Origin: Candidatus Altiarchaeota archaeon
Lineage (GTDB): Archaea > Altiarchaeota > Altiarchaeia > IMC4 > QMZM01
DNA length: 64,000 nucleotides
Direction of reading: 5' to 3'
NCBI GenBank assembly: GCA_016931955.1
Contig: JAFGDV010000012.1
Location: 1-64,000 of the forward strand
Shown here: in pieces, positions 1 to 64,000 of the stretch
How the letters are laid out: every line of letters starts with the position of its first letter
How positions within the stretch are numbered: position 1 is the first letter of the stretch
Program-made: the position numbers and the translations under genes
The notes under the pieces: generated by a model
The model's database searches: none
What the model saw: the letters and a program-made list of their open reading frames with translations, nothing else
What the model was told of the DNA's origin: nothing

Positions 1-34
1 CAAAGGAGGTGCAAGCGCAAGGTAACGGGATATA

Positions 35-74
35 CGCAATTCCTCCGTGGACTAAAGTCCACGGTATCCTTGCG
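35..74. mobile_element. IS200/IS605-family terminal hairpin (element end or MITE remnant; rest lies outside the window)
   Basis: CGCAATTCCT-CCGTGGACT-AA-AGTCCACGG-TATCCTTGCG: a perfect 9-bp stem (45-53/56-64) containing CTAAAG, in an AATTCCTCC...CTAAAG...GG.TCCTTGCG context typical of IS200/IS605 subterminal hairpins. No tnpA/tnpB is in the window. Confidence 0.65.
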
Positions 75-87
75 TGTTTGTAATGAA

Positions 88-294
88 TCAAAACAATTTT
101 GCCTTTCGTCTATATCTGACCTTCAGATCCTTCAATGTGTAGAGGTCTGGTTCGTCTTCGATGAATTCCCTCAGAGAGCTCTCCTGGACGAGGAGGAAAG
201 GTTTACTATCCTCCCTCTCTTTCAGTTCCTCTATTTCTTTTTCTATCTTCTTAAGCCGCACATCCAGACCCTTTATGGTTTTATAAACGTCCAT
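88..294 (-). CDS. small hypothetical protein (coiled-coil N-terminus, acidic C-terminus; antitoxin-like)
   Basis: 68-aa ORF with normal composition and an AT-rich upstream region. The C-terminal ESSLREFIEDEPDLY resembles small archaeal antitoxin-like proteins. Confidence 0.55.
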   Translation of the reverse strand: MDVYKTIKGLDVRLKKIEKEIEELKEREDSKPFLLVQESSLREFIEDEPDLYTLKDLKVRYRRKAKLF

Positions 295-324
295 TATTAG
301 TTATAGCTATTTCAGGATATAAAT

Positions 325-1410
325 CTAAGTTATTTTTCCCAGGATAACCGCTGCTATCTCTTTTATCTCTTCCTCGGTCAAGTTCACCGAAGACGGCAGA
401 TTCAGTCCGTTCATGGAGAGCCTCTCAGCGACCGGCATTTTCTCTCTCCTCAGATGGCATGGCTGCTGGTGTATTGGCGGGAAAAAGGGTCTGCTTTCGA
501 TTCCCTTCTCTCTCAGTTTTTCGATGAGATGGTCTCTCTTTTCTGAGAGGATAGAGTACATCCAGTAGACGTTCTTCGCCCAATCCTCCTCAGGCGGAAG
601 TTTTACGTTAGAATCCTGTAGCAGTGAATTATATAATGCAGCTATTTCCCTCTTTTTTTCCACGAAGCTGTCGAGTTTCTCCAGCTGCGCAACACCCACC
701 GCAGCCTGCAGATTCGTCATCCTGTAGTTGAATCCGATCACGTCGTGCCAGTATTTTTTTCCTGGATCCATGCCATGGTCTCTCAGTATCCTCATTTTTT
801 CCATCAATTCTCTGTCGTCTGTGAGACACATTCCGCCTTCTCCCGTCGTTATGATCTTGTTCCCGTAGAAGGAGAAACATGAAATATCCGAGAATGAGCC
901 GACCTTCCTGCCCTTGTATTCTGCGCCGTGGGCTTCCGCTGCATCCTCTACGATGCATAGGTCATGTTCTTCTGTTATCTCCTTTATCGGATCCATGTCG
1001 CAGGGGTGCCCGTACAGGTGTACTGGTATCACGGCCTTGGTCTTCTCGGTTATTTTTTTTCTTAACTTCTCCGGATCCATGCACCAGTATCTTGGATGAG
1101 AGTCTACGAAGACCGGTTTTGCTCCAGTGTAGGCTACTGCGTTCGCCGTGGAGATGAACGTCAAAGTTGGAACCAAAACCTCGTCGCCTTTCTTTACTCC
1201 CAGAGCAGATAATGCCAGATGCAGCGCCGTAGTCCCATTGGATGTTGCCACTCCGTATTCGCATCCGCAGTATCCTGCGAATCCTTTCTCGAATTCGATG
1301 ATGTATTCTCCTTTGGAGCTGATCCATCCGGACTCCAGTGCCTTCACCACTTTTTCCAGTTCTTCCTTCCCCAGGGAGGGCTCCGCTACTGGGATTGTCT
1401 TCTGCGCCAT
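325..1410 (-). CDS. per: DegT/DnrJ/EryC1/StrS PLP aminotransferase, GDP-perosamine synthase-like
   Basis: Motifs SNGTTALHLAL, EDAAEAHG, SFYGNKIITTGEGG (PLP lysine) and GFNYRMTN; in an operon with gmd. Confidence 0.9.
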   Translation of the reverse strand: MAQKTIPVAEPSLGKEELEKVVKALESGWISSKGEYIIEFEKGFAGYCGCEYGVATSNGTTALHLALSALGVKKGDEVLVPTLTFISTANAVAYTGAKPVFVDSHPRYWCMDPEKLRKKITEKTKAVIPVHLYGHPCDMDPIKEITEEHDLCIVEDAAEAHGAEYKGRKVGSFSDISCFSFYGNKIITTGEGGMCLTDDRELMEKMRILRDHGMDPGKKYWHDVIGFNYRMTNLQAAVGVAQLEKLDSFVEKKREIAALYNSLLQDSNVKLPPEEDWAKNVYWMYSILSEKRDHLIEKLREKGIESRPFFPPIHQQPCHLRREKMPVAERLSMNGLNLPSSVNLTEEEIKEIAAVILGKIT

Positions 1411-2336
1411 TCAGTGAACCTCCTGATTCCTTCCTCTATCGAGGTCTTGGGTTTGTAGTCCAGCATCTCCTCCGCCTTAGTGATGTCTGCATACGTTATT
1501 GGAACGTCTCCGGGCTGCTCTGGCTGCTGCTCTATTTCTGCCTTCTTTCCCAGATTCTCCTCTATTAATGAGATCATGTGTTTGAGCTCTACCGTCTCTG
1601 AGTTTCCTAGATTGAATACTTCGAACCTGAATTTTTTCTCCAGGGAAGACAACACTCCATCGATTATGTCGTCTATGTAGGTGTAGTCCCTCTTCGAGGT
1701 TCCGTCGCCGTACATCGGTATCTTTTTCCCGGAATCTATCAGCCTCGTGAACTTGTGTATCGCCATCTCGGGGCGCTGCCTTGGCCCATATACTGTGAAG
1801 AACCTCAAGCATGTTATTGGGATACCGTAGAGGTGGCTGTAGTTGTAGCAGAACAACTCCCCCGCCCTCTTAGAGGCTGCGTAAGGCGAGATCGGTTTAT
1901 CCACTTTATCGTCTTCTCTGTAAGGAACCCTCGAGTTTATCCCATAAACTGAAGAAGAGGAACCGAATATGAATTGCTCTATCCCCAGTTCCCTTGCAGT
2001 CTCCAACAGATTCAGGGTTCCTTCGATGTTGACCTTAGAGTAGAGTATTGGCTCCTTTATTGAGGGCCTGACTCCGGCTCTCGCCGCCAAGTGCACTATC
2101 TCCTCTATTCCCTCATCTCTTACTATCTCTTCGATGGCTTCCTTGTTGAGTATGTCTTCTTCATAGAATCTGAAGTCTTTGTTTTCCAGTGATTTCTCCA
2201 GGTTTTTCTTCTTTATTTTTGGGGAATAGAAGTCATTCAAGTCGTCTACACAAACTACCTTCTCCCCTTTCTCCAGCAACCTCTCACATAGGTGTGATCC
2301 TATGAACCCCGCCCCCCCGGTTACCATGACTGACAT
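1386..2336 (-). CDS. NAD-dependent epimerase/dehydratase (UDP-glucuronate 4-epimerase-like)
   Basis: Motifs TGGAGFIG, HLAARAGVR, SSSSVYG, YAASK and RFFTVYGPRQRP. Confidence 0.9.
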   Translation of the reverse strand: MSVMVTGGAGFIGSHLCERLLEKGEKVVCVDDLNDFYSPKIKKKNLEKSLENKDFRFYEEDILNKEAIEEIVRDEGIEEIVHLAARAGVRPSIKEPILYSKVNIEGTLNLLETARELGIEQFIFGSSSSVYGINSRVPYREDDKVDKPISPYAASKRAGELFCYNYSHLYGIPITCLRFFTVYGPRQRPEMAIHKFTRLIDSGKKIPMYGDGTSKRDYTYIDDIIDGVLSSLEKKFRFEVFNLGNSETVELKHMISLIEENLGKKAEIEQQPEQPGDVPITYADITKAEEMLDYKPKTSIEEGIRRFTEWRRRQSQ

Positions 2337-2337
2337 C

Positions 2338-3255
2338 TTATATCCCCTTGAAGTAGTCCACTGTTTCCTTTAAGCCCTTCTCTATTCCCGTCTTCGGCTT
2401 CCACTTCAGCGCTTTCTCGGCTTTTGAGTAATTCAGGGAACAGTATCTTACCTCGCCTTTCCTCTCTTCCTCGTATGCTGCCTTGGTCTTTTTCCCGGTG
2501 ATGTTTCTCAGCATCTCGAAGATCTCGTTCACAGAAGTCTGTTTTCCAGTGCATATGTTGTATGTTCCATTAACTCCTTCCAGTGCAAGGAGGTTGGCTT
2601 CCACCACATCCCTTACGTAGACGAAGTCCCTGGTCTGTTTTCCGTCTCCAAATATTATTGGTTGCTTGTCTTCCAGCAGTTTTTTGGAGAATATGGCTAT
2701 TACTCCGGCTTCTCCGTGGGGGTCCTGTCGCGGCCCATAAACATTTGAGTACCTTAGTGCTGTGCACTTTAATCCGTAGAGCCTATGGTAGAGGGACATA
2801 TATAGTTCAGAGACATATTTTCCGAGGCCGTAGGGGCTCAGCGGCTTTATGGGGTGTTCTTCGTCCATGGGCAGGTGTTCTGGTTCTCCGTAGATGGCTC
2901 CTCCAGTGGACGCATACACTATCTTTTCTGTATCGTACCTGCGGCAGCATTCCAGCAGATTAATCGTTCCTATGATGTTTACTTCGGCGTCGAAGTCGGG
3001 TTCCCTAACCGATTTTATGACGCTGGCCTGCGCCGCCTGATGTATTACCTTCCGGATATTGTTTTCCTTGAAGACCCTTTCCAGGTCTTCCTTGGAGCGC
3101 AGGTCTAGTTCATGGAACCTTGCGTTTTGGTTTAGATTCTCTTTTCTGCCAGTAGATAGGTTGTCCACTACTACTACTTCATAGCCCCTCTCCACAAGCT
3201 TGTCTACTATATGTGATCCTATGAATCCTGCCCCTCCGGTTACCATTATCTTCAT
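2338..3255 (-). CDS. galE: UDP-glucose 4-epimerase family SDR
   Basis: Motifs TGGAGFIG, YGLGK and RYSNVYGPRQ. Start placed at MKIMV, just after the ugd stop. Confidence 0.85.
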   Translation of the reverse strand: MKIMVTGGAGFIGSHIVDKLVERGYEVVVVDNLSTGRKENLNQNARFHELDLRSKEDLERVFKENNIRKVIHQAAQASVIKSVREPDFDAEVNIIGTINLLECCRRYDTEKIVYASTGGAIYGEPEHLPMDEEHPIKPLSPYGLGKYVSELYMSLYHRLYGLKCTALRYSNVYGPRQDPHGEAGVIAIFSKKLLEDKQPIIFGDGKQTRDFVYVRDVVEANLLALEGVNGTYNICTGKQTSVNEIFEMLRNITGKKTKAAYEEERKGEVRYCSLNYSKAEKALKWKPKTGIEKGLKETVDYFKGI

Positions 3256-3256
3256 T

Positions 3257-4540
3257 TTACCAGCAAAGTCCTTCATAGATTATATCTTTTCTGTGTCTTA
3301 GAAGGTTTCTTCCATCCACTATTATGGGTTTTTTCATCCCTGAGTAGTCGAGTTCCCGGAATTCTTCCCATGCGGTTGTGATGAATGCTATGTCAGCGTC
3401 CTTCAGCGCTTCCTGGGCTGTTTTAGCAAAGGTTATCCTTCCGTTGATTGTTTTTTTGGCGTTCTCCATCGCCTTCGGGTCGTATACAACAACGCAAGCG
3501 TCCTCTTTTAGGAGGTATTCTATCACCGGCAGGGCTTGGCTGTCTCTTATGTCGTCTGTGTTCGGCTTGAATGCCAGCCCTAGGACGGCTGCTTTCTTAC
3601 CCTCCAGTGTGCCCAGTCTTTTCTTCCCCAGTCTCACCATTATCTTGGGCTGTTCTTCGTTGATCTTTATCACGCCGTCCACGAGCTTGGGTTCATAGCC
3701 TAGTTCCTTGGCCTTGTGCACTAGGCCGCGGATGTCTTTCGGGAAACATGAGCCCCCCCATCCAAGGCCTGCGTTGAGGAAGTGCGGTGATATCCTCTTG
3801 TCCATGCTGAGTCCTTCCGCGACCTTGTAGGTATCGATGTCCAATTTCTTGCATATGTTGCCTATGTCGTTGATGAATGATATCTTCGTGGCTAGGAAGA
3901 TGTTGGATGCGTACTTGATCATTTCCGCGGTTCTTGGGTCTGTCCGGTATATCGGGCAGTTGAATCCTCTGTATATTTCTTCCACTGTTTTGTATGCTTT
4001 TTCTTCTGTCGCCCCGATGATGACCCTGTCCGGGTTCAGGAAGTCTTTTATGGCTATCCCTTCTCTCAAGAATTCCGGCGACATCACTACGCCGAAGTCT
4101 CTGCCTGCTTTTTTCCCTGAGTTTTCCTCCAGTATCGGGGTCACCGTCTTCTCTGTGGTGCTTGGGGGCACTGTGCTCTTCACCACCACCACGTGGTAGG
4201 TCTTCTTTTTCTTCAGTGTTTTTCCAACATTTTCGGCGACCCTCTTTATCGGCCTCAGGTCGACTGCGCCTTCGAAGTCTGCGGGCGTCTGCACGCATAT
4301 GAATGTCACGTCCGTGTCTAATATGGATTTTTCTCCGTCGGTTGTCGCCTTCAGTCTTTTCCCTGAATTCTTCCTGAGTATCTCTTCGAGTCCTTCCTCG
4401 TATAGTGGGCTTTTTCCGGCGTTTATCATATCCACTTTTTCCTTCTGTATGTCTATCACCAGGACGTTGTGTCCTTTCTCAGCTAATCCCGCAGCAGTTA
4501 TCAGTCCCACGTATCCCGCCCCTATTACCGAGATTTCCAT
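3257..4540 (-). CDS. ugd: UDP-glucose 6-dehydrogenase (AglM/Ugd family)
   Basis: Motifs GAGYVG, KSTVPP, PEFLREG, GWGGSCFPKD (catalytic Cys) and GLAFKPNTDD. Confidence 0.92.
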   Translation of the reverse strand: MEISVIGAGYVGLITAAGLAEKGHNVLVIDIQKEKVDMINAGKSPLYEEGLEEILRKNSGKRLKATTDGEKSILDTDVTFICVQTPADFEGAVDLRPIKRVAENVGKTLKKKKTYHVVVVKSTVPPSTTEKTVTPILEENSGKKAGRDFGVVMSPEFLREGIAIKDFLNPDRVIIGATEEKAYKTVEEIYRGFNCPIYRTDPRTAEMIKYASNIFLATKISFINDIGNICKKLDIDTYKVAEGLSMDKRISPHFLNAGLGWGGSCFPKDIRGLVHKAKELGYEPKLVDGVIKINEEQPKIMVRLGKKRLGTLEGKKAAVLGLAFKPNTDDIRDSQALPVIEYLLKEDACVVVYDPKAMENAKKTINGRITFAKTAQEALKDADIAFITTAWEEFRELDYSGMKKPIIVDGRNLLRHRKDIIYEGLCW

Positions 4541-4541
4541 C

Positions 4542-5588
4542 TTACACCTTCAGCGATCTTGTGAGTATCTTCATCTCATTAGGGTAGAGGGGCGCATCCC
4601 ATGGGAAGTGTTCGCCTTTCTGCCATCGTTGCCATCTTTCAAGGTCTTCTTCCACCATTATCTTGACGAGTTTCTCGAATCTTGTCTTAGGCTTCCAGCC
4701 TAGTTTCTTCTCCGCCTTGCTGTAGTCTCCCTTGAGGAGGTTCACGTCTAATGGGCGCATGAATCTCCTGTCTACTTTGGTGTGTTTCTGCCAGTCTAAC
4801 CCTACTACGTCGAAGGCTTTTTCCGCGAATTCTTGAACTGAGTGTGTTTCGTTCGTTGCAATAACGTAGTCGTCTGGTTTTTTCTGTTGTAGCATGAGCC
4901 ACATTGATTGCACGTATTCTGGAGCGTATCCCCAGTCCCTCTTGGCTTCCAGGTTTCCTAGTGGGAGTTTTTTCTCTATTCCTAGGCTGATCTTCGCTAC
5001 CGCATTCGTGATCTTCCGTGTGACGAATTCGAGGCCCCTTATTGGAGACTCGTGGTTGAATAGTATCCCGTTGCAGGCGTATATCCCGTATGCTTCCCTG
5101 TAGATCTCTGTCATCCAGTATCCATATAATTTAGCTGCCGAATAGGGGCTCTGCGGCTTGAAGGGTGTTTTCTCTGTCTGCGGTGTTTCCTGTGCGTTCC
5201 CGTATAGTTCGCTTGTTGAAGCTTGGTATACCCTTGTTTTTATTTCGAGTTGTCTTACTGCCTCCAAGACTCTTGTCACCCCTAAACCAGTCACAGCCCC
5301 TGTCCCTATTGGTTGTTCGAATGATGCGCCGACGAAGCTCTGCGCCGCTAGGTGGTATATCTCATCTGGTTCTGATATGGATATTGCTTCTATGACTGAG
5401 CCTGCGTCTACCAGATCCGCTGGTATTAGGTCTATTTTTTCGAATATGTTCAGGTATTGTAGGCGCCAGAAGTTTGGCGTTGACAGCCGCCTGTATGTTC
5501 CATAAACCCTGTAGCCCTTTTTTAGTAAGAATTCTGCGAGGTAGGCGCCGTCTTGTCCTGTTATCCCTGTTATCAGTGCTTTTTTCAT
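4542..5588 (-). CDS. gmd: GDP-mannose 4,6-dehydratase
   Basis: Motifs ITGITGQDGAYL, QASTSELYG, PYSAAK, ILFNHESP and FVTRKIT. Confidence 0.95.
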   Translation of the reverse strand: MKKALITGITGQDGAYLAEFLLKKGYRVYGTYRRLSTPNFWRLQYLNIFEKIDLIPADLVDAGSVIEAISISEPDEIYHLAAQSFVGASFEQPIGTGAVTGLGVTRVLEAVRQLEIKTRVYQASTSELYGNAQETPQTEKTPFKPQSPYSAAKLYGYWMTEIYREAYGIYACNGILFNHESPIRGLEFVTRKITNAVAKISLGIEKKLPLGNLEAKRDWGYAPEYVQSMWLMLQQKKPDDYVIATNETHSVQEFAEKAFDVVGLDWQKHTKVDRRFMRPLDVNLLKGDYSKAEKKLGWKPKTRFEKLVKIMVEEDLERWQRWQKGEHFPWDAPLYPNEMKILTRSLKV

Positions 5589-5729
5589 TTTGTTTATTTT
5601 TATATTACTATTTAGGAATATTGTACATAAAAGTTAATCTTCCATGAAAAATACCTCAACCAAGCCACACAAGACCGCCACCTAACACCTATTCTTTTAC
5701 ACTTACGTATTAATTATATACCCTATAAA

Positions 5730-8700
5730 ATGAATAAAGCAAACCTTTCCCTCATCCTCATCCTATTGAGTGCCTCAGCCAACGCAGCCCTCTGGTACGA
5801 CTCAGACACCTCAGACAGTTTCTATTGGAACTCCCGTATCCCAGTAATCCTGAACGAGTCCCTCGGCGTGGACAGAATAAAGGAACCAGTAATAGTATCA
5901 CTAACGGGCCTGAACTATTCATCCCTTAGAGTAGTCGACCCCCAAGCCCTGCCAGACGAAGAAAAAGAAGTCTATGGCAACGACATCCCATACCAGATCA
6001 ACGGCGACGAGCTGCTCTTCCTGGGCAACGTTCTCAGTCGACGCTCCAAGATCTACTACGTCTACTTCTCAGACGACCCCATCGAGAGAAGGTTCTATCC
6101 CCCACAGGACCTCATCATGTCCCATAGCAGGTACGGTATCTCAGTAGAGAACAGCAAGGCCTTGTGGGAGATCTCGGAGAGGGGCTACTACTTCAGCGTG
6201 AGCCGATACGAGAACAAAGACTTTAATGGGAGCATCACTGCAGCTCAGGGCCTGGAATGGGGCGAACGCATCACCTCAGGAATGGGGTGGGAGGGCTTCC
6301 CAGCGTATGGCGGAAACTGGAACTGCTCTACCCTGGATTCAGGCCCCATCAGGTTAAGGATCAACTGCAGCACCAATCTTTACCCATACAATCTCATCAG
6401 GGTTTATTCCTTCTACTCCGAGAACGCCTTCTTCGAGGTCGAGGAACACTTAGACATCTTTGACGAGGAATGGAGTGATTCCAGGCTGCAGGTCCGCAAC
6501 CGGGTTGACGCCTTATTCAATGAAAGCTGCAACTACTGCTTCAGCAGATACGTTGGTGATGGTTCATTTTATATGGCCGCCCGCGACGTCGTCAACTCCA
6601 CGGGAGGGTTTGTGTTCTGGGTCATGGGTAAGGGTAACTTTTCTGACGTCGGCTTCAGGAAACAACGCAGCGAGGACTCATTCGATTACGTTCTCCGAGC
6701 TAGCCATAACGCCTCCGGCATCGTCAGGTTCCTCTTCAGGGAGGGCGGCATACTCGAAGCCAGGCGAGAATTCGAGCGCTTCATCAGACCATTGGCTTAT
6801 GTGAAGCCCATGGAATATAACAGCTTATCCATTTTCCCCATACCCTCATATGATCGCTTCTATGATAGGGGCTTCGTCGTCGTCCAGGCGGGATCCAGAC
6901 AAGTCTATGGCACAGACAGGGTAGACTGCAGGATAGGCGACAACTTCTTTGCCTTATTCGATGACGGAAGCCACGGCGACCTCCTTGCCTTAGACAACCT
7001 CTGGACTAACAAAGTGAGCTTCCAGGTCACTGAGAGAACACCCACTGGAGAATACACTGTACTCTGTGAGGCACTTGACCGCAAGGGTAACAGCGTATCT
7101 TCTTCCAGCACCTTCCCCGTCTTCGATCATGGAAGCTACCACAACATCGTCTTCTCTGCCGGGGATGTGCGAATCAGGCCGTCTGGTTCAGCCCGTATCC
7201 CAGTCAATGTCTCTAACCTGGGCCACTTTTCTGAGAGCGAAATCTCCTTTGGAGTGGATGCTCCCATTGGCTGGTCTATCTCCCTTCCCGAGGGGTTCGA
7301 CCTTGGTATTAATGAGACCCGGAATGTGTTCATTGTCTTGTCTTCCCCTTCTTCGCAGGCGTTGGGTTCCATCCCGCTCACGGTCAGTACCCGTAGCCGT
7401 GACTCTATTGAGTCCAGTCACAGGATTTCAGTCGACGTGGAATTATTCGACGTAGAATTTGATTCCCAGATCTCCGGAGACGAGGTCTCCCTCAGATTCC
7501 TTGGAGACGACCTTAACCCGGTAGCCTACGCCGATGTCTTGGTTACCCATGATGATCTAACGTCCTCTTACGTCACTGACGCTGACGGTCTTCTCTCTTT
7601 CAGGGCTGACGGCGCGGCTTTTCTTGAGATAGATGTCATTGAAACCGGCTATAAGCCTTTCTCGATCAAACTTGGCCTGCGGGAGAAGGAGGTTAGTTAC
7701 TGGTTCCCAGTCAGTGCTTTCATCATCATCCTCCTGACTCTGTTCTTCTTCCGCCTCTATTGGAGGATGCCTGACAGGGACTACATGGAGGATGCCTTCG
7801 TAATAGCTCTCGTCATTGGAGTCTTCATCACATTGGCCTGGGTGGGCTTCACCATGCGCGGCAAGGAGTCGTTCACTGCCTTGTATTTTCCCGAGGATTC
7901 TTACTCAGGTAATCTCTCAGGCGATTCCACCTCTTTCAGGTATGCTGTGGATTGCTGGGAGCATAAGCCCACCTCCTATAACCTGAGCGTCTTCCTCGGT
8001 TATCAGCTTGTCGACGTGGACTCTTTCCGGCTTGGAGTCGGTGATTCTCTCCAGGTCAGGTACTTGGAGAGAGAGAAAAAGATTAATGTTCCGCTGAGCC
8101 TTGGATTGCCTGCACGCGTTCGGCTTGTCCTCTCTGGGGGTAACCGATCCTATGACATCCACTTCTTCTTAAGGAATAGAGTCCTTAACGTGAGCAATGT
8201 GTCCGTAAACGTGACCTGCGTTGATGGTTTATTGGATGGGGATGAATCCGACTTAGACTGCGGAGGCTCCTGTGTTCCATGCAGCCTCGACCAGGACTGC
8301 GTCAGCCACTTGGACTGTCTCTCGGGTTTCTGTCTGAGGAGAGCCTGCAGTGAGCCGACCTGCTTTGACGGCGTCATGAACCAGGGAGAGCAGATGATGG
8401 ACTGTGGGGGGCCTTGTCTGCCGTGTCACTGCTTTAACCTCGTCACTGACTTGGATGAATCCGACATAGACTGCGGAGGCTCCTGTACACCGTGCAGCCT
8501 CGACCAGAAGTGTGTCAGCCACCTGGACTGTCTCTCTGGCTTCTGCTTTAGCGGCTTATGCAGGACCTCGACCTGCGATGACAAGATCTGGGGTCCGAGC
8601 GAATTGGAGATTGACTGCGGAGGGCCTTGTCCGCCTTGTCCTTCCTGTTTTGACGGCGTCATGAACCAGGATGAGATCGACGTGGACTGCGGGGGATCAT

Positions 8701-10001
8701 GTGTCTCCTGTGATTTACTCTATGAGAACAGGACCCATGTTTCCCTGATCACTGAGTTGGAGGGCTTCATCTCTTCCCTCAGCTTTGACTCCGACGGCTC
8801 CCATGTTGTGGTGGCTTCGAACGGCCTTGAGGGTTACGTCAGTTTACTGGAGAACGGCATCCTCATGTGGACTCAACGGATCCCTTCCGCTCTCACGGAT
8901 GTCCGATTCCTTGACGGGGACCGCTTTGTCTCCCCTTATCCTGGAGCTGACGTCTACCTGTTGGACTTGAATGGCGTGAACCGTATGCCCTCGTTCATGG
9001 ATAAGGCAGCAACTGCTGGAATCGTCTGCGGCGTCTCCCGCGGCTCTGAGGTCTTTTTTGTGTTCAACCGCTCCCAGAATCGTTGGATTTATAGCGTCGA
9101 CTCCCAAATCCGTAGGTTCTCGTTCACCGATAACTGTTCTCACCGCGTCGAGGGCTATAGGTTGAGTGAGAACTTCTCCAGTGTCCGGCTTTTCGAGGGC
9201 AAGAACAGGCTGTGGGATCATTCTGTAAGAGATGACGTCTACAGCGTCGACGTCTCATATAATGGCAGCTTTGTCGCCGTCGGCGCCGGCGGCAGGCATA
9301 TTACCGATGACAACTTCATCTATTTCTTCGACAGAGGCGGGAGGCTTCTCTGGAAGCGTTTAGTGGACTGGAACATCTATTCATTGTCTTTATCGGATGA
9401 TGGCGGCTTTGTCCTGGCTGGCTCTCGCAGCGGCGTCGTCTATTTATTCAACGGAAGCGGCAGCCTCCTCTGGTCTTACGAATCGGGTAGCAGCGTCCTG
9501 GACCTTGAATTGTCTTCTGACGGAAAACAGGGGGTCTTCGGTACCTCCTCTGGCCGTCTCTACTATGTGTCTAATCCCTTAGTCAACTGCAGTGACGGCA
9601 TATTGAACATGGGTGAATCCGACGTCGACTGCGGAGGGCCTTGTCCGCCTTGCCGGGTTGGTATGTGGTGTCGCAGCAGGTCTGACTGTCTCTCGGGTTT
9701 CTGCCTTAACGGCTTGTGCAGGACTCCTACCTGCGATGATGGGGTCCGGAATCAAGGCGAGCAGTGGATAGACTGTGGAGGGCCTTGTCTTCCCTGTAAG
9801 CCGAGGTGTTTCCGCGACAGCGACTGCGGCAGGGACTTCGTCAGCGAACCCTACTGTTTCGGCGAATTCGTCTTAGAGGATGATGTCTCTTTTTCCTGCG
9901 TTGACCCTGGCGTCGTGGAGTCTTACTGTGACGTCTACAATGAGACCCGCCTTGTGGAGGCCTGCGTCGATTCAGTATGCATCGATGGGAGGTGTGTTTG
10001 A
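5730..10001 (+). CDS. giant multidomain secreted/membrane protein (Ig-like domains, two internal TM helices, DUF1616-like segment, Cys-rich DCGGxC repeats, beta-propeller)
   Basis: N-terminal signal peptide; LFDDGSHGD motif; hydrophobic segments at about aa 655-705; seven C..DG..N..E...DCGG.C repeats; WD/PQQ-like blades (LSLSDDGGFVLAGS..LLW). Confidence 0.85.
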   Translation: MNKANLSLILILLSASANAALWYDSDTSDSFYWNSRIPVILNESLGVDRIKEPVIVSLTGLNYSSLRVVDPQALPDEEKEVYGNDIPYQINGDELLFLGNVLSRRSKIYYVYFSDDPIERRFYPPQDLIMSHSRYGISVENSKALWEISERGYYFSVSRYENKDFNGSITAAQGLEWGERITSGMGWEGFPAYGGNWNCSTLDSGPIRLRINCSTNLYPYNLIRVYSFYSENAFFEVEEHLDIFDEEWSDSRLQVRNRVDALFNESCNYCFSRYVGDGSFYMAARDVVNSTGGFVFWVMGKGNFSDVGFRKQRSEDSFDYVLRASHNASGIVRFLFREGGILEARREFERFIRPLAYVKPMEYNSLSIFPIPSYDRFYDRGFVVVQAGSRQVYGTDRVDCRIGDNFFALFDDGSHGDLLALDNLWTNKVSFQVTERTPTGEYTVLCEALDRKGNSVSSSSTFPVFDHGSYHNIVFSAGDVRIRPSGSARIPVNVSNLGHFSESEISFGVDAPIGWSISLPEGFDLGINETRNVFIVLSSPSSQALGSIPLTVSTRSRDSIESSHRISVDVELFDVEFDSQISGDEVSLRFLGDDLNPVAYADVLVTHDDLTSSYVTDADGLLSFRADGAAFLEIDVIETGYKPFSIKLGLREKEVSYWFPVSAFIIILLTLFFFRLYWRMPDRDYMEDAFVIALVIGVFITLAWVGFTMRGKESFTALYFPEDSYSGNLSGDSTSFRYAVDCWEHKPTSYNLSVFLGYQLVDVDSFRLGVGDSLQVRYLEREKKINVPLSLGLPARVRLVLSGGNRSYDIHFFLRNRVLNVSNVSVNVTCVDGLLDGDESDLDCGGSCVPCSLDQDCVSHLDCLSGFCLRRACSEPTCFDGVMNQGEQMMDCGGPCLPCHCFNLVTDLDESDIDCGGSCTPCSLDQKCVSHLDCLSGFCFSGLCRTSTCDDKIWGPSELEIDCGGPCPPCPSCFDGVMNQDEIDVDCGGSCVSCDLLYENRTHVSLITELEGFISSLSFDSDGSHVVVASNGLEGYVSLLENGILMWTQRIPSALTDVRFLDGDRFVSPYPGADVYLLDLNGVNRMPSFMDKAATAGIVCGVSRGSEVFFVFNRSQNRWIYSVDSQIRRFSFTDNCSHRVEGYRLSENFSSVRLFEGKNRLWDHSVRDDVYSVDVSYNGSFVAVGAGGRHITDDNFIYFFDRGGRLLWKRLVDWNIYSLSLSDDGGFVLAGSRSGVVYLFNGSGSLLWSYESGSSVLDLELSSDGKQGVFGTSSGRLYYVSNPLVNCSDGILNMGESDVDCGGPCPPCRVGMWCRSRSDCLSGFCLNGLCRTPTCDDGVRNQGEQWIDCGGPCLPCKPRCFRDSDCGRDFVSEPYCFGEFVLEDDVSFSCVDPGVVESYCDVYNETRLVEACVDSVCIDGRCV

Positions 10002-10456
10002 TGGATAGCCTCTACCATTTCGTCTTTGCCTTGGTCGGCGGCTATGTCCTTGTCAAGGGCTTGAATGTCCGGTATAGTTTTCCTTTCCTCGTTGTTCTGG
10101 CTTTTCTCTCTACCTTAATAGATGTTGACCATCTATGGCAATCCCAGATCTTCCATAATCTTTTTGTCCTCGTCCCAGTCTTATTTGTTTTCTTCGTCTC
10201 TTTTTTGTTCAAGCATCGGGGCATCAAACTCTATTCCCTGGTCTTGTTTGTCATGGTCTTCGGCCACTTGTTGGCTGATATGACCTTCGGCATCGGCATT
10301 CCCCTATTTTATCCTCTTAGTGATTCCATGCATCGTTTTCCTTCTTTTGTCATGGAGCCTAACTTTGTCTCTTCTTTTGGTATTGCCTTGTCTCTGTATT
10401 TTGGCTTTATCGCTGTTCTGGTGTTTTCTTACAGGGTGAGAAGATATTTTAACTGA
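10001..10456 (+). CDS. membrane-bound metal-dependent hydrolase (YdjM/DUF457-like)
   Basis: Motifs DVDH, FHN, GHLLAD and GIPLFYP; hydrophobic; TGATG coupling to the upstream gene. Confidence 0.75.
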   Translation: MDSLYHFVFALVGGYVLVKGLNVRYSFPFLVVLAFLSTLIDVDHLWQSQIFHNLFVLVPVLFVFFVSFLFKHRGIKLYSLVLFVMVFGHLLADMTFGIGIPLFYPLSDSMHRFPSFVMEPNFVSSFGIALSLYFGFIAVLVFSYRVRRYFN

Positions 10457-10568
10457 TTTATCCTAGATTTTCTTGTATTTTGTCCCACTTTTTTGGTTTT
10501 TAAATATAAAATGTAATATATTTAAGTCCTATTCTAACCTATGTTGTTGGAAGTGGGGGTGATTGATT

Positions 10569-11453
10569 ATGAAAAAAATCTTAAGCATTGTTTTCAGTAT
10601 CTTTATGTTGACTGTATATGCTTCGGCGTATACCATCGACGGTGACTTGTCTGACTGGGGCGTGACCCCATTCTCTGACTGGATACCTGGCAGCGACACA
10701 TGTGACTGGATCGTTGAAGACAACATCGACCCAGCCCGCACGGGCGATCCTGCCTACCCTGACTGGACGGGTTATTCTGCTACTGGCGTGCATATTCAGG
10801 GGACTGGTAGTTCATCTTCTACGTACAGTGAACCTGTGCTTAATCTTGTGGATTCTTGGTCAGCGGCTCATGGGGGCCATTATCTGCAGCCTGCTGGCGG
10901 CGAACACTACGACATCGAGGCCTTGTACTTTGACGATGACGCCTTTTACGCATATTTCGCCATTGTGACTTCTATGGATTCTAGCGGCTACACTGACCAG
11001 TATGGTAGGCACTGTGATCCAGGCGACTTGGCTCTTGACTTGGACAATAATGGAGTCTACGAGTACGGCATCTACTTGTACGGAGCAAACCAGGGCAAGA
11101 TCTGCCTTAATCCTACTTGGTCTACTCCAGGTAGTTTTCCGTCGAGTTACCCTGACGGCATAGCGAGCTGCAACAACCACGTCGGTAATGCCACTGTTGT
11201 GTATACAAGTGCTGGTGTCTCTGATAATTCAGTCAGCAACTACATAGTAGAGGTCCGAGCGCCTAAGACTGCCTTGGGTGAACCCATATATGGGCAGATC
11301 AGTGACCTGCATATCACGATGACATGCGGCAACGACATCATCGAGCTCTTAGAGTATACGTGGAATTTCCAGGTGCCTGAGTCCGCGGTCGCCGTGGCCT
11401 TGGTTTCTCTCTTGATTCCGGGCTTGATCTACGTTGCCAGAAAGAGGGAATAA
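10569..11453 (+). CDS. secreted PEF-CTERM-like surface protein (VPES variant tail)
   Basis: Signal peptide; IDGDLSDW N-terminal motif; C-terminal VPESAVAVALVSLLIPGLIYVARKRE (motif, TM helix, basic tail); GGGGGTGA RBS upstream. Confidence 0.8.
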   Translation: MKKILSIVFSIFMLTVYASAYTIDGDLSDWGVTPFSDWIPGSDTCDWIVEDNIDPARTGDPAYPDWTGYSATGVHIQGTGSSSSTYSEPVLNLVDSWSAAHGGHYLQPAGGEHYDIEALYFDDDAFYAYFAIVTSMDSSGYTDQYGRHCDPGDLALDLDNNGVYEYGIYLYGANQGKICLNPTWSTPGSFPSSYPDGIASCNNHVGNATVVYTSAGVSDNSVSNYIVEVRAPKTALGEPIYGQISDLHITMTCGNDIIELLEYTWNFQVPESAVAVALVSLLIPGLIYVARKRE

Positions 11454-11488
11454 ATCCCCTCTATTCCTTTTTTATTCTATTCTTCAGT

Positions 11489-11533
11489 TTATGTTTGTTT
11501 TTTCCTTCTATTTCTCGGAGCCAGTCGTCTATT
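11489..11533 (-). repeat. displaced copy F of the 3' end of gene 15514..17604
   Basis: TTTTTTCCTTCTATTTCTCGGAGCCAGTCGTCTATT; the minus strand reads IDDWLREIEGK. Confidence 0.85.
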
Positions 11534-11645
11534 AATTTGATGGTTTATAAGGTGACTTGAGGATATCCAGAGATTGGAGGTGTCTCCGTAAACCGTTTTC
11601 TTTAAGCCTCAAAGATTTAAGCAGCAAATACTGAGTATTAATGAG

Positions 11646-11888
11646 ATGAAAAAGAGGATTATGGGTAAAATATTCGAATTTCCGGTGATAATAGAGAGGG
11701 ATGAATGCGGATATTTCGCGTCATGTCCCCTGCTGCAGGGTTGCTATACGCAGGGAGAAACTTATGAGGAGGTTCTTGAGAATTTGAAGGACGCAATGAG
11801 GCTTCATATAAGAGACCGATTGGAGGCGAAAGAGGAGATCCCTTCTGTGCAGAACATTGCATTAACAACCGTAAGGGTTAGAGCATGA
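11646..11888 (+). CDS. hicB: type II TA antitoxin HicB
   Basis: FPVIIERDE.GYFASCPLLQGCYTQGETYEE signature; ATGA overlap with hicA. Confidence 0.9.
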   Translation: MKKRIMGKIFEFPVIIERDECGYFASCPLLQGCYTQGETYEEVLENLKDAMRLHIRDRLEAKEEIPSVQNIALTTVRVRA

Positions 11889-12115
11889 CTGGAAGGCTTC
11901 CGAGGTTGGATGTTAGGCGGGTAAGCAAGGTTCTTAAAAAACTTGGTTTCACGGTGGCTAGACAATCTGGCAGCCATATGATATTCAAAAATTCTGAGGG
12001 TAAGAGGATAACTCTCCCATATCATTCAAAGAGGATACTGCATCCGAAACTTTTAAAAAGCGTTCTGAAGGATGCTGGAGTATCCATTGAAGAATTCAAA
12101 AGGTTGCTTGGATAG
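11885..12115 (+). CDS. hicA: type II TA toxin HicA (mRNA interferase)
   Basis: LKKLGF...RQSGSHMIF...TLPYH signature. Confidence 0.9.
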   Translation: MTGRLPRLDVRRVSKVLKKLGFTVARQSGSHMIFKNSEGKRITLPYHSKRILHPKLLKSVLKDAGVSIEEFKRLLG

Positions 12116-12125
12116 ACTTCATCCC

Positions 12126-12614
12126 TTATTTTTTCCCTTCTATTGTTATTTTTTTCTCTAATTTGTTTCTTATTTCGTTTATTTTGTTTTCATCGAGTTT
12201 TTGTAGTGTGTATTTGCATTTAACGAGGAATTCTGGTGCTTTTTCAGTCATTTCATTATATTGTTCGTCTGGTATGTTCCTGTTTACATAGTATTGTGCG
12301 TCTATTCTTGCCTTTAGTGAATCCTTTAGGAAATCGATTTCTTCTTTTTTGAAGAACTCTTTGAGGTATTGTTTTGCGAATTCCACTGTGCATGAGTGTA
12401 TTTCGCATTTTATCCCTATTCTGACGAGAATTGAGTACAATGAAAAGTACATTGTATAGTAGGCGGTTGCTATCTCCCAGTCTTTTATTACATTGATTCT
12501 CATTGATTGGAGTGATTCTTCTGCTTTTTTTGTATATGCTTCTGCAAGGTTTGGGTTTGGTTCGACTAGGCTTATCCCTTCTTTCTTTTTCAGGCACCAG
12601 TTGATTTTATCCAT
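12126..12614 (-). CDS. HEPN domain protein
   Basis: Motifs TAYYTMYF, EIHSC and R-x4-Y (RIDAQY); coupled to the upstream MNT. Confidence 0.8.
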   Translation of the reverse strand: MDKINWCLKKKEGISLVEPNPNLAEAYTKKAEESLQSMRINVIKDWEIATAYYTMYFSLYSILVRIGIKCEIHSCTVEFAKQYLKEFFKKEEIDFLKDSLKARIDAQYYVNRNIPDEQYNEMTEKAPEFLVKCKYTLQKLDENKINEIRNKLEKKITIEGKK

Positions 12615-13197
12615 TTTTCAGGACTGTTCTTATGAATTCTTCTGTGTTTGAGAAGACTATGTGGTTGTCTAGTACCTCTTTTATGAGGATGTCATTCCAC
12701 ATGTTTTCTTGGAATATTTTTTTGGGATAGTTTTTGATGCTTGTTTCGATCCCGTACAGGCTGGATGCTTTTTTGGTTTCTTCTTTGTCGTAGTCTCCTG
12801 CAATGAATATGTCTAGGTCTGAGTTTTTTTCTTCGATGCCTTTTGCGTAGCTTCCGAATATTATGCCTATTCCATTGATTGAGGGGGTTATCTTTGTTAG
12901 TAGTTCTCTGATCATTGGTTTGTCTTTGAGGAAGGTTATTTTTTTGTATTGTTCGGTGAATATTAGATAGTCTTTTGCGGTTTCTGTTTTCTTTATTTTG
13001 TATGTTTTTATTTTACCTTTTGTTTTTGATTCTAGGACTGTTTTTTTTTCTAAGTCTCCCAGGATTAGTTGGGCTGTTCTTGGGCTTATCTCCAGGAGCT
13101 TCTGTACTTCTCTTATGTAGTGGTCTTTGTTGAAGCCTTTCGTGTATAAAGCCAATACTTGCAGGTGGTTTTCGGTTATGTTTATTTTTTTATACAT
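12607..13197 (-). CDS. wHTH-fused minimal nucleotidyltransferase (MNT)
   Basis: N-terminal HTH (HYIREVQKLLEISPRTAQ) and the GS-x10-DxD motif FGSYAKG...SDLDIF. Confidence 0.85.
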   Translation of the reverse strand: MYKKINITENHLQVLALYTKGFNKDHYIREVQKLLEISPRTAQLILGDLEKKTVLESKTKGKIKTYKIKKTETAKDYLIFTEQYKKITFLKDKPMIRELLTKITPSINGIGIIFGSYAKGIEEKNSDLDIFIAGDYDKEETKKASSLYGIETSIKNYPKKIFQENMWNDILIKEVLDNHIVFSNTEEFIRTVLKNG

Positions 13198-13198
13198 A

Positions 13199-13228
13199 TG
13201 TATTATTTAGAATACAATCGTATTTAAA
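13199..13228 (-). promoter_or_regulatory. putative operator and TATA box of the MNT-HEPN operon
   Basis: Inverted repeat TGTATT-N6-AATACA (13199-13216) immediately upstream of the start codon, next to a minus-strand TTTAAATA box. Confidence 0.45.
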
Positions 13229-13230
13229 CC

Positions 13231-13278
13231 CTAAGTTTTCTTTTTTCCTTCTATTTCTCGGAGCCAGTCGTCTATTGT
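13231..13278 (-). repeat. displaced copy D of the 3' end of gene 15514..17604
   Basis: The minus strand reads TIDDWLREIEGKKKT-stop. Confidence 0.9.
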
Positions 13279-13298
13279 TCTTTCAGAGGGTTTTATGC

Positions 13299-13643
13299 TC
13301 AGAAATCGATCTCTTTTATGGTTTGTTGTAGTAGTGGTTTGATTTTCGGCATTCTTTCTTTGATGGTTTCCCAGATAAGTTTATAGTCTACTCCAGAGTA
13401 GAAATGTATTAGTCTGTCTCTCATGCCGGCCATTTCTTTCCATGGGATTTCGGGGTGTTTTCACCGTATTTCTTCGGGGATGTGTTTTGTTGCCTCTCCT
13501 ATGATTTCTAGCTTCCTCACTACGGCGCTTGCGGTTTTGTCGTCTTCTCTGAATTTTTCGAAGTCTGATTTACCTACGAATTCTTCGATTTTTTCCACTG
13601 CCTCCAGTATGTCTTTCAAGTAGATCATATGGTCTCTTTTCAT
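13299..13643 (-). pseudogene. hepT: DUF86/HepT-like HEPN RNase toxin with an in-frame TGA
   Basis: The frame continues past TGA (13461-13463): [40 protein letters not shown]...EIDF*, 115 codons, essentially the length of the intact paralogs. The R-x4-H motif lies after the stop. Confidence 0.85.
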
Positions 13644-13933
13644 ATGGGAGTCGCCTCTTTTAATATGCTTTCCTTGAGTTCTTTTCTCAGCGCTCTTCTT
13701 GGTATGATGTCGACTTTTGTGTTTAGTTTTTCTTCGAGGAATAGTGCGAGCCCTGTCAGGTCTATGAGGTCGGCGTCTTCTTTGAAGTCTACTAGTAGGT
13801 CTATGTCGCTTTCTTTTTTGGTCTCGTTTCGGACGTAGGAGCCGAATACTTCTATCTTTTTTATCTTGTATTTCTTGTATAGTTCTGTTTTGTATTCTTT
13901 TAGGGTGTTTTTTATCTCATCAAGTGGTTTCAT
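13640..13933 (-). CDS. mntA: minimal nucleotidyltransferase antitoxin (MntA-like)
   Basis: FGSYVRNE...SDIDLLV motif; ATGA-coupled to the DUF86 gene. Confidence 0.9.
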   Translation of the reverse strand: MKPLDEIKNTLKEYKTELYKKYKIKKIEVFGSYVRNETKKESDIDLLVDFKEDADLIDLTGLALFLEEKLNTKVDIIPRRALRKELKESILKEATPI

Positions 13934-13964
13934 ATCATTATATCTTTGATTTTTTTGTATTAAA

Positions 13965-14077
13965 CCTAGGTCTTTCCTTCTATTTCTCGGAGCCAGTCGT
14001 CTATTGTCTTCTCTACTTCCGCCAGTTTGTGGTGTTCCTGCAGCGGTTTTATATCCACCAAAAAGAAATAGTTAATT
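13965..14077. repeat. displaced copy C of the 15514..17604 tail, plus a duplicated TA promoter region
   Basis: Near-identical to 14734-14852, with a small deletion after CCTAGG. Includes TTTTATATCCACCAAAAAGAAATAGTTAATT. Confidence 0.9.
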
Positions 14078-14091
14078 TGGTAGGTGTTTTG

Positions 14092-14394
14092 ATGGAAAAA
14101 ATCAAAGTAAACGATAGGTTGGTGAATTTTAAGAGGAAGGTTATTCCCGTCCTTAAGCGAAACGGTGTGGTGAGGGCGGGGGTGTTCGGCTCATTTGCTC
14201 GTGGGGAGGCTAAGAAGGGTAGTGACGTTGATATCCTGATTGAAATAAGGGGTAGGAAGAGCCTTTTTGATCTTGCGAGGTTGGAGATTGAGTTAGAGAA
14301 AAGGGTGGGACAGAAGGTGGATGTGGTTGAATATTCAACAGTTCATCCTCTGCTGAAGGATAGGATCTTGAAAGAGGAAGTGCAGGTACTATGA
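14092..14394 (+). CDS. mntA: minimal nucleotidyltransferase antitoxin (MntA-like)
   Basis: FGSFARGE...SDVDILIE motif. Start at ATG 14092 (MEKIK); the upstream extension in the ORF track runs through repeat DNA. Confidence 0.9.
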   Translation: MEKIKVNDRLVNFKRKVIPVLKRNGVVRAGVFGSFARGEAKKGSDVDILIEIRGRKSLFDLARLEIELEKRVGQKVDVVEYSTVHPLLKDRILKEEVQVL

Positions 14395-14738
14395 AAAAGG
14401 ATGTGCGTGTGTTTCTGTTGGATATCCTGGAGTGTATTGAGAAGATTGAGGAATACACTGGTGACATAAGCAAGGAGGAATTTCTTGGGGAGACATGGAT
14501 TCAGGATGCAGTGCTCAGACGAGTGGAGGTCATCGGTGAAGCTGCGAAGAATATACCTGATAGTTTCAAGAAGACTCATCCGGGTTTGCCTTGGAGTGAG
14601 ATGGCTAGGACGAGGGATAGGCTTATCCATGGATATTTTGGTGTTAATCTTGAGCGTGTTTGGGTTATTGTGAAGGATGATCTCCCTGACTTGAAGAAGA
14701 AGATCAAGAAGATCCAAGAGGATCTGGAAACATCCTAG
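14391..14738 (+). CDS. hepT: DUF86/HepT-like HEPN RNase toxin
   Basis: Motifs QDAVLRRVEVIGEA and R-x4-H (RDRLIHGYFG). Confidence 0.9.
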   Translation: MKKDVRVFLLDILECIEKIEEYTGDISKEEFLGETWIQDAVLRRVEVIGEAAKNIPDSFKKTHPGLPWSEMARTRDRLIHGYFGVNLERVWVIVKDDLPDLKKKIKKIQEDLETS

Positions 14739-14852
14739 GTCTTCTTTTTTCCGTCTATTTCTCGGAGCCAGTCGTCTATTGTCTTCTCTACTTCCGCCAG
14801 TTTGTGGTGTTCCTGCGGCGGTTTTATATCCACCAAAAAGAAATAGTTAATT
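14677..14852. repeat. displaced copy B: direct repeat of the hepT end plus the 15514..17604 tail
   Basis: 14677-14816 matches 15456-15595 (140 bp, 4 mismatches by eye); the right part also matches copy C. Confidence 0.92.
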
Positions 14853-14864
14853 GTAGATGTTGTG

Positions 14865-15173
14865 ATGGAAAAGGTTGTGCTACGTGATAAGCGTTTAATG
14901 GATTTGGGGAGGAGGATAGTTCCTGTACTTAAACGTAACAAGGTTGTGCGGGCAGGGATTTTTGGTTCGTTCGCGAGGGGGGACTTCAAGAGGGGTAGTG
15001 ATATCGATATCTTGATCGAGGTGAAGGCGAAGAAATTTAGTTTATTTGATTTGGTTGGGCTTGAATTGGAATTGAAGAAGGTGTTGGGGAGAGATGTGGA
15101 TTTGTTGACGTATAATGGGATTAATCCTCTCTTGAGGGATAGGATCTTGGGGGAGGAGGTAAGGATAATATGA
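14865..15173 (+). CDS. mntA: minimal nucleotidyltransferase antitoxin (MntA-like)
   Basis: FGSFARGD...SDIDILIE motif; paralog of 14092..14394. Confidence 0.9.
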   Translation: MEKVVLRDKRLMDLGRRIVPVLKRNKVVRAGIFGSFARGDFKRGSDIDILIEVKAKKFSLFDLVGLELELKKVLGRDVDLLTYNGINPLLRDRILGEEVRII

Positions 15174-15517
15174 AAAAAGAGCCGTTGATTTTTATTAAGC
15201 ACATATTGGGGAGTATTGAGAACATAGAATCTTTTTCTCGGGGACTTTCTAAGAGTGAATTTTCGGGGGATAGATTGAGGCAGAGTGCTGTTATTAGGGA
15301 AATAGAGATAATCGGGGAAGCTGTGAAGAATTTGCCCACAGAATTCACGGTCAAGTATCCTAGTGTGGAGTGGAGCAGGATTGCCGGTACCCGCGATAAA
15401 GTAATCCATCACTATTTTGGAGTTGATGCGGACGTTATCTGGGATATTATAGAATATGATCTCCCTGACTTGAAGGAGAAGATCAAGAAGATCCAAGAGG
15501 ATCTGGAAACATCCTAG
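15170..15517 (+). CDS. hepT: DUF86/HepT-like HEPN RNase toxin
   Basis: Motifs QSAVIREIEIIGEA and RDKVIHHYFG. Its stop shares a CTAG with the convergent gene. Confidence 0.9.
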   Translation: MKKEPLIFIKHILGSIENIESFSRGLSKSEFSGDRLRQSAVIREIEIIGEAVKNLPTEFTVKYPSVEWSRIAGTRDKVIHHYFGVDADVIWDIIEYDLPDLKEKIKKIQEDLETS

Positions 15518-17604
15518 GTCTTCTTTTTTCCGTCTATTTCCTTGAGCCAGTCGTCTATTGTCTTCTCTACTTCCGCCAGTTTGTGGTGTTCCTGCAGTAG
15601 TTTTTCTTTTTTCTGGTGTATTTGTTCCCACCATTTTTCGACTTCTTCTGGGGTCTTTGGCATCCGGTGGTGTTCTTCGGTGGTCTTCTTTATTATCAAT
15701 GTGGCGGCTATTATGCTTACTACCAGCATTACTATTAGCACCTCTGTTATCGGCAGCTCTCCCTCTTTTTTAGGTGTCAATGGTTCTGGGTCTATTAGGT
15801 CTTCTATTCCGTCTCCGTCTGTGTCTTTGTTGTATGGGTTCGTGCCTTTCTGGCTTTCTTCGTAATCTGTTAGCCCGTCTTTGTCTGAGTCTATGAACAT
15901 GGTCTCTGGTTGCAGTGGGTGGGGGTCTATTCCGTCTATCAGCTTGTCTCCGTCTGTGTCGTTTTTGTATGGGTCTGTTCCCATCATCGTCTCATTGTAG
16001 TTGCTGAGTCCGTCCTTGTCTGAGTCTATGAACAGGTCCTTGTGCAGTAACGGGTATTTGTCTAGTGAGTCTATCATCCCGTCGCCGTCTGTGTCGTTGT
16101 TGTATGGGTCTGTGCCTATCCTTAATTCATCATAGTCTAGTATTCCGTCTCCGTCGGCATCGTATATGAGGTCTTCTTTTATGAGTGGGTGCGGGTCGTA
16201 CATGTCTGTTATCCCGTCGCCGTCTGTGTCTACGTTATAGGGGTTTGTCCCGCTCATTGTCTCGTTGTAGTCGCTTAGTCCGTCTCCGTCTGAGTCCGTG
16301 TAGAGGTCTTCTGTTTCCAGTGGGTGGGGGTCCATTGAATCCGGTAATCCATCCCCGTCGGTGTCTTTGTTTGTCTTGTTCGTCCCCATCACCTTCTCCA
16401 CGTAGTCTATGACTCCGTCCTCGTCTGTGTCGTTTGTGTACCCGAATAGGTACATCTTGTTGTCGTTGGCTCCTATCAGTAGTTCGGGTATTTTGTCTCC
16501 GTTCAGGTCCACTATCTTTGGTGTTGACTGTATTGAGGTGTTCAGCCAGTGGCTCCATTTCCTGGTCAGGTTCCAATCCAGCACATATATTGTCCCCTTT
16601 GTCGTGGCCACTATTATATCTTTTCTGCCGTCTAGGTCTATGTCTTCTACTTGTGGTTTCGTTTTTATGGCGCCGTCTAGTGTTGTCTTCTTTTTGAGTT
16701 TTCCGTTGTAGTCTAGCATGTACAGGTTTTTGTCTGTTGACCCGAATATTACCTCTGTTGTTCCATTGTTGTCTATGTTGTTTATCGTCGGAGCCGCCTC
16801 TATCCCTCCCTTCGTTGTGTAGTTCCATCTCCTGTATACTTCGTAGACGTCGTATTCTTTTCCAGTCGTCTTTCTATGCCCTAGTGAATGCATTATTCCG
16901 TCCCCTGATCCTGCGAATATTTCTCTCCCGTTTGTTTCCACCGCTAGTATGTCTCCTCCTGTCTGGTAGCTCCATATTGACAGCATCGGGTATTTTATTA
17001 TGTATACTTTGTTGTCGTCTGATCCTAGTATTATCTCTGGTTCTTTGTCTGCGTCTATGTCTGTTATCTTTGGCGTTGACTGTATTTTGTCCATGGTCTT
17101 GTATTCCCACACGTGTTTTCCTTTTAGGTCTAGTAGGTATATTCTCGCGTCTCCTGACGTCAACGCTATCAGTTGTTTTCCTTTGAATTCGCCTGTCGCC
17201 GCTGCTCCCATTATTTTCCCCTTGGTCGTGTAGTTCCACATATGTGTTCCATTACTGTTTATCGCGTACACTATTCCATCCCATGCTCCTACTATCACGT
17301 CCTTTAGTGTGTCGTTGTTTAGGTCTATCAGTAATGGAGTTGAGGATATGCTTCCCCCTGTCTTGTAGCTCCATTCTTCTCTTCCTAGCGCGTCTACCAC
17401 ATATATTTTTCCGTCTCGGCTTCCGTATATTATCTCCGTTATTGTGTCGTTGTCTATGTCTGCTGTTGCCGGCGCCCCTGTATTCCAGTTTTCTGCTGTG
17501 TGCGTCCATATTATCCCGAATCCCTCTAAACTGAGGTTTTCCTGTGCTGTCGCCTGCATCGTCAGTATCAGCAGCATTATCGTGATTGCTTTTTTTGTCT
17601 GCAT
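15514..17604 (-). CDS. secreted membrane-anchored protein: FG-GAP/PQQ-like beta-propeller plus thrombospondin type 3-like Ca-binding repeats
   Basis: Signal peptide; repeated D(I/L)(D/N).D...EII.GS.D blades; about five GTNP.N.DTDGDG..D..DP.PL repeats; C-terminal TM helix and cytoplasmic tail. Confidence 0.88.
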   Translation of the reverse strand: MQTKKAITIMLLILTMQATAQENLSLEGFGIIWTHTAENWNTGAPATADIDNDTITEIIYGSRDGKIYVVDALGREEWSYKTGGSISSTPLLIDLNNDTLKDVIVGAWDGIVYAINSNGTHMWNYTTKGKIMGAAATGEFKGKQLIALTSGDARIYLLDLKGKHVWEYKTMDKIQSTPKITDIDADKEPEIILGSDDNKVYIIKYPMLSIWSYQTGGDILAVETNGREIFAGSGDGIMHSLGHRKTTGKEYDVYEVYRRWNYTTKGGIEAAPTINNIDNNGTTEVIFGSTDKNLYMLDYNGKLKKKTTLDGAIKTKPQVEDIDLDGRKDIIVATTKGTIYVLDWNLTRKWSHWLNTSIQSTPKIVDLNGDKIPELLIGANDNKMYLFGYTNDTDEDGVIDYVEKVMGTNKTNKDTDGDGLPDSMDPHPLETEDLYTDSDGDGLSDYNETMSGTNPYNVDTDGDGITDMYDPHPLIKEDLIYDADGDGILDYDELRIGTDPYNNDTDGDGMIDSLDKYPLLHKDLFIDSDKDGLSNYNETMMGTDPYKNDTDGDKLIDGIDPHPLQPETMFIDSDKDGLTDYEESQKGTNPYNKDTDGDGIEDLIDPEPLTPKKEGELPITEVLIVMLVVSIIAATLIIKKTTEEHHRMPKTPEEVEKWWEQIHQKKEKLLQEHHKLAEVEKTIDDWLKEIDGKKKT

Positions 17605-17636
17605 TTTAGTATATTATTAATTCTCTTTCGATTAAA

Positions 17637-17933
17637 ATGGATGTCTTATCTCTTGTTCGGGTTGTCTTGGGTCTTTTCTTTTATCTCTTTGTCCCCGGCT
17701 TCGCAGTGTCTTATGCCATCTTCCCCAAGGAAGAGATCGACTTGATTGAAAGGATCACTCTTTCTCTGGCCTTCAGCGTCACCATGACTCCCTTATTCGT
17801 CTTAATCCTGAATCTTTCTCTCGGAGTCGAATATTTTCCCATCGACCTTCTTCATTCTCTCCTGGCCTCTCTTTTCCTGATCTTTGTTTCCTGTCTTGTC
17901 TGGCTTTATAGGGTGGGTCGTCTGAGATTTTGA
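17637..17933 (+). CDS. DUF1616-like small membrane protein
   Basis: LGLFFYLFVPGFAVSYAIFP..IDLIERITLS is the typical N-terminus of this archaeal family; three hydrophobic segments. Confidence 0.75.
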   Translation: MDVLSLVRVVLGLFFYLFVPGFAVSYAIFPKEEIDLIERITLSLAFSVTMTPLFVLILNLSLGVEYFPIDLLHSLLASLFLIFVSCLVWLYRVGRLRF

Positions 17934-17973
17934 TTTTTTTGTCTGTATGAGTGCGAGCCTACTATTATCTCTG

Positions 17974-18103
17974 TTCATCATGTCTATTTCCCTTCGTCTT
18001 CTTTGTTGTTGGCTGCAGTTGTAGGTGATCTTGGCGGGAGTGTGTTTTAGAGTTTCTGTAGGGTGTTTTTTGTTTTGTCTATTAGTTCTTCTATGTTGTC
18101 TGC
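17974..18103. repeat. composite displaced fragment: PEF-CTERM tail remnant plus the 3' end of abiEii
   Basis: 18013-18103 matches 18974-19064 (91 bp, 3 mismatches); 18004-18027 matches 24918-24941 at 23/24; 17974-17992 is identical to 22805-22823. Confidence 0.88.
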
Positions 18104-18244
18104 AGCTGTTATGTATTGTTGTTCTTTGTATAGCGTTTTGTGGTGTCTCTGTTCTCTGCTGGGTTTTAGGAGGCGAACAATATTGTGTTGTAGGGTGTGG
18201 GGGACTATAGTTGGGGGGTGGTGTCTGTGAACTCTTTTGAGGGG

Positions 18245-18493
18245 TTATTTGTAGATGTTTTTTCTGTGCCCTATCTTTAGGACTAGGATTAGGAGTTTGT
18301 CTTTTTCTATGTCCATTAGGATTCGGTGGTCTCCGACTCTTAGTTTGTAGCCGGGGTCTCCCACTAGTTTGGTGACGTGGGCTTCGGGTCGTATTCTGAT
18401 TCTTTCTATTGCCGAGATTATTCTTTCCTGCTGTTCTCGTCCGAGTTTTTTGTATTGTTTTTTGGCTGTGTCTGAGAAGAAGACGTCGTACAT
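18245..18493 (-). CDS. relE: type II TA toxin, RelE/ParE family
   Basis: YDVFFSDTAKKQYKKL...YKLRVGDHRIL...KIGHRKNIY signature. Confidence 0.9.
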   Translation of the reverse strand: MYDVFFSDTAKKQYKKLGREQQERIISAIERIRIRPEAHVTKLVGDPGYKLRVGDHRILMDIEKDKLLILVLKIGHRKNIYK

Positions 18494-18709
18494 TTATTTC
18501 ATCTCTGCTTTTATTTGGTTGAGTGTGTGGATTTTCCCTGCTTTTATTTCGGCGCGGGCTTCTTCTAGTTCTTTTTTTGTTTCGGCGTTCAGTTCTGTTG
18601 TGTCTTCGATCAGGTTTTGGATTACTTCTTCGTAGGTTTCTCTGTCGGAGAGTTTTCTTTTGTTTAGTGTTTCCTGTAGTTTGTTGCTTATCTGGATCGT
18701 AGTTGCCAT
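18494..18709 (-). CDS. cognate antitoxin (ribbon-helix-helix-like)
   Basis: MATTIQIS...ETYEEVI..LIE; abuts relE; imperfect inverted repeat ACTATAGTATGTTATAGT upstream. Confidence 0.85.
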   Translation of the reverse strand: MATTIQISNKLQETLNKRKLSDRETYEEVIQNLIEDTTELNAETKKELEEARAEIKAGKIHTLNQIKAEMK

Positions 18710-18876
18710 AGTAAACTATAGTATGTTATAGTATATAAATACCCCCATGCATCCATCTGTATCGAGCTGACTGTATGTGTTTATTCTCCAAAGGAACCCG
18801 CATATTTCAACGTTTTTTGTTTGTTGGGGGTAGCATAGGATCTGTTGGCTGTCTAAGGAAGAAAACTCTTTCTCTT

Positions 18877-18990
18877 TTATCTGCGTCTTGTTATCAGGTA
18901 CGCTACTGTCGGCGTCGTCAGCAGTATTAGTATTGTTGTCTCTGTGGTGTTGTATTCTGGCACCTGTTTTTGTCTGCAGCTGTAGGTGAT
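18877..18990 (-). pseudogene. orphan PEF-CTERM sorting-signal fragment with no gene body
   Basis: The minus strand reads ITYSCRQKQVPEYNTTETTILILLTTPTVAYLITRRR*, compared with TYTCSQQQVPEFNTIGIILIILTTPGIAYLITRKR* at the end of 24833..25654. Confidence 0.85.
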
Positions 18991-19007
18991 TGTGGCGGGA
19001 GTGTGTT

Positions 19008-19844
19008 TTAGAGTTTCTGTAGGGTGTTTTTTGTTTTGTCTATTAGTTCTTCTATGTTGTCTGCCATGTCTCTGCTTACTCTGTAGGAGGATATGAAGCC
19101 TTTTATTCTGTCTTCTCTCAGCTTTAGTAGGTTGGTTTGGCAGGAAGTGATCACTTCCTCTGTTTTGTGGCTGCTTCCTCTCCTCCGAAGGTCTCTTCTA
19201 ATCTCTGTGGGTACCTGGCTGTAATCGATCCTCTTTTTCGGATAGTTTATGAGTGCTATCACGTCGAATAGGTCTTTGTAGTGGGCTCGGCCTACGTGGA
19301 CCTTATCTGATCTGGCAGAGATCACAATCTTGTTGGCGAGTAGCATCTCTATTGGAGTTATCTTCTGTTTGAATGCGTAGTCGTCTAATATGCCTGGGAG
19401 CGTGTTGAAGTCTGTTTCATCTGGTTTTCTTAGGACTGTCTTTGTGTTGACTTGTACTTTGATTAGGTGGGCGTTGATTTTTTCGCCTTCGAATCGTGTC
19501 TCTGTTTTGTATATTGTCGGAGCTATTCTGTAGTAGGTCAGGGCTCCTGTGAATCTGTTGTATTTGCCTCCTCTTAGCCCTAGTTCCTCCATCTCTGTTC
19601 GTGTTTCTTCTATTGTTTTCTCTTCTTCGAGGTCGTAGTCTAAGTCCATTGATATCCTCCTGTTTGTTTCTTTTATGAACTGTTGGACTGCTGTGCCTCC
19701 TTTTAAGACGATTTTTTGTCTGCGGAGGAGGTTTGCTGTGTCCATGAGCCATATCAGGAACTCGGTTTGTAGTCGGGGGTGGCCTGTTTTCTCTGATATT
19801 CTTTTTATGTTTTCTTCGTTCAGCAGCTGTTTTAGTTCATGCAT
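19008..19844 (-). CDS. abiEii: type IV TA toxin, AbiEii nucleotidyltransferase
   Basis: Motifs LKGGTAV, RISMDLDY, ANKI and YKDLFDV. Confidence 0.88.
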   Translation of the reverse strand: MHELKQLLNEENIKRISEKTGHPRLQTEFLIWLMDTANLLRRQKIVLKGGTAVQQFIKETNRRISMDLDYDLEEEKTIEETRTEMEELGLRGGKYNRFTGALTYYRIAPTIYKTETRFEGEKINAHLIKVQVNTKTVLRKPDETDFNTLPGILDDYAFKQKITPIEMLLANKIVISARSDKVHVGRAHYKDLFDVIALINYPKKRIDYSQVPTEIRRDLRRRGSSHKTEEVITSCQTNLLKLREDRIKGFISSYRVSRDMADNIEELIDKTKNTLQKL

Positions 19845-20550
19845 TTATTCCTCCTTCTATGAATTTTCGTTCTTCTTCTGTCGGTTTTTTTTGTGTTGTC
19901 TTTACCTTGTAGCCTTTCTCTGATAGGACTGTGAGTATCTTTTTCAGGTATTCTAGTGTTCCTGTTTCTTGGGCTGCTTCTGTGAGTTGCTTCTGGTTGA
20001 ATCCTCTTTCTATGTAGTCGCATATGGCTGGTATGGCGTAGAACTGTATTATTTCTGGCTCCATTAGTAGGGTTTCTGTTATCGCTGTTTCGGGTGTGGC
20101 TATGTTGGCTTCTCTGTCTTCGAAGACTGTTCTTCTGTAGTTTTCTTTTTTTATCTGCCTCTTTATTGTTTTTATCTCGGCTTCCATTGTTTTGTTGTAG
20201 GCTTTTATCTGTTTATCGTCTTCTACTGTGAGGTAGTATTCTCTGCTGGATGCGAGTCCGTAGTATGATAGTGCTGATGGTCCTGTGATATAGTATCCTT
20301 GGTTGTATGTTTTTTCCATGAAGCCTATGATGTCTTTTCCGTAGGTGTTTTTTATCAGGTATTCTTCTGGTTTGTTTAGTTTGTATCTTCCTTTGGCTGT
20401 TTTTGTTATCATTCCTTTTTTCTGCATTCTGGTGGCGACTACTTTTGCGTTGTTTTCGGTTGTATTCAGTATTCTGCTTATGTCTTTTGTTGTGAATTCT
20501 TTTTCCCCGAGTCTCAGGTATAGTAGGGTGTAGCGTTCGGTGATTTTCAT
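19837..20550 (-). CDS. abiEi: type IV TA antitoxin, AbiEi-like (wHTH)
   Basis: N-terminal wHTH (..KGMITKTAKGRY), YITGPSALSYYGL and IATPETAI; overlaps the abiEii start. Confidence 0.85.
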   Translation of the reverse strand: MKITERYTLLYLRLGEKEFTTKDISRILNTTENNAKVVATRMQKKGMITKTAKGRYKLNKPEEYLIKNTYGKDIIGFMEKTYNQGYYITGPSALSYYGLASSREYYLTVEDDKQIKAYNKTMEAEIKTIKRQIKKENYRRTVFEDREANIATPETAITETLLMEPEIIQFYAIPAICDYIERGFNQKQLTEAAQETGTLEYLKKILTVLSEKGYKVKTTQKKPTEEERKFIEGGINA

Positions 20551-20581
20551 TTTTTGTAACTTGTAACATAATTACTGTTTT

Positions 20582-20604
20582 TGTAACTTAAATATCAAGT
20601 TACA
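20582..20604. promoter_or_regulatory. putative AbiEi operator
   Basis: 23-bp inverted repeat TGTAACTT-N7-AAGTTACA overlapping a TTAAATA box upstream of abiEi, with additional TGTAAC half-sites at 20555-20567. Confidence 0.65.
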
Positions 20605-20641
20605 GAAATCGTAACTATTCCCTGATTTTGATTTACGCGGG

Positions 20642-20715
20642 TCTTTTTCTCTTCCTCAGGTACGCTATTCCCGGCGTCGTCTTTGTTGTTTGTCTCTGTG
20701 GTGTTGTATTCTGGC
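20642..20715 (-). repeat. decayed PEF-CTERM tail copy
   Basis: The minus strand reads PEYNTTET, then after a frameshift TTPGIAYLRKRKR; it shares long stretches with 18895-18961. Confidence 0.8.
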
Positions 20716-20792
20716 TCTTTATTCGTCAGTGTGGATGCTCCGTGTTGTTGTCTTGCACTGTTTTTTTTGGAGGGAATCAGTTGTGCTTGTTT

Positions 20793-21161
20793 TTAGAGAA
20801 GCTTTTTAATGTCCTCAATAAGCTTTTCGGCTGCTGTTATAGCTTCTTCTGCATCGGCTTTTGAGATGTCTGATATGATTCCATAGTCTGCTTTCTCTCT
20901 TTCTTCTTGTGTTGTTGCAAAATCCCTGAAGGTGTCTTGGCTTAGTTCTCCTGTTTTAACGTATTCTTCGGCGATTTTGGGTATAACTCCTCTATGTGTT
21001 TTTGGATAGATGTCTTTTGTAGATAGTAGAGCTCTTGCTGCGAAGAACATTGAGTAGTATGCCCTGCTTAAAGCATCAGAGTAGTGTTTGTCTTCCAGTA
21101 AGTCTTTTGCTGCTTCGAGTTTTTCTCTTGCTTTTTCCATTAACATGTCTTTTTCATCCAA
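20793..21161 (-). CDS. HEPN domain protein
   Basis: Motifs ALSRAYYSMF, PKTHRGV and REKADY. Confidence 0.9.
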   Translation of the reverse strand: MDEKDMLMEKAREKLEAAKDLLEDKHYSDALSRAYYSMFFAARALLSTKDIYPKTHRGVIPKIAEEYVKTGELSQDTFRDFATTQEEREKADYGIISDISKADAEEAITAAEKLIEDIKKLL

Positions 21162-21465
21162 TTAGAACACCATTTTTTTCTATTTCGGAGATGAAGTGTG
21201 TTTTTCTGATTTTTTTGTAGTCTTTTTGTGTGATGATTTTTGCTGAGATGTAGACTGATTTTTCTAGGAGGGTTTTGACTACGTCTTCCATTATTTTTTT
21301 CTTTATTTTTCTTTTGCTGCTTTCTGAGATTAGCATCATGTCTATGTCTGACTTTTCCTTGTCTTTTCCGCTTGCTACGGAGCCGTAGAGTATGATTTTT
21401 TTTATTTCTGGGTTTTTTTTCTTGACTGTGTATGCGAAATCTTCTGCTATTTTTTTTCTGTTCAT
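21154..21465 (-). CDS. minimal nucleotidyltransferase (MNT)
   Basis: ILYGSVASG...SDIDMM motif; overlaps the HEPN start. Confidence 0.88.
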   Translation of the reverse strand: MNRKKIAEDFAYTVKKKNPEIKKIILYGSVASGKDKEKSDIDMMLISESSKRKIKKKIMEDVVKTLLEKSVYISAKIITQKDYKKIRKTHFISEIEKNGVLIG

Positions 21466-21509
21466 TTTTTTGGTAAAGGTATTTTGTTTTCCAGATTTAA
21501 AATGGTTTT

Positions 21510-21635
21510 CCGGCGTCGTCTTTGTTGTTTGTCTGCATGTGTGGGTGGTTGTTACTGTTTTTGTAACTTAAATATACAGAAATCGTAACTATCCCCTGAT
21601 TTTCATCAAATATGCTGTCCCAGGAGTCGTTTTTA
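21510..21635. repeat. composite repeat: PEF-tail fragment, duplicated abiE promoter, second PEF-tail fragment
   Basis: 21510-21534 is identical to 20671-20695; 21552-21603 matches 20572-20629 with a 6-bp deletion; about 21592-21633 on the minus strand reads KTTPGTAYLMKIRG. Confidence 0.8.
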
Positions 21636-21689
21636 TTCTTGGATGGGGGTCAGTTCAGGGATTGTTGGTGAGGTGGGTGGGGTGGATAA

Positions 21690-22298
21690 TTATTTGGCCA
21701 GTTTCATGTCTTTGTCGCCTAGGATTGTCTGGCCTTCGTGGTTGCTCCAGAGTGCCATGATGGAAGCCAGTGCTCCCGGCTCTGTTTCGTTTTTCATGAG
21801 TTTTAGAATGTTTTTCCTCACCATATTTTTGGACTTCTCTGAGGCCTGTTGTGCGCTGTTGCCTTTGAGTAGGGAAACAACGACTAGATTGGAGGGTTCA
21901 AGGAAGAGTTTGGCTGTCTCGTCTTTCAACGGCGTCGCTGATCGTCTCTCATCTATCCAGAAACTGAAGGGGGTATTGTAGCCTATGAAGCATCCGCCTT
22001 TTAGGGTGCATGCTTTTCCCAGGGAGGCTGCTGCGTAGCAGGCTCGGGCGTAGACTATCTTTTTGCTTAGGATGTTATGGTTTACGTCTTCTTCCACCAA
22101 AACTTCTTCTATGCCTCTGATTTTGTCGCCGTATATGTGTTTTTCATCTCCGTGGGCGTTGAAGAAGATCAGCGGCGGATTTTTCTCTGAGACTATATTT
22201 GAGAAATTTTTTTGTGTGAGGCGTGGTCTCTCCAGGTCTAAGACTTTGGTGTTCTTTTTTTTGGCTGACTTAATGACTTTGCTGGCGTCATGTTTCTG
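21690..22298 (-). pseudogene. clan CD (caspase/gingipain C25-like) protease with a disrupted or frameshifted 5' end
   Basis: The open frame 22298..21690 contains IFFNAHG (His codon 22152-22154), IVYARAC (Cys codon 22038-22040), FIGY and a terminal ILGD. No in-frame ATG precedes the His motif. Confidence 0.6.
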
Positions 22299-22527
22299 CT
22301 AGTGTCTTGGAGAATTCTCCGCTGGCTACTGCGCGGATGAATTTGAGTTGCATGTCGACGAAGTTTCTGCCGACTTCGTCTTCTGCTTGTATGTGTTTTT
22401 TAAGCTCTTCTTTGGTGTAGACGCCTTTCTCTCCTACTGATAGCTTGAAGTGGCTGGGTACGCTGGTTTCTAGGCGCCATAGTACTAGTTCTTTGACTTC
22501 TTTGTCGAGTTTCTTTTTGTCTTTCAT
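22288..22527 (-). CDS. small conserved-looking hypothetical protein (protease module gene 2)
   Basis: 79-aa ORF, ATGA-coupled on both sides. Confidence 0.75.
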   Translation of the reverse strand: MKDKKKLDKEVKELVLWRLETSVPSHFKLSVGEKGVYTKEELKKHIQAEDEVGRNFVDMQLKFIRAVASGEFSKTLAET

Positions 22528-22712
22528 ATTATCTTCATTTTCGCCAACTTGTCGATAATCTGCTTACCAAGCTCAGAATCGTTTTTGATTTCGATCATGG
22601 CTGTATTCCATGTGTAGGGTTTGTTTTTTATGACGACTATTATGTCTTTTCCGCGGATGGCTTCTGGGACGTTGGCATATATCCTCATAAATTTGGCTTT
22701 TTTGTCTGCCAT
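22524..22712 (-). CDS. small conserved-looking hypothetical protein (protease module gene 1)
   Basis: 62-aa ORF, ATGA overlap with the next gene, AT-rich box upstream. Confidence 0.75.
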   Translation of the reverse strand: MADKKAKFMRIYANVPEAIRGKDIIVVIKNKPYTWNTAMIEIKNDSELGKQIIDKLAKMKII

Positions 22713-22804
22713 AAGTAACCATTAGCATTGGGGGGATTATTAAGCGTAACGCAGACTTGTTGGGCTTCGCTTATTGTCTAACCCGTGGAAAGCCTTGTCC
22801 CCAC

Positions 22805-22847
22805 TTCATCATGTCTATTTCCCGTCGTCGTATTGTTTTGGTTGTAG
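22805..22847. repeat. short decayed spacer repeat, probably related to the PEF tail
   Basis: TTCATCATGTCTATTTCCC is identical to 17974-17992 and is followed by GTCGTC as in the other tail copies. Confidence 0.6.
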
Positions 22848-23313
22848 TATGTTTTCCTGTATTTCTCATATTGTATTACATGAATTTTTAAACTTTCGTG
22901 TATTATTTATCTCAATAATTTTTCCTTTCCTCGATAAATTAATAGAGTTAAATTTTGTGTCATATGTTTTGGTGGGCTTACCTAAATTTTTAGTATTTAT
23001 ATGCGTAGTTCCCTTGTTTTAGGTGGGGTGTGCATAATGGAACTTAGGATTGAGATGAGCCATACTGAGCAGACCGCATGCTTCTCGCTCCTATTGAGTT
23101 GGAGACTCCGAGCAGGTTAAAGACTTTTGGGGCTTATCTTGGAATCTAGGATATGACTTTATTGGCTGAGGCGATAACTCTTAAGATCCCTTATTTTATC
23201 TCTTTGTATGTCGGTGGTGGGGCTCAGAGGAAGTTGATTATTGTCAGGCGGCTGGATGATGTCTTTTTTTTTTGTTAGGCTGCTGCTGTTGGTGTATCCT
23301 TGGTGGGTTTTTT

Positions 23314-24750
23314 TCAGGCGTGTGAGAAGAATATTATGGGCATGTGTAGTATGTTTTCTTCCAGTTTTATCTGGTCTGTGTTGTAGATTATTATGCCGTG
23401 GGGGGATTTGTATCTCTTGATTGCTTTTCTTATCTGTTTGGTGTTTTTGTCGCCTGAGCCTACTTCTACTGGTATTATCTGGTTTTCTTTTTGGATTAGG
23501 AAGTCCACGCCTTCTTTTTCCGGGTCGTAGGATATTCCTGCTTTTTTTGTGCGGAATAGGGTTGATGCGACGAGGTTTTCTGCGAGGAGTCCTATCATGT
23601 CTCTGTTTTTCAGGTTGTATGTTCCGAGTTTGAATCGTATTGCTGCATTGATGGAGGGTGATAGGAAGTAGTATTTCCAGGGTTTTCTGACTATTTTGCC
23701 TGCGCTGCCGTAGGGTTTGACGCTGAATATGAGGTGTGTTTTTTCCAGGACGTCTAGTATGTTTCTTATGAGGGTTGGTGATTTCTTTAATCTTGCGGCG
23801 AGTTTGGCGTCTGATGTTCCGCCTGGTTTTTGGAGTGCTAGGAAAGTGAGTATCAGCGAGATTGTGTTTCGTGTTTCTGTTGTGAAGTTTTGTATCGTGG
23901 TTAGGTCTTTTTCTATCACTCTTTCGATCATGTCGAATGTTTTCTCGTGGACTGCGGCTTCTTCGAGGGGGATGGCGTAGGGTAGGCCGCCGTAGCATAG
24001 GTAGTTTTCCCATTCTCTCTGGGGGTCTTCGCCTGTTTTCAGGGTCTTTATCGTGATTTCGTGCTTTAGTTCGGAAGCTTTTTTTAGTGTTTTTTCGTCT
24101 GGGTTGTGGATTAATTCCATTATTGTCTCCGTTGTTTTCGGCAGGTCTATGCCGTATTTTAGGGTTATGTGTTCTGTGTAGTTCATTGGGTATATTCTTA
24201 TCTTGGTTATTCTTCTTGCGGCGTCGACGTTTAGTTCTAGGTCTAGCGCGGATGATCCTGTGTATACCGTGAATATTTTCTTTGTTTTGTCGTAGAAGAT
24301 TTTTCCTGCTGTGGACCATTCTTTGTCGTAGTGGGCTTCGTCCACGAATATGAATAATGGCTCTTTGAGGTTTACTGGTGAGGTTCTGTGGATTTTTTGT
24401 ATGTATGTGTCTATCGCATTGAATATTGTGCTGCCGACGTAGTTTTTCATTTCGTCGGCTGTGAAGTATAGTATTTTTTCTGGGTCTATTTTTTTGTCTT
24501 TTGTCAGGTGGTCGTATAGTTGTAGTAGTAGTGTTGTTTTGCCTGTTCCTCTTAGTCCGGGCATCATTATTAGTCTGTTTTCTGTGTCTTTTCCGTCTAG
24601 GTAGTTGTCTGCGTGTTGTTGTAGTCTGTTGTAGATTGTTCTGTGTTTTAGTGGTTTGTCTTCTCTTTTGATGCCGTCTTTTACGAGTTTTGGTGTTTCT
24701 GTGAGTTTGCCTATGACGTAGTTCAGTACCAAGTCGTCCATCTCATACAT
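23314..24750 (-). CDS. COG1373 AAA+ ATPase (AAA_14 + HTH + DUF4143)
   Basis: Walker A GLRGTGKT, Walker B FVDEAH, TGSSAL, GGLP, and C-terminal VDF...PVEV. Confidence 0.9.
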   Translation of the reverse strand: MYEMDDLVLNYVIGKLTETPKLVKDGIKREDKPLKHRTIYNRLQQHADNYLDGKDTENRLIMMPGLRGTGKTTLLLQLYDHLTKDKKIDPEKILYFTADEMKNYVGSTIFNAIDTYIQKIHRTSPVNLKEPLFIFVDEAHYDKEWSTAGKIFYDKTKKIFTVYTGSSALDLELNVDAARRITKIRIYPMNYTEHITLKYGIDLPKTTETIMELIHNPDEKTLKKASELKHEITIKTLKTGEDPQREWENYLCYGGLPYAIPLEEAAVHEKTFDMIERVIEKDLTTIQNFTTETRNTISLILTFLALQKPGGTSDAKLAARLKKSPTLIRNILDVLEKTHLIFSVKPYGSAGKIVRKPWKYYFLSPSINAAIRFKLGTYNLKNRDMIGLLAENLVASTLFRTKKAGISYDPEKEGVDFLIQKENQIIPVEVGSGDKNTKQIRKAIKRYKSPHGIIIYNTDQIKLEENILHMPIIFFSHA

Positions 24751-24832
24751 TATTATGTACAAACCTATATAAATACTTATACATTATAGAATATAAATCA
24801 GGGGATTTGGATCCCCCCTAGCCAGATATTCT

Positions 24833-25654
24833 TCACCTTTTTCTTGTTATCAGGTAGGCTATTCCGGGTGTCGTCAATATTATCAGTATTATTCCTATGG
24901 TGTTGAATTCCGGCACCTGTTGTTGGCTGCAGGTGTAGGTGCATCCTGTCGTGCCTTCATCGTCGTAGTTGTCTGTGGTGTCGCATCTGTTGTTGTCTCC
25001 TGTTGTCACGTCTAGGCTGACTATGTCTTCGAAGCTTCCTCCTTCTTGGTTGTTGTTGCAGAATGTGTTCTCGTTCAGTACGTTGTTGAGCACATGTACT
25101 ATGTATACTCCAATGCGTTGGTTGTTGTTTGCTGTGTTACCTGTTAGTGTGTTGCCGTGTGTGCCTATGTATATTCCGTGTAGTGTGTTTTCGTTTGCCG
25201 TGTTGTTTATGAGTTGGTTGTTGTCTCCTCCTGTTCCTCTTATGTCTATTCCTTCTCGGAATCCGGTTATTTTGCAGTTTCTTATGGTGTTTCCTGTTTT
25301 TCCGTCTAGTATTATGCCGAAGTCGTTGCCGGTGTTGTCTCCGTCTATTGTGTTTCCTTGGCAGTCGAATATTTTGTTGTTGAAGCCTGCTGGGCTGTTG
25401 ATGCATGTTCCTACGTAGTTGTTTACTGTTATTGTTCCTACGTAGTTTACTTGGCTGTTGCAGTTTATATTGTCGTTTAGGGCTGCTGTGCAGTCGATGC
25501 AGGCGTCTGTGTTGCTTCCTCCATTTGTTGTTGTGCCGTCTCCGCAGTTGCATACTCCGCATCCTATTTCTGTGTAGGCGTTTACGGTGGCCATCATTAT
25601 CAACAGCATTGTTATTATTGTCGTTATCTTTTCTTTGTTTTTGTTTGTTTTCAT
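24833..25654 (-). CDS. PEF-CTERM surface protein with parallel beta-helix (NosD-like) repeats
   Basis: Signal peptide; IFDCQGNTIDG and N.L.NNTAN.N...GI repeats; C-terminal VPEF + TM + RKR. Start placed at MKTNK. Confidence 0.85.
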   Translation of the reverse strand: MKTNKNKEKITTIITMLLIMMATVNAYTEIGCGVCNCGDGTTTNGGSNTDACIDCTAALNDNINCNSQVNYVGTITVNNYVGTCINSPAGFNNKIFDCQGNTIDGDNTGNDFGIILDGKTGNTIRNCKITGFREGIDIRGTGGDNNQLINNTANENTLHGIYIGTHGNTLTGNTANNNQRIGVYIVHVLNNVLNENTFCNNNQEGGSFEDIVSLDVTTGDNNRCDTTDNYDDEGTTGCTYTCSQQQVPEFNTIGIILIILTTPGIAYLITRKR

Positions 25655-25901
25655 GGTGTTTATATTTGTATTCTGTTCTTTATAAGGGGTTTTTTTGTTT
25701 TGCTTTTTAAGCTTTGGTTCGTAATATTTTTGTGTATGGCGTTTTGTCTGTGGGTGGTGTGGTATAGTGTGCGTTGTTTTTTTGGTTTTTTTATACATTG
25801 GTTTGCTTTTTAAAGGCGAAATCCCATATATTTGTATCTTATTTAGGCGAGAAAGTACGTTATTTATTTGAAACAAGTTTGAGGTGACGCAAAACAAAAA
25901 A

Positions 25902-26477
25902 ATGAAAATGATGAAGGTTATGATGGTTCTATTGACCTTGATAACAACTATTTCAGTAGTTAACGCAGCTTATGTTTATTCTACAGACGCTGATGGTAAT
26001 TGGAAAGACCTCTTTGATGGTGATGATAACATATATGCAATAGGTAGTGGGTTCCAAGCAGAAGAAACTTGTAGGATATATATAATGAAAAACGGTAATT
26101 GGGAAACAAAAGATGTGGGTGGTATACCCCCAGGCTCAACAGGAACATATGATGTGTACATCGGGGATACAATACCAATGGACAAAAAGGTTGTTGGCCC
26201 AATAGAAATTGTGACCACTAATGGAGGTAATTTATTAAATACATTAGTGTGGAGCCCACCATTACAAACCGGGAAGTTTGATATAATAGTGGATTGTAAA
26301 AATGTAGGTGGTGATTATGGAAGTTGGGATGGAGCCTACGACCCCACCTCTAGAGATGCTGTAGACACAAACTTCTGTATCGGCTTCACGGTTGTTCCTG
26401 AGTCTGTGTTAGCTGTTGGTTTGATCGCTCTCTTGGTTCCTGGTTTGATTTATGTTGCTAGGAAGAAGTCTGCGTAA
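25902..26477 (+). CDS. secreted PEF-CTERM-like surface protein (VPES variant tail)
   Basis: GAGGTGA RBS upstream; signal peptide; C-terminal GFTVVPESVLAVGLIALLVPGLIYVARKKSA. Confidence 0.82.
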   Translation: MKMMKVMMVLLTLITTISVVNAAYVYSTDADGNWKDLFDGDDNIYAIGSGFQAEETCRIYIMKNGNWETKDVGGIPPGSTGTYDVYIGDTIPMDKKVVGPIEIVTTNGGNLLNTLVWSPPLQTGKFDIIVDCKNVGGDYGSWDGAYDPTSRDAVDTNFCIGFTVVPESVLAVGLIALLVPGLIYVARKKSA

Positions 26478-26606
26478 AACCTTTTTCTTTCTTTTTCTAT
26501 TTTTCTTTTATTCCTTTTTTTGTATTGCTGCGCTATTTTTATATATAATAATCCATATATATAATATCATTTTAAACATTATTCAATAATTCCACCTTGA
26601 ATTAAA

Positions 26607-27551
26607 ATGGATCCCCTAATAATCTCATCCATAATGTTTTTTGTCGGCTTCTTTGTCACTTTTTTGTACACCCCGCGCTTTATCCATAAAGCCACTACGA
26701 TGGGCTTCGTCGTCATGGACATGTACAAGAAGGGCAAGCCGTTGATTCCCAACGTGGGCGGTCTCACCATCTTAGCCGGCACCTTGGCTTCTTTGATGGC
26801 TGCACAACTCCTTGTGCCCATGGACAAGATACTCATTTTTTACTTCATCGTCACCTCTTTCGCCTTATTCGGTCTAGCAGACGATCTACTCAATGTGGGC
26901 AGGCCCTCCAAGATATACATTCCCTTCCTCCTTTCCCTACCCATCGCTATCCTCTGTAAGGATACTACGCTGTCTCTTGGCTTCATGGAGGTCGAATTGA
27001 GCACCTTGTATGCTTACCTCATCTGCCCCCTTTATGTGATGGTCGTCGCCAACTTGGTGAACATGCACTCCGGCTTCAATGGTCTCTCCGTGGGCCTCTC
27101 CACTAACCTCCTCATCTTTATCGCCGCTAAGGCCTACCTCTCTAACGGCGTGGAAAGTCTCTACTATATCCTGCCTCTCTTCGGTTCCTTGATCGCCTTC
27201 CAGTATTATGACTTCTATCCAGCCAAGATTCTCTGGGGTAATGTTGGCAGCTTGATGGTGGGTTCCGCCGTCGGCGGCTTGATCGTCGTGAACAGATTGG
27301 AGGCTTTTGGTTTTGTTCTCTTGATCCCCCATATCGTCAATTTTTTGATGTATGTTGTCTGGAAGATCAAGAACTTAGGTGACGTGAAATTCGGTAGAGT
27401 CCAAGAGGATGGTTCTTTGTGGGTGCCTAATCCTTGGACTTTGAAGTGGGTTTTGCCTTATTATTTTAGGGTGACTGAGCATCAGGCTATGTGGTTTATG
27501 TATTTGTTGACGACTTTGTTCGGCGTGCTTGCCTTTGTATTAGTACCTTAG
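26607..27551 (+). CDS. polyprenyl-phosphate GlcNAc-1-P transferase (MraY/AglH/GPT family)
   Basis: Multi-TM protein with IPNVGG, FGLADD, NLVNMHSGFNGL and PAKILWGNVGS. Confidence 0.85.
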   Translation: MDPLIISSIMFFVGFFVTFLYTPRFIHKATTMGFVVMDMYKKGKPLIPNVGGLTILAGTLASLMAAQLLVPMDKILIFYFIVTSFALFGLADDLLNVGRPSKIYIPFLLSLPIAILCKDTTLSLGFMEVELSTLYAYLICPLYVMVVANLVNMHSGFNGLSVGLSTNLLIFIAAKAYLSNGVESLYYILPLFGSLIAFQYYDFYPAKILWGNVGSLMVGSAVGGLIVVNRLEAFGFVLLIPHIVNFLMYVVWKIKNLGDVKFGRVQEDGSLWVPNPWTLKWVLPYYFRVTEHQAMWFMYLLTTLFGVLAFVLVP

Positions 27552-27555
27552 TAAG

Positions 27556-28404
27556 ATGGATCAATACAAAATCTCGAAGGCGTGGTTTGCGGTGGTTATG
27601 CTTTGCCTTATTGGTTCCCTCGTTTTCCTAGAGGTTGGCATGTCATATTTCCCATTTGTCTGGGTTGCTGTGGGCGTCATCGTCCTCTATAAGGCTCGGT
27701 ATCAGCCTTCTTTAGGTCTATCTATACCTTTGAAGATTGTCTGTGTGTTGTTTGGACTTAGCGCTTGTGTTCTTGCTTTTTCCATGGATTCTTTTCGTAT
27801 GCCTGAGGTCTCTCTTCTCCTCTCTGGTCTCAGTATTATTTTCTTCGCTGTCTTGGGTTTCCGAGGCCTCATAATTCCTACAGGAGTACCTATTGTTGTT
27901 TCTTTGGCTTCTCGTTTCATCCGACCATTGATGGTTTCTTTAATCGAGCCTTTGGTTAAACTTACTTTCCTTGTTGTTTCTTTTGTTTTTGGTTTGTTTG
28001 TTGAGGTCCAAACGAGGGATGTGAATAATGTTTTGTCTTTTAAGTCGGTGAACGGTGTTTTCATGAATATCGGCATTGATAATTCTTGTTCTGGTATTTG
28101 GTCTCTTGGGGCGTTCGTCATTGCCATGTTCTTGGTTCTCATAGTCTTTCCTTATATTTTCAGGGAGTGGATCTTGTTTTTCTCCATCGGCTTTGCAGTC
28201 ACCTATTTCCTCAACATTGTGAGGATTGTATTTGTCTGTTTTGTGGGTTATTATACTGGCTCTTATGAGCAGGTCATGTTTGCTCACACCCATATTGGTT
28301 GGATCTTGTTCACAATTTGGATGATCGTTTTCTGGTATTTCTTCATATCGGAATTCCTTAAAGATAGAAAGTCGCGAGGGATTGAAATTGAAACAACTAA
28401 CTGA
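27556..28404 (+). CDS. artC: archaeosortase/exosortase family transpeptidase (ArtC-like)
   Basis: Multi-TM protein with a Cys-Arg-His triad (IDNSCSGI, LNIVRI, FAHTHIGW); adjacent to PEF-CTERM genes and an MraY-like gene. Confidence 0.85.
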   Translation: MDQYKISKAWFAVVMLCLIGSLVFLEVGMSYFPFVWVAVGVIVLYKARYQPSLGLSIPLKIVCVLFGLSACVLAFSMDSFRMPEVSLLLSGLSIIFFAVLGFRGLIIPTGVPIVVSLASRFIRPLMVSLIEPLVKLTFLVVSFVFGLFVEVQTRDVNNVLSFKSVNGVFMNIGIDNSCSGIWSLGAFVIAMFLVLIVFPYIFREWILFFSIGFAVTYFLNIVRIVFVCFVGYYTGSYEQVMFAHTHIGWILFTIWMIVFWYFFISEFLKDRKSRGIEIETTN

Positions 28405-28411
28405 TAAAATA

Positions 28412-29722
28412 ATGGATAAAACAGTAAAGATAGGTGTGATAGGTTTAGGTTATGTTGGACTTCCGTTATCAATTGCTTTCGCTAATAAATTCAAGGTTTA
28501 TGGCTACGACGTATCCTCTGAGAGGATTGAATCTCTTTCAAGAGGTGAATCCCATATAGTAGACATCAAAGATGAAGAAGTCAAGAGGGTTCTTAAAAAG
28601 ACTTTTTATCCGACAAAGGATAAAAAAGACTTAGTTAGTTGTGATTTTCTCATAATCTGTGTTCCAACGCCATTAGATAAGAAGAAAAAACCTGACCTAA
28701 GTTACATAAAGGACGCCACCCGTATGATATCCTCCATCTTAAGGGAGAATCATTTTGTAATCCTTGAGAGCACAACCTATCCAGGAACTACTGAGGAGGT
28801 CGTAATTCCCCTTTTGGAGAAAAGTAGTTTGAAGGTTGGTAGGGATTTTAGGGTGGCTTTTTCTCCTGAGAGGGTTGATCCTGGGAACAAGAAGTACCGA
28901 ATAGAAAACACTCCAAAGGTGGTTGGCGGATATGATTCCGAGTCTACGGAGATAGCATTCAGTTTGTATAGTACCATAGTTGAAGCAGGCGTCATTAAAG
29001 TTAAGGATTGTAGGACTGCTGAAGCAATAAAAATCTTTGAGAACATCTTTAGGGGGGTAAACATCGCTCTTGTGAATGAGATAGCCTTGATATTTGAGAA
29101 AATGGGAATAGATACTTGGGAGGCTATAAATGCTGCTTCAACTAAACCATTTGGCTTTATGCCTTTTTACCCTGGCCCAGGTATCGGAGGTCATTGCATC
29201 CCCTTGGATCCATATTATTTATCCTACAAAGCAAGACAGGTTGGCTATAATCCTCGCTTTATCGAACTGAGTGGTGAACTCAATGATTACATGAAGGTGC
29301 ATGCAGTTAATCTTGTCACTAGAGGGCTAAAGGCTGTTGGAAAAAGACTCTTTGATTCAAAGATAGCGGTTATGGGCTTGGCTTATAAGAGGGACATTGA
29401 TGACACAAGAGAATCACCAACTGAGGGCATAATAGAAGAACTAGTGAATCAAGGAAGCCATGTGAAAGTCTATGACCCTTTTGCCAAATCAATAAAGACA
29501 GATTTTGGAGTTTTTAAATCAGAGAAAACATTGAGTGATGCATTAAGTGGTGTTGATTGTGCCATTTTTGTTACAGACCATACTGAATTCAAGAAAATAG
29601 ATATGCAAAAATTCAAAGAAACGATGAATTCTCCAGTTGTTGTTGATTGTAAAAATATTTTTGACCGAAATAGGATGGAGGGGTTTGGATACTACGGAAT
29701 AGGAAAACCTCTTTTGGATTAA
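28412..29722 (+). CDS. UDP-N-acetylhexosamine dehydrogenase (WbpA/WecC/TviB family)
   Basis: Motifs GLGYVGLP, ESTTYPGTT, SPERVDPG and GGHCIPLDP. The start could alternatively be TTG 28382. Confidence 0.9.
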   Translation: MDKTVKIGVIGLGYVGLPLSIAFANKFKVYGYDVSSERIESLSRGESHIVDIKDEEVKRVLKKTFYPTKDKKDLVSCDFLIICVPTPLDKKKKPDLSYIKDATRMISSILRENHFVILESTTYPGTTEEVVIPLLEKSSLKVGRDFRVAFSPERVDPGNKKYRIENTPKVVGGYDSESTEIAFSLYSTIVEAGVIKVKDCRTAEAIKIFENIFRGVNIALVNEIALIFEKMGIDTWEAINAASTKPFGFMPFYPGPGIGGHCIPLDPYYLSYKARQVGYNPRFIELSGELNDYMKVHAVNLVTRGLKAVGKRLFDSKIAVMGLAYKRDIDDTRESPTEGIIEELVNQGSHVKVYDPFAKSIKTDFGVFKSEKTLSDALSGVDCAIFVTDHTEFKKIDMQKFKETMNSPVVVDCKNIFDRNRMEGFGYYGIGKPLLD

Positions 29723-29723
29723 A

Positions 29724-30485
29724 ATGCAGCGAGATTTTACTATTAGAAAATATTTAGAACTCTGTAATGCGGTAAAGGAAGGTTATACAGTGGTGACTGT
29801 TGCAGACTACATCTTAGAGCAACCACAGAGATGTGTAATTCTCCGGCATGATATCGACATCAGTGCCAATAAGGCCCTTGGGATAGCTAAATTGGAAAAG
29901 GATGTGGGTGTAAGTTCTACGTACTATTTTAGGATGATTCCTGGGATATTCAAGCCAGATATTATAGAAGATATACAGAGCATGGGGCATGAAATCGGCT
30001 ATCACTATGAAGTCTTAGACAAGACAAAAGGAAATAAGAAGAGGGCAATACGGCTATTTGAAAAGGAACTTGAAAAATTCCGTAAAATTTGCGACATCAA
30101 AACAATTGCTATGCATGGTAACCCTTATACTCCTTGGATTAATTGCTCTCTTTGGGATGATATAGACTTCAGGGATTATGGTATAATAGGTGAAGCCTAT
30201 TTAAGTTTGGACTACTCAAAGATCCCATATTTTACAGATACCAGTAGAACATGGGATGGTAGATACAACATAAAGGATCTTGTAAGAATAAAAAACCCTT
30301 ATTCTAGAGAGTTAGGTTGCACAGATGACCTTATTAGGATAATACAAACGAAAAAACTTAGGAGTATCTGCATCAACACTCACCCTAAGAGGTGGAATGA
30401 TTCCTTCCTCCCATGGCTTTGGGAGCTAGGATCACAATCAACAAAGAATCTTTTTAAGTTATGTCTAAAATGCAATCGACAATAG
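29724..30485 (+). CDS. polysaccharide deacetylase-like protein
   Basis: Motifs ILRHDID, GHEIGYHYE, MHG and HPKRW. Confidence 0.75.
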   Translation: MQRDFTIRKYLELCNAVKEGYTVVTVADYILEQPQRCVILRHDIDISANKALGIAKLEKDVGVSSTYYFRMIPGIFKPDIIEDIQSMGHEIGYHYEVLDKTKGNKKRAIRLFEKELEKFRKICDIKTIAMHGNPYTPWINCSLWDDIDFRDYGIIGEAYLSLDYSKIPYFTDTSRTWDGRYNIKDLVRIKNPYSRELGCTDDLIRIIQTKKLRSICINTHPKRWNDSFLPWLWELGSQSTKNLFKLCLKCNRQ

Positions 30486-31483
30486 AGATTAAATCATCAG
30501 TCAATAGGGAGAAATGGTCTAAGTTCGTTGGAGAAAATCCTTATGGTAACCTCTTCCAGAGTCCCAAGATGTTTGAAGTTTTTCTTAGAACAAAAAACAT
30601 GGAACCTGTATGCCTTTTCGCTGTTGATGAAAATGATAATATCCTAGCCTCTGTTCTCGCTTTTTTGTCAAAAGAAAAAGGTGGGATTCTTAAGTCAGTA
30701 GCTACAAGGGCTGTGATTCATGGTGGACCATTATCCTACACAGAAGACAGAACCAACAATCTATGTAAGTTAATGTCGAGATATGATGAGATTGTATCAC
30801 AGAAGGCTATGTTTACGGAGATACGGATGCTGCACGAAATACCTGAATTTTCAATCCTCGCAGAAGTTGGATACACCTATGATGATCATTTAAATTTTCT
30901 TTTAGATTTGACCAAATCTGAGGAGGATATATGGGGGAAAATTCATAATTCTAAGAGGAGAGGGATTAAAAGAGCTCAGAGTATTGGCATCACAGTCAAA
31001 GAGGTGGCAGATAAGAGAGACATTAAAATCGTTTATAATCTCTTGGAAGAGACCTACAGAAGGGCTAGAATCCCTCTTGCAAACATATCCTTGTTTGAAT
31101 CCACCTTTGATGTACTATGTCCTTTAGGTCAATTCAAGGCCTTTTTGATCATGTATGAGGGAGAAGCAATAGCAAGTCGTGTTCTTCTTACTTATGGAAA
31201 TACTGTCTACGACTGGTATAACGGATCGTTGGAGAAGAGTTTTCCACTACACGCTAATGATTTATCCGAATGGCATGCCATAAAATGGTCAAAAGATAAC
31301 GGATATAAAATTTTTGATTTCTGCGGAGCAGGAAAACCTAATGAGGAATATGGTCCACGTGAGTTCAAGAGGCGGTTTGGAGGTGAACTCGTCAATCTTG
31401 GCAGATACAATAAAGTCTATCATCCAATACGCTTAAATATCGCAAAGATAGGATATGGGGTATATAGGAGGATATTCATATGA
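30461..31483 (+). CDS. FemAB/FemX-like GNAT-fold protein
   Basis: Motifs GNLFQS, HGGP, LLDLTKSEEDIW..RRGIKRA and FDFCGAG...FKRRFGG. Confidence 0.85.
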   Translation: MSKMQSTIEIKSSVNREKWSKFVGENPYGNLFQSPKMFEVFLRTKNMEPVCLFAVDENDNILASVLAFLSKEKGGILKSVATRAVIHGGPLSYTEDRTNNLCKLMSRYDEIVSQKAMFTEIRMLHEIPEFSILAEVGYTYDDHLNFLLDLTKSEEDIWGKIHNSKRRGIKRAQSIGITVKEVADKRDIKIVYNLLEETYRRARIPLANISLFESTFDVLCPLGQFKAFLIMYEGEAIASRVLLTYGNTVYDWYNGSLEKSFPLHANDLSEWHAIKWSKDNGYKIFDFCGAGKPNEEYGPREFKRRFGGELVNLGRYNKVYHPIRLNIAKIGYGVYRRIFI

Positions 31484-32562
31484 TGAAAGTTTTAGTTGAT
31501 ATAGGTCATCCTGCACACGTTCACTTTTTTAAGAACGTAATCTGGGAGTTGGAGAAAAAAGGTCATGAAGTAAAAATCACTGCGAGGGAGAAAGAGATCT
31601 CGTTAGACCTTCTTACAGCCTATGGATTTCAGTATACAAATCTCGGAAAAAACCGTACGGGTTTGATTAATAAAGCTATTGGAATGCTCAAAATGGATTA
31701 TAACATGTATAGGATAGCAAAGCAATTTAGACCCGACATACTTACCGGTTTAGGATCAATGTATGCCGCTCAAGTGGGAAAACTCATCAATAAACCCTCC
31801 ATCTTATTTACGGATACTGAACATGCAAAACTAGTTCATTGGTTGACAAACCCTTTTGCGACAGTAATTTGTACACCAACATGTTTCAAAAAAGACTTCG
31901 GTCAAAAACAAATTAGGTATAATGGCTACCATGAACTCGCATATCTTCACCCAGACTACTTTAGACCAAATGCAAAAGTATTAGATGAACTAGGTTTAGC
32001 GAGGGGTGAGAGATTTATCATTTTAAGGTTTGTTTCATGGAAAGCAAGTCATGATATCGGACGTAAAGGTTTTGATATGGCAACAATCAAGGATTACGTG
32101 AAGAAACTTGAGTCCTATGGCCGGGTTTTTATAACATCAGAGGCTACACTCACCCAAGACCTTGAAAAGTATAGGATTATGATAAATTCCGAAAAGATTC
32201 ATGATCTGCTTTACTATGCCACAATGTATATCGGAGAAGGTGCTACAATGGCTTCTGAAGCAGCAATATTAGGGACACCTTCACTGTATGTAAATCCTCT
32301 TCCTCTTGGCTATATCTCAGAAGAAAGCGAGAGATATGGTCTTGTCCATATATTCCCAAATCCAAAAGAAGGGCAGATAAATGCACTGCAAAAAGCATTA
32401 GAACTCCTAGAAGACAAAAACTTAAAGAATGAATGGAAAGAGAAAAGAAAAAAACTTATTGAAGAAAAGATAGATGTAACACATTTCATAGTCGAGTTAA
32501 TTGATAGATACCCTAAAAGTACACAAGAATATTTGAATACTGAGAATGGACATATACCCTAG
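31480..32562 (+). CDS. DUF354 family GT-B glycosyltransferase-like protein
   Basis: Motifs VDIGHPAHVHFF, YNGYHELAYLHP and GEGATMASEAAILGTP. Confidence 0.85.
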   Translation: MMKVLVDIGHPAHVHFFKNVIWELEKKGHEVKITAREKEISLDLLTAYGFQYTNLGKNRTGLINKAIGMLKMDYNMYRIAKQFRPDILTGLGSMYAAQVGKLINKPSILFTDTEHAKLVHWLTNPFATVICTPTCFKKDFGQKQIRYNGYHELAYLHPDYFRPNAKVLDELGLARGERFIILRFVSWKASHDIGRKGFDMATIKDYVKKLESYGRVFITSEATLTQDLEKYRIMINSEKIHDLLYYATMYIGEGATMASEAAILGTPSLYVNPLPLGYISEESERYGLVHIFPNPKEGQINALQKALELLEDKNLKNEWKEKRKKLIEEKIDVTHFIVELIDRYPKSTQEYLNTENGHIP

Positions 32563-33886
32563 CTTATTTAAACGGTTAGTTTTCCCATTAATGGAAAATA
32601 TGTGCAGAACAGACATACAGAAACGTCTAAAATTTCTACAAGAAACACAATGGTGGGATAAATCAAAACTTGAGAAGCTACAAAACGAACGGCTTAGATC
32701 ATTAATACATCATGCTTATGATAACGTGCCATATTATAGGAGATTGTTCAGAGAGACTAAACTGTCACCTACAGATATAAAGACAAAAGAAGATTTATCC
32801 AAACTCCCAAGATTGACAAAGGAGATTATAAGGAAGAACCTAAAAGATATGCTTGCTACTAATATAGCAAAAACTTTTTTTGTTGAACGACACAGTAGTG
32901 GATCCACAGGAGAACCGATGAAGTATTTCATAGACAAAAATTCGTATAGTGATGGTTGGGCTCAAACCTTCCGTTGTTGGAGTTGGGCTGGTTATGAGTT
33001 AGGAGAACCTTATGTAAAAGTAAGCCTTAATCCTCGCATGTCAAAGTTAAAACTTTTACAAGACAAACTGATGAACTGCACTTATATGTATGCCTCAGAC
33101 ATAAACGAAAATACGGTATATAAGAAGATAGATCAGATAAGGATGTCTAAATCAAAGATTATCAGGGGATATCCCTCATCGCTATATATAATGTCCAAGT
33201 ATATGGAAGATGCAGGCATCACAAATCTTCACATGGATGCTATTACAACAACCGGCGATATGCTTTTCCCGAAATATAGAAATATGATAGAATCTAAATT
33301 CCATTGTAAAGTTTTTGATGGTTATGGTGGTGAGAATATTGTTGTTTCTTTCGAGTGTGAAAAACATGATGGTTACCATATATGTGATGAACATGTAATC
33401 ACAGAAGTTTTAAGTAATGGTGAAGCGGTTGACTATGGAGAACTTGGTGAGATAACCTTGACTAGTTTATGCAATTACGCTATGCCGTTTATAAGATACG
33501 GAATCAATGATGTTGGTCGACCTAAAAAGAGCGAATGTCCATGTGGGCGAGGACTTAGTATGATGGAAGGGATAGAAGGTAGAGATACTGATATTATAGT
33601 TACACCAAAAGGGGACCTCATAGTCGTACATTTTTTCACAATACTCTTTGAGTATATTGAAGGTGTTACTCAATTTCAAGTAATTCAAGATAAAATTGAT
33701 AGATTGAGGGTTAAAATAGTTAAAAATGATAGGTTTACTGAGGTAGACATAGAGCACATAAAATCAAAGCTCTTGGAACTGATGGGAGAGAATGCAGAGG
33801 TATTAGTTGATATAGTTGATGAAATTCCATTGGCGAAATCAGGGAAACGGAGATTCGTAATATCCAAAGTACCATTAAAATTTTGA
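32546..33886 (+). CDS. phenylacetate-CoA ligase-like adenylate-forming enzyme (CapK family)
   Basis: Motifs HAYDNVPYYR, SSGSTGEP, MPFIRY..D, GRDTD and SGKRRF. Confidence 0.88.
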   Translation: MDIYPSLFKRLVFPLMENMCRTDIQKRLKFLQETQWWDKSKLEKLQNERLRSLIHHAYDNVPYYRRLFRETKLSPTDIKTKEDLSKLPRLTKEIIRKNLKDMLATNIAKTFFVERHSSGSTGEPMKYFIDKNSYSDGWAQTFRCWSWAGYELGEPYVKVSLNPRMSKLKLLQDKLMNCTYMYASDINENTVYKKIDQIRMSKSKIIRGYPSSLYIMSKYMEDAGITNLHMDAITTTGDMLFPKYRNMIESKFHCKVFDGYGGENIVVSFECEKHDGYHICDEHVITEVLSNGEAVDYGELGEITLTSLCNYAMPFIRYGINDVGRPKKSECPCGRGLSMMEGIEGRDTDIIVTPKGDLIVVHFFTILFEYIEGVTQFQVIQDKIDRLRVKIVKNDRFTEVDIEHIKSKLLELMGENAEVLVDIVDEIPLAKSGKRRFVISKVPLKF

Positions 33887-34924
33887 TTGATTATGGCAAA
33901 GCTACACCATCCAAAAGTCAAAATTGGGCTAATCGCAAACTATGGAAGTGCAGGAGGGATATCCAGTCAAGTTGACTTACTCAACAAAAATCTGAGATTA
34001 GAAAATTTCGAAGTAACTCTGATATCAACAAGATCTAACTTATTTTTAAAGCCCTTTGTTTTGATATATACAATACTAAAGTCTCGCGAATGTGATGTGT
34101 TACATATACATGGTTGTTCGTGGTTTGGTTTCCTCCCTGTGGCCATGGGTGTCCTAGCAGGTAAGCTACTTAGGAAAAAAATCGTCATAACATACCATGG
34201 CGGAGAAGTAAGTGATTTTCTCGATAGATTCATGTTTGTATGCAAACCAATTTTATTTATCGCAAAGAAGATAACTGTCCCATCACAGTACCTCAAAAGC
34301 GTTTTTGATGAGCGTGGAATTAATGTGGATGTTGTCCCAAATATACTTGATATTGAGAATTTTCCTTACTGTAAAAGAAAGCAGATAAGGCCAAAACTGT
34401 TAATCGTGAAACACTTAGAGCAGGTATACAATATTAAGATGGGCATTATGGCATTTGGTATAGTAAAGAACAATTTCCCTGATGCAGAGCTTAAAATAGT
34501 TGGGTCAGGTTCACAAGAAAATAAGCTTAGAGCCCTTGTAAAAGAATTAGGTCTCAACGATAGTGTTTGCTTTTTAGGCGTGATAGACCACAATAAGATA
34601 GCAGGTATCTACAAAGAATCAGATATATTCCTCAACTGTTCAATTTTCGAGAGTTTTGGTATGGTTCTCTTAGAAGCAATGGCTTCTGGTTTACCTGTTG
34701 TTTCAACTAATGTGGGCGGCATACCATCGATAATAGAAGACCGCGTAAATGGCTTTTTAGTGGAACCAGACGACTATCAAGGGATGGCAAAAAGTATCAT
34801 ATCCCTCCTAGAAAATCAAGAAATAGTAAATAGAGTTGTTATCAATGGACGACAAAAATCTGAGGAGCATACATGGGAGGGGATAAGACAAAGCATAATA
34901 TCATTATATGAGTCAGATAACTAA
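33887..34924 (+). CDS. glycosyltransferase family 4
   Basis: E-x7-E motif ESFGMVLLEAMASG. Confidence 0.9.
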   Translation: MIMAKLHHPKVKIGLIANYGSAGGISSQVDLLNKNLRLENFEVTLISTRSNLFLKPFVLIYTILKSRECDVLHIHGCSWFGFLPVAMGVLAGKLLRKKIVITYHGGEVSDFLDRFMFVCKPILFIAKKITVPSQYLKSVFDERGINVDVVPNILDIENFPYCKRKQIRPKLLIVKHLEQVYNIKMGIMAFGIVKNNFPDAELKIVGSGSQENKLRALVKELGLNDSVCFLGVIDHNKIAGIYKESDIFLNCSIFESFGMVLLEAMASGLPVVSTNVGGIPSIIEDRVNGFLVEPDDYQGMAKSIISLLENQEIVNRVVINGRQKSEEHTWEGIRQSIISLYESDN

Positions 34925-34926
34925 GA

Positions 34927-36663
34927 ATGCAACACAAAACAGAGTTACCCAAGTTAGGTAAAGAACATTTAATTTTACTAATGCTTGTCTTATTAAACGT
35001 AGCAATTAGGTTACCAGTAGTTCCACATGAGGTAGGATCCGACTCTTTTGTTTACCATGACATGGCGAAGAGTATTATTGATGATAAACAAGTAAAATGG
35101 ACGTTTTATTTCTGGGAACTTTTCTCGAAGGATTCATCTTCTCTGCCAGTTATAAGTTCTTTAAATTTAGCGATTTTATCCAAAGTCACAAGGTTGGATA
35201 TAGAGGGAATAATTTTGATATTCTCTGTATTCTTGGGCATAGTTGGAACTCTGTCCGCCTACCTCATGGCAAAAGAGCTAACTAAGAATACAAAAATAAG
35301 ATTACTTATAACATTCCTCTTCTCATTATCCCCTATCTATCTATCTATCACCATGTTTACAGTGTCTACAAGAGGCCTTAATATGGCGATTTTGCCTTTA
35401 TTAATCTGGTGTCTTCTTAGACTGCAGAATACTAAGAGAAGCATATACATAGTTCTTACAACATTTCTCTTCATGTTGTTTATTCCCATACATCATTCTT
35501 TTGTCTTAGTTTATTCCATTATAATGGCTTTTATAGCAGCCCATTTTTATTTCAAAGTTGTAGACAGAACAAAATCATTAAAGAAACGATTTCATTTACA
35601 TCTCCCAGTAGCATTATTTCTTATATTAATTGTTGTCACCATAGTATCGGCCTTCGTCTTAAACTATTTCTTGCATATGTTTTCACTCAATATATTACTC
35701 TTTATAACTCTCTTATTTGTTTTTTATGTGACATACGCTTTCAATGAGAATATCCATTACTTGTCCAATAGAACGCAGAGAATCTTGGATTTTCTGTATT
35801 TGTTTTTGCCTTTAATCTTAGTTGTTATGCTTCTATCACTTATACTTGTTCAGTTCTTCTCAGGTCTTGCATTTTTTGAGAAATTGAGGGGAGGTTACGA
35901 ACAGGGTTTGTTCTTTGAAGGGAGTTCTAGTTATATAATCTTTTTGAATATGTGCATAGACTATGGCAGTAGTGAGGGTATACTCTCACCTTTTGCAATT
36001 ATTGGTTTTCTCACGATGCTAGCGTCTGTCAATAAAAACAAGAATTATCTCTTCCTGTTTTTAGCGTTAATCTCAAGTTCTTTTTTACTTGTTTATGGAG
36101 AGTATATGACAATCTTTTTATTACCGTTATTTTCGATACTAACAGGTTATGGTTTAATGGCATTTGCATCGAAGCTAAGAAAACATAGAAAACTAATAAC
36201 TTCATTCTTTATTGTTTGTGTAGCTATATCATTGGTTTTCTCCAACTTTATGCTTTATCACTGGGTATTGTCAAAGAGAGATAGAGCAGGTAATACAGGA
36301 TGGCTACAGGAGAGAACAATACATGTCAGCTATTTTCTTGACAAGATGAATGGGTATGGAACCTCTATATTGACTAATGATGCCCTCTTTGCTCGGCAAA
36401 CAAAAACTATCCTCCAAAATACAGAAATTGGTGGGATGTATGAACTAACAAATCAACCATATGAAAGTCAACGTATGCTAAATCTAATTTCAGATGATAA
36501 GCTGAGGTACTTTATGAAAAACGAGAACATTCCTCAAGAAACAACAGGAGCTGAACGGTTATATCCTTCACCTTTTATTATGCGTATAGACCGGAATGAA
36601 GACAAAATTTATGATAATGGCTTTCAGGGGATATGGGATTTGTACAGATTGATGGAAAGTTAG
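34927..36663 (+). CDS. polytopic membrane protein (GT-C or polymerase-like)
   Basis: More than 12 hydrophobic segments; HEVGSDSF loop; KIYDNG C-terminus. Confidence 0.65.
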   Translation: MQHKTELPKLGKEHLILLMLVLLNVAIRLPVVPHEVGSDSFVYHDMAKSIIDDKQVKWTFYFWELFSKDSSSLPVISSLNLAILSKVTRLDIEGIILIFSVFLGIVGTLSAYLMAKELTKNTKIRLLITFLFSLSPIYLSITMFTVSTRGLNMAILPLLIWCLLRLQNTKRSIYIVLTTFLFMLFIPIHHSFVLVYSIIMAFIAAHFYFKVVDRTKSLKKRFHLHLPVALFLILIVVTIVSAFVLNYFLHMFSLNILLFITLLFVFYVTYAFNENIHYLSNRTQRILDFLYLFLPLILVVMLLSLILVQFFSGLAFFEKLRGGYEQGLFFEGSSSYIIFLNMCIDYGSSEGILSPFAIIGFLTMLASVNKNKNYLFLFLALISSSFLLVYGEYMTIFLLPLFSILTGYGLMAFASKLRKHRKLITSFFIVCVAISLVFSNFMLYHWVLSKRDRAGNTGWLQERTIHVSYFLDKMNGYGTSILTNDALFARQTKTILQNTEIGGMYELTNQPYESQRMLNLISDDKLRYFMKNENIPQETTGAERLYPSPFIMRIDRNEDKIYDNGFQGIWDLYRLMES

Positions 36664-36669
36664 ATTAAT

Positions 36670-37698
36670 ATGGATACTACAGTATCAATTGTTACGTTAT
36701 GCGATACAGATCCGGATAGATCTCGTTATGGTGGAGTGCATATCAACAAGAGGATAGAACCTACTTGGCGAGGAGTAACCGACGGGGTGCCTAAACTAAC
36801 AAAAGTATTTGATTCAATCAATAAAGAAAAACCTAAAATTACTTGGTTTCTTAGATCAGATGACCAGATGAAAACTCTCTATGGAGAGTCTGTAGGTCCA
36901 ATTAAGGTGTTAATGGATGTGTTGGTAGAATTTAAGGATAGAGGTGATGAGATTGGTTGGCATCCTCACTTATGGAGATGGGATGAGAAGTTTGATATTT
37001 GGCATCAAGAAACCGATGATTTAGAATGGATTGATATATGTTTAGGTGAGGGTTATAAAGGATTAAATAAGTATTTTGATTTACATATTGTTAGGATGGG
37101 GTGGGATTTTCACTCTAATTCTACAATGATTAAATGTGACAAGTTAGGTCTTAAAGCTGACTTTTCGGCTTTGCCCGGGCTTAGAAACTTGGAATATGTT
37201 CATAAAAAAAGTAAACTCTTACAAAATACGTATGATTGGAATATAACACAAGAAGATCCATATAGACCTTCCACATCTGACTACAGGAGACCCGCTATTA
37301 ACTGTGAAGATTCGCTAAGTATTTTAGAATTTCCAGTTACAGTATTTGAGATTCCACTATATTTATATGTGCTAAAATCAATAAAAAATTTTTCTTTTGA
37401 TTACAGACTGCGGAAGAGTGTTATGCGGATAACCAAGGATCCTGCATTTTTTGAACCTGGAGCTAGAATGGTTTTCAAAAGAGCTAAGGAAAAAAAGGCT
37501 CCTAGTTTTATGTGCTCATATTTTCACCCAGATGAACTTCTACCGTTAAGGGGATTATTTTCCATCTCAAATTTCAAACGCAATTTAGAGATTATTGACA
37601 AACTATCAAGAGAATACAACGTAGGCTACAAATTTCTTACTGCTTCAGAAGCGGTTGAAAACTTTGTTACATACTCTGGTAAACAAAGTAGTTGTTAG
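36670..37698 (+). CDS. polysaccharide deacetylase-like protein
   Basis: Motifs LCDTD, ITWF, EIGWHPH, RMGW and YFHPDEL. Confidence 0.7.
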   Translation: MDTTVSIVTLCDTDPDRSRYGGVHINKRIEPTWRGVTDGVPKLTKVFDSINKEKPKITWFLRSDDQMKTLYGESVGPIKVLMDVLVEFKDRGDEIGWHPHLWRWDEKFDIWHQETDDLEWIDICLGEGYKGLNKYFDLHIVRMGWDFHSNSTMIKCDKLGLKADFSALPGLRNLEYVHKKSKLLQNTYDWNITQEDPYRPSTSDYRRPAINCEDSLSILEFPVTVFEIPLYLYVLKSIKNFSFDYRLRKSVMRITKDPAFFEPGARMVFKRAKEKKAPSFMCSYFHPDELLPLRGLFSISNFKRNLEIIDKLSREYNVGYKFLTASEAVENFVTYSGKQSSC

Positions 37699-38853
37699 GT
37701 TGTATATGGACACAAAAAAGGGTAATGGGTCATCTAAAGCCAACACAGCAAATATCTTTTTTCCTCTGATGGAGTGCAACCAACCCCTCCAAGTTAACTT
37801 TTTTTCACATAGCAGTTTGTAGGCTGATTTGAAATCATTAATCAAATAAATCCATTTAACACGATCTTCTTGAGAATTTATAGGAGGATTATCCTTCCCA
37901 GTTATGTCAATATATGCTATGTAAGGCACATTAAGACCACACTTCGTCGATAACCTGTTCTGCCAGCCAGTTCGGGGATTTACTTCAATAAGCTTGAATT
38001 CGCCGCTAGCAGCATCCTTCTTAAATTCCACATCAGCGATTCCATTATACCCAATCGCACTCAAAAAGGAAGTTGCAAATTCTGATATCTCTGGAACCCA
38101 GATACTCTCACACAAAGCACCATTACCAAAACGATGAGGCCATTGGCGTATTCTTTTAAAAGTGAAAGTTGCTAATGGTTTAAAATTTTTGTTCATATAT
38201 AAATGGGCTAGATACATCATATCATCACCACCCGGCACTATCTCTTGTAATAGTACTTCATAACCCTTTCGACGTGCCTTCACATATCCGTCTAAGAGTT
38301 CCTCTTGGGAGTATGCTTCGAAGACTTTTACACCAAACTCTTCTACAAAACTCGCTGAATGACTTGGTTTGATTATACAAGGATAATCAATCTCCTCACT
38401 GATTTTCTTAAGATCCTGATCATCTCTCGGAAAATAGGTTTTTGGGTGGGGCACAGAACTTTTAGCTAAAGATTTATAGAAGTCAGCTTTATTCACAAGT
38501 TGTTCAATAACTTTAGGCTTACCAATAACAAAATCAAAATATTTTTCTAACCGCATCTGATGTTTAGAAAGAACAACAACACTTATGTCCCCTGTGGGAA
38601 ATAATACCGCTCTTTTATCTTCTAAACCAAGGGATAACAAAAAGTTTATAAAAACTTCTTCCGAAACTAATGGATTTGGTGATATTAATTTCCTTCCGAA
38701 TCGGGAGTATAGCCCCACAGCTCTTTTATCCCATGTAACACCGATAACAGGGACTTTTTGTTCACTAAGACTTCGCAAGACGCCTAGACCATTAAGGCCT
38801 AATTCAATTACTATTGCTGGAGGTTTACTTGAGACTTCCTTTATTTTTTCCAT
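37645..38853 (-). CDS. ATP-grasp carboxylate-amine ligase (D-aspartate ligase-like)
   Basis: Motifs GLGVLRSL, YPCIIKP, LQEIVPG and VEFKKD...KLIEVNPR. Confidence 0.85.
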   Translation of the reverse strand: MEKIKEVSSKPPAIVIELGLNGLGVLRSLSEQKVPVIGVTWDKRAVGLYSRFGRKLISPNPLVSEEVFINFLLSLGLEDKRAVLFPTGDISVVVLSKHQMRLEKYFDFVIGKPKVIEQLVNKADFYKSLAKSSVPHPKTYFPRDDQDLKKISEEIDYPCIIKPSHSASFVEEFGVKVFEAYSQEELLDGYVKARRKGYEVLLQEIVPGGDDMMYLAHLYMNKNFKPLATFTFKRIRQWPHRFGNGALCESIWVPEISEFATSFLSAIGYNGIADVEFKKDAASGEFKLIEVNPRTGWQNRLSTKCGLNVPYIAYIDITGKDNPPINSQEDRVKWIYLINDFKSAYKLLCEKKLTWRGWLHSIRGKKIFAVLALDDPLPFFVSIYNLTTTLFTRVCNKVFNRF

Positions 38854-38945
38854 TATGGCATACTAAGGGTTTTATAGCCTATAGGGATATATTATTGTCT
38901 AATACCCTTATTCTATTATCAAAAGAATAGATATATTTAACCAAC

Positions 38946-40106
38946 ATGAAACTAGCTCTTCTTGGACCTTATCCTCTAGATGCCAAAAACATTCAGGGAG
39001 GCGCACATGCCCACATATACGCATTAACTGAGCACTTTAGACACTATGCAGATTTATACGTACACGTCATTACTATATCACCAGAACTGGAGGACGATAA
39101 AACAATTGTGAAGGATAACATCACAGTACATTATATAGCCTCAAAAGGGCCCTTTAGATTGTTATCTGCCCTTACAACAGATCGGAAGAGGATAATCAAG
39201 AAAACAAAGGAAATCAATCCAGATATTGTCCATGCCCATTGTACCGTCTCGTATGGATTCCCAGCGAGCTCATTATCTAAGAAATTTCCAACAATCATGA
39301 CAGTCCATGGAATAAGTTCTGAGGAGATAAAGACGTTTAATGGGCTTTCAAAGTATCCTAAATGGATCATAGAAACAATAATTGAGAGACACGTACTAAA
39401 AAAGATAAAGGATATAATCGTCGTATCGCATTATGCTAGTGGAAAAATCGAACCATTATGTAGAAAAAACAAGATTTATATAATACCTGTAGGAATTAAT
39501 CGAGATTTTTTTGAGATAAAAAATAACGAAAAAAAAGGTGAACTATTATTCGTTGGTGGTATAGAACCAAGAAAAGGTTTATTATACCTCTTCAAGTCTG
39601 TGAAAATCATGAAAGAGATCATCCCCACAATAAGGCTACATGTCGTAGGTAGAGTTCGAAAAAAAGGGTATTATAATAGACTTAGGGGATATGTGGATAC
39701 AAATGACCTAACGGAGAACATAAGGTTTCTTGGCTCCTTAGATAAAGAGGGGCTTAAGATGAGATATAGTGAATGTTCAGTATTTGTTCTCCCCTCCCAA
39801 GAAGAATCTTTGGGTTTAGTTCTTGTGGAGGCCATGGCAGCTGGAAAGCCTGTTGTGGCTTCAGGTATTGGGGGAATACCTGATGTAGTTGATAATAATG
39901 AAAATGGTTTTTTAGTTGAATACGGAAACTCAAAACAACTTGCTGAAAGGATTACTGTACTATTAAACGATAAAAATCTAAGAGAGACCATGGGTACGAA
40001 AGGTCGTGAGAAAGCCAAAGAATTCAAAAATGAGGTTATTGCTAAACAGATATATGATTTATACAATAATATATTAGGTGAGTGCATTCATGGAAAAAAG
40101 AGTTAA
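38946..40106 (+). CDS. glycosyltransferase family 4
   Basis: Motifs RKG and [14 protein letters not shown]. Confidence 0.9.
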
Positions 40107-40605
40107 TAGTTTAGCACATATCCTGTATTTTTTAGTTAAACCGATACCAAGTATTATCGGCAATAAACTTCGATATCTTGTAGCCCGAACTTTCAATAAG
40201 GATTTTGGCAAAGGGGTTGTCATAAGAAAAAATACTTTTCTCGACGTCAAAAACATTAAAATAGGGGATTATGTTTCGATTGATGAAGGTTGTGTGTTTA
40301 CATCCATTAGAGGGGGAAAAATTGAGATAGGGAACTATACAATAATATCTTCTAGAGTCAAGTTCTACCCTATGAGTTTTAAATTCGATTCAAGAGACGA
40401 ATTAATCAAAAATCAGGGAGCTAATAGAAAGCCGATAATTGTTGGTAGAGATGTGTGGATTGGTGCAGATTCTATCATCTTAGGTGGTGTTAAGATAGGC
40501 GATGGAACGATAGTTGGGGCGGGATCAGTAGTTTCAAAGGATATTCCAGCATACGCTGTTGTCGTGGGTAATCCGGCCAGGATTATAAGGGAAAGAGGCA
40601 CATGA
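40090..40605 (+). CDS. hexapeptide-repeat O-acyltransferase
   Basis: [23 protein letters not shown]...GNPAR; AGGTGA RBS before ATG 40090. Confidence 0.88.
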
Positions 40606-40650
40606 TAATAAGTTAAAGCAGTATGTGAGAATAGTCACTCTAGTGGTTAT

Positions 40651-41214
40651 ATGAAAATAAAGAAGAAGCATATCATCAAATTACTAAATGAGATGAACCC
40701 TCTTAATGAGTTCCCTCATTTAATTTACGCATGCGTTAAGTGGATTCCGTATACAATTGGCAGTTATCTCAGAGTTTTGGTCGCAAAAATATTTTTGAAA
40801 GATGTTGGCAGTGGCGTCTATATCCGAAAGAATGCAGTATTTGATTTTAAGTACATCAAGATTGGGGATGGCGTCTTGCTTGGAGAAGACTGTATTTTGG
40901 CTGCTCGAGTTGGTGGGGAAATTGTCATAGGCGATAATTCATTGATTGGCGGGCGGGTTAAGTTTTATACAATTAACCATAAATTCGACGACCCATGTAA
41001 ATTGATTAAGAACCAGGGTGTGGTGTATGGCCCTATCCTTATCGGGTCTGATGTGTGGATTGGTGCAGATTCTATCATCTTAGGCGGAGTTAGGATAGGG
41101 GATGGAGCAGTTGTGGGCGCAGGTTCTGTAGTTACAAAAGACGTACCACCATACACAGTGGTTGCTGGAAATCCAGCAAAAAAAATAAAGTCTAGGGATA
41201 GATCACAGAACTGA
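40651..41214 (+). CDS. hexapeptide-repeat O-acyltransferase (paralog)
   Basis: NHKF and [19 protein letters not shown]...GNPAK. Confidence 0.88.
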
Positions 41215-42357
41215 TGAGTAGATTTTTTCAATAACTTCAATACGTTTAGCCCACGTGAAATTACTGTTCACTCGTCTGACACCATTAGCACCCATTTTCT
41301 TGGGTAGGATATCATCATCAAGCAGCTCATCAATCTTATTAGCTAACTCTATATGATTTTCAGGTCTTACCAAGAAACCTGTTTCTCCATCCCTCACTAC
41401 CTCGGGTATAGCCCCTACTTGGGCGGATACAACCGGCAGACCACATGCCATTGCCTCTGCGAGAACGATACCAAAGCTCTCTATCCTAGATGGCATGACA
41501 AATACAGATGCCTTATTTAGTAATTGCACTATCTCCTTTTGTTGTAGAAAGCCATGGAAATTAACTTTTCTAGTTAAGCCCTCTTTTGCGCATATGTTTT
41601 TGAGGTGACTTTTGTAGTTCTTGGCTCCTTCTCGCCCAACAATATCAAGGAATGTGTTGGGGTGATTTTTTAGGACTTCCTTGAACGCAAAAAGTAGAGT
41701 GTCTATACCTTTTTGAGGTTCCAATCGTCCCACTGTTATTATTCGCTGTTCTCGTTCTAATCCAAAGTCCTTGAAAACAAAAGTATCGACACCAGGATAT
41801 GCGACTTCTATCTTGTTTTCGTTAATCTTATAAATCTTCTTCAATTCCTCTTTACTGTATCTACTCGGAACAATTGCTTTTGTGCTTAATTTTGTGGCTT
41901 GCTTGTCTAGATGCAAATGCAATGACCATCGTATAGCCTTATGGTTAAGTATTCCCTCTTTTCTTATGTCTGTAAGAGAGTAGGGATAAAGACGTGGATA
42001 ATGTACTTCATGAACCAAGGGTTTCTTTTTTAATTTCGCCCAGAAATTGGTTAGAATCATCTCAGGTTTTGCGCCATGTATTATGTCAATGTTTCTGATA
42101 TTAATCGATTTTCTCCACCAAGAGACTGCTGAACGCACATCTAATGGCCTGAATCCAGTGAACTTAGATGCTGAATAGAATATTATGCCGTCTATCTTAG
42201 GTAGAGCAATATACGATTGCTTGGGTAGAACCACATCCAGAGTGTGACCTCTTTTTGCAAGTTCTTCCATCGTTTTCCACAGAACAATCTCTCCACCTCC
42301 GACGCCACTTTCAGTTGGTGTGCCTGCTACGAACATCAGGATTTTATAGGTCTCCAT
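41203..42357 (-). CDS. glycosyltransferase family 4
   Basis: Motifs GRLEPQKG and [14 protein letters not shown]. Confidence 0.9.
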
Positions 42358-42361
42358 TATC

Positions 42362-43516
42362 TTAGACTAATTTTTCATATTCTTTTATGGCTTTTTTGGC
42401 TATTATTCCCCAGTCATAGTCTTTTATGATTTTCTTGGACTCTTCACCCATCTTCTTTAGAAGATTTTTCTCGTAAACCGTTATCACGGCTTCTGATATT
42501 GCATTACAGTCTGCTGTGGGCACCAACAACCCATTAACGCCATCTTTGACTACCTGCGGGTTCTCAGACGTGTTGGTCGCTATTACTGGAAGTTCAACGC
42601 TCATCGCCTCTAGAATAACGAGCGGAAGCCCTTCATAGAGAGTGGGTGTCACCGACAAATCTGCAAGTTTATAGTAGTTAAAGAGGAGTTCATCGTCGAC
42701 ATTTCTAAAATGTTTTATTATGTCTCCCAGACCAAGTTTTTTTATCAGTGAGTAGACTCTTTCTTCATCAGTTCCGGTTCCGACAAGTATCAGTTTAACG
42801 TTTTCTATCTCTTTTCTAATCTTATCAAGAGCCTCTATTAGATAGTATACCCCCTTCACTTTTTCTATCCTATTCACATTTATGATGATAAAGTCATCAT
42901 CTTTAAGCCCTAAGTCCTCTCTCGTCACAGAAGCTTTAGATACGTATTCTTCTATTTGGGAAAGATCAACGCCATCAGGTATGTTGAATATCTTCTTTCT
43001 TTCGACATCGAAAAGTTCTGCTATTTCTCTAGCTTGTAATTCTCCTTCAGAGGCTATGGCTTCTGATCTGTTCATACAAATTTTTAGTGGATAGTTAACT
43101 GGCGTCAAGAAAAACCTGTTTTTAAAGCCCTTCGCTTTATACCATTCGTTACCAAATGCTTGGACTACTATTGGTTTCCTGTTTTTTGACAGTATGTAGG
43201 GAAATGATGTTATCTCGTAGGCGTGCAGTATATCAAATTCTTTCTTTTTCAGGTATTTGGACAGATTTATGTTGAAGTGGTGGTATGTTCTATAGAATCT
43301 GAATCCTCGACCGTATTGAACTCTTGGAGAGATAAAACGATATTTTACACCATCAAGATTTTCTGTCTTTTTTCTGCCTTCTTTTTCTGGTGAAGAGATT
43401 ACTTCGACGTCAACTCCTTGTTCTGCTATGTGTTTCGCAAGGAAATAGACGTATCTTTCCATCCCCCCATATCCATGGAAGGGGAAAACCCACCTAGAGG
43501 ACATCATAACTTTCAT
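42362..43516 (-). CDS. glycosyltransferase family 4
   Basis: Motifs GGMERY and EGLPLVILEAM. Confidence 0.9.
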   Translation of the reverse strand: MKVMMSSRWVFPFHGYGGMERYVYFLAKHIAEQGVDVEVISSPEKEGRKKTENLDGVKYRFISPRVQYGRGFRFYRTYHHFNINLSKYLKKKEFDILHAYEITSFPYILSKNRKPIVVQAFGNEWYKAKGFKNRFFLTPVNYPLKICMNRSEAIASEGELQAREIAELFDVERKKIFNIPDGVDLSQIEEYVSKASVTREDLGLKDDDFIIINVNRIEKVKGVYYLIEALDKIRKEIENVKLILVGTGTDEERVYSLIKKLGLGDIIKHFRNVDDELLFNYYKLADLSVTPTLYEGLPLVILEAMSVELPVIATNTSENPQVVKDGVNGLLVPTADCNAISEAVITVYEKNLLKKMGEESKKIIKDYDWGIIAKKAIKEYEKLV

Positions 43517-43630
43517 CCTATCGTGATATGCCTATATGTTATAACTAATATTGTATATTGTCATCTATTAGCATTTGTTAAAGTATCTATATTACATATA
43601 TACAACATACCACATAGGTTAAATAATAAA

Positions 43631-44827
43631 ATGAGGATTCTGTTCATCCACGACAACCACAAACATCTAGGTGGGGCTGAAACATATCTATTCCAACTCA
43701 TGAAGCTACTAAAGGGTAGAGGACATAGTGTTTACTTTTTCTCAATCGACAAGAATGTTGAAGCAAGAACAGAGGATATCTTCGTCTACAAAGAAAAAAG
43801 AAAGAACAGATTAGCAAAGCACTTATCCTATTACTATCTCGATTGGGGCATATACAAAGCCCTCAAGAATTGGATAAAGGAGATAAAACCTGACGTAATC
43901 CATCTGCAGAATATTCAGAAATGTCCTATAACGTTGCTTCTTGCAGCAACCAGTTCAGGAATCCCCGTGGTATATACTGTCCACGACGTAGGAATCCTGT
44001 GTCTGACTGGTTTATGTATCAAGCCTTCTGGAGAAGTGTGCGGAGGAGGATTTGGGGTGAAATGCGTATGGAGTGGTTGTGTTAGCCTTAAAGGTTACTT
44101 ATACAATTTTCTGCCGAAGATTATCAAAAAATATCTCATCAAAAACAGGATAAAGCTGATTATCTCTCCAAGCAGAGCATTCGAAAAACTTTTGGGAGAT
44201 GATGGATACGCGAACGTGGCCCACATAAAAAACTTCATAGATATTCAAAATTGTGATGTTGATCAAACAAAAATTGAGAGGGGTAATGTATTATTTGTTG
44301 GTATGTTGGAGCAGCATAAGGGAGTATATCCCTTGATGAATGCATTTTCTAGCGTATCCAATAAAATACCTTCGGCTGTCCTACACATAGTTGGAGAAGG
44401 TCGCGAAAAGGAAGGTATGACAAAAAAGGCCAACGAGTTGGGTTTTCTTGAGAAGGTGGTTTTTCATGGGAAAATTCCTAAAGAGGAGCTTGCAACATTT
44501 TATCAGAAAGCAAACTTGGTGGTTTTCCCCTCTGTTTGCATGGAGAATAGTCCCTACGTTATCAGGGAGGCTATGGCTTCAGGTCGGCCTGTTGTAGCCA
44601 GTAACATTGGTGGTATTCCTGAGCTTGTAGTTGAGGGGGAAACTGGTTTTCTGGTTAGCGTTAGAAACCCTGACGAATTGACTGAAAAAATACTTCGATT
44701 GTTGTCTGACTGGAATCTTGCTAAGAAAATGGGGGAAAACGCAAGGAGGATAGCTGAAAAAGATTTAAAAGCGAACGATCATTTGGATAAAATCTTGGAG
44801 GTTTATACTTCACTTTCAGAGAAATGA
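43631..44827 (+). CDS. glycosyltransferase family 4 with a Cys-cluster insert
   Basis: MRILF start; GGAETY; HD..LC...C...C...C..C insert; ENSPYVIREAM. Confidence 0.9.
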   Translation: MRILFIHDNHKHLGGAETYLFQLMKLLKGRGHSVYFFSIDKNVEARTEDIFVYKEKRKNRLAKHLSYYYLDWGIYKALKNWIKEIKPDVIHLQNIQKCPITLLLAATSSGIPVVYTVHDVGILCLTGLCIKPSGEVCGGGFGVKCVWSGCVSLKGYLYNFLPKIIKKYLIKNRIKLIISPSRAFEKLLGDDGYANVAHIKNFIDIQNCDVDQTKIERGNVLFVGMLEQHKGVYPLMNAFSSVSNKIPSAVLHIVGEGREKEGMTKKANELGFLEKVVFHGKIPKEELATFYQKANLVVFPSVCMENSPYVIREAMASGRPVVASNIGGIPELVVEGETGFLVSVRNPDELTEKILRLLSDWNLAKKMGENARRIAEKDLKANDHLDKILEVYTSLSEK

Positions 44828-45678
44828 ACGTATCTATAATAATCCCTTGCTCTGCCGAGCATGCGAAATATCTGGATGATCTGTTTAATGCTTTGTCAAA
44901 GCAGAAGTTTAAGGATGAATTTGAGGTTATCCTAGTTCTGGAAGACGGCAATTGGGGAATGGATGATAAGATAAGTAATTATCCATTGAACGTAAAATTG
45001 TGTTCTTCTCAGCTTAGGAATCCTGGAGCTAATAGAAATATCGCAATAAAGGAAGCTAATGGTAACGTGATTGCATTTATTGACAGTGATTGTGTACCCA
45101 CTGAGAATTGGCTTGAGAACTTGATTAAACCCCTAGGGGAATATGATGGTTCTCAGGGGATTGATTATTCATACGACGACTCCTATCTTGGGAAGTTTAT
45201 GGAAAAACAGCAGTTGAATTTTCTGTATAGCTCAGTTGTAGATGGGCGCTGTAAGTTCATAGACACACGTAATTGCGCCATACGGCTGGATGTGTTAAAC
45301 AAGGTTGGTGGTTTTGATGAGAGATTGGAAACTTCTGAAGACAAAGACCTTGGCTATAGACTCTACAAATCAGGATTCAATGTTGTATTGAATAAAGAGG
45401 CAATAGTCTATCACAGGTGGAGAAAAGGAAGCCTTCTGGGATTCTTTAAATGGGGTATGTGGTATGGCAAAGGCGACTACGTATTCAGGCAGAAATGGGA
45501 TAAAATGTCTTTCCATTCTGGTTTTAGGAGCGCATTAAATGACTTGAAGTCTTCACTTTTTTACTTGATCAAAAGTCTTTGTTCCTCAGGTGATGAAAGA
45601 GAAGTCAATTTGCTTTTTTCTTTCAGACAGTTTGGTGTAGCCTTTGGTAAGCTAAAGGCTATGTTGTTTAAAACCTAA
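44824..45678 (+). CDS. glycosyltransferase family 2
   Basis: Motifs VSIIIP, NRN, FIDSD and GGFDE...EDKDL. Confidence 0.88.
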   Translation: MNVSIIIPCSAEHAKYLDDLFNALSKQKFKDEFEVILVLEDGNWGMDDKISNYPLNVKLCSSQLRNPGANRNIAIKEANGNVIAFIDSDCVPTENWLENLIKPLGEYDGSQGIDYSYDDSYLGKFMEKQQLNFLYSSVVDGRCKFIDTRNCAIRLDVLNKVGGFDERLETSEDKDLGYRLYKSGFNVVLNKEAIVYHRWRKGSLLGFFKWGMWYGKGDYVFRQKWDKMSFHSGFRSALNDLKSSLFYLIKSLCSSGDEREVNLLFSFRQFGVAFGKLKAMLFKT

Positions 45679-46416
45679 CGCCTCTAAGCATTCTCCATTA
45701 GTCAAATATTTTACATCGGGTTTATCGGCTACGTGCTCAAATATCTTTTCCAGTCTATCCCACATTTCCAATTTCTCGACTTCCCATGAATGCCCCCATA
45801 CATGGAATATTCCGCCTTTCTTGAGAACTTTCTCAAAGAGTCGCTTTGCACGCGACTCCCAGCTGAAAATTGACTTCTGGGGCAAAGAATACGTCTTATG
45901 TAATTTTATATTTCTTGGTCGCGGATAGACCTGTACTGTTGTCGCGAACTCGAATGGATCCTTTGGGGGATCTGTAATACCCATCTCAACTGTTCTAGCT
46001 CCTAAGAAACCTGCATCCTTGACTATCGCTTTAGTTTCATTGCTGAAATCGCCATAAGGGTAACAGAACATCTTAACTTCGTGTCCTAGAATATCTTCTA
46101 GATACTCTTTTGATCCCTTTATCTCCTCTCTCACATCTTTTATAGACAGTTGAGATAAATAGGGATGATTTAGTGTGTGTGCACCAATCTCATGTTTCCC
46201 ATCTAAGTCTAACAAATCTTCTTTCGTAAGGGAACCTGTTTTTATACTCTCCTCAACCAGCTGTGACCTGTCTCCCTCATTCAGGGTATCTATTGCTTCA
46301 ATCTTTGGAACATAGAATGTCCCCTTAAGCGAGAATTTGTCCAGTAGCTCTGACAATTGTTTATCTAGGATGTGTCCGTCATCCCAGCTTGTTGTTACAA
46401 AAATCTTTTTTTCCAT
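45652..46416 (-). CDS. polysaccharide deacetylase (NodB family)
   Basis: Motifs TTSWDDG, EIGAHTLNH, FCYPYG and WGHSWE. Confidence 0.88.
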   Translation of the reverse strand: MEKKIFVTTSWDDGHILDKQLSELLDKFSLKGTFYVPKIEAIDTLNEGDRSQLVEESIKTGSLTKEDLLDLDGKHEIGAHTLNHPYLSQLSIKDVREEIKGSKEYLEDILGHEVKMFCYPYGDFSNETKAIVKDAGFLGARTVEMGITDPPKDPFEFATTVQVYPRPRNIKLHKTYSLPQKSIFSWESRAKRLFEKVLKKGGIFHVWGHSWEVEKLEMWDRLEKIFEHVADKPDVKYLTNGECLEALGFKQHSL

Positions 46417-46420
46417 GTTT

Positions 46421-47320
46421 TCACAAACAGATTATTCTACGCTCTATGCTTCCTCGTATTCTACCTAGTTTGTAGGCAAACCATTGTACAAACTGGCAGA
46501 TTGGTATCCCCACATACAATGCTTTGTCCCCTTTGTGGAAAGGCGCATTTAGGATTCTCCATGGAAGGCGGAGGAAAAGAGCTTTAAACATGACTTTATA
46601 GATTCCCCAGTCAATGGTGTGGTTCTTCCCTAGCATGTCTCTGTGTTTTTTAAAGTATCTTACATACCATCTCCCATATCTGTAAAACTGCCGATATAGT
46701 TCATACAATGAGGTTCGATGTTTATGTAAGACGACTGCATCAGGTTCATAAATCAACTTATACCCTGCTTTTGTCACCCTCCAACCCATGTCTACATCCC
46801 CCCCAGAGTACTGTGCTCCGTCAAAGTAGCCCAATTCCTCTATTATTTTCCGTCTGTAGGCAGCATTAGCTGTGACGATGTAGGGGTATTTTTCCTTGAC
46901 ATTCCATTCTTGTATTAGAACGTATTTGGCCGAGTATTTTTCTACCACCGTTTGTGGGTTGTATGCTACAACTTTTCCACCGACGCCTGCGATCTTGTCG
47001 TCTGTGAAGTTCCTCATCAAGTTTTTAAGCCAGTTCTTGTCTACTTCGCAGTCTCCGTCTGTGAATGCCAGTATCTCTCCTTTGGCGTTTTTTACTGCTA
47101 GGTTTCTCGCATAGAATTGCCCTTTTCTGCTTTCGAATAGGTATCTCACAGGATATTTCTGTATCACTTCTTTCGTGGAGTCTGTGGAGTTGTTATCCAC
47201 CACTATGACTTCCGTCTTTTCTTTTGGGTAGTTTAGATCCAGTATAGATTCTATGCATTCTCCCACTATCCTCTCTGCGTTGTGTACTGGCACAATTACT
47301 GAGACAGTTGGTAATTCCAT
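46421..47320 (-). CDS. glycosyltransferase family 2
   Basis: Motifs VSVIVPVHN, VVDNNSTD, ARN and FTDGD. Confidence 0.9.
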   Translation of the reverse strand: MELPTVSVIVPVHNAERIVGECIESILDLNYPKEKTEVIVVDNNSTDSTKEVIQKYPVRYLFESRKGQFYARNLAVKNAKGEILAFTDGDCEVDKNWLKNLMRNFTDDKIAGVGGKVVAYNPQTVVEKYSAKYVLIQEWNVKEKYPYIVTANAAYRRKIIEELGYFDGAQYSGGDVDMGWRVTKAGYKLIYEPDAVVLHKHRTSLYELYRQFYRYGRWYVRYFKKHRDMLGKNHTIDWGIYKVMFKALFLRLPWRILNAPFHKGDKALYVGIPICQFVQWFAYKLGRIRGSIERRIICL

Positions 47321-47385
47321 AATAGCACTTAGAGATTTATGGTAGTAGGATATATATGCTAAGAAGACAAAATAAATAGATCCCT

Positions 47386-48834
47386 ATGACACTTAAAAGA
47401 AAAGCTATAAGGAGTAGCATTTTAATATTCGGTAAGACTCTCTTTCAGAGAGGTGCCAGTTTTGTAAGTAAAATAATCTTGGCTAGGCTCCTTGTACCAG
47501 CGGATTTTGGTTTGGTCGCTATCGCATCTCTGGTTGTAAACGGCATAGGCTTGTTTAGGGATATCGGTATAAACTCTGCTCTAATTTATAAAAAAGAGGA
47601 TGAAAGTGCAACAGCAGATACCTCTTTCTTGATTATCTGGGTGGTAAGCATCTTCTTATATCTTATTGCTTTCATGTTGGCTCCTTTTGTAGCTGATTTT
47701 TTTGGAGAAGAGGTAGTTGTGGACATTATTAGAATATCAGCTCTCACATTTCTTCTATACGCCGTTGGATTTGTTCCAATGACTTTGCTTGAAAAGAGGA
47801 TAAAGTTCAGAAGGTATGTTGCTGTTGAGCTTATATCAACTGTTGTGGGTATATCCACTATGTTATACATGGCTTTTGTTGGCTTTGGTGTCTGGAGTCT
47901 TATCTACGGTGGCTTAATTGGCGGGTCTGCTGGAGCCGTTGCTGTCTGGTTTTTGACTTCCTGGAGGCCTAGATGGGTATTTGACAAAAAGATTGCTAAA
48001 GAATTGATAGGGTATGGGAAGTTCATGTTGGGTGTGACGCTTGCGATTTTTTTGATTCAGAATATTGATAATGCTGTAATTGGGAAGGTTATTGGCATGT
48101 CTATGCTTGGAATTTATACGATGGCATATTCTATCTGTAATCTTCCGGCGAATACCGTCATGCAGACTATAAATCAGGTGCTTTTTCCCACTTATTCTAG
48201 GATACAGGATGATATCCCAAAGCTTAGGAGGGGTTATCTCAAGGTTTTTAATCTTGTTTCATTGCTTGTTTTCCCCATATCTTCTGGTATCTTCATCCTA
48301 GCGCCTGAGTTTGTCACGATTGTTTTAAGCGAGAAATGGATTCCTGCCATTCCCGCTATCCAGATACTGTGTTTTTTTGGTTTGTTTCGTTCTTTGGCTG
48401 GGACTACTGGTGAGGTTTTTAAGGCTTTAGGTAAACCTGATATTCCTTTTAAAGCCTATAGTGCTCAATTCTTGATTATTCTCTTACTGATTTATCCGTT
48501 CACTCTCCAGTTTGGTATTGTTGGAGCAAGTGTGGTTGTGACATCCTCTATTCTCCTTATAATGCTGTGGCTGCTATTCAGGGTATGTAAGGCTTTGGAG
48601 ATCAAGTTCAGTTCTTTATCTGCGATTTCTGTAGTGCATTTGTTGTCTTCTTTGGTCATGGTCTTGATTGTTTACCTAATTAAAACAAGCCTAGGTATGA
48701 CTCTTTTATCTTTAGTTACTTCAGTCCTTGTTGGAGCGATAGTTTATGTCTCCACAGTATATGTTCTAACGAGAGGAAGGGCTGTTTCAGATGCTATGGA
48801 GGTTGTTTCTGCTCTTAGAGGAGTCAGATCATAG
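47386..48834 (+). CDS. wzx: Wzx/PST-family oligosaccharide flippase
   Basis: Motifs LARLLVPADFG, GFGVWSL and LGIYTMAY; about 12-14 TM segments. Confidence 0.88.
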   Translation: MTLKRKAIRSSILIFGKTLFQRGASFVSKIILARLLVPADFGLVAIASLVVNGIGLFRDIGINSALIYKKEDESATADTSFLIIWVVSIFLYLIAFMLAPFVADFFGEEVVVDIIRISALTFLLYAVGFVPMTLLEKRIKFRRYVAVELISTVVGISTMLYMAFVGFGVWSLIYGGLIGGSAGAVAVWFLTSWRPRWVFDKKIAKELIGYGKFMLGVTLAIFLIQNIDNAVIGKVIGMSMLGIYTMAYSICNLPANTVMQTINQVLFPTYSRIQDDIPKLRRGYLKVFNLVSLLVFPISSGIFILAPEFVTIVLSEKWIPAIPAIQILCFFGLFRSLAGTTGEVFKALGKPDIPFKAYSAQFLIILLLIYPFTLQFGIVGASVVVTSSILLIMLWLLFRVCKALEIKFSSLSAISVVHLLSSLVMVLIVYLIKTSLGMTLLSLVTSVLVGAIVYVSTVYVLTRGRAVSDAMEVVSALRGVRS

Positions 48835-48840
48835 CTCCCT

Positions 48841-50298
48841 TCAATCACGCTTTTTCCAAACATACATTCCTTCCGGGATTCTAGAATCATTCAGCTGATA
48901 ATAGTCTTTCTCTAAGAGTAGATCTTCTGCTTGCTGAACCTCATCGAACTCAAAATCGCTGAGTAGGACTATTGGGGGTTTATTCTCTACTAAGATTTCG
49001 TTAAATTCTGTTAGATTAATTGTAACTAGTACAGATCTATCAGAGTAGTATTTCAAAAAATCTTCTCGTTCAAAGGTGGTTGCTAGAACCAGATCATCTG
49101 GATTTGATACAACATTTATATACCTAGCTACATCCCTTATCTCTCCATGATACGCACTATTACCATGCATACCAATTACTCCATATACCGAAAAAATCAC
49201 GAACAGAACGAGAATAGGGAAATGGACATTTTTTGGCAGCATCTGAAGCCCTAATGCCGCAGAAATGATGAAAGGCGGAACTAGGGAGTACAAGAAGTAA
49301 TCGTGTTCATATACGGCTCCGGGCATCAAGACAAAAAACATCAAGCCATAGGCAAATAATATTAGAATGATTGAATTTTTGAATAATTTTTCTTTATCAT
49401 CAAACTCAAATTTCTTTGTTAAAGCATTCCAAAACCAGATGAATGATAGTGTAAGAACAATAAACCCGACTTGACTCATAAATCGGTCAAGAAAAACTCG
49501 GTAAAAACTAGGGGATAATAGTAATTCTAATCCTAAGTATTTATCTACTGCACTTGATAGATGAGCTACATTACCAGATAAGAGATTTATATGTAGCATA
49601 TTAATCAAAAATGCAATAAATGCAACTATGGGTATCAAAGAGAATAGTTTGATATTAACTTTAGACCTAAACAGAATCGAGACCAAAAAGAATAAAAACA
49701 CAAAAGGTAGGAAATAGTGGGAATCAAGTCCACCAAATAGGGTAATCAGGATAAGATAATAAAAATATTTTTTCTCATTATCCTCTATCCATTTGATAAA
49801 TAAATAGATAAATAAAAACTGAAAAAATAAACCTATGGGGAAACCAAACCGATCAAAATATACTGCTTCAGGAACAACCGCTAAGAAAATTGTTGATATA
49901 AGAGCAGTATTTTTATCCCAAATTTTAGAGACAATAGCATAAAGGAGGATTATATTAGCTAACCCAAAGAGTATATAGGGTAAACGAATGGTCCACTCGT
50001 TAACACCTAGAATCATATGGAATAATGACAGGAGTATAACACCAAATTGGGGGTAATTAGAATAGTATATAAGTTTACCATCAATTACGTTGGTTACCGC
50101 CCCAAATTTAGTTTCTAAAAAACCATATCTTAGGTGATTTCTCTCCACCACACCCAATTGAGCGCCCATTAAATCATGATGTCCTACAAAACTCTCTGTT
50201 ATCTCATATGACCTAAACAACAAGCCAAGTACCAAAACTAGGAGAAGAGCCTTATTTTTAAAAAGGAATCTTTTAAGTTTACTAATCACGTTATCCAT
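48841..50298 (-). CDS. ArnT/PMT-like GT-C membrane glycosyltransferase
   Basis: Multi-TM protein with YSNYP, LGVNEWTIRLP and HDYF. Confidence 0.75.
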   Translation of the reverse strand: MDNVISKLKRFLFKNKALLLVLVLGLLFRSYEITESFVGHHDLMGAQLGVVERNHLRYGFLETKFGAVTNVIDGKLIYYSNYPQFGVILLSLFHMILGVNEWTIRLPYILFGLANIILLYAIVSKIWDKNTALISTIFLAVVPEAVYFDRFGFPIGLFFQFLFIYLFIKWIEDNEKKYFYYLILITLFGGLDSHYFLPFVFLFFLVSILFRSKVNIKLFSLIPIVAFIAFLINMLHINLLSGNVAHLSSAVDKYLGLELLLSPSFYRVFLDRFMSQVGFIVLTLSFIWFWNALTKKFEFDDKEKLFKNSIILILFAYGLMFFVLMPGAVYEHDYFLYSLVPPFIISAALGLQMLPKNVHFPILVLFVIFSVYGVIGMHGNSAYHGEIRDVARYINVVSNPDDLVLATTFEREDFLKYYSDRSVLVTINLTEFNEILVENKPPIVLLSDFEFDEVQQAEDLLLEKDYYQLNDSRIPEGMYVWKKRD

Positions 50299-50406
50299 CC
50301 CCAGTTATTAGAATATCTATGCTATATATAGATAGTTCATTAATATATAAAAACTGCGCATATATTATCATACATTATCCCATAACTTTATAATTTAAAT
50401 AAACAA

Positions 50407-51297
50407 ATGACATATAAAAACCAAAAAATAATTGCTATTGTCCCAGCATACAACGAGGAGGCAACCATCGGTAGCGTTGTACTAACTGCCAAGAACTATG
50501 TGGATAAGGTGGTTATAGTAGATGATGGTAGCAGTGATAAGACTTCCGCGATCGCTGAACTTGCTGGCGCTGAGGTTGCTAGGCATGACGAAAATATGGG
50601 CTATGGCGCAGCTATTAAAACTTGTTTTGATGTGGCGAAAAAATATAATGCTGATGTTATGGTCACATTGGATGGCGATGGTCAGCATAATCCCAGTGAG
50701 ATAACAAAGGTGGTAAAATCTATAATCAATGGAGAAGCTGACATCGTTATTGGGTCGAGATTTTTGGGTAAGTCAAGCCGTATTCCGGGATACAGGAAAT
50801 TCGGCATAAAGTTTCTGAATAGGATGACAAATCTATCCTCAAGAAAGGTTTCTGATACGCAGAGTGGTTTCAGAGCTTATTCACGAAAAGCAATCAACAG
50901 CTTGAGGTTAAATGAATCAGGCATGGGTATCGGCTCGGAGATATTAATGAACGCCCAAAAGCTTGATTTGAAGATAGAAGAGGTTCCAATCTCTGTCAGG
51001 TATGATGTAAGTAAGCCTTCTCAACATCCATTATCTCATGGAGCTAGTGTTTTGGGTACAGTTTTGAGTTATATTGAAGAGAAACGTCCGCTTGAGTTCT
51101 TTGGCTTAATAGGCATATTATGCTTAACATCCGGCGTCGGTTTAGGTTTTTGGGTTTTTCAAAGATACAATGAAGTACATCAGCTTGCTACTGGAAGTGC
51201 TGTAATAACGGCCATTCTTGTGCTTACCGGAATCCTCTCTATTTTTTCGGGGATCATAATTCACACAATCGTAAGTTCTCTCAGAATAAAGGAATAA
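50407..51297 (+). CDS. glycosyltransferase family 2, Dol-P-sugar synthase (DPM1)-like
   Basis: Motifs VPAYNEE, DDGSSD, LDGDGQH and DTQSGFRAY; two C-terminal TM helices. Confidence 0.9.
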   Translation: MTYKNQKIIAIVPAYNEEATIGSVVLTAKNYVDKVVIVDDGSSDKTSAIAELAGAEVARHDENMGYGAAIKTCFDVAKKYNADVMVTLDGDGQHNPSEITKVVKSIINGEADIVIGSRFLGKSSRIPGYRKFGIKFLNRMTNLSSRKVSDTQSGFRAYSRKAINSLRLNESGMGIGSEILMNAQKLDLKIEEVPISVRYDVSKPSQHPLSHGASVLGTVLSYIEEKRPLEFFGLIGILCLTSGVGLGFWVFQRYNEVHQLATGSAVITAILVLTGILSIFSGIIIHTIVSSLRIKE

Positions 51298-51307
51298 TTC
51301 AAAGAAG

Positions 51308-52276
51308 ATGTATCCTTTAGTTTCAGTAGTTGTTGTAGTCTATAATGAAGAAAAATATATCCAAGGATGTATTGAATCTCTGTTGAGATTAAACTATCCA
51401 AAAAATCGATATGAAGTTGTTGTGGTTGATGGCATGTCAACTGACAGAACACAAGAAATTGTTAAGAAGTACCCAATTAAGCTTGTAATCAATAAAGCTA
51501 GATTTTGTCCACCTGGGAGGAATCTTGGCGTTGAAAATGCGAGAGGGGATTATGTGGCGTTCACTGATGGGGACTGTGAGGTCGATGTTAACTGGTTGAA
51601 AACTTTGGTTGATGAAATCAGGAAATGCCCAGATGAAGTGGTTTCTGTGGGTGGTCCGAATCTTGTATTTGAGACTGATTCTCTTCTTGCCAGAACGATT
51701 GGACACATGCAGGAAACGTATTTAGGTTCTGGTGGCTCGGCACAATCATATAAGATTGATGAGCCCCGTTATGTTGAATCAATCCCCACTTGCAATATAC
51801 TCTACAAAAAAGAGATTTTAGCAAAGGAGAGATATGATGATGAACTCAAAATTGGCGAAGACGCTGAACTGCATTTTAGGTTGAGGCGACTAGGATATAA
51901 ATTTTTGTATCTGCCAAACGCTATTGTATGGCATCACAGACGAAGTAAAATAGTGAATTTCATTGGGCATATATGGACATATGGGAAGGCTATGGGGGGG
52001 GTAACGAGAAAACATAAAAAAATCATAAGATTTTATGCCTTTTTACCTCCTTTGGCGATAATTGCTTTGATATTAGCATACCCTCTAATACTTTATTTTC
52101 CACTGATTATTTGGATATATCTACTAGGGATTGGCATATATTCCATTGCTTTATTGATATCATCATTGCAAGTCTACAATAGGATAGGTATAACTGGGTT
52201 TATACTAACCATGCTACTATTACCCCTACAGCATTTTATTTATGGGGTTGGGTTTTTAATGGGGGCATTATTATGA
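51308..52276 (+). CDS. glycosyltransferase family 2 with C-terminal TM helices
   Basis: Motifs YNEE, VDGMSTD, FTDGD and GEDAEL. Confidence 0.88.
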   Translation: MYPLVSVVVVVYNEEKYIQGCIESLLRLNYPKNRYEVVVVDGMSTDRTQEIVKKYPIKLVINKARFCPPGRNLGVENARGDYVAFTDGDCEVDVNWLKTLVDEIRKCPDEVVSVGGPNLVFETDSLLARTIGHMQETYLGSGGSAQSYKIDEPRYVESIPTCNILYKKEILAKERYDDELKIGEDAELHFRLRRLGYKFLYLPNAIVWHHRRSKIVNFIGHIWTYGKAMGGVTRKHKKIIRFYAFLPPLAIIALILAYPLILYFPLIIWIYLLGIGIYSIALLISSLQVYNRIGITGFILTMLLLPLQHFIYGVGFLMGALL

Positions 52277-53349
52277 AAATAATAACAGTTTTGGGGACTA
52301 GGCCTGAAATAATTAAACTAAGCCCTTTAATACCCTTGCTTGATAAAAAATTCAAGAATATAGTCGTCCATACAGGCCAACATTATAATTGGGAGATGGA
52401 CAAGGTTTTTTTCAAGGAATTGGATCTACGAGAGCCAGATTATAACCTGCATGTTGGTTCAGGGAATAGTGCGTATCAGATAGGTACAATAATCCTTAGA
52501 TTAGAAAAAATAATTAAAAAAGAAAAACCAAACGCAGTTATTGTTTATGGGGATACAAATACTACATTGGCTGGAGCACTAGTCGGCTCAAAGATGAATT
52601 TAAAAGTAATCCATATAGAAGCAGGATGCAGATCAAGAAATAGAAAAACACCCGAAGAGATAAATAGGATACTGACGGATCACTGTTCAGATATGTTGTT
52701 CAGCATAGACGAAGAGAGTTATAGAAACCTGATTGATGAAGGAATTGATAAAAAAAGAATATTCTTAAGTGGAAATACAATTACTGAGGTGCTTTCTAGG
52801 AATAAGAAACTCAGTAAGAAATCAAAGATACTAAGGGATCTTGGCTTAAAAGAGAGGGAATACGCTGTTGTTACAATGCACAGAGCAGAAAATACTTCAA
52901 AAGAAAACATCAAATGCATTATAAAGGCGCTAAATGAAATCTCCAAGGAGAGTGATATTGTATTCCCAATACACCCAAGGACTAAAAAAGTTATTTGTTC
53001 TAACAAAATTCAGGTTTCTAAAAAGATAAAGATAACAGAGCCTCTGGGGTATCTAGATTTTATAAAGCTCTTATCTAACGCCCTATTTGTAATGACCGAC
53101 AGCGGTGGGATTCAAGCAGAAACAGTCGAATTAAACATTCCATGCTTAGTATTGAGAAATGAAACAGAATATAACGAATATATTCGCTTGGGTAAAATAA
53201 TATTGGCTGGAACCGACACGAGGAATATAATAAAAGCTTCAAAGAAATTGAGTATAAGCCATGAGAAAATAAGAAAAATAAAGTATAAACCCAAAAAAAA
53301 CGCATGTAAAAAAATAATAGAAGCAATAGAAAGCATGAGTACATATTAA
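52273..53349 (+). CDS. wecB: UDP-N-acetylglucosamine 2-epimerase (non-hydrolysing)
   Basis: Motifs GTRPEIIK, HTGQHY, GDTNT, HIEAG, PEEINR and TDSGGIQ. Confidence 0.93.
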   Translation: MKIITVLGTRPEIIKLSPLIPLLDKKFKNIVVHTGQHYNWEMDKVFFKELDLREPDYNLHVGSGNSAYQIGTIILRLEKIIKKEKPNAVIVYGDTNTTLAGALVGSKMNLKVIHIEAGCRSRNRKTPEEINRILTDHCSDMLFSIDEESYRNLIDEGIDKKRIFLSGNTITEVLSRNKKLSKKSKILRDLGLKEREYAVVTMHRAENTSKENIKCIIKALNEISKESDIVFPIHPRTKKVICSNKIQVSKKIKITEPLGYLDFIKLLSNALFVMTDSGGIQAETVELNIPCLVLRNETEYNEYIRLGKIILAGTDTRNIIKASKKLSISHEKIRKIKYKPKKNACKKIIEAIESMSTY

Positions 53350-53389
53350 AAACCGTGAGGATTATCAAGATTTTTATCCAATAGATAGA

Positions 53390-54511
53390 ATGACTACTAA
53401 GGTATTATTTGTCAGATCAAATCCTGTTAATCCGGAGCCTAGAGTCGAAAAACAAGCACTTGCACTTGCTGAAGAAAATTTTGACGTCAACATCCTAGGG
53501 TGGGATAGAGAGGGTAGCCATCAGAGGATAGAACATAGAAACGAGTACACGATAAACAGGTTCCGACTTAAATCCAGTTATGGTTCTCTAAAACTACTTT
53601 TTTATATCCCTATCTGGTGGTTTTATGAATTTTATTATTTGATGACACGAGAATGGGATATAATACACGCTTGTGATTTTGACACATTATTGCCTGCAAT
53701 AATTGCAGCAAAAATAAAAAAAAGGAGAATAGTTTACGATATTTTTGATTTTTACTCAGGCATGATTCCCACAGGAATCCCAGAAATAGTTATAAAAATC
53801 ATCACTTTTTTAGAAAACTCCTTTCCGAGATTTGCGGATTTTGTCATTGTTCCAAATGACAGCATGACAAAACACATAAAAGGCATGAAGTCTAAGAGAA
53901 TTATAACAATCATGAATATCCCTAAAGACTTAGAGTATAACAATATGTTTATCAATTCTGAAAAAATCGATAAATTCCTGATATTTTATGGAGGTACATT
54001 TGGAAAAGATCGCGGATTAGATGAGATAATAGGAATAGTCGAAGGTATAGATGATGTACAATTAGTTATTGCTGGTTATGGTGCTGACTCAGAAAAAATA
54101 AAAGATTTATGCAACAATAGCAATAATTCAACTTTTATTGGTAGATTAAAATATGATGAGATTTTAGCTTATACACAAAAAGCAGACATGTTATTTGCAT
54201 TATATGACCCAAATATAAAAAACAACATCTTCGCCAGCCCCAACAAATTATTTGAAGCAATGATGTTAAGTAAACCAATTATCGTCAGCGACAAAACATT
54301 TATGGCAGATATTGTTAAAAAAGAGAGATGTGGTTTTGTTGTGGATTATAGAGATACTAATAGTATAAAAAACGCCATAATTAAACTCAGAGATGATCCC
54401 AAACTTTGCAAAGAATTGGGAAAAAATGGGGAAAACGCCCATGAAAAAAAATACAATTGGGATATTATGAAAAAAAGATTGCTAGAGATTTACAATTCTT
54501 TAAAAGAATAG
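53390..54511 (+). CDS. glycosyltransferase family 4
   Basis: Motifs EPRVEK, IHACDFDTL and SPNKLFEAM. Confidence 0.88.
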   Translation: MTTKVLFVRSNPVNPEPRVEKQALALAEENFDVNILGWDREGSHQRIEHRNEYTINRFRLKSSYGSLKLLFYIPIWWFYEFYYLMTREWDIIHACDFDTLLPAIIAAKIKKRRIVYDIFDFYSGMIPTGIPEIVIKIITFLENSFPRFADFVIVPNDSMTKHIKGMKSKRIITIMNIPKDLEYNNMFINSEKIDKFLIFYGGTFGKDRGLDEIIGIVEGIDDVQLVIAGYGADSEKIKDLCNNSNNSTFIGRLKYDEILAYTQKADMLFALYDPNIKNNIFASPNKLFEAMMLSKPIIVSDKTFMADIVKKERCGFVVDYRDTNSIKNAIIKLRDDPKLCKELGKNGENAHEKKYNWDIMKKRLLEIYNSLKE

Positions 54512-54583
54512 GATAGCTACGGTTACAAATACAAATGTGTGTTGTCACATAACTCTTTTGTCTTATCACTACAGCGTAAATTC

Positions 54584-55813
54584 TCAATTTCTTCTTAACA
54601 AAACTAACTGTGTTAAAAAGAATAATATATTAACGCCAAACAAAATCCAGATTATGTTATCCAATGTTAGATGATATAAAAGAATAAACACTATCTCAAA
54701 TGTTGTTATTGCCAATAGATAGGGGATAAATCCTGTTTTCTTTAATGCTAGGTTGTAGTTCACTAGAAGCGTATTTACGCCTATGGGTAGCATTGCAACA
54801 CCCAAGAGTTGTAATAAAGGAACTGAGTTAAGGTATTCTGGGCTGAATAAAACCCCTATAATAAATCTCGGGAAAAACCAAAAGACTGCCGCTACAAGAA
54901 TTGACGTAGTTAAAACATAAAAAATGCTTGCGCTTAATATCCCTTTCGTTTCCTCGCCTTTCGCATAAACCTCAGAGACCTTAGGAAACATAACCATACA
55001 AACAGACGAAGTCACAAAAAGAATCAATCGCGCCATCGTCAAAGCAACATTATAAAAACCAGTCTCCTGAGAACTAAAAAAGTGTTTAACAAACACGGTT
55101 GGAGCCTCAACCATAACAGTCATACAAAAGAGAGTTAAAAGAACAGGCCACGTATATTTGTATATGGCTGATATATCTATACTGTTATCTGATCGATCAA
55201 ACAAAAACTTTAGGGGGATGAAAGCTATCAAAAAAGCAAAAAGATAACCCAAACCATAAGCAAGAAGAGCCCCATTAACACCCAAACCAAAAAAAACAAG
55301 GACTACTCCCAAAACCAATCTTGCTACAGACTCCAGAGAAAAATTCAAACCCAGTTGATTAAAGTCTTGTATGCCACGAAGAACCCCCCGATTAACAGGT
55401 AAAACAACAGCGAACACAATAGAAAAACCAACAATGACTACCGGTGTGATAGAGGGCAACTTCATGAAATCAGCAATAAACCAACTCAACAATAAGACAA
55501 TAAAAAAGCCTAAAAAACCATACCTAGAGAGCTTTTTTATAGCTGAAAACATAAGAGAATTGATCTTCCCATACTGTTCTTTAGCCTTAAACTCGGAAAC
55601 GAATTTGGTTATAACGGTAGTTATTGTCCCAGACGGAACTGCAAAGATCATAAGCAACGCCAACATGGAACCCAAGATACCATAGTCAGCAGGCCCTAAA
55701 GCCCTTGCCATATAGATGTGATAGATGTAAGCGAAGAGATTGGCTATTACTGTGGCTATAAACATGATACCAGATTGCTTCATAAGTTGTTTAGACATGT
55801 TCTGTATCACCAC
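54584..55813 (-). CDS. oligosaccharide flippase family protein
   Basis: Motifs MARALGPADYG, ETGFY and MFPKVS; multi-TM. Confidence 0.85.
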   Translation of the reverse strand: MVIQNMSKQLMKQSGIMFIATVIANLFAYIYHIYMARALGPADYGILGSMLALLMIFAVPSGTITTVITKFVSEFKAKEQYGKINSLMFSAIKKLSRYGFLGFFIVLLLSWFIADFMKLPSITPVVIVGFSIVFAVVLPVNRGVLRGIQDFNQLGLNFSLESVARLVLGVVLVFFGLGVNGALLAYGLGYLFAFLIAFIPLKFLFDRSDNSIDISAIYKYTWPVLLTLFCMTVMVEAPTVFVKHFFSSQETGFYNVALTMARLILFVTSSVCMVMFPKVSEVYAKGEETKGILSASIFYVLTTSILVAAVFWFFPRFIIGVLFSPEYLNSVPLLQLLGVAMLPIGVNTLLVNYNLALKKTGFIPYLLAITTFEIVFILLYHLTLDNIIWILFGVNILFFLTQLVLLRRN

Positions 55814-56018
55814 AAAATAAATTGTATATAGTTATATGGAGAGAGATAATAACTAATCGGGTTTGAATCAATTGCCTTCTTATCCGTACATTTTATATTA
55901 TATATAATTATTTTCATACAATGTTTATATTTAAGCAATTCAATCCATATATTAGCATATATCACACACGCTCCAGGTATTTATGCACGAAAATAAAAAT
56001 AATTTAAAACAAGAGAAC

Positions 56019-59000
56019 ATGCGAAAAACACTCTACTTGATAATAGGCATACTAATAACAGTCAGCCTAGCTAACGCACAATGTGGATATTCTGGAACAG
56101 GAGACTGGATTATAGATTCTAAGATTGATTGCAAGGACACATCGATTACATTAAACGGAAACATACTCATCAACACAGGAGGCTGGCTTAACGCAACCAA
56201 TGTGTTTTTCACATTCAACAACACTGGTAAAGCCAACGAAACAACAAGAGGCACGGCACTTGAAGACGGAGGCAACCTGACTCTTGTGGACTGCCTTTAT
56301 CAAAGCAACGAACCAGTTGGTGGAACGGATATTGAAGACAACCCAGGCGGTTGGACTAACACATGGATCAATGTATGGAATGATGTTGGAAATGCAGACT
56401 GTAGGATAATATTGAATAGAACAACCTTCAATGGCATAGGGATGCATCCCTTGAACATATTAAATAGTCGCTATGGCATCTACCCTATGGAGGGGCAGAT
56501 GTGGGTGGACAACTGCACATGCAATAAATCAGTTAACTGTTTCATTTCTACAGCAGATAGCACAAGAGGGGATAATAGAACAATTCGCTACTTGAAAAAC
56601 AACAAATTTGAGAACATAAGCACATTCCCCTATGTCTTCCTCTATGATGGAGACAGTGAAACAGAATACTTGGAAATAACAGGAAACACCTGGTATGGTA
56701 ACACATACCGTATGGGGACACTTGATTACACTGAGAAAGTTAAGATATACGACAACACCGCAAGCGGCACACCCAACTATGGTTTCAGCAACAACGGAGC
56801 AAGTGATGTCTTGATATACAACATGAACATTTCAGGACCGCCAACAGCAGTAGAGTTAAATTCAGGAAACCATGACTTTGAGATATACAATCTGAATATA
56901 ACAAACGGCGGAATAGGCTGCAACTACGGCAACCGCAACATAACAATACATGATGTAGACGTCACAGGTAAGAAAGCATTTGTAGGAAGCACCGCAGTCG
57001 CAGGAAGCCCAAACTACAACAACCACTTCTACAACATGACATACACATTTGTTTTCGGGGCAGACATAGTAGGCTACCTGATAGCCTACACAGGAGAAAA
57101 CTCAACAATAGAGGACATCACAATAGTTGGGTCTCCCACAGACCAGACAGCGATAACCACAAAACACGCCACAGGAGGGACTGGGGGAAGCGAATACTAT
57201 GTTAAAAACGTCACATATGAGGACATAAGCATAGACAACATCAACACAGGCATCCGGATGAAATACTTCAACGACAGCACATTCAGAGACATCAGGATGA
57301 CCAATGTGAACAGCTACAACATCTACTTCTCAGGGAACAACTACCGAAACAGATTCATCAACGTCACACACGACAGCGTTTTCTTCGACAACAACGACGA
57401 CGTATTCGACTACTACAATTATCTTTCGGTGAATGTGACCGGTGACAACGTGTGGGGGATAGAAGTGTATAATAGGACTAGCGATTTGTTAACGAGCGGA
57501 TCCACGACGACGGGGAAAGTCGAGAAACTAGAAGTCAACGAATTCAAGCAGACCAAGGTGGCGACAAATTTACAGTATCCGCACACGATCAAGGTAACAG
57601 GATTGGTGGCGGACACGGACTACAACGTCACAGTAAACGGAGCATACAGTCAAACAAAAAAGACAGACGCACTGGGAGTACTGACATTCCAAGAGAATAT
57701 AACAGACAACACACGGATGACACTGAAGGCGACAACAGACGTATACCCGCCATTCATCACGATCATTACACCACAGAACACAAAATACGCGCAAGGAGCG
57801 CTGACGGCGGAGATCAGCTTAGACGAAGACGGAGACTGGTGCGCATACTCACTAGAAGGAAACCCCAACAAAACAATGACAGGAGCAGGAAAAAGCTGGA
57901 CAACACTGCTCACAGAACTCGCGAAGATAGAGTACAGCATAAAGTTCTGGTGCAATGACACACAAGGACACATGGGGTCATCCGAGAAACGATATTTTAC
58001 GATAGTAGAATGCCTGGCAGACGGAGACTGCGGCATAGGACAATACTGCAACACAGGAGATGAGTGCAAAGACAAAAAAGGAGACGGAGCACCATGCAGT
58101 GCAGATAAGGAGTGCACGTCAAATGAATGCTGCCATTCAATATGTAGAAGTGTGTGCCCCTACTGCGGAGACGGATACTGCGACGGAGGAGAAACATGCG
58201 GAACATGCCCGCTAGACTGCACCTGCGCACCCGGAGGCGGACCAGGAGGAGGAACAGGAGGATCCGGAGGAGCCATCGGGACAGGAGGAATAGGGGCGAA
58301 CTGCTTCGACGGGATAATGAACCAGGGAGAAACCGGAATAGACTGCGGAGGACCCTGCAAGGCATGTCCTAGTTGCATGGACGGGATACTGAACCAAGGC
58401 GAGACCGGAGTAGACTGCGGAGGACCCTGCGGAGAATGCGCCATCGGAGCGACAGCGGCAAGCTGCTATGACAGAATAAAGAACCAGGGAGAACAAGGAA
58501 TAGACTGCGGAGGACCCTGCAAGGCATGCAAGACAGGGAACATATTACAGGAGAAATTCATGATAGGGTTAAATCATCCCAGTGAAGTGGAAGCAGGAGA
58601 CCACTACACAGTAGGAGTGACAGTAGAGAATACAGGAGACACCACACTAAAAGAACTGAACGTGAAAGTAGGCAGCCAGATAAAGACAACCGACTTAGAT
58701 CTGACAGAGAAAAAGACAGTGGAATTCCAACTAACCGCGCCACGAGAAGAAGGAGAATACATGATAAAAGTAGAAGCATACAATGGAACCCTAAGAGAAG
58801 AAGAACAAACAAAGATACAAGTAAAGCCAACCCCGCTGACGCTGAGAGCCACAACAGTAGACAACACAACATATATTATAACGCAGACCAATTACACCGA
58901 CGCAGTGATAGAATTAATAATCACAAGAGAAAACAAAACAGTATACTGGGACTACATAAGCGAAGAAGAACACATAACACAGATACAGGCAGGAAACTAC

Positions 59001-59174
59001 CAAGTACAAGCCAACCTCAGAGTAGACGGAAAAACACTGAAAACCAAACAAATAACGCCGACCACAGAAAAAGAAACAATACCCGAAGACATGACCACGA
59101 TACTGGCAATACCGTTACTGATAATAAACCTCGCTTTATTAGGAAGCATCACCAAAAAAATAATAAGAAAATAA
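56019..59174 (+). CDS. large secreted surface protein: beta-helix region, Cys-rich repeats, Gly linker, CARDB-like Ig domain, C-terminal TM anchor
   Basis: Signal peptide (MRKTL...ANA); Asn/Ile-rich beta-helix; CGDGYCDGGETC motif; three C.DG..NQGE.G.DCGGPC repeats; V.VENTG; terminal TM helix followed by KKIIRK. Confidence 0.85.
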   Translation: MRKTLYLIIGILITVSLANAQCGYSGTGDWIIDSKIDCKDTSITLNGNILINTGGWLNATNVFFTFNNTGKANETTRGTALEDGGNLTLVDCLYQSNEPVGGTDIEDNPGGWTNTWINVWNDVGNADCRIILNRTTFNGIGMHPLNILNSRYGIYPMEGQMWVDNCTCNKSVNCFISTADSTRGDNRTIRYLKNNKFENISTFPYVFLYDGDSETEYLEITGNTWYGNTYRMGTLDYTEKVKIYDNTASGTPNYGFSNNGASDVLIYNMNISGPPTAVELNSGNHDFEIYNLNITNGGIGCNYGNRNITIHDVDVTGKKAFVGSTAVAGSPNYNNHFYNMTYTFVFGADIVGYLIAYTGENSTIEDITIVGSPTDQTAITTKHATGGTGGSEYYVKNVTYEDISIDNINTGIRMKYFNDSTFRDIRMTNVNSYNIYFSGNNYRNRFINVTHDSVFFDNNDDVFDYYNYLSVNVTGDNVWGIEVYNRTSDLLTSGSTTTGKVEKLEVNEFKQTKVATNLQYPHTIKVTGLVADTDYNVTVNGAYSQTKKTDALGVLTFQENITDNTRMTLKATTDVYPPFITIITPQNTKYAQGALTAEISLDEDGDWCAYSLEGNPNKTMTGAGKSWTTLLTELAKIEYSIKFWCNDTQGHMGSSEKRYFTIVECLADGDCGIGQYCNTGDECKDKKGDGAPCSADKECTSNECCHSICRSVCPYCGDGYCDGGETCGTCPLDCTCAPGGGPGGGTGGSGGAIGTGGIGANCFDGIMNQGETGIDCGGPCKACPSCMDGILNQGETGVDCGGPCGECAIGATAASCYDRIKNQGEQGIDCGGPCKACKTGNILQEKFMIGLNHPSEVEAGDHYTVGVTVENTGDTTLKELNVKVGSQIKTTDLDLTEKKTVEFQLTAPREEGEYMIKVEAYNGTLREEEQTKIQVKPTPLTLRATTVDNTTYIITQTNYTDAVIELIITRENKTVYWDYISEEEHITQIQAGNYQVQANLRVDGKTLKTKQITPTTEKETIPEDMTTILAIPLLIINLALLGSITKKIIRK

Positions 59175-59175
59175 A

Positions 59176-59427
59176 ATGTACATACCCTACCTAAACATAG
59201 ACATAGACCTAATATGGCTGCTAGTGCTAGGAAACATGGGAATGATACTAGCACTAATACTGATACTAATAGAACTACAACAAGTAAGAAAACTGAGGAA
59301 AGCATTCGAACACATGTTCGGACACTACGAAGAACTAATGGAAAAAGACACCAAAATATTCTGGAAAGAACTGGAAGAACTAAAATACATAATAGGAGCA
59401 AACAACAACAAATCAACTGAACAATGA
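59176..59427 (+). CDS. small membrane protein (TM helix plus coiled coil)
   Basis: 83 aa, starts 1 nt after the upstream stop, hydrophobic N-terminus. Confidence 0.65.
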   Translation: MYIPYLNIDIDLIWLLVLGNMGMILALILILIELQQVRKLRKAFEHMFGHYEELMEKDTKIFWKELEELKYIIGANNNKSTEQ

Positions 59428-59627
59428 AGCATACAATCTGACATAGGATACGTGTTCTACGAGATCGAGCTTGCTCTTACCGCCCCCATGCGGTCGACGA
59501 AGGGGATGGAAATAGCCGCAGACCAGGATCTCTAAGAGGATAGGGATACAGCCGCCTGAGACACTAAAAGCCCACCGAAACATCTGATAACGGAGTTGTT
59601 ACTTTCTGGTGTAGCATTTTTAAACAT

Positions 59628-59649
59628 ATGTTACGTTATAATGTAACAT
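59628..59649. promoter_or_regulatory. putative operator palindrome over the ATPase start
   Basis: ATGTTACGTTATAATGTAACAT (one mismatched pair) lies between the TTTTAAA box and the ATG. Confidence 0.6.
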
Positions 59650-60928
59650 GGAACTACGTAAATTAGCCGAAGCCAACCCCTGGTGGCAGACCAAAAAAGT
59701 ACCACAAAACCTCCGAGGACGCGACAGACCCAAATACAGACTACTCCTAAAATCAATCACACAAAAAGAAGTCACAATAATAACCGGAGTCAGACGCTCA
59801 GGAAAAAGCACACTAATGTACCAGACCATAGACAACCTACTCAAAGAAAAAACACCCCCAAAACAGATACTATTCGTCAACCTAGAAGACCCAAGACTCA
59901 CAAACGACACACTAGACGACATATACGAAGCATACAGAAGCGGAATCAACCCCGACCAGAAGGCACACATCTTCCTAGACGAAATACACCGAAGAGAAAA
60001 CTGGGAAAAATGGGTCAAAAGACACTACGACCTCGGCACAGACTGCAAATTCACAATCTCAGGATCATGCTCATACCTCCTGAAAAAAGAATACTCAACA
60101 CTACTCACAGGCAGAAACCTCACCTTCGAAGTATTCCCCCTAAGCTTCCAAGAATACCTCACCTTCAAAGGCATCAACTTAGACGCCGAAGCACTGGAAA
60201 AAGACATCCTCCTAGAGAAACAGAGACACGAAATCCAGAAGGCGATGAACGAATACATGGAAGAAGGAGGCTTCCCAGACGCGTTCTTCAAAGAAGAAGA
60301 CTTCAAGAGACTGCTCCTAACACAATACTTCGACGACATAATATACAAAGACATCGTAGACCGCCACGAACTAAACAGCCGCAAAACAAGAGACCTTGCA
60401 CTATACCTCGCATCCAACATCACCTCCCCACTATCCCTCAGAAACATCAGAAACACGCTCGGACTATCCTACGAATCAATAAAAGACTACATCACATACT
60501 ACGCCGAAGCATTCCTCTTCTTCACAGTCGAACACTTCTCCTACTCCCTCAAAGAACAGAAGACACGCCCCTCAAAAGCATACTGCATAGACAACGGCCT
60601 CCGAAACGCAGTAAGCTTCAAGTTCACAAAAGACGACGGAAAACTAGCCGAAAACCTAGCCTACCTCCACCTAAGACAAAACAAAGACGACATATACTAC
60701 TGGAAAGACAAAAACGAAGTAGACTTCATAACAAAAAACCCCGACCACACACTAACCGCCATAAACGTCACATACACAGATGAAGTGGACGAAAGAGAAA
60801 TAAAGTCGCTCAAAGAATTCAAACAAAAACACAAAAAAACACAAGAACTCATAATAATCACAAAAAACACCCAAAAAACACAAGAAGAAATCAAGTACAT
60901 ACCACTATGGAAGTGGCTGCTAGAATAG
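59648..60928 (+). CDS. COG1373 AAA+ ATPase (AAA_14 + DUF4143)
   Basis: Motifs GVRRSGKS, FLDEIH, LTGR, GGFP, IDNGL and EVDF. Confidence 0.92.
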   Translation: MELRKLAEANPWWQTKKVPQNLRGRDRPKYRLLLKSITQKEVTIITGVRRSGKSTLMYQTIDNLLKEKTPPKQILFVNLEDPRLTNDTLDDIYEAYRSGINPDQKAHIFLDEIHRRENWEKWVKRHYDLGTDCKFTISGSCSYLLKKEYSTLLTGRNLTFEVFPLSFQEYLTFKGINLDAEALEKDILLEKQRHEIQKAMNEYMEEGGFPDAFFKEEDFKRLLLTQYFDDIIYKDIVDRHELNSRKTRDLALYLASNITSPLSLRNIRNTLGLSYESIKDYITYYAEAFLFFTVEHFSYSLKEQKTRPSKAYCIDNGLRNAVSFKFTKDDGKLAENLAYLHLRQNKDDIYYWKDKNEVDFITKNPDHTLTAINVTYTDEVDEREIKSLKEFKQKHKKTQELIIITKNTQKTQEEIKYIPLWKWLLE

Positions 60929-61041
60929 AGACTAACCCAGATACTCCGAGGTTTAATTTACATTTGCCGCCCACGCGGTCGACGAATAAACAAAATTTGC
61001 CGTTACAAGGGCAAAGTTTTAAAAGAAAATTCACCCACAAA

Positions 61042-61088
61042 TGCAATATTTATGCATAAATATTGCAATAGACTGCAATATTTAAATA
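61042..61088. promoter_or_regulatory. putative operator palindromes upstream of the ATPase
   Basis: Perfect 26-bp palindrome TGCAATATTTATGCATAAATATTGCA (61042-61067) overlapping TATTGCA-N6-TGCAATA (61061-61080), abutting TTTAAATA. Confidence 0.65.
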
Positions 61089-61108
61089 CAACAACCACTA
61101 TATATAAC

Positions 61109-62434
61109 ATGGACAAAAACACCCTCAGAGCAACAATAATATCACAAAAAAAAGAAACAAAAAAAATACTAAAACAAGAAAAAATCATAGAAAGAGAACT
61201 ACAAAAAGAAACAGAAAAACAACTAAAAAACAACCTCATCAAGATCACCACAGGCGTCAGAAGATGCGGAAAATCAACCCTCGCCCTACAAACACTCCAA
61301 GACAAAGAACACGCCTACATCAACTTCGACGACGAAAGACTCTACAAGATCACGACAAAAGACCTCGACACAATCCTAGAAACACTATATGAAGTATACG
61401 GAAACTTCAAATACCTCCTCCTAGACGAAATACAGAACATACCTGGATGGGAGCTATACGCAAACAGACTACAAAGACAAGGCCTCAACCTCATAGTAAC
61501 CGGAAGCAACGCAAAACTACTAAGCAAAGAACTTGCAACACACCTAACAGGAAGACACATCACACTTGAACTATACCCCTTCTCCTTCAGAGAATACCTA
61601 AGCTACCACAAAATCAGCCCCCAAAAAGAAGACCTACAAATCGCAGAAGGCATCGGAAAAATCAAAAAACACCTAAGAGACTACATAGAAAAAGGCGGAT
61701 TCCCCGAAACATACAAAATCAAAGACAACACAAGATACCTAAAAGACCTCTACAACTCCATCATAAACCAAGACATCATAAGCAGATACAACATAAAATA
61801 CGCAAACACGCTAAGAGAGATAATCTCCTACACCATCTCAAACTACGCAAGCCCAATAACCTACAAAAAAATAAAAAACATATTCGACATAAAAAGCCAA
61901 CACACAATAAAAAACTACCTCTACTACGCAGAAGAATCATACCTGATAACCCAGAGCCTACAATACACACACAAAATAAAAGAACAAACACGACTGCCCA
62001 AAAAAATCTACGCCATAGACACAGGCCTCATAAAAGCAATAGGATTCAAGGCATCAGAAAACACCGGCAGACTAATGGAAAACCTCATCGCAATAGAACT
62101 ACAGAGAAAAAAAACACAAAACCCCCTCCTAGAAATATACCACTGGAGAGACTACCAAAAAAGAGAAGTCGACTTCGCAGTCAAAGAAGGCCTAAAAGTA
62201 AAGGAACTAATCCAGGCATGCTACGACATCGAAGACCCAAAAACAAAGGAGAGGGAAGAAAAAGCATTGATAAAAGCCGGGAAAGAACTCAGATGCAAAA
62301 ACCTCAAAATAATAACCTGGGACCACGAAGAAACAGGGAGAATAGAGTATATCCCACTATGGAAGTGGCTGCTGCAGCCGACGGGTTTTGTCCCGGCGAC
62401 TGAGGAGAATGTAGTGCCTAACCCAACAAATTAG
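61109..62434 (+). CDS. COG1373 AAA+ ATPase (AAA_14 + DUF4143)
   Basis: Motifs GVRRCGKS, LDEIQ, TGSNA, GGFPE, IDTGL and EVDF; start at MDKNT. Confidence 0.92.
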   Translation: MDKNTLRATIISQKKETKKILKQEKIIERELQKETEKQLKNNLIKITTGVRRCGKSTLALQTLQDKEHAYINFDDERLYKITTKDLDTILETLYEVYGNFKYLLLDEIQNIPGWELYANRLQRQGLNLIVTGSNAKLLSKELATHLTGRHITLELYPFSFREYLSYHKISPQKEDLQIAEGIGKIKKHLRDYIEKGGFPETYKIKDNTRYLKDLYNSIINQDIISRYNIKYANTLREIISYTISNYASPITYKKIKNIFDIKSQHTIKNYLYYAEESYLITQSLQYTHKIKEQTRLPKKIYAIDTGLIKAIGFKASENTGRLMENLIAIELQRKKTQNPLLEIYHWRDYQKREVDFAVKEGLKVKELIQACYDIEDPKTKEREEKALIKAGKELRCKNLKIITWDHEETGRIEYIPLWKWLLQPTGFVPATEENVVPNPTN

Positions 62435-62473
62435 GCACCAAACCCAAAAAAAACACCCCGAATAGGGGAAAAC

Positions 62474-63796
62474 CTAAGGCAACCCCAATAAAGAGAAAAG
62501 CCACGCCGGAATATAATATATTACTATACTATCTGTTCCCCCTCTCCTCAGCTGATTCCTCGTCACCAAAACCGCCTCACCTACACCGTATTTTTCGCAG
62601 AATTTAGTTAGGCTACGAATGTCTTTCTTGTTAATGTAGGTCTGATACTTGACTTCGACAGGCAGCAGCCTTTTGTCCGCTAATACAATATCCACCTCAT
62701 CCTTCTGCGGCGTACGCCAGAAAGATATCTTCTGCAGACTACCCACTATCTGAGACTCTATGAGATGACCTGCTATCCCACCACCTTCAAGCATGCTAAA
62801 GGGTTGATCCAATAACGCCAACACAATAGATGGGTGGACTATGAACTGTTTCTTGCTTGCACGCACCTGCTTAGATACGTTGACAGAGTAGTTGTAGGCC
62901 ACCTTAATCAGAAAAGATTTCTCTAGTAGGCTTACATACTCTGCCGCCTGATTTCGGTTAATCCTGAGGTTGCCTGCTATGTTCACCAACTCAAAGAGTT
63001 GGGCGTTCGCCGCAGCCAGCAGCCTGAGCAATTCGTAGACCACGTTCTCATTCCCCCTGCTAGCCCGACTTATGTCTTCGACGGTTTTCTCTATCACCGA
63101 CTCCCGAATATACTTTTTAATGTATTCTTCGTCGTCTTCGTCAAACAGCTCAGGGAAGGCGCCCCTCTCCAAGTATTGGATGAACAGTTCCATGTATCTA
63201 GCCCTATTCGCAGCGAAATGCAGGTCATATTCTCGTATCATGTTTTCGTTCAAGGCTATCTCGTCCCTAAGACCAAAGTATCTCACAAACTCCCTGAAGG
63301 AAAGTACTGGCAGATGAAAGGATAGTATCCTGCCGGCAAGCGTTTCCCTGTATTTCCTCAGCTCAAGAGACGATGACCCGGAGACAAAAATCTTCAGGTT
63401 CTCTTCGGTGTCATAGACAGTCTTAAGGAGATCAGGGAAGTTAGGAAGCTTCTGCACCTCGTCGAGGAAAAGATACCTCATACCTTTCCCATCAGAAAAC
63501 TCCAGAAAGTAGTTGATTAGATCCCATGCCACCTCATACCTCTGGAAGTCTATGTCGTCGAAGGAGATATAGCAGACGTTCTTTTCTTCGGTCTTCACCA
63601 GAAGCTTCTTTATCATCTGCTTGAGTAAGACAGTCTTGCCTACGCGCCGCAGACCCACGACTGCCAGAATCTGCCTATTTTGACAGTATTTGAGTAGGTC
63701 TCCCATGAGGTCTCTCTCAAACTCTGGAGTAGTGAAGTCTTTTTTCTCCCACCACGGGTTCTGCCTGAAAAGCAGTCTACTGTGTCTTTCGTCCAT
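62474..63796 (-). CDS. COG1373 AAA+ ATPase (AAA_14 + DUF4143)
   Basis: Motifs QNPWW, GLRRVGKT, FLDEVQ, SGSSS and EVD...PVEVK; start at MDERH. Confidence 0.92.
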   Translation of the reverse strand: MDERHSRLLFRQNPWWEKKDFTTPEFERDLMGDLLKYCQNRQILAVVGLRRVGKTVLLKQMIKKLLVKTEEKNVCYISFDDIDFQRYEVAWDLINYFLEFSDGKGMRYLFLDEVQKLPNFPDLLKTVYDTEENLKIFVSGSSSLELRKYRETLAGRILSFHLPVLSFREFVRYFGLRDEIALNENMIREYDLHFAANRARYMELFIQYLERGAFPELFDEDDEEYIKKYIRESVIEKTVEDISRASRGNENVVYELLRLLAAANAQLFELVNIAGNLRINRNQAAEYVSLLEKSFLIKVAYNYSVNVSKQVRASKKQFIVHPSIVLALLDQPFSMLEGGGIAGHLIESQIVGSLQKISFWRTPQKDEVDIVLADKRLLPVEVKYQTYINKKDIRSLTKFCEKYGVGEAVLVTRNQLRRGGTDSIVIYYIPAWLFSLLGLP

Positions 63797-63822
63797 CGTA
63801 TTATCTATTAGGAAGAACATCC

Positions 63823-63883
63823 TTATAAAGTTTATGCACTAAAAACGTGCACAAAATAAAATTTTATGCACAAAAACTGTGCA
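63823..63883. promoter_or_regulatory. TATA box plus two tandem operator-like inverted repeats
   Basis: TGCAC-N7-GTGCA at 63835-63851 and 63867-63883 (32-bp period), next to a minus-strand CTTTATAA box. Confidence 0.6.
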
Positions 63884-64000
63884 CAGAATCTAAAAAGCCA
63901 CAAGATTAAGAACGACGCTATTGATTATCTCCCCAAAAAACCAGGGAAAGCATTCAAACACTACGAATAAAAAAAGAACTGGAAAAACTGAAACATATAG

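Follow-up and report, generated by a model that had tools for sequence, protein, structure and literature searches.

The window, a 64,000-nt stretch of Candidatus Altiarchaeota archaeon (GCA_016931955.1, contig JAFGDV010000012.1, positions 1 to 64,000, forward strand), contains five toxin-antitoxin (TA) modules separated by four displaced fragments, 84, 79, 49 and about 40 nt long, that each repeat the 3' end of a surface-protein gene (15514..17604, minus strand). The sequence supports the view that small TA units (0.69-1.7 kb) joined a protein-coding gene at its 3' end one after another, each leaving behind a displaced fragment of the gene end, as a first-pass annotation of this DNA had claimed. 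We read the array as a layered record of repeated, recombinase-independent insertion with long target duplication, and give this reading a probability of roughly 60%. The footprint marks most other TA pairs in the genome (a metagenome bin of 46 contigs, 1.55 Mb), and hints at a way for selfish modules to move when they carry no recombinase.

TA modules and tail copies at the surface-protein gene

The surface protein has beta-propeller/FG-GAP repeats, TSP3 repeats, a transmembrane helix and a cytoplasmic tail ending ...TIDDWLKEIDGKKKT*. From the gene outwards, the locus comprises the following features.

15514..17604, minus: target gene, surface protein of 696 aa (ORF, Pfam, ortholog in the relative G002)
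15514..15597, minus: T0, tail still on the gene, 28 codons with the stop counted; Lys (AAG) and Asp (GAC) alleles
14819..15513, plus: cassette A, MNT1 (14862-15173) and HepT1 (15170-15517), by Pfam
14735..14818, minus: T1, displaced tail, 84 nt; alleles Arg and Asp; unique CTGCGG at its inner edge
14044..14734, plus: cassette B, MNT2 (14092-14394) and HepT2 (14391-14738), by Pfam
13965..14043, minus: T2, displaced tail, 79 nt; alleles Arg and Glu; in-frame 6-nt deletion
13279..13964, minus: cassette C, MNT3 (13640-13933) and HepT3 (13299-13643), by Pfam
13230..13278, minus: T3, displaced tail, 49 nt, reading ...TIDDWLREIEGKKKT*
12126..13197, minus: module D, MNT (12607-13197, 196 aa) then HEPN (12126-12614), by Pfam
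12130..12146, minus: probable decayed tail copy, 1 mismatch, now forming the 3' end of the HEPN gene (TIEGKK*)
11646..12115, plus: module E, HicB (11646-11888) and HicA (11885-12115), by Pfam
11494..11533, minus: T4, displaced tail, 40 nt, the oldest; one mismatch against T3

A 27-nt core of the tail, TCTATTTCTCGGAGCCAGTCGTCTATT, occurs exactly at 11507, 13250, 13979 and 14754; a further match, inside the gene end at 15533, has 3 mismatches. Chance would give no match at all (0 expected, 100 shuffles). These matches and the extents of the copies confirm that the displaced gene ends first reported between the TA modules are real, and the reported allele split also holds: all four displaced copies carry CTCGG (Arg, CGA), against CCTTG (Lys, AAG) in the attached gene. 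Besides its Arg and Glu alleles, T3 differs from T0 by two synonymous changes. T4, read onward into the outer flank, gives ...EIEGKNKHKLKNRIKKE*, with a stop (11462-11464) 8 nt from that of the convergent gene 10563-11453. Within its own 1.55-Mb genome the repeat is restricted to this locus (genome scan and nhmmer) and is not the dispersed MITE considered as an alternative in the first-pass annotation; nor did it turn up in 60 relatives or, by exact scanning, in metagenome and genome contigs.

Pfam matches agree with the gene content proposed earlier, namely HicBA (+), MNT-HEPN (-), MNT with a broken HepT (-) and MNT-HepT (+) twice. The HepT1 stop overlaps the surface-gene stop within CCTAGG, and the HepT3 toxin gene is disrupted by one in-frame TGA. 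The module D MNT has an N-terminal extension and, by phmmer, a homolog on contig C40; the extension may be a wHTH, solely by likeness to that homolog, which has HTH hits. The proposal of one module per interval, which counted a possible trace at 12126, needs one correction: the clear copies bound four intervals only, and the interval furthest from the gene contains two modules. Inside it, positions 12130-12146 match a version of the tail that lacks the 21 nt separating the two TCTATT repeats in it, with 1 mismatch and zero such matches expected (100 shuffles, a post hoc test chosen after the site was seen). This site is probably a decayed tail copy, which lends weight to a trace suspected at 12126.

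Cassettes A and B are about 55-65% identical in their interior DNA and 93-100% identical at their ends (14044-14077 to 14819-14852; 14678-14734 to 15457-15513). Beyond the tail they have in common 34 nt upstream and about 57 nt of the HepT 3' end.

Order of insertion and the empty site

T3, T2, T1 and T0 end in GK(KK)T*, which is first present at the edge of the oldest insert and is absent from T4; the repeat common to T3 and T2 likewise reaches into sequence newly made by the oldest insert. The copies are thus nested: because later tail copies contain sequence created by an earlier insertion, the array records serial insertions, the newest adjoining the gene. The sequence shows at least four successive insertions of minimal TA cassettes (promoter plus two genes) at the surface-gene 3' end. 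Every insertion made a second copy of the 36 to 84 nt that formed the end of the gene at the time; one duplicate stayed on the gene, keeping it whole, and the other was displaced downstream as a fossil. The entry point of new cassettes was always beside the gene. Among displaced versus attached tails of three arrays, 11 of 19 distinct substitutions fall at codon position 3 (binomial p 0.024) and the sole indel is an in-frame 6 nt; the tails look like snapshots of working coding sequence.

Comparison with relatives, as the first-pass annotation had advised, revealed an empty-site state in G002. There the locus is syntenic (large surface protein, YdjM, surface-gene ortholog, DUF1616), the ortholog is 56% identical, its tail has 49% protein identity to that of the window, and YdjM lies just 74 nt from the gene end. 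No empty site at nucleotide level was found in a close relative; each repeat was presumably single-copy before insertion.

Flanking repeats at other TA modules

A second array lies beyond the surface-protein gene in the window.

17974..22850, no strand assigned: second array, five copies of a local repeat, J (nhmmer E 2e-6 to 3e-3, those five only)
17974-18022, 18894-18961, 20656-20715, 21497-21543, 22805-22850: J copies
18245-18709, ParE/antitoxin; 19008-20550, AbiEii/AbiEi-like; 20793-21465, HEPN/MNT; and three unassigned small ORFs: modules separated by J
18004..18103, minus: displaced copy of 18965-19064, 95% identical over 100 nt

The stretch 18965-19064 consists of the last 57 nt of the AbiEii gene and 43 nt downstream, and the ParE cassette is bracketed by the two copies. 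Contig C40 bears a third array, in which the end of a V4R-domain gene recurs three times between HicAB, PIN and MNT-HEPN modules. With four events at one gene end and three to four at two other sites, a hot spot or sequence preference is implied, which counts against our explanation.

Direct repeats scoring at least 22 flank 11 of the 15 TA intervals of the genome, compared with 15 of 1,491 gene-aligned control units; at a score of at least 20, 13 of 1,500 random intervals did so. Flanking repeats are general for TA modules here and present in about 1% of control intervals; the other four TA intervals count against our explanation. The repeats are local target sequence; a 295-aa gene at C23:71510, for instance, supplies its final 53 nt.

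We also scored 138 MNT-HepT modules from 160 unrelated contigs. Repeats scoring at least 30 (47-121 nt, around inserts of 671-1042 nt) were present in 12 of these modules, which form 11 clusters at 90% identity, and in 1 of 422 controls; overlap with paralogous MNT or HepT, checked in all 12 repeats, was not found. Lowering the score to at least 20 gave 19 loci, leaving 119 of 138 modules below it, a result that again counts against our explanation. Four of the 19 loci, of which only L178 scores at least 30, have an ORF of 273-740 codons whose 3' end lies in the left copy.

Mechanism, alternatives and known systems

Copying by homology or repair, independent of a recombinase, is the probable mechanism, and addiction would shield the repeat-flanked cassettes from deletion. 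No dedicated recombinase would take part. An initial illegitimate or repair-type event would give a repeat-flanked cassette; thereafter the duplicated gene end would act as a portable homology arm, and a tail-flanked cassette could be copied into any chromosome or array position with the same tail, either by break repair or synthesis-dependent strand annealing from sibling-strain DNA, or through a looped-out circle and single-crossover integration. Such an arm would explain why one site was used again and again. Inserts of this kind would ordinarily be lost by recombination between their repeats; TA (and restriction-modification) cassettes may persist because the toxin punishes loss of an active TA pair. 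Pure target duplication does not account for the ends that A and B share beyond the tail; these call for gene conversion, for homology carried by the cassettes or for a cassette family common to both. The Lys and Arg alleles differ at three neighbouring positions of a single codon, in tails otherwise nearly unchanged, which is odd for point mutation. On recombination in action the data are negative: Logan contigs (k = 31) break at every tail and show no joint across a cassette.

The closest known process is the "insertion with long target duplication" of bacterial restriction-modification genes, reportedly described for restriction-modification gene complexes by Nobusato et al. in 2000. According to Furuta, Abe & Kobayashi 2010 (PMC2853133), restriction-modification genes show long, variable target duplications, often across a start or stop codon and with no mobility gene, and flanking repeats are significantly more frequent for them than for other genes. 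The two systems have in common an addictive gene pair without a mobility gene and direct repeats of more than 30 bp that copy the local target with site-dependent length, and in both the target gene stays whole because the repeats often span its stop or start codon. They differ in cargo, here type II/IV TA pairs (HepT, HEPN, HicA, ParE, AbiE, PIN), and as TA toxins do not cut DNA, the DNA breakage proposed as a common cause for restriction-modification is excluded here. They differ also in host, archaeal here whereas their screen retained no archaeal case (PMC2853133), and in the 3-4 repeats of the event per gene end, which form ordered arrays. The first-pass annotation knew of no description of such an arrangement. 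For the single step this does not hold, since it corresponds to the known insertion with long target duplication (PMC2853133); our literature search found no account of such insertion for TA modules, in archaea or as stacked arrays.

Site-specific insertion by an enzyme supplied in trans (integron-like, Xer-like or an archaeal integrase), with an attachment site within the tail and small non-autonomous cassettes bearing a matching site, seems to us unlikely. Integron arrays are built from small cassettes, mostly of one function and lacking a recombinase, that are added at one end, and the TA cassettes of chromosomal superintegrons may help to stabilise the array. The locus resembles them in its small recombinase-free cassettes and one-end addition, but lacks IntI, attI and attC hairpin sites; its cassettes are separated by copies of the 3' end of a host gene and lie in both orientations, seemingly each with its own promoter region. 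We reject the array as an integron or att array, a likeness that had been suggested at first: no integron integrase and no junction hairpin (z from -1.6 to +0.4) or inverted symmetry was found, and common termini sought among 12 inserts exist only between A and B.

An enzyme in trans would account for one site being used four times, for the entry of A and B at exactly identical 84-nt boundaries, and for the contiguous conserved block of about 175 nt that they share (HepT 3' end, tail, promoter), which resembles a common attachment region. A composite motif, chosen post hoc, occurs genome-wide only in T0, T1 and the outermost second-array repeat (22813), a possible sign of site preference. Documented in archaea are att sites of 29-69 bp, as well as arrays formed by site re-use (PMC6563490), and Acinetobacter plasmid dif modules are reportedly likewise small, often TA pairs, in series, without a recombinase gene, and are shuffled between replicons. 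Those modules, however, have 28-bp XerC/XerD sites in alternating orientation on plasmids, whereas the boundaries here are direct repeats of a chromosomal target without Xer-site symmetry. Against a trans-acting enzyme, repeat boundaries vary among insertions (40, 49, 79-84 nt), a profile of either repeat family, T or J, did not hit the other even with E as high as 10, and other TA modules carry unrelated repeats drawn from their own neighbours, which also tells against the dedicated recombinase envisaged earlier. No integrase lies in or near the array, as first noted. The genome-wide search advised at that stage, which covered tyrosine and serine families (other transposase families being outside its scope), returned no serine recombinase and one tyrosine recombinase, Xer-like, on contig C38 (72 bits against a cutoff of 220; 21 bits against 265 with the integron-integrase model). 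The candidate enzymes would be this one or a plasmid or virus recombinase not binned with the genome.

Recombinase-independent insertion also fares better than two quite improbable readings. For A and B only, a unit of tail plus MNT-HepT might have been duplicated by unequal crossing-over, its interiors then diverging while gene conversion kept the junctions. The two have the same architecture, with periods of 775 and 779 nt, and are mutually closest relatives in the genome (phmmer), and repeat-flanked restriction-modification units are reported to amplify (PMC2853133). Yet no simple in-place duplication gave rise to A and B: identity shifts sharply from interiors to ends, with T1 and T2 only a few bases apart. 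Such divergence would require very long times and continuous homogenisation restricted to junctions, and C, D, E and the other arrays, of unrelated TA families, would be left unaccounted for.

TA pairs resist loss, and each interval could alternatively be the remnant of a larger integrase-bearing element at the gene end, deleted down to its addictive TA pair. Archaeal integrated elements do target 3'-distal parts of protein genes, with direct repeats, an insert-supplied stop and tandem arrays by site re-use, but span kilobases to tens of kilobases and carry an integrase or casposase (Krupovic et al. 2019, PMC6563490), whereas the inserts here are 0.67-1.7 kb with a TA pair only. In at least nine inserts the pair lies 0-255 nt from both repeats with no integrase fragments or other cargo, the repeat-flanked foreign inserts (671-1149 nt) likewise hold just the TA pair, and random deletion should often also have removed the useless distal repeat.

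Least probable is an artefact of short-read assembly of mixed strains, for example with A and B alleles joined in series. The genome is a metagenome bin, the identical A-B ends exceed a k-mer, and the Logan contigs, from the probable source run, stop at each tail and so cannot confirm cassette order. The same contigs nevertheless match the T4-T3, T3-T2 and HepT2-T1 junctions without differences, and they end exactly at the A/B divergence, so a second sequence with the same ends must be present in the sample. The copies, moreover, are non-identical (T1's Arg, Asp and CTGCGG are not produced by a T2-T0 chimeric path) and biologically sensible, with old stop codons and synonymous differences, and three further contigs bear the same footprint, as do foreign assemblies, one of them a single-contig Methanolobus chromosome.

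Displaced gene ends and toxin-antitoxin cassettes in the main array

The locus is real and well defined within its genome bin (1.55 Mb, 46 contigs, 92% complete). Gene content alone, namely DUF1616, an archaeal XerA-like recombinase and TATA-type promoters, marks the source as an uncultured archaeon. A 27-nt core of the surface-protein gene's 3' end, or tail, recurs exactly four times downstream of that gene's stop codon, while shuffled sequences predicted no recurrence. The attached tail (T0) occupies 15514-15597, and the extents of the displaced copies were set by ungapped comparison.

15514..17604, minus strand: target gene, encoding a 696-aa surface protein with beta-propeller/FG-GAP and TSP3 repeats, a membrane helix and a short cytoplasmic tail (Pfam)
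14735-14818: displaced tail T1, 84 nt
13965-14043: displaced tail T2, 79 nt, with an in-frame 6-nt deletion
13230-13278: displaced tail T3, 49 nt
11494-11533: displaced tail T4, 40 nt

From the gene outward, Pfam matches place MNT1-HepT1 (cassette A; MNT, NTP-transferase protein), MNT2-HepT2 (B), and MNT3 with a HepT interrupted by a single in-frame TGA (C) in successive intervals, and an MNT-HEPN pair (D) together with HicBA (E) in the last. The inserts (686-1707 nt) contain toxin-antitoxin (TA) genes only; TA genes and the frames shadowing them make up all ORFs of at least 40 aa between the tails. Both strands carry modules, and in A and B a TATA-like TTTATAT, read by eye as a putative promoter, is present 40-45 nt upstream of the MNT start. 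Between MNT-HEPN and HicBA, positions 12130-12146 match the tail minus its internal 21 nt with one mismatch (no such match in shuffles, in a test devised post hoc), and are probably a fifth tail remnant. The first-pass annotation, which described displaced gene ends between five TA modules and read the locus as an accretion site, was correct in all particulars of the copies and modules (core matches, Pfam modules and the 12130-12146 trace), and right about serial TA insertion beside the target gene.

The order of insertion can be read from the tail alleles. When T4 is continued by eye into the outer flank it gives a longer C-terminus (...EGKNKHKLKNRIKKE*), with a stop 8 nt from that of the convergent gene 10563-11453, and T4 itself terminates at the start of the oldest insert. 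T3 reads ...EGKKKT*, with its stop sitting in the edge of the first insert; this newer end is also found in T2, T1 and T0, and the repeat common to T3 and T2 extends into it. The old end in T4 versus the newer end in the other four tails implies that D/E was inserted first, then C, then B, then A. Each insertion adjoined the target gene, and each displaced copy is a snapshot of the gene end of its time. Differences between snapshots comprise Arg/Lys, Glu/Asp, two synonymous changes and the in-frame loss of two Lys codons. When the three arrays in this genome are pooled, 11 of 19 distinct substitutions fall at third codon positions (p 0.024), and no frameshift was seen between displaced and attached tails of the three arrays; the differences look like those of a working coding sequence, judging from their codon positions. 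The Arg-to-Lys change involves three adjacent bases within one codon, which point mutation does not readily explain. Taken from the order of these alleles, the array shows serial insertion of minimal TA cassettes, with the then-current gene end duplicated on each occasion and the newest cassette placed beside the gene.

Cassettes A and B have the same layout and are 93-100% identical over about 57 nt of the HepT end, the 84-nt tail and 34 nt upstream of MNT, while their interiors share only about 55-65% DNA identity. As T1 and T2 differ by few bases, the two are not a recent, simply diverged in-place duplication. Two readings are open: A and B may be related cassettes that arrived separately from a pool with shared ends, or their ends may have been homogenised by gene conversion seeded in the tails. 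None of 160 loci fetched with HepT2 (best relative 65% protein identity) contained the tail or junction, and so no outside pool of A/B-type cassettes was found among them.

Repeat-flanked modules elsewhere in the genome and in other taxa

After an initial scan for direct repeats at short range, a scorer comparing the two flanks of each interval detected repeats scoring at least 22 around 11 of the 15 recognisable TA intervals in the bin (the 15 include the main array's four), with repeat lengths of 22 to 105 nt. Among controls, 13 of 1,500 random intervals scored at least 20, and 15 of 1,491 gene-aligned one- or two-gene units scored at least 22, the positives being mostly tandem paralogs. Based on the per-locus results, the main array is one of three, and most TA modules here are repeat-flanked. 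The other two arrays and a single repeat-flanked pair are:

17974-22850: second array, five local 45-68-nt repeats between ParE/antitoxin, AbiEii/AbiEi-like, HEPN/MNT and three small ORFs
C40:6161-8587 (L270:1161-3587): third array, on another contig, beside a V4R-domain gene (8552-9805, minus strand) whose 3' end occurs again at 8037, 7226 and 6161
C23:71510-72282 (L086): MNT-HepT pair, on the window's own contig, with a copy of a 295-aa gene's final 53 nt on either side

These repeats are pieces of the local target. A stop codon is spanned at the surface gene, at AbiEii, at the C23 295-aa gene and at the C40 V4R gene, and a repeat on contig C28 covered a gene start region. In the second array, the ParE cassette is flanked by two copies (95% over 100 nt) of AbiEii's last 57 nt plus 43 nt downstream, and the outermost repeat copies (17974-18019 and 22805-22848, 85% identical) enclose the whole 4.8-kb island; its small ORFs (21690-22100, 22288-22527 and 22524-22712) have no Pfam match. 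The repeat families of the main and second arrays had no mutual match up to E 10 in profile searches in both directions. A composite motif devised post hoc (GTCTATTTC..GTCGTC..TATTGT) occurs genome-wide only in T0, T1 and 22813-22836, in the outermost second-array repeat. On C40, the gene-end copies (...SECEFWAKKL*) differ at synonymous sites and separate HicAB, a PIN_3 protein and an HTH-MNT plus HEPN pair, and in one case a displaced tail runs in frame into the MNT ORF at its annotated start. The HepT of the C23 pair is broken by TAA and its stop overlaps the gene stop, as in cassettes A and B; the distal copy keeps an older stop (...EKLV*), and the 295-aa gene now ends ...EKLVV*.

Direct repeats of 43-59 nt were also observed around AAA_14/DUF4143-type ATPase genes. 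One pair (59466-59524 and C23:64034-64092) lies in paralogous coding sequence of these genes, and another (C23:63935-63977 and 65770-65812) surrounds a single gene.

The 160 HepT2 loci came from bacterial and archaeal contigs of many phyla, and 138 of their MNT-HepT modules had enough flank to score. A repeat score of at least 30 was reached by 12 of the 138 modules versus 1 of 422 control intervals from the same loci, and a score of at least 20 by 19 versus 3. For the top 12, repeats were 47-121 nt long (88-100% identity) around inserts of 671-1042 nt, none overlapped a paralogous MNT or HepT, and clustering at 90% identity left 11 groups (121 groups for the 148 module pairs of all loci). In 4 of the 19 loci scoring at least 20, the left copy included a long ORF's 3' end (273-740 codons), one such tail reading ...KEYIVQDGDVVVFKI*.

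Two further loci are serial in layout. Five local copies of a 22-38-nt repeat occur at 1818-5610 of L175, a single-contig Methanolobus chromosome, separating HicAB-like, RelE-like and MNT-HepT modules (named by ORF reading, not Pfam); this repeat contains a short palindrome (GCCGC..GCGGC) and has only three further copies in 2.9 Mb. On the metagenome contig L121 (2494-5603), there are several serial MNT and HepT homologs, the first module lying within a 79-nt direct repeat (74/79).

Known systems and a candidate route of movement

The likeness to an integron or tandem att array drawn in the first-pass annotation is unsupported. No IntI is present beside the array (genome 92% complete), the search for attC-type hairpins across 10000-18500 yielded a single inverted pair, no more than chance would give, three junctions folded on either strand no better than shuffles (z -1.6 to +0.4), and the 12 repeat-bounded inserts share no termini except for A and B. 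Integrons carry cassettes in one orientation with a common promoter, whereas the modules here lie on both strands. The accompanying proposal to look genome-wide for a tyrosine or serine recombinase yielded a single Xer-like tyrosine recombinase on contig C38 (best model archaeal XerA, 72 bits against a cutoff of 220; integron-integrase model, 21 bits against a cutoff of 265) and no serine recombinase in the bin; integrase and resolvase families had no match in the window.

Integrase-bearing elements of archaea are documented in 3'-distal regions of protein genes, where the element supplies the stop codon and tandem arrays occur (Krupovic et al., PMC6563490). Tandem integrative elements carry an integrase inside each element, unlike the ORFs between the tails here, none of which is an integrase. 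Acinetobacter dif modules are known serial TA modules without a recombinase gene and bounded by Xer sites. Xer dif modules and IMEX have 28-bp sites with two inverted arms around a 6-bp centre, in contrast to the direct, target-derived repeats without inverted symmetry found here. Transposons and MITEs have terminal inverted repeats, short fixed target duplications and dispersed copies, whereas duplications here are long, variable and undispersed, and a dispersed genome-wide MITE, the counter-explanation raised at first pass, is ruled out because the main array's flanking repeats (40, 49, 79-84 and 84 nt) occur genome-wide only at this locus, nhmmer profile search included.

The elementary step has been published for restriction-modification genes as 'insertion with long target duplication', with direct repeats of more than 30 bp and variable length (Furuta, Abe and Kobayashi, PMC2853133). 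In that paper, the repeats are copies of the target, often over a start or stop codon, with no mobility gene; DNA breakage by the cargo is suggested as a possible common cause; the proposed life cycle consists of insertion, repeat-mediated amplification and release; and no archaeal case passed the screen for restriction-modification insertions (PMC2853133). The main array shares the locus-unique direct repeats of more than 30 bp around each insert (40-84 nt) and has inserts well within the 20 kb of that process (686-1707 nt), each an addictive pair or pairs with no mobility gene (integrase/resolvase families searched), while repeats across the genome vary in length (22 to 105 nt) and span stop or start codons. 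Furuta and co-workers credit insertion with long target duplication to Nobusato et al. 2000, and Pandey & Gerdes 2005 are said to have called TA loci 'mobile cassettes'. A full-text literature search gave no account of TA modules flanked by long target duplications, or of such stacked arrays, and in the portions of text checked that join 'long target duplication' and 'toxin-antitoxin', the phrase was cited for restriction-modification genes only. The initial statement that no description was known therefore holds for TA modules and stacked arrays, and does not hold for the elementary step, which is published for restriction-modification genes. The novelty lies in finding this step at TA modules, in an archaeon and in ordered arrays, and also around a sizeable minority of the MNT-HepT modules from elsewhere.

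Chromosomal TA modules are plainly exchanged between genomes, and their route of movement is a long-standing question; to our knowledge, they carry no transposase or integrase. The locus, genome-wide and cross-taxon counts together provide a countable footprint, i.e. long, variable, target-derived direct repeats that are often the neighbour gene's 3' end, which ties the movement of TA modules to a process until now reported for restriction-modification genes alone. A dedicated enzyme is probably not involved, given that the repeats derive from the target, differ in length and show no relation from one locus to another. The cargo consists of RNases, a gyrase poison and nucleotidyltransferases, implying that DNA cutting by the cargo is not responsible. 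DNA is not cut by the HepT, HicA, ParE or PIN toxins, and the footprint therefore cannot require cleavage by the cargo; the mechanisms that are left are repair or recombination by the host, together with addiction as the selective force.

We propose a two-stage model. A rare illegitimate or repair-type event would first leave a cassette with a duplicated gene end on its two sides, and both tail copies could subsequently serve as homology arms. Repair of a break in a recipient tail would then use the donor as template, starting with strand invasion in one arm, copying through the cassette and finishing with annealing in the second arm, and would add a cassette plus tail at an empty or occupied site alike; a looped-out circle integrating by a single crossover would give the same product. 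Such a model would cover the repeated use of a single site, gene-proximal growth, tails resembling functional sibling-strain alleles, and both cargo orientations. Ordinary inserts would be deleted by recombination between the repeats, while deletion of an active TA pair would be penalised, and cassettes with broken toxins (C and the pair at C23:71.5 kb) should be lost next.

In its broadest form, the reading is that long target duplications are a general entry footprint of addiction modules (TA plus restriction-modification) in prokaryotic chromosomes, and that the duplicated gene end is a portable homology arm that lets host recombination alone copy any cassette with such flanks to wherever that end occurs, whether in another genome or elsewhere in an array, giving rise to recombinase-free integron-like arrays in bacteria and archaea whose displaced ends preserve, in order, past states of the host gene's 3' terminus. 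We regard this conjunction as tentative, with a probability of roughly 0.3. If the mechanism is only the survivorship of rare illegitimate events, the footprint is a useful annotation rule and no more. Stacked arrays offer a means of ordering insertion events in time, and natural landing pads that are testable and perhaps usable for marker-free insertion in archaea.

The locus in relatives and public sequence data

Junction DNA had no match in 60 relatives bar one chance-level 21-nt hit, and the core, with its Lys/Arg codon left open, had no exact match in metagenome and genome contigs of two public collections. The closest genome found across these relatives and collections was G002 (same family, other genus), which comparison between relatives, as suggested at first pass, showed to be syntenic without cassettes. 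The order of a large surface protein, a YdjM-like membrane protein, the surface-gene ortholog (56% identity) and DUF1616 is conserved, and the distance from YdjM to the gene end is 74 nt in G002 versus 5 kb in the window. The G002 site has one tail and no cassettes, and the tail (49% protein identity) is too diverged for base-by-base repeat alignment; at the level of gene order, this site appears to be the empty-site state. In two other relatives, the surface-gene ortholog has a different, longer tail (G004) or the locus is rearranged (G001, same genus). For the 295-aa gene, the ortholog in G008 has a different downstream neighbour and thus offers no clean empty site.

A relative of the window's HicB (87.5% protein and 81% DNA identity) was observed in G004 (other genus; contig C14, L079:917-1208). 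Homology to the window there runs from the promoter region through the first ~20 nt of HicA; HicA itself is gone, leaving an orphan antitoxin with no flanking repeat.

Read-level data comprised Logan contigs (public assembled contigs of sequencing runs) of one probable source run and one run of the same study. Contigs from the probable source run end at every tail, and no joint skipping a cassette was present in the Logan contigs, whose k-mer (k = 31) cannot reveal joints across exact repeats of at least 35 nt. Positions 14792-15567 (cassette A interior plus the Lys-allele part of T0) were uncovered in the 56% of the run examined, which is uninformative. The unitig over cassette C (13249-14002), with the broken toxin, had a depth of 26.9 versus 36.6-40.2 in its neighbours; loss from part of the population would account for such a drop, as a weak indication from one figure per contig.

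Some smaller features were observed around the array. At 10462-10480, 6 bases past the YdjM stop, ATCCTAGATTTTCTTGTAT is identical by eye at 15/19 positions to the start of T0 (ATCCTAGG...), and could be a sixth, very old gene-end remnant or a chance match in T-rich DNA. AT skew is strongly negative over 1-28000 of the window (to -0.52) and changes sign near 29 kb; the plus strand is T- and G-rich over these first 28 kb, making chance T-rich short matches likelier. CTGCAG occurs at the inner boundary of T0 (15597/15598) and T2 (14043/14044), and close to either end of the ParE cassette's 100-nt flanking repeat (18011-18016 and 18100-18105), which may reflect chance or microhomology used at the joints.

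Follow-up and report, generated by a model that had tools for sequence, protein, structure and literature searches.

Toxin-antitoxin and defence operons separated by copies of neighbouring gene ends in an Altiarchaeota genome

Introduction

Archaeal and bacterial elements target the 3' ends of tRNA or protein-coding genes. At rhs and cdiA loci, orphan toxin-immunity modules lie downstream of the main gene, and a piece of its conserved region stands in front of each module, which enables recombination. Homology-facilitated illegitimate recombination is said to have been described by de Vries and Wackernagel in 2002 in the natural transformation of bacteria. Archaeal proviruses and plasmids are flanked by att direct repeats, and serial integration scars are found at the 3' ends of tRNA and protein genes (Makarova et al. 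2014, PMC4158269). Integrons and CALINs include archaeal examples (Ghaly et al. 2022, PMC9668308). The lpl tandem paralogues of Staphylococcus aureus diversify via unequal crossing-over and via circle excision and re-integration at conserved segments (Tsuru and Kobayashi 2008, PMC2568036). Here we describe two cassette arrays in a 64,000-nucleotide stretch of a Candidatus Altiarchaeota archaeon (the window; assembly GCA_016931955.1, contig JAFGDV010000012.1, positions 1 to 64,000).

Results

Five cassettes (K1 to K5) were found downstream of a PEF-CTERM-like gene, on the same strand, with stubs of the gene tail (S1 to S5) between them. This arrangement, array 2, and its surroundings consist of the following features:

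27556-28404, plus strand: archaeosortase-family gene (TIGR04178, 54 bits), context for PEF-/PES-tailed genes
24833-25654, minus strand: resident gene, PEF-CTERM-like beta-helix surface protein (Pfam Beta_helix/NosD)
24833 to about 24946 (~110 nt), minus strand: S0, tail of this gene and source of the stubs
23314-24762, minus strand: K1, AAA_14/DUF4143 ATPase, candidate defence gene (PADLOC PDC-S01)
22805-22860, minus strand: S1, strongly decayed, inside a 600-nt non-coding stretch (22713-23313)
22524-22712, 22288-22527 and 21690-22100, minus strand: K2, three ORFs of 62, 79 and 136 aa
21507-21633, minus strand: S2, composite of the 3' tail half S2a (21592-21633), a 57-nt repeat (21552-21606) and S2b (21507-21552)
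21154-21465 and 20793-21161, minus strand: K3, MNT and HEPN
20643-20715, minus strand: S3, tail without its start plus membrane-helix core, frame shifted, then the 57-nt repeat
20572-20632 and 21552-21606: the two copies of the 57-nt repeat (87%), upstream of AbiEi and of MNT
19837-20550 and 19008-19844, minus strand: K4, AbiEi and AbiEii
18877-18990, minus strand: S4, nearly complete orphan tail, in frame, ITYSCRQKQVPEYNTTETTILILLTTPTVAYLITRRR*
18494-18709 and 18245-18493, minus strand: K5, antitoxin-like ORF and ParE/RelE-family toxin
18965-19064 and 18004-18103: copies 1 and 2 of a 100-nt repeat (95%), comprising the last 57 nt of AbiEii, an 18-nt spacer and the stub start
18095-18119, minus strand: 24-nt tail-start fragment, at the distal boundary of K5 (17974-18119)
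17974-18030, minus strand: S5, distal end of array 2, after copy 2 of the 100-nt repeat

The translation of S0 ends in ...TYTCSQQQVPEFNTIGIILIILTTPGIAYLITRKR*. The product of the resident gene reached 14.2 bits with TIGR03024 (cut-off 23), and the archaeosortase-family gene 25.3 bits with the ArtC model (cut-off 100). The K2 ORFs, described in the earlier note as a protease triad, matched no Pfam, NCBIfam or PADLOC family, so that this label could not be upheld; an Atlas look-up of the 136-aa ORF returned unnamed clusters only, together with a weak CHAT lead.

The score of each stub was compared with those of 1000 shuffles and of 1000 random windows, drawn from the same strand and the surrounding region. 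All six remnants that the earlier note had placed between the cassettes are real and non-random, as borne out by these tests and by whole-genome BLAST: four match S0 directly, one weakly and one via another remnant. For S4, S3, S5 and S2b the observed score against S0 was reached by 0 of 1000 shuffles each, and for S2a by 2 of 1000 (0 of 1000 against S3). S1 is unlike S0 (952 of 1000 shuffles) and resembles S5 (0/1000) and S3 (4/1000); its family membership is second-hand only, through these two stubs. In whole-genome BLAST, S4 and S0 were 79.6% identical over 103 nt (E about 1e-17 to 1e-19), and S3 matched S0 with E 4e-5.

The internal make-up of the stubs is irregular. S2b is the tail start fused to the TTPG part, and the pieces of S2 follow in the order 3' half, 57-nt repeat, 5' half, which is permuted relative to S3. 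The copy of the 57-nt repeat at 20572-20632 contains an inverted repeat just upstream of AbiEi. S4 and copy 1 of the 100-nt repeat overlap. The duplication on either side of K5 is of another kind and consists of AbiEii 3' end, spacer and stub start. Its distal junction is a chimera in which the 24-nt tail-start fragment is fused to copy 2 of the 100-nt repeat: 14 nt are exact to the start of S4, the AbiEii 3' region follows, and an 8-nt microhomology is common to both parents. This is the one junction at which microhomology is demonstrable. Decay of the stubs does not rise with distance from the gene. Indeed, S1 is the nearest and yet the most decayed stub, and a simple series of insertions at the gene end therefore does not suffice as an explanation.

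A second array in the window is built on an unrelated gene:

11494-15604, minus strand: array 1, four cassettes bounded by five 3'-end copies of a 696-aa gene
15513-15604, 14734-14825, 13973-14050, 13230-13278 and 11494-11533, minus strand: the five gene-end copies
Cassettes of array 1: MNT-HepT (two), MNT with a broken HepT, and HEPN-MNT with HicBA

In units A and B of array 1 the flanks are 93-100% identical and the interiors about 60% (MNT 56% and HepT 53% at the amino acid level). This points to recombination or conversion at the boundaries, not to simple tandem duplication.

The succession of gene end, cassette and gene-end copy was observed at several unrelated genes of this genome: MTHFR, a transporter, a DUF2341 gene, a V4R gene, the 696-aa gene and AbiEii. 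The following 3' ends are duplicated across an MNT-HepT, AbiE, MazE-type or HicBA-plus-PIN cassette:

MTHFR: 53 nt, 96%
Mem_trans gene: 64 nt, 80%
DUF2341 gene: 63 nt, 76%
V4R gene: 33 nt, 94%
108-aa gene: 56 nt, 91%

Direct repeats at most 6 kb apart bracket 11 of the 19 HepT, AbiEii, HicA and PIN matches, including all five HepT matches (in 3 loci). Among all 1671 called ORFs, 85 are bracketed, of which about 38 belong to these same arrays. Almost every insert consists of a single operon, of 0.7-2 kb.

Brackets of this kind are not confined to the source genome. Among other Altiarchaeota, 8 of 29 HepT loci were bracketed, compared with 0 of 29 similarly sized MTHFR loci that served as controls; this contrast is overstated because kin genomes are not independent. 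There, the duplicated 3' ends belong to epimerase, polysaccharide-lyase-like, Nre, tRNA-ligase and NTP-transferase genes, and in one case a 5' end was duplicated along with the region upstream of it. On the metagenome contig L034, the orthologous PEF gene is immediately followed by a PIN cassette that is flanked by an 88-nt stub of a PIG-L 3' end. The suggestion of a general mechanism instead of one specific att sequence is thus strengthened by array 1, which is real, by the same brackets at unrelated genes and by their recurrence in other Altiarchaeota. Neither an empty site nor a donor or excised circle came to light, the nearest genomes being too distant (identities of 64-65% for the archaeosortase, 63-65% for the PEF orthologs in G004 and L034, and 64% for MTHFR).

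Discussion

With moderate confidence, we attribute these structures to repeated insertion events, assisted by homology or microhomology, in which the local target is duplicated; toxin-antitoxin (TA) addiction would retain the unstable products. Array 2 would be a stack of recombination scars, with single TA or defence operons inserted one after another, at or beside the stop codon of the PEF-like gene and later inside the stubs of earlier events. Every event would copy tens to a few hundred bases of local target and give H-X-H, a cassette (X) between two gene ends (H). With the tail as the first target and its dead copies as later ones, the cassettes would now be parted by whole, truncated and permuted pieces of the sorting signal. 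Neither a dedicated att site nor an integrase in cis would be needed. One possible route is homology-facilitated illegitimate recombination with DNA from related cells, using one homologous anchor and one microhomology joint; in another, cassette circles would re-integrate by single crossover. The array may then have been reshuffled through unequal exchange between stubs. H-X-H is inherently unstable, as recombination between the two H copies deletes X, and TA addiction would account for the surviving cassettes being mostly TA operons.

Two regularities count against this reading. The duplication ends 1-9 nt ahead of the final base of the resident stop codon in 7 of 14 cases and, together with the one-operon units, this indicates a possible preference of site and unit. 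A purely random process would yield stop-proximal ends and single-operon units only if selection helped. Both the stop-proximal ends and the direct repeats that regenerate the gene with its 3' end, a classic footprint of integrative elements, would be expected if a site-specific recombinase acted in trans. The cassettes would then be miniature integrative elements, or TA-stabilised remnants of larger ones, with an attP that reproduces the target gene's 3' end, and serial integration would build the array. We consider this unlikely. The sole tyrosine recombinase of the genome lies on contig C38, beside a 951-aa gene, and would be a candidate; moreover, mobile genes often remain unbinned and the genome is 92% complete, so that the gene of a trans-acting recombinase could be missing. 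Near the array no recombinase was found, and resolvase, IS110, Y2, TnpB, RT and Cas1 were absent from the genome. The Pfam results showed no integrase or replication-gene fragment among the ORFs in any of the inter-stub segments scanned. Terminal inverted repeats were lacking: only one of 14 inserts had a score reached by at most 3 of 300 shuffles. A single enzyme would also have to accept at least 13 distinct target sequences across the bracketed cases, one of them AbiEii, itself a gene of another cassette. The repeats span 33-258 nt at 75-100% identity, their boundaries vary even inside array 2, and one junction is the microhomology chimera.

The insertion reading gives the sorting-signal DNA no special role. 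The earlier note had seen in the conserved PEF-CTERM tail a portable homology that moves cassettes between the PEF genes of the genome, with orphans derived from different paralogues. Tails of neighbouring paralogues are indeed kept alike: two tandem PEF genes on L034 have 102 nt in common at 98%, and two tandem PEP-tailed genes on contig C21 have about 104 nt in common at 92%. Likewise, the orthologous PEF locus is followed by TA/defence-like genes in the source genome and on L034, and by a Schlafen/AlbA_2 gene in G004. However, when S1, S2b, S3, S4 and S5 were compared with 11 tails (8 from the source genome, 3 from relatives), the best-scoring tail for four of the five stubs (S4, S3, S5 and S2b) was that of the adjacent gene; S1 had no significant match among the 11, and none of the stubs was closest to another paralogue. 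Whole-genome BLAST with the tail and all intergenic regions of array 2 found tail-like DNA beyond the array in one intact gene only (C38:24248-24348) and orphan tail DNA at no other locus, those of other PEF-type genes included. Among the 7 PE[FS]-tailed genes with a long ORF in the genome, TA/defence-type genes lie directly downstream of three (24833-25654, C23:11376 and C11:2816), and tail-derived stubs solely behind the resident gene. Downstream of the orthologous PEF gene no tail stub was present in two relatives (L015 and L034). The same architecture is built on non-PEF genes as well. Transfer between loci through the tail is largely refuted and now appears very improbable.

It is just as doubtful that the stubs are leftovers of tandem PEF-tailed paralogues, whose bodies would have been deleted or replaced as cassettes accumulated between them. 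Tandem PEF- or PEP-tailed genes do occur in relatives and on C21, and S4 is almost complete and in frame. Yet no beta-helix coding remnant was found upstream of any stub, S4 begins 18 nt past the AbiEii stop, and S2b, S4 and S5 start at the identical position within the tail. The pattern also recurs at single-copy housekeeping genes, where a paralogue array is implausible.

An assembly artefact, in which cassettes of different strains with the same flanking repeat were concatenated in part of the arrangement, is highly improbable: the genome is metagenome-assembled, the sequence is present in only one run (possibly the source), and exact runs of 54-72 nt exist among the boundary repeats of array 1 and, in array 2, between the copies of the 100-nt repeat (72 nt in the latter), but the longest exact runs among the tail stubs are 15-24 nt, which makes assembly confusion unlikely for most of array 2, the copies are unequal in length and sequence, and independent assemblies of other Altiarchaeota hold the same brackets.

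Compared with the integrase-element scars of PMC4158269, the arrays are alike in that direct repeats copy and regenerate the end of the resident gene and can stack. They differ in the absence of an integrase or its fragment, the single 0.7-2 kb operons, the many unrelated targets, the variable length and boundaries of the repeats and the microhomology-chimera joint. With the integrons and CALINs of PMC9668308 they have in common small, mostly single-operon cassettes, a repeated boundary and richness in TA genes, and there the integrase is often off-contig. In contrast, the boundaries here are gene-end copies without attC-like hairpin potential (z-scores -1.5 to +0.5 in 10 folds of the stubs, which also had no Rfam match), no IntI was found, and each array draws on the sequence of its own neighbour. 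The conserved segments of the lpl cluster, as given in PMC2568036, resemble the boundary units of array 1, but lpl repeats lie within one paralogous family, whereas here unrelated cassettes lie between dead ends of a neighbouring gene.

In homology-facilitated illegitimate recombination, one homologous anchor together with a single microhomology joint lets foreign DNA enter without a recombinase or att site, which fits the K5 junction. It is known from bacteria, and target duplications and its use in Altiarchaeota are assumptions made here. Like rhs/cdiA orphans, the arrays hold toxin/antidote pairs, each with a fragment of the main gene before it. At rhs/cdiA loci that fragment is the part upstream of a variable toxic tip, and recombination exchanges the end of the main gene. 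In the present arrays it is the extreme 3' end that recurs, each cassette forms an independent operon, and the main gene does not encode a toxin. That scars of one pattern recur at many unrelated genes speaks for cassette insertion by a general route without an integrase, and not for a tail-specific role.

The PEF-tailed gene and the cassettes of array 2

The genome under study is a 1.55-Mb MAG of 46 contigs (92% complete), in which ORFs were called by a simple longest-ORF rule. The window covers the initial 64 kb of its contig C23. The G+C content was 39-44% at 17-25 kb of the window, compared to ~47% in most contigs. Array 2 comprises the cassettes K1 to K5, located between the tail of a resident surface-protein gene (S0) and the outermost of the remnants, or stubs, that resemble this tail (S1 to S5).

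Features of the array 2 locus
27556-28404: archaeosortase-family gene; TIGR04178 54 bits (cut-off 23), ArtC-specific model 25.3 (cut-off 100)
25884-26477: second substrate-like gene, PES tail
25654-24833, minus strand: gene of a 273-aa beta-helix protein; C-terminus with PEF motif, hydrophobic helix and RKR; tail S0 at 24833-24946
22805-22860: stub S1
21592-21633 and 21507-21552: stubs S2a and S2b
20643-20715: stub S3
18877-18990: stub S4
17974-18030: stub S5
K1: AAA_14/DUF4143 ATPase (PADLOC PDC-S01)
K2: three ORFs of 62, 79 and 136 aa without named family
K3: MNT-HEPN
K4: AbiEi/AbiEii
K5: ParE/RelE-type toxin and antitoxin-like ORF

The C-terminus of the 273-aa protein has the tripartite organization of a sorting signal (signature motif, hydrophobic helix and basic cluster), and the archaeosortase-family gene is located 2.7 kb away. 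On the last 49 residues the PEF-CTERM model TIGR03024 scored 14.2 bits (E 0.038), which is below the cut-off of 23, and the tail is therefore named PEF-CTERM-like. Two further tails of the genome reached 15.6 and 13.0 bits with this model. K3, K4 and K5 are putative toxin-antitoxin (TA) units, as they pair small genes of known toxin or antitoxin families (MNT with HEPN, AbiEi with AbiEii, and a ParE-type toxin with an antitoxin-like ORF). The family-less ORFs of K2 lend no support to the "protease triad" described in the earlier note. Beyond K5, a short DUF1616 ORF is followed by the start of a 696-aa gene. The ~450 nt at 22861-23313, downstream of the ATPase gene, contain no ORF, no Rfam match and no repeat found elsewhere in the genome.

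Origin of the tail remnants

The sorting-signal remnants proved to be real and non-random by shuffle tests, random windows and whole-genome BLAST. Each stub was scored alongside 1000 shuffled sequences and 1000 random windows taken nearby on the same strand. The scores of S4, S3, S5 and S2b against S0 were reached by none of the 1000 shuffles, and that of S2a by 2/1000 (0/1000 against S3). S1 did not match S0 (952/1000) and was similar to S5 (0/1000) and S3 (4/1000). By whole-genome BLAST, S4 and S0 are 79.6% identical over 103 nt (E about 1e-17 to 1e-19). S4 can be read as a nearly complete tail, and S3 is a frameshifted tail that lacks the helix core.

The earlier note had regarded the tail as portable homology that shuttles defence cassettes, with orphan tails that may come from different paralogs. 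The assignment to different paralogs is contradicted by a comparison with 11 tails (8 of this genome and 3 of relatives), in which S4, S3, S5 and S2b all matched S0 best; S1 had no significant match among them. When the tail and every intergenic region of the array were searched by BLAST, tail-like DNA elsewhere was found only in one intact gene on contig C38. Judged from these alignments, the stubs of array 2 are local in origin and not derived from other paralogues. The genome encodes seven PE[FS]-tailed genes with long ORFs, one of them near a contig start, and two PEP-tailed genes. TA or defence-type genes are located downstream of three of the seven PE[FS]-tailed genes, including an AAA_14 ATPase pair at C11:2816 and HicBA at C23:11376, and tail stubs downstream of one. 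The remaining PE[FS] genes are followed by an OMP decarboxylase gene, a gene for a YdjM-like protein, small unknown ORFs and then a GalT-like gene, and a GT4 gene. In islands of this kind, orphan sorting-signal tails, like other short ORFs made of gene ends, should be regarded as scars and be annotated neither as genes nor as att sites.

Boundaries and a chimeric junction

The stub boundaries within array 2 differ and the pieces are permuted. S3 begins at the PEY codons, and in S2 the 3' half of the tail comes first, followed by a 57-nt repeat and by the tail start fused to the TTPG part. This repeat (87% identity; 20572-20632 and 21552-21606) contains an inverted repeat and is also found after S3, immediately upstream of AbiEi; the copy upstream of MNT has a small deletion. 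The repeat may be an operator or promoter that travelled with a stub.

A separate 100-nt unit (95% identity) brackets K5; in it, the 57 terminal nt of AbiEii are followed by an 18-nt spacer and the beginning of the stub. Its two copies agree completely over their first 70 nt, and all five differences are located within the stub part. At the distal end of K5, a 24-nt fragment of the tail start runs into AbiEii 3' sequence. There (region 18135-18080) the S4 start is matched exactly for 14 nt, followed by the AbiEii 3' region, with an 8-nt overlap common to both. Judged from this overlap, the distal K5 junction is a microhomology chimera, and we infer that it was produced by one homologous anchor and one illegitimate joint upstream of the anchor's end. 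An illegitimate joint at microhomology beside a homologous segment was observed at one junction only.

Array 1

Five copies of the 696-aa gene's 3' end bound the cassettes of array 1, which encode MNT-HepT (twice), MNT with a broken HepT, and HEPN-MNT with HicBA. Two of these units, A and B, share flanks of 93-100% identity, which span ~110 nt at one end and ~150 nt at the other and take in the last 17 codons of HepT. As the interiors are only ~60% identical (MNT 56% and HepT 53% at the amino acid level), a recent tandem duplication of the two units can be dismissed. Such a mosaic would mean either recombination or conversion at the boundaries, or the capture of different cassettes between like flanks. 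The boundary unit at 14677-14872 is a composite of ~200 nt that contains the HepT 3' end, the stub of the 696-aa gene and the region upstream of MNT.

An internal stop (one TGA, one TAA) interrupts two of the genome's five HepT genes, at 13323-13610 (minus strand) and C23:71584-71874 (minus strand), and the MNT partners of both are seemingly intact. As read from the ORFs, these loci are cassettes that decay toxin first and are still held between stubs. A 296-aa protein with a PES-type sorting tail is encoded at 10563-11453 (plus strand). Its gene ends 41 nt before the outermost array 1 stub, so that array 1 lies between two surface-protein genes.

The same pattern elsewhere in the genome

The genome was scanned for local direct repeats of which one copy covers a gene 3' end, combined with Pfam searches and pairwise alignment. 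Five further loci showed a gene end, a cassette and a copy of the gene end (H-X-H).

Gene-end brackets outside the two arrays
MTHFR gene: 53 nt, 96% identity; around a broken HepT and MNT
Mem_trans gene: 64 nt, 80%; around AbiEi/AbiEii
DUF2341 gene: 63 nt, 76%; around a MazE-type unit and a PIN fragment
V4R gene: 33 nt, 94%; around HicBA and a PIN gene
108-aa gene: 56 nt, 91%; around MNT-HepT

Direct repeats ≤6 kb apart bracketed 11 of the 19 HepT, AbiEii, HicA and PIN hits, at loci that are not all independent; all five HepT hits (3 loci) are among these 11. Among all called ORFs, 85/1671 were bracketed, and ~38 of the 85 belong to these same arrays. The 11 include an AbiE bracket on contig C31 (128 nt, 77%), whose repeat lies ahead of two adjacent two-gene units and may be a leader common to both instead of a gene-end stub. 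The scan yielded nine 3'-end and seven 5'-end pairs, and most of the 5' cases resemble paralogue upstream regions. In 7/14 bracket cases (raw count) the repeat stops 1-9 nt short of the last base of the stop codon, and the inserted unit is almost always one operon.

A miniature form of the pattern was noticed at C37:25573-25735 and C4:8931-9072, where two copies of the final 37-41 nt of a gene and a few additional bases (58 nt at 100% and 41 nt at 93%) enclose inserts of just 47 and 60 nt with hairpin-forming sequence.

Bracketed cassettes in relatives

Among 29 HepT loci from as many other genomes of the phylum, inspected with ~1.5 kb of flank per locus, direct repeats bracketed 8, compared to 0/29 MTHFR control loci, kin genomes not being independent in this comparison. 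The bracketing repeats measured 30-232 nt, with 71-97% identity as first listed. They correspond to the 3' ends of epimerase, polysaccharide-lyase-like, tRNA-ligase and NTP-transferase genes; one other takes in a 5' end together with the 200 nt upstream of it, another is intergenic, and a further repeat is ambiguous. At locus L107, an RHH-PIN cassette is enclosed by a second repeat pair, which corresponds to the 3' end of an Nre gene. The MTHFR locus of the best relative (64% identity) has a different gene downstream.

The orthologous locus on the metagenome contig L034 encodes a PEF gene with 65% identity. Directly after its stop codon follows an 88-nt stub (77%) of a PIG-L gene 3' end, with a PIN cassette between stub and gene; further along are an MNT-HepT pair, GT4, DUF1616 and archaeosortase genes. 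Among the loci L015-L050, PEF-type tails, as defined by pattern, were present only in L015 and L034, and L016-L033 and L035-L050 matched the beta-helix part alone and are uninformative on tails. In L015 (genome G004, 99-1295), an IS91-family transposase gene (Y2_Tnp and zinc-binding domain) precedes the orthologous PEF gene and a Schlafen/AlbA_2 gene follows it.

The closest relative found for the local archaeosortase has 64% identity (Candidatus Altiarchaeota). A first synteny scan with the archaeosortase over genome contigs found none; an alignment-based search recovered one Altiarchaeota contig of 6.6 kb (L122, from a Candidatus Altiarchaeota MAG) and five Methanomicrobiales loci. On L122 a small PEF-tailed gene is located between 108-nt direct repeats (82%; L122:2-107 and 699-806), and an MNT-HepT pair between this gene and a PES gene, GT4 and archaeosortase.

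Tails of neighbouring genes are 98% alike in L034 (310-411 and 1338-1439; PEF) and 92% alike on contig C21 of the present genome (22656-22758 and 23429-23532; PEP). This likeness, beyond expectation for different gene bodies, suggests either conversion or that a newly inserted gene took over a tail copy.

Possible routes of cassette entry

We propose that cassettes enter through recombination that would need just local homology or microhomology, each event duplicating part of the target. The resulting stub would be neutral DNA beside an intact gene, so that later insertions are tolerated and fragment it, and unequal exchange among stubs would reshuffle the array. Direct repeats would also delete the intervening DNA; neutral inserts would therefore vanish and addictive TA operons remain.

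Several observations count against this route. Neither a donor nor an empty site was seen, the nearest genomes being 63-65% identical in the proteins used, and only one junction is demonstrably chimeric. Together with the repeat ends close to stop codons, the single-operon inserts and a stub decay that does not track distance from the gene, this makes a trans-acting enzyme behind the insertions possible. We consider it improbable that Altiarchaeota, and perhaps other prokaryotes, possess an undescribed route by which single TA or defence operons move as cassettes and insert at or beside stop codons with target duplications of ~30-260 nt; driven by a trans-acting enzyme or a cassette-linked activity, it would be integron-like without attC or IntI and make every resident gene end a landing site. 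If true, such a cassette route would offer a physical mechanism behind the exceptional mobility that has long been noted for TA modules.

An integron reading was rejected, as the stubs have no attC-like folds and no recombinase is nearby. Ten DNA folds of array 1 and 2 stubs, covering both strands, had z-scores between -1.5 and +0.5 relative to 200 shuffles per fold, a proxy for attC that uses no covariance model. No Rfam family matched in 10400-26000 at E ≤ 0.1. In this 92% complete MAG, tyrosine recombinases (PF00589) were represented by one match, on C38, and by none on C23, the contig of the window. CALINs lack IntI by definition, and a missing IntI alone therefore does not exclude a CALIN. 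The sole tyrosine recombinase (403 aa) is encoded near a 951-aa ORF and several small ORFs at C38:51245-57410, a candidate integrated element; no direct repeats were found flanking it.

A transposon reading was likewise discarded on account of inserts without terminal inverted repeats (TIRs), long and variable duplications, and the lack of transposase families. A TIR score reached by ≤3/300 shuffles was obtained for 1/14 inserts. A constant att core and a single target specificity, as expected of an integrase-mediated integrative element with att at a gene 3' end, were not found: boundaries vary within array 2, and the 14 bracket cases involve at least 13 different targets and repeats of 33-258 nt. 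IS110, TnpB and resolvase had no match in the genome, and the Y2 profile had none in the genome and none in the control genomes either, which makes the Y2 search uninformative. Integrase, transposase and replication fragments were absent from the Pfam results for inter-stub ORFs, both in the two arrays and at five other loci of this genome and seven from relatives. Retroposition and Cas1-type integration were dismissed, as the genome contains no RT or Cas1.

TA operons are exceptionally mobile, and MNT-HEPN pairs occur within loci whose synteny is otherwise kept (Makarova et al. 2009, PMC2701414); neither "direct repeat" nor "flanked" is used in that text. In the literature searched, no description of TA cassettes bracketed by duplicated neighbouring-gene ends was found. 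The H-X-H footprint recurs at many loci here and in eight other Altiarchaeota genomes, and is a concrete, testable clue to the entry of such modules into chromosomes when they carry no recombinase of their own. It also suggests why addictive TA modules persist inside unstable duplications.

For entry by recombination at local homology or microhomology, one of the closest formal analogues is homology-facilitated illegitimate recombination. Also among the closest are the unequal crossing-over and the re-integration of circles at conserved segments that are described for tandem clusters such as lpl of S. aureus (PMC2568036).
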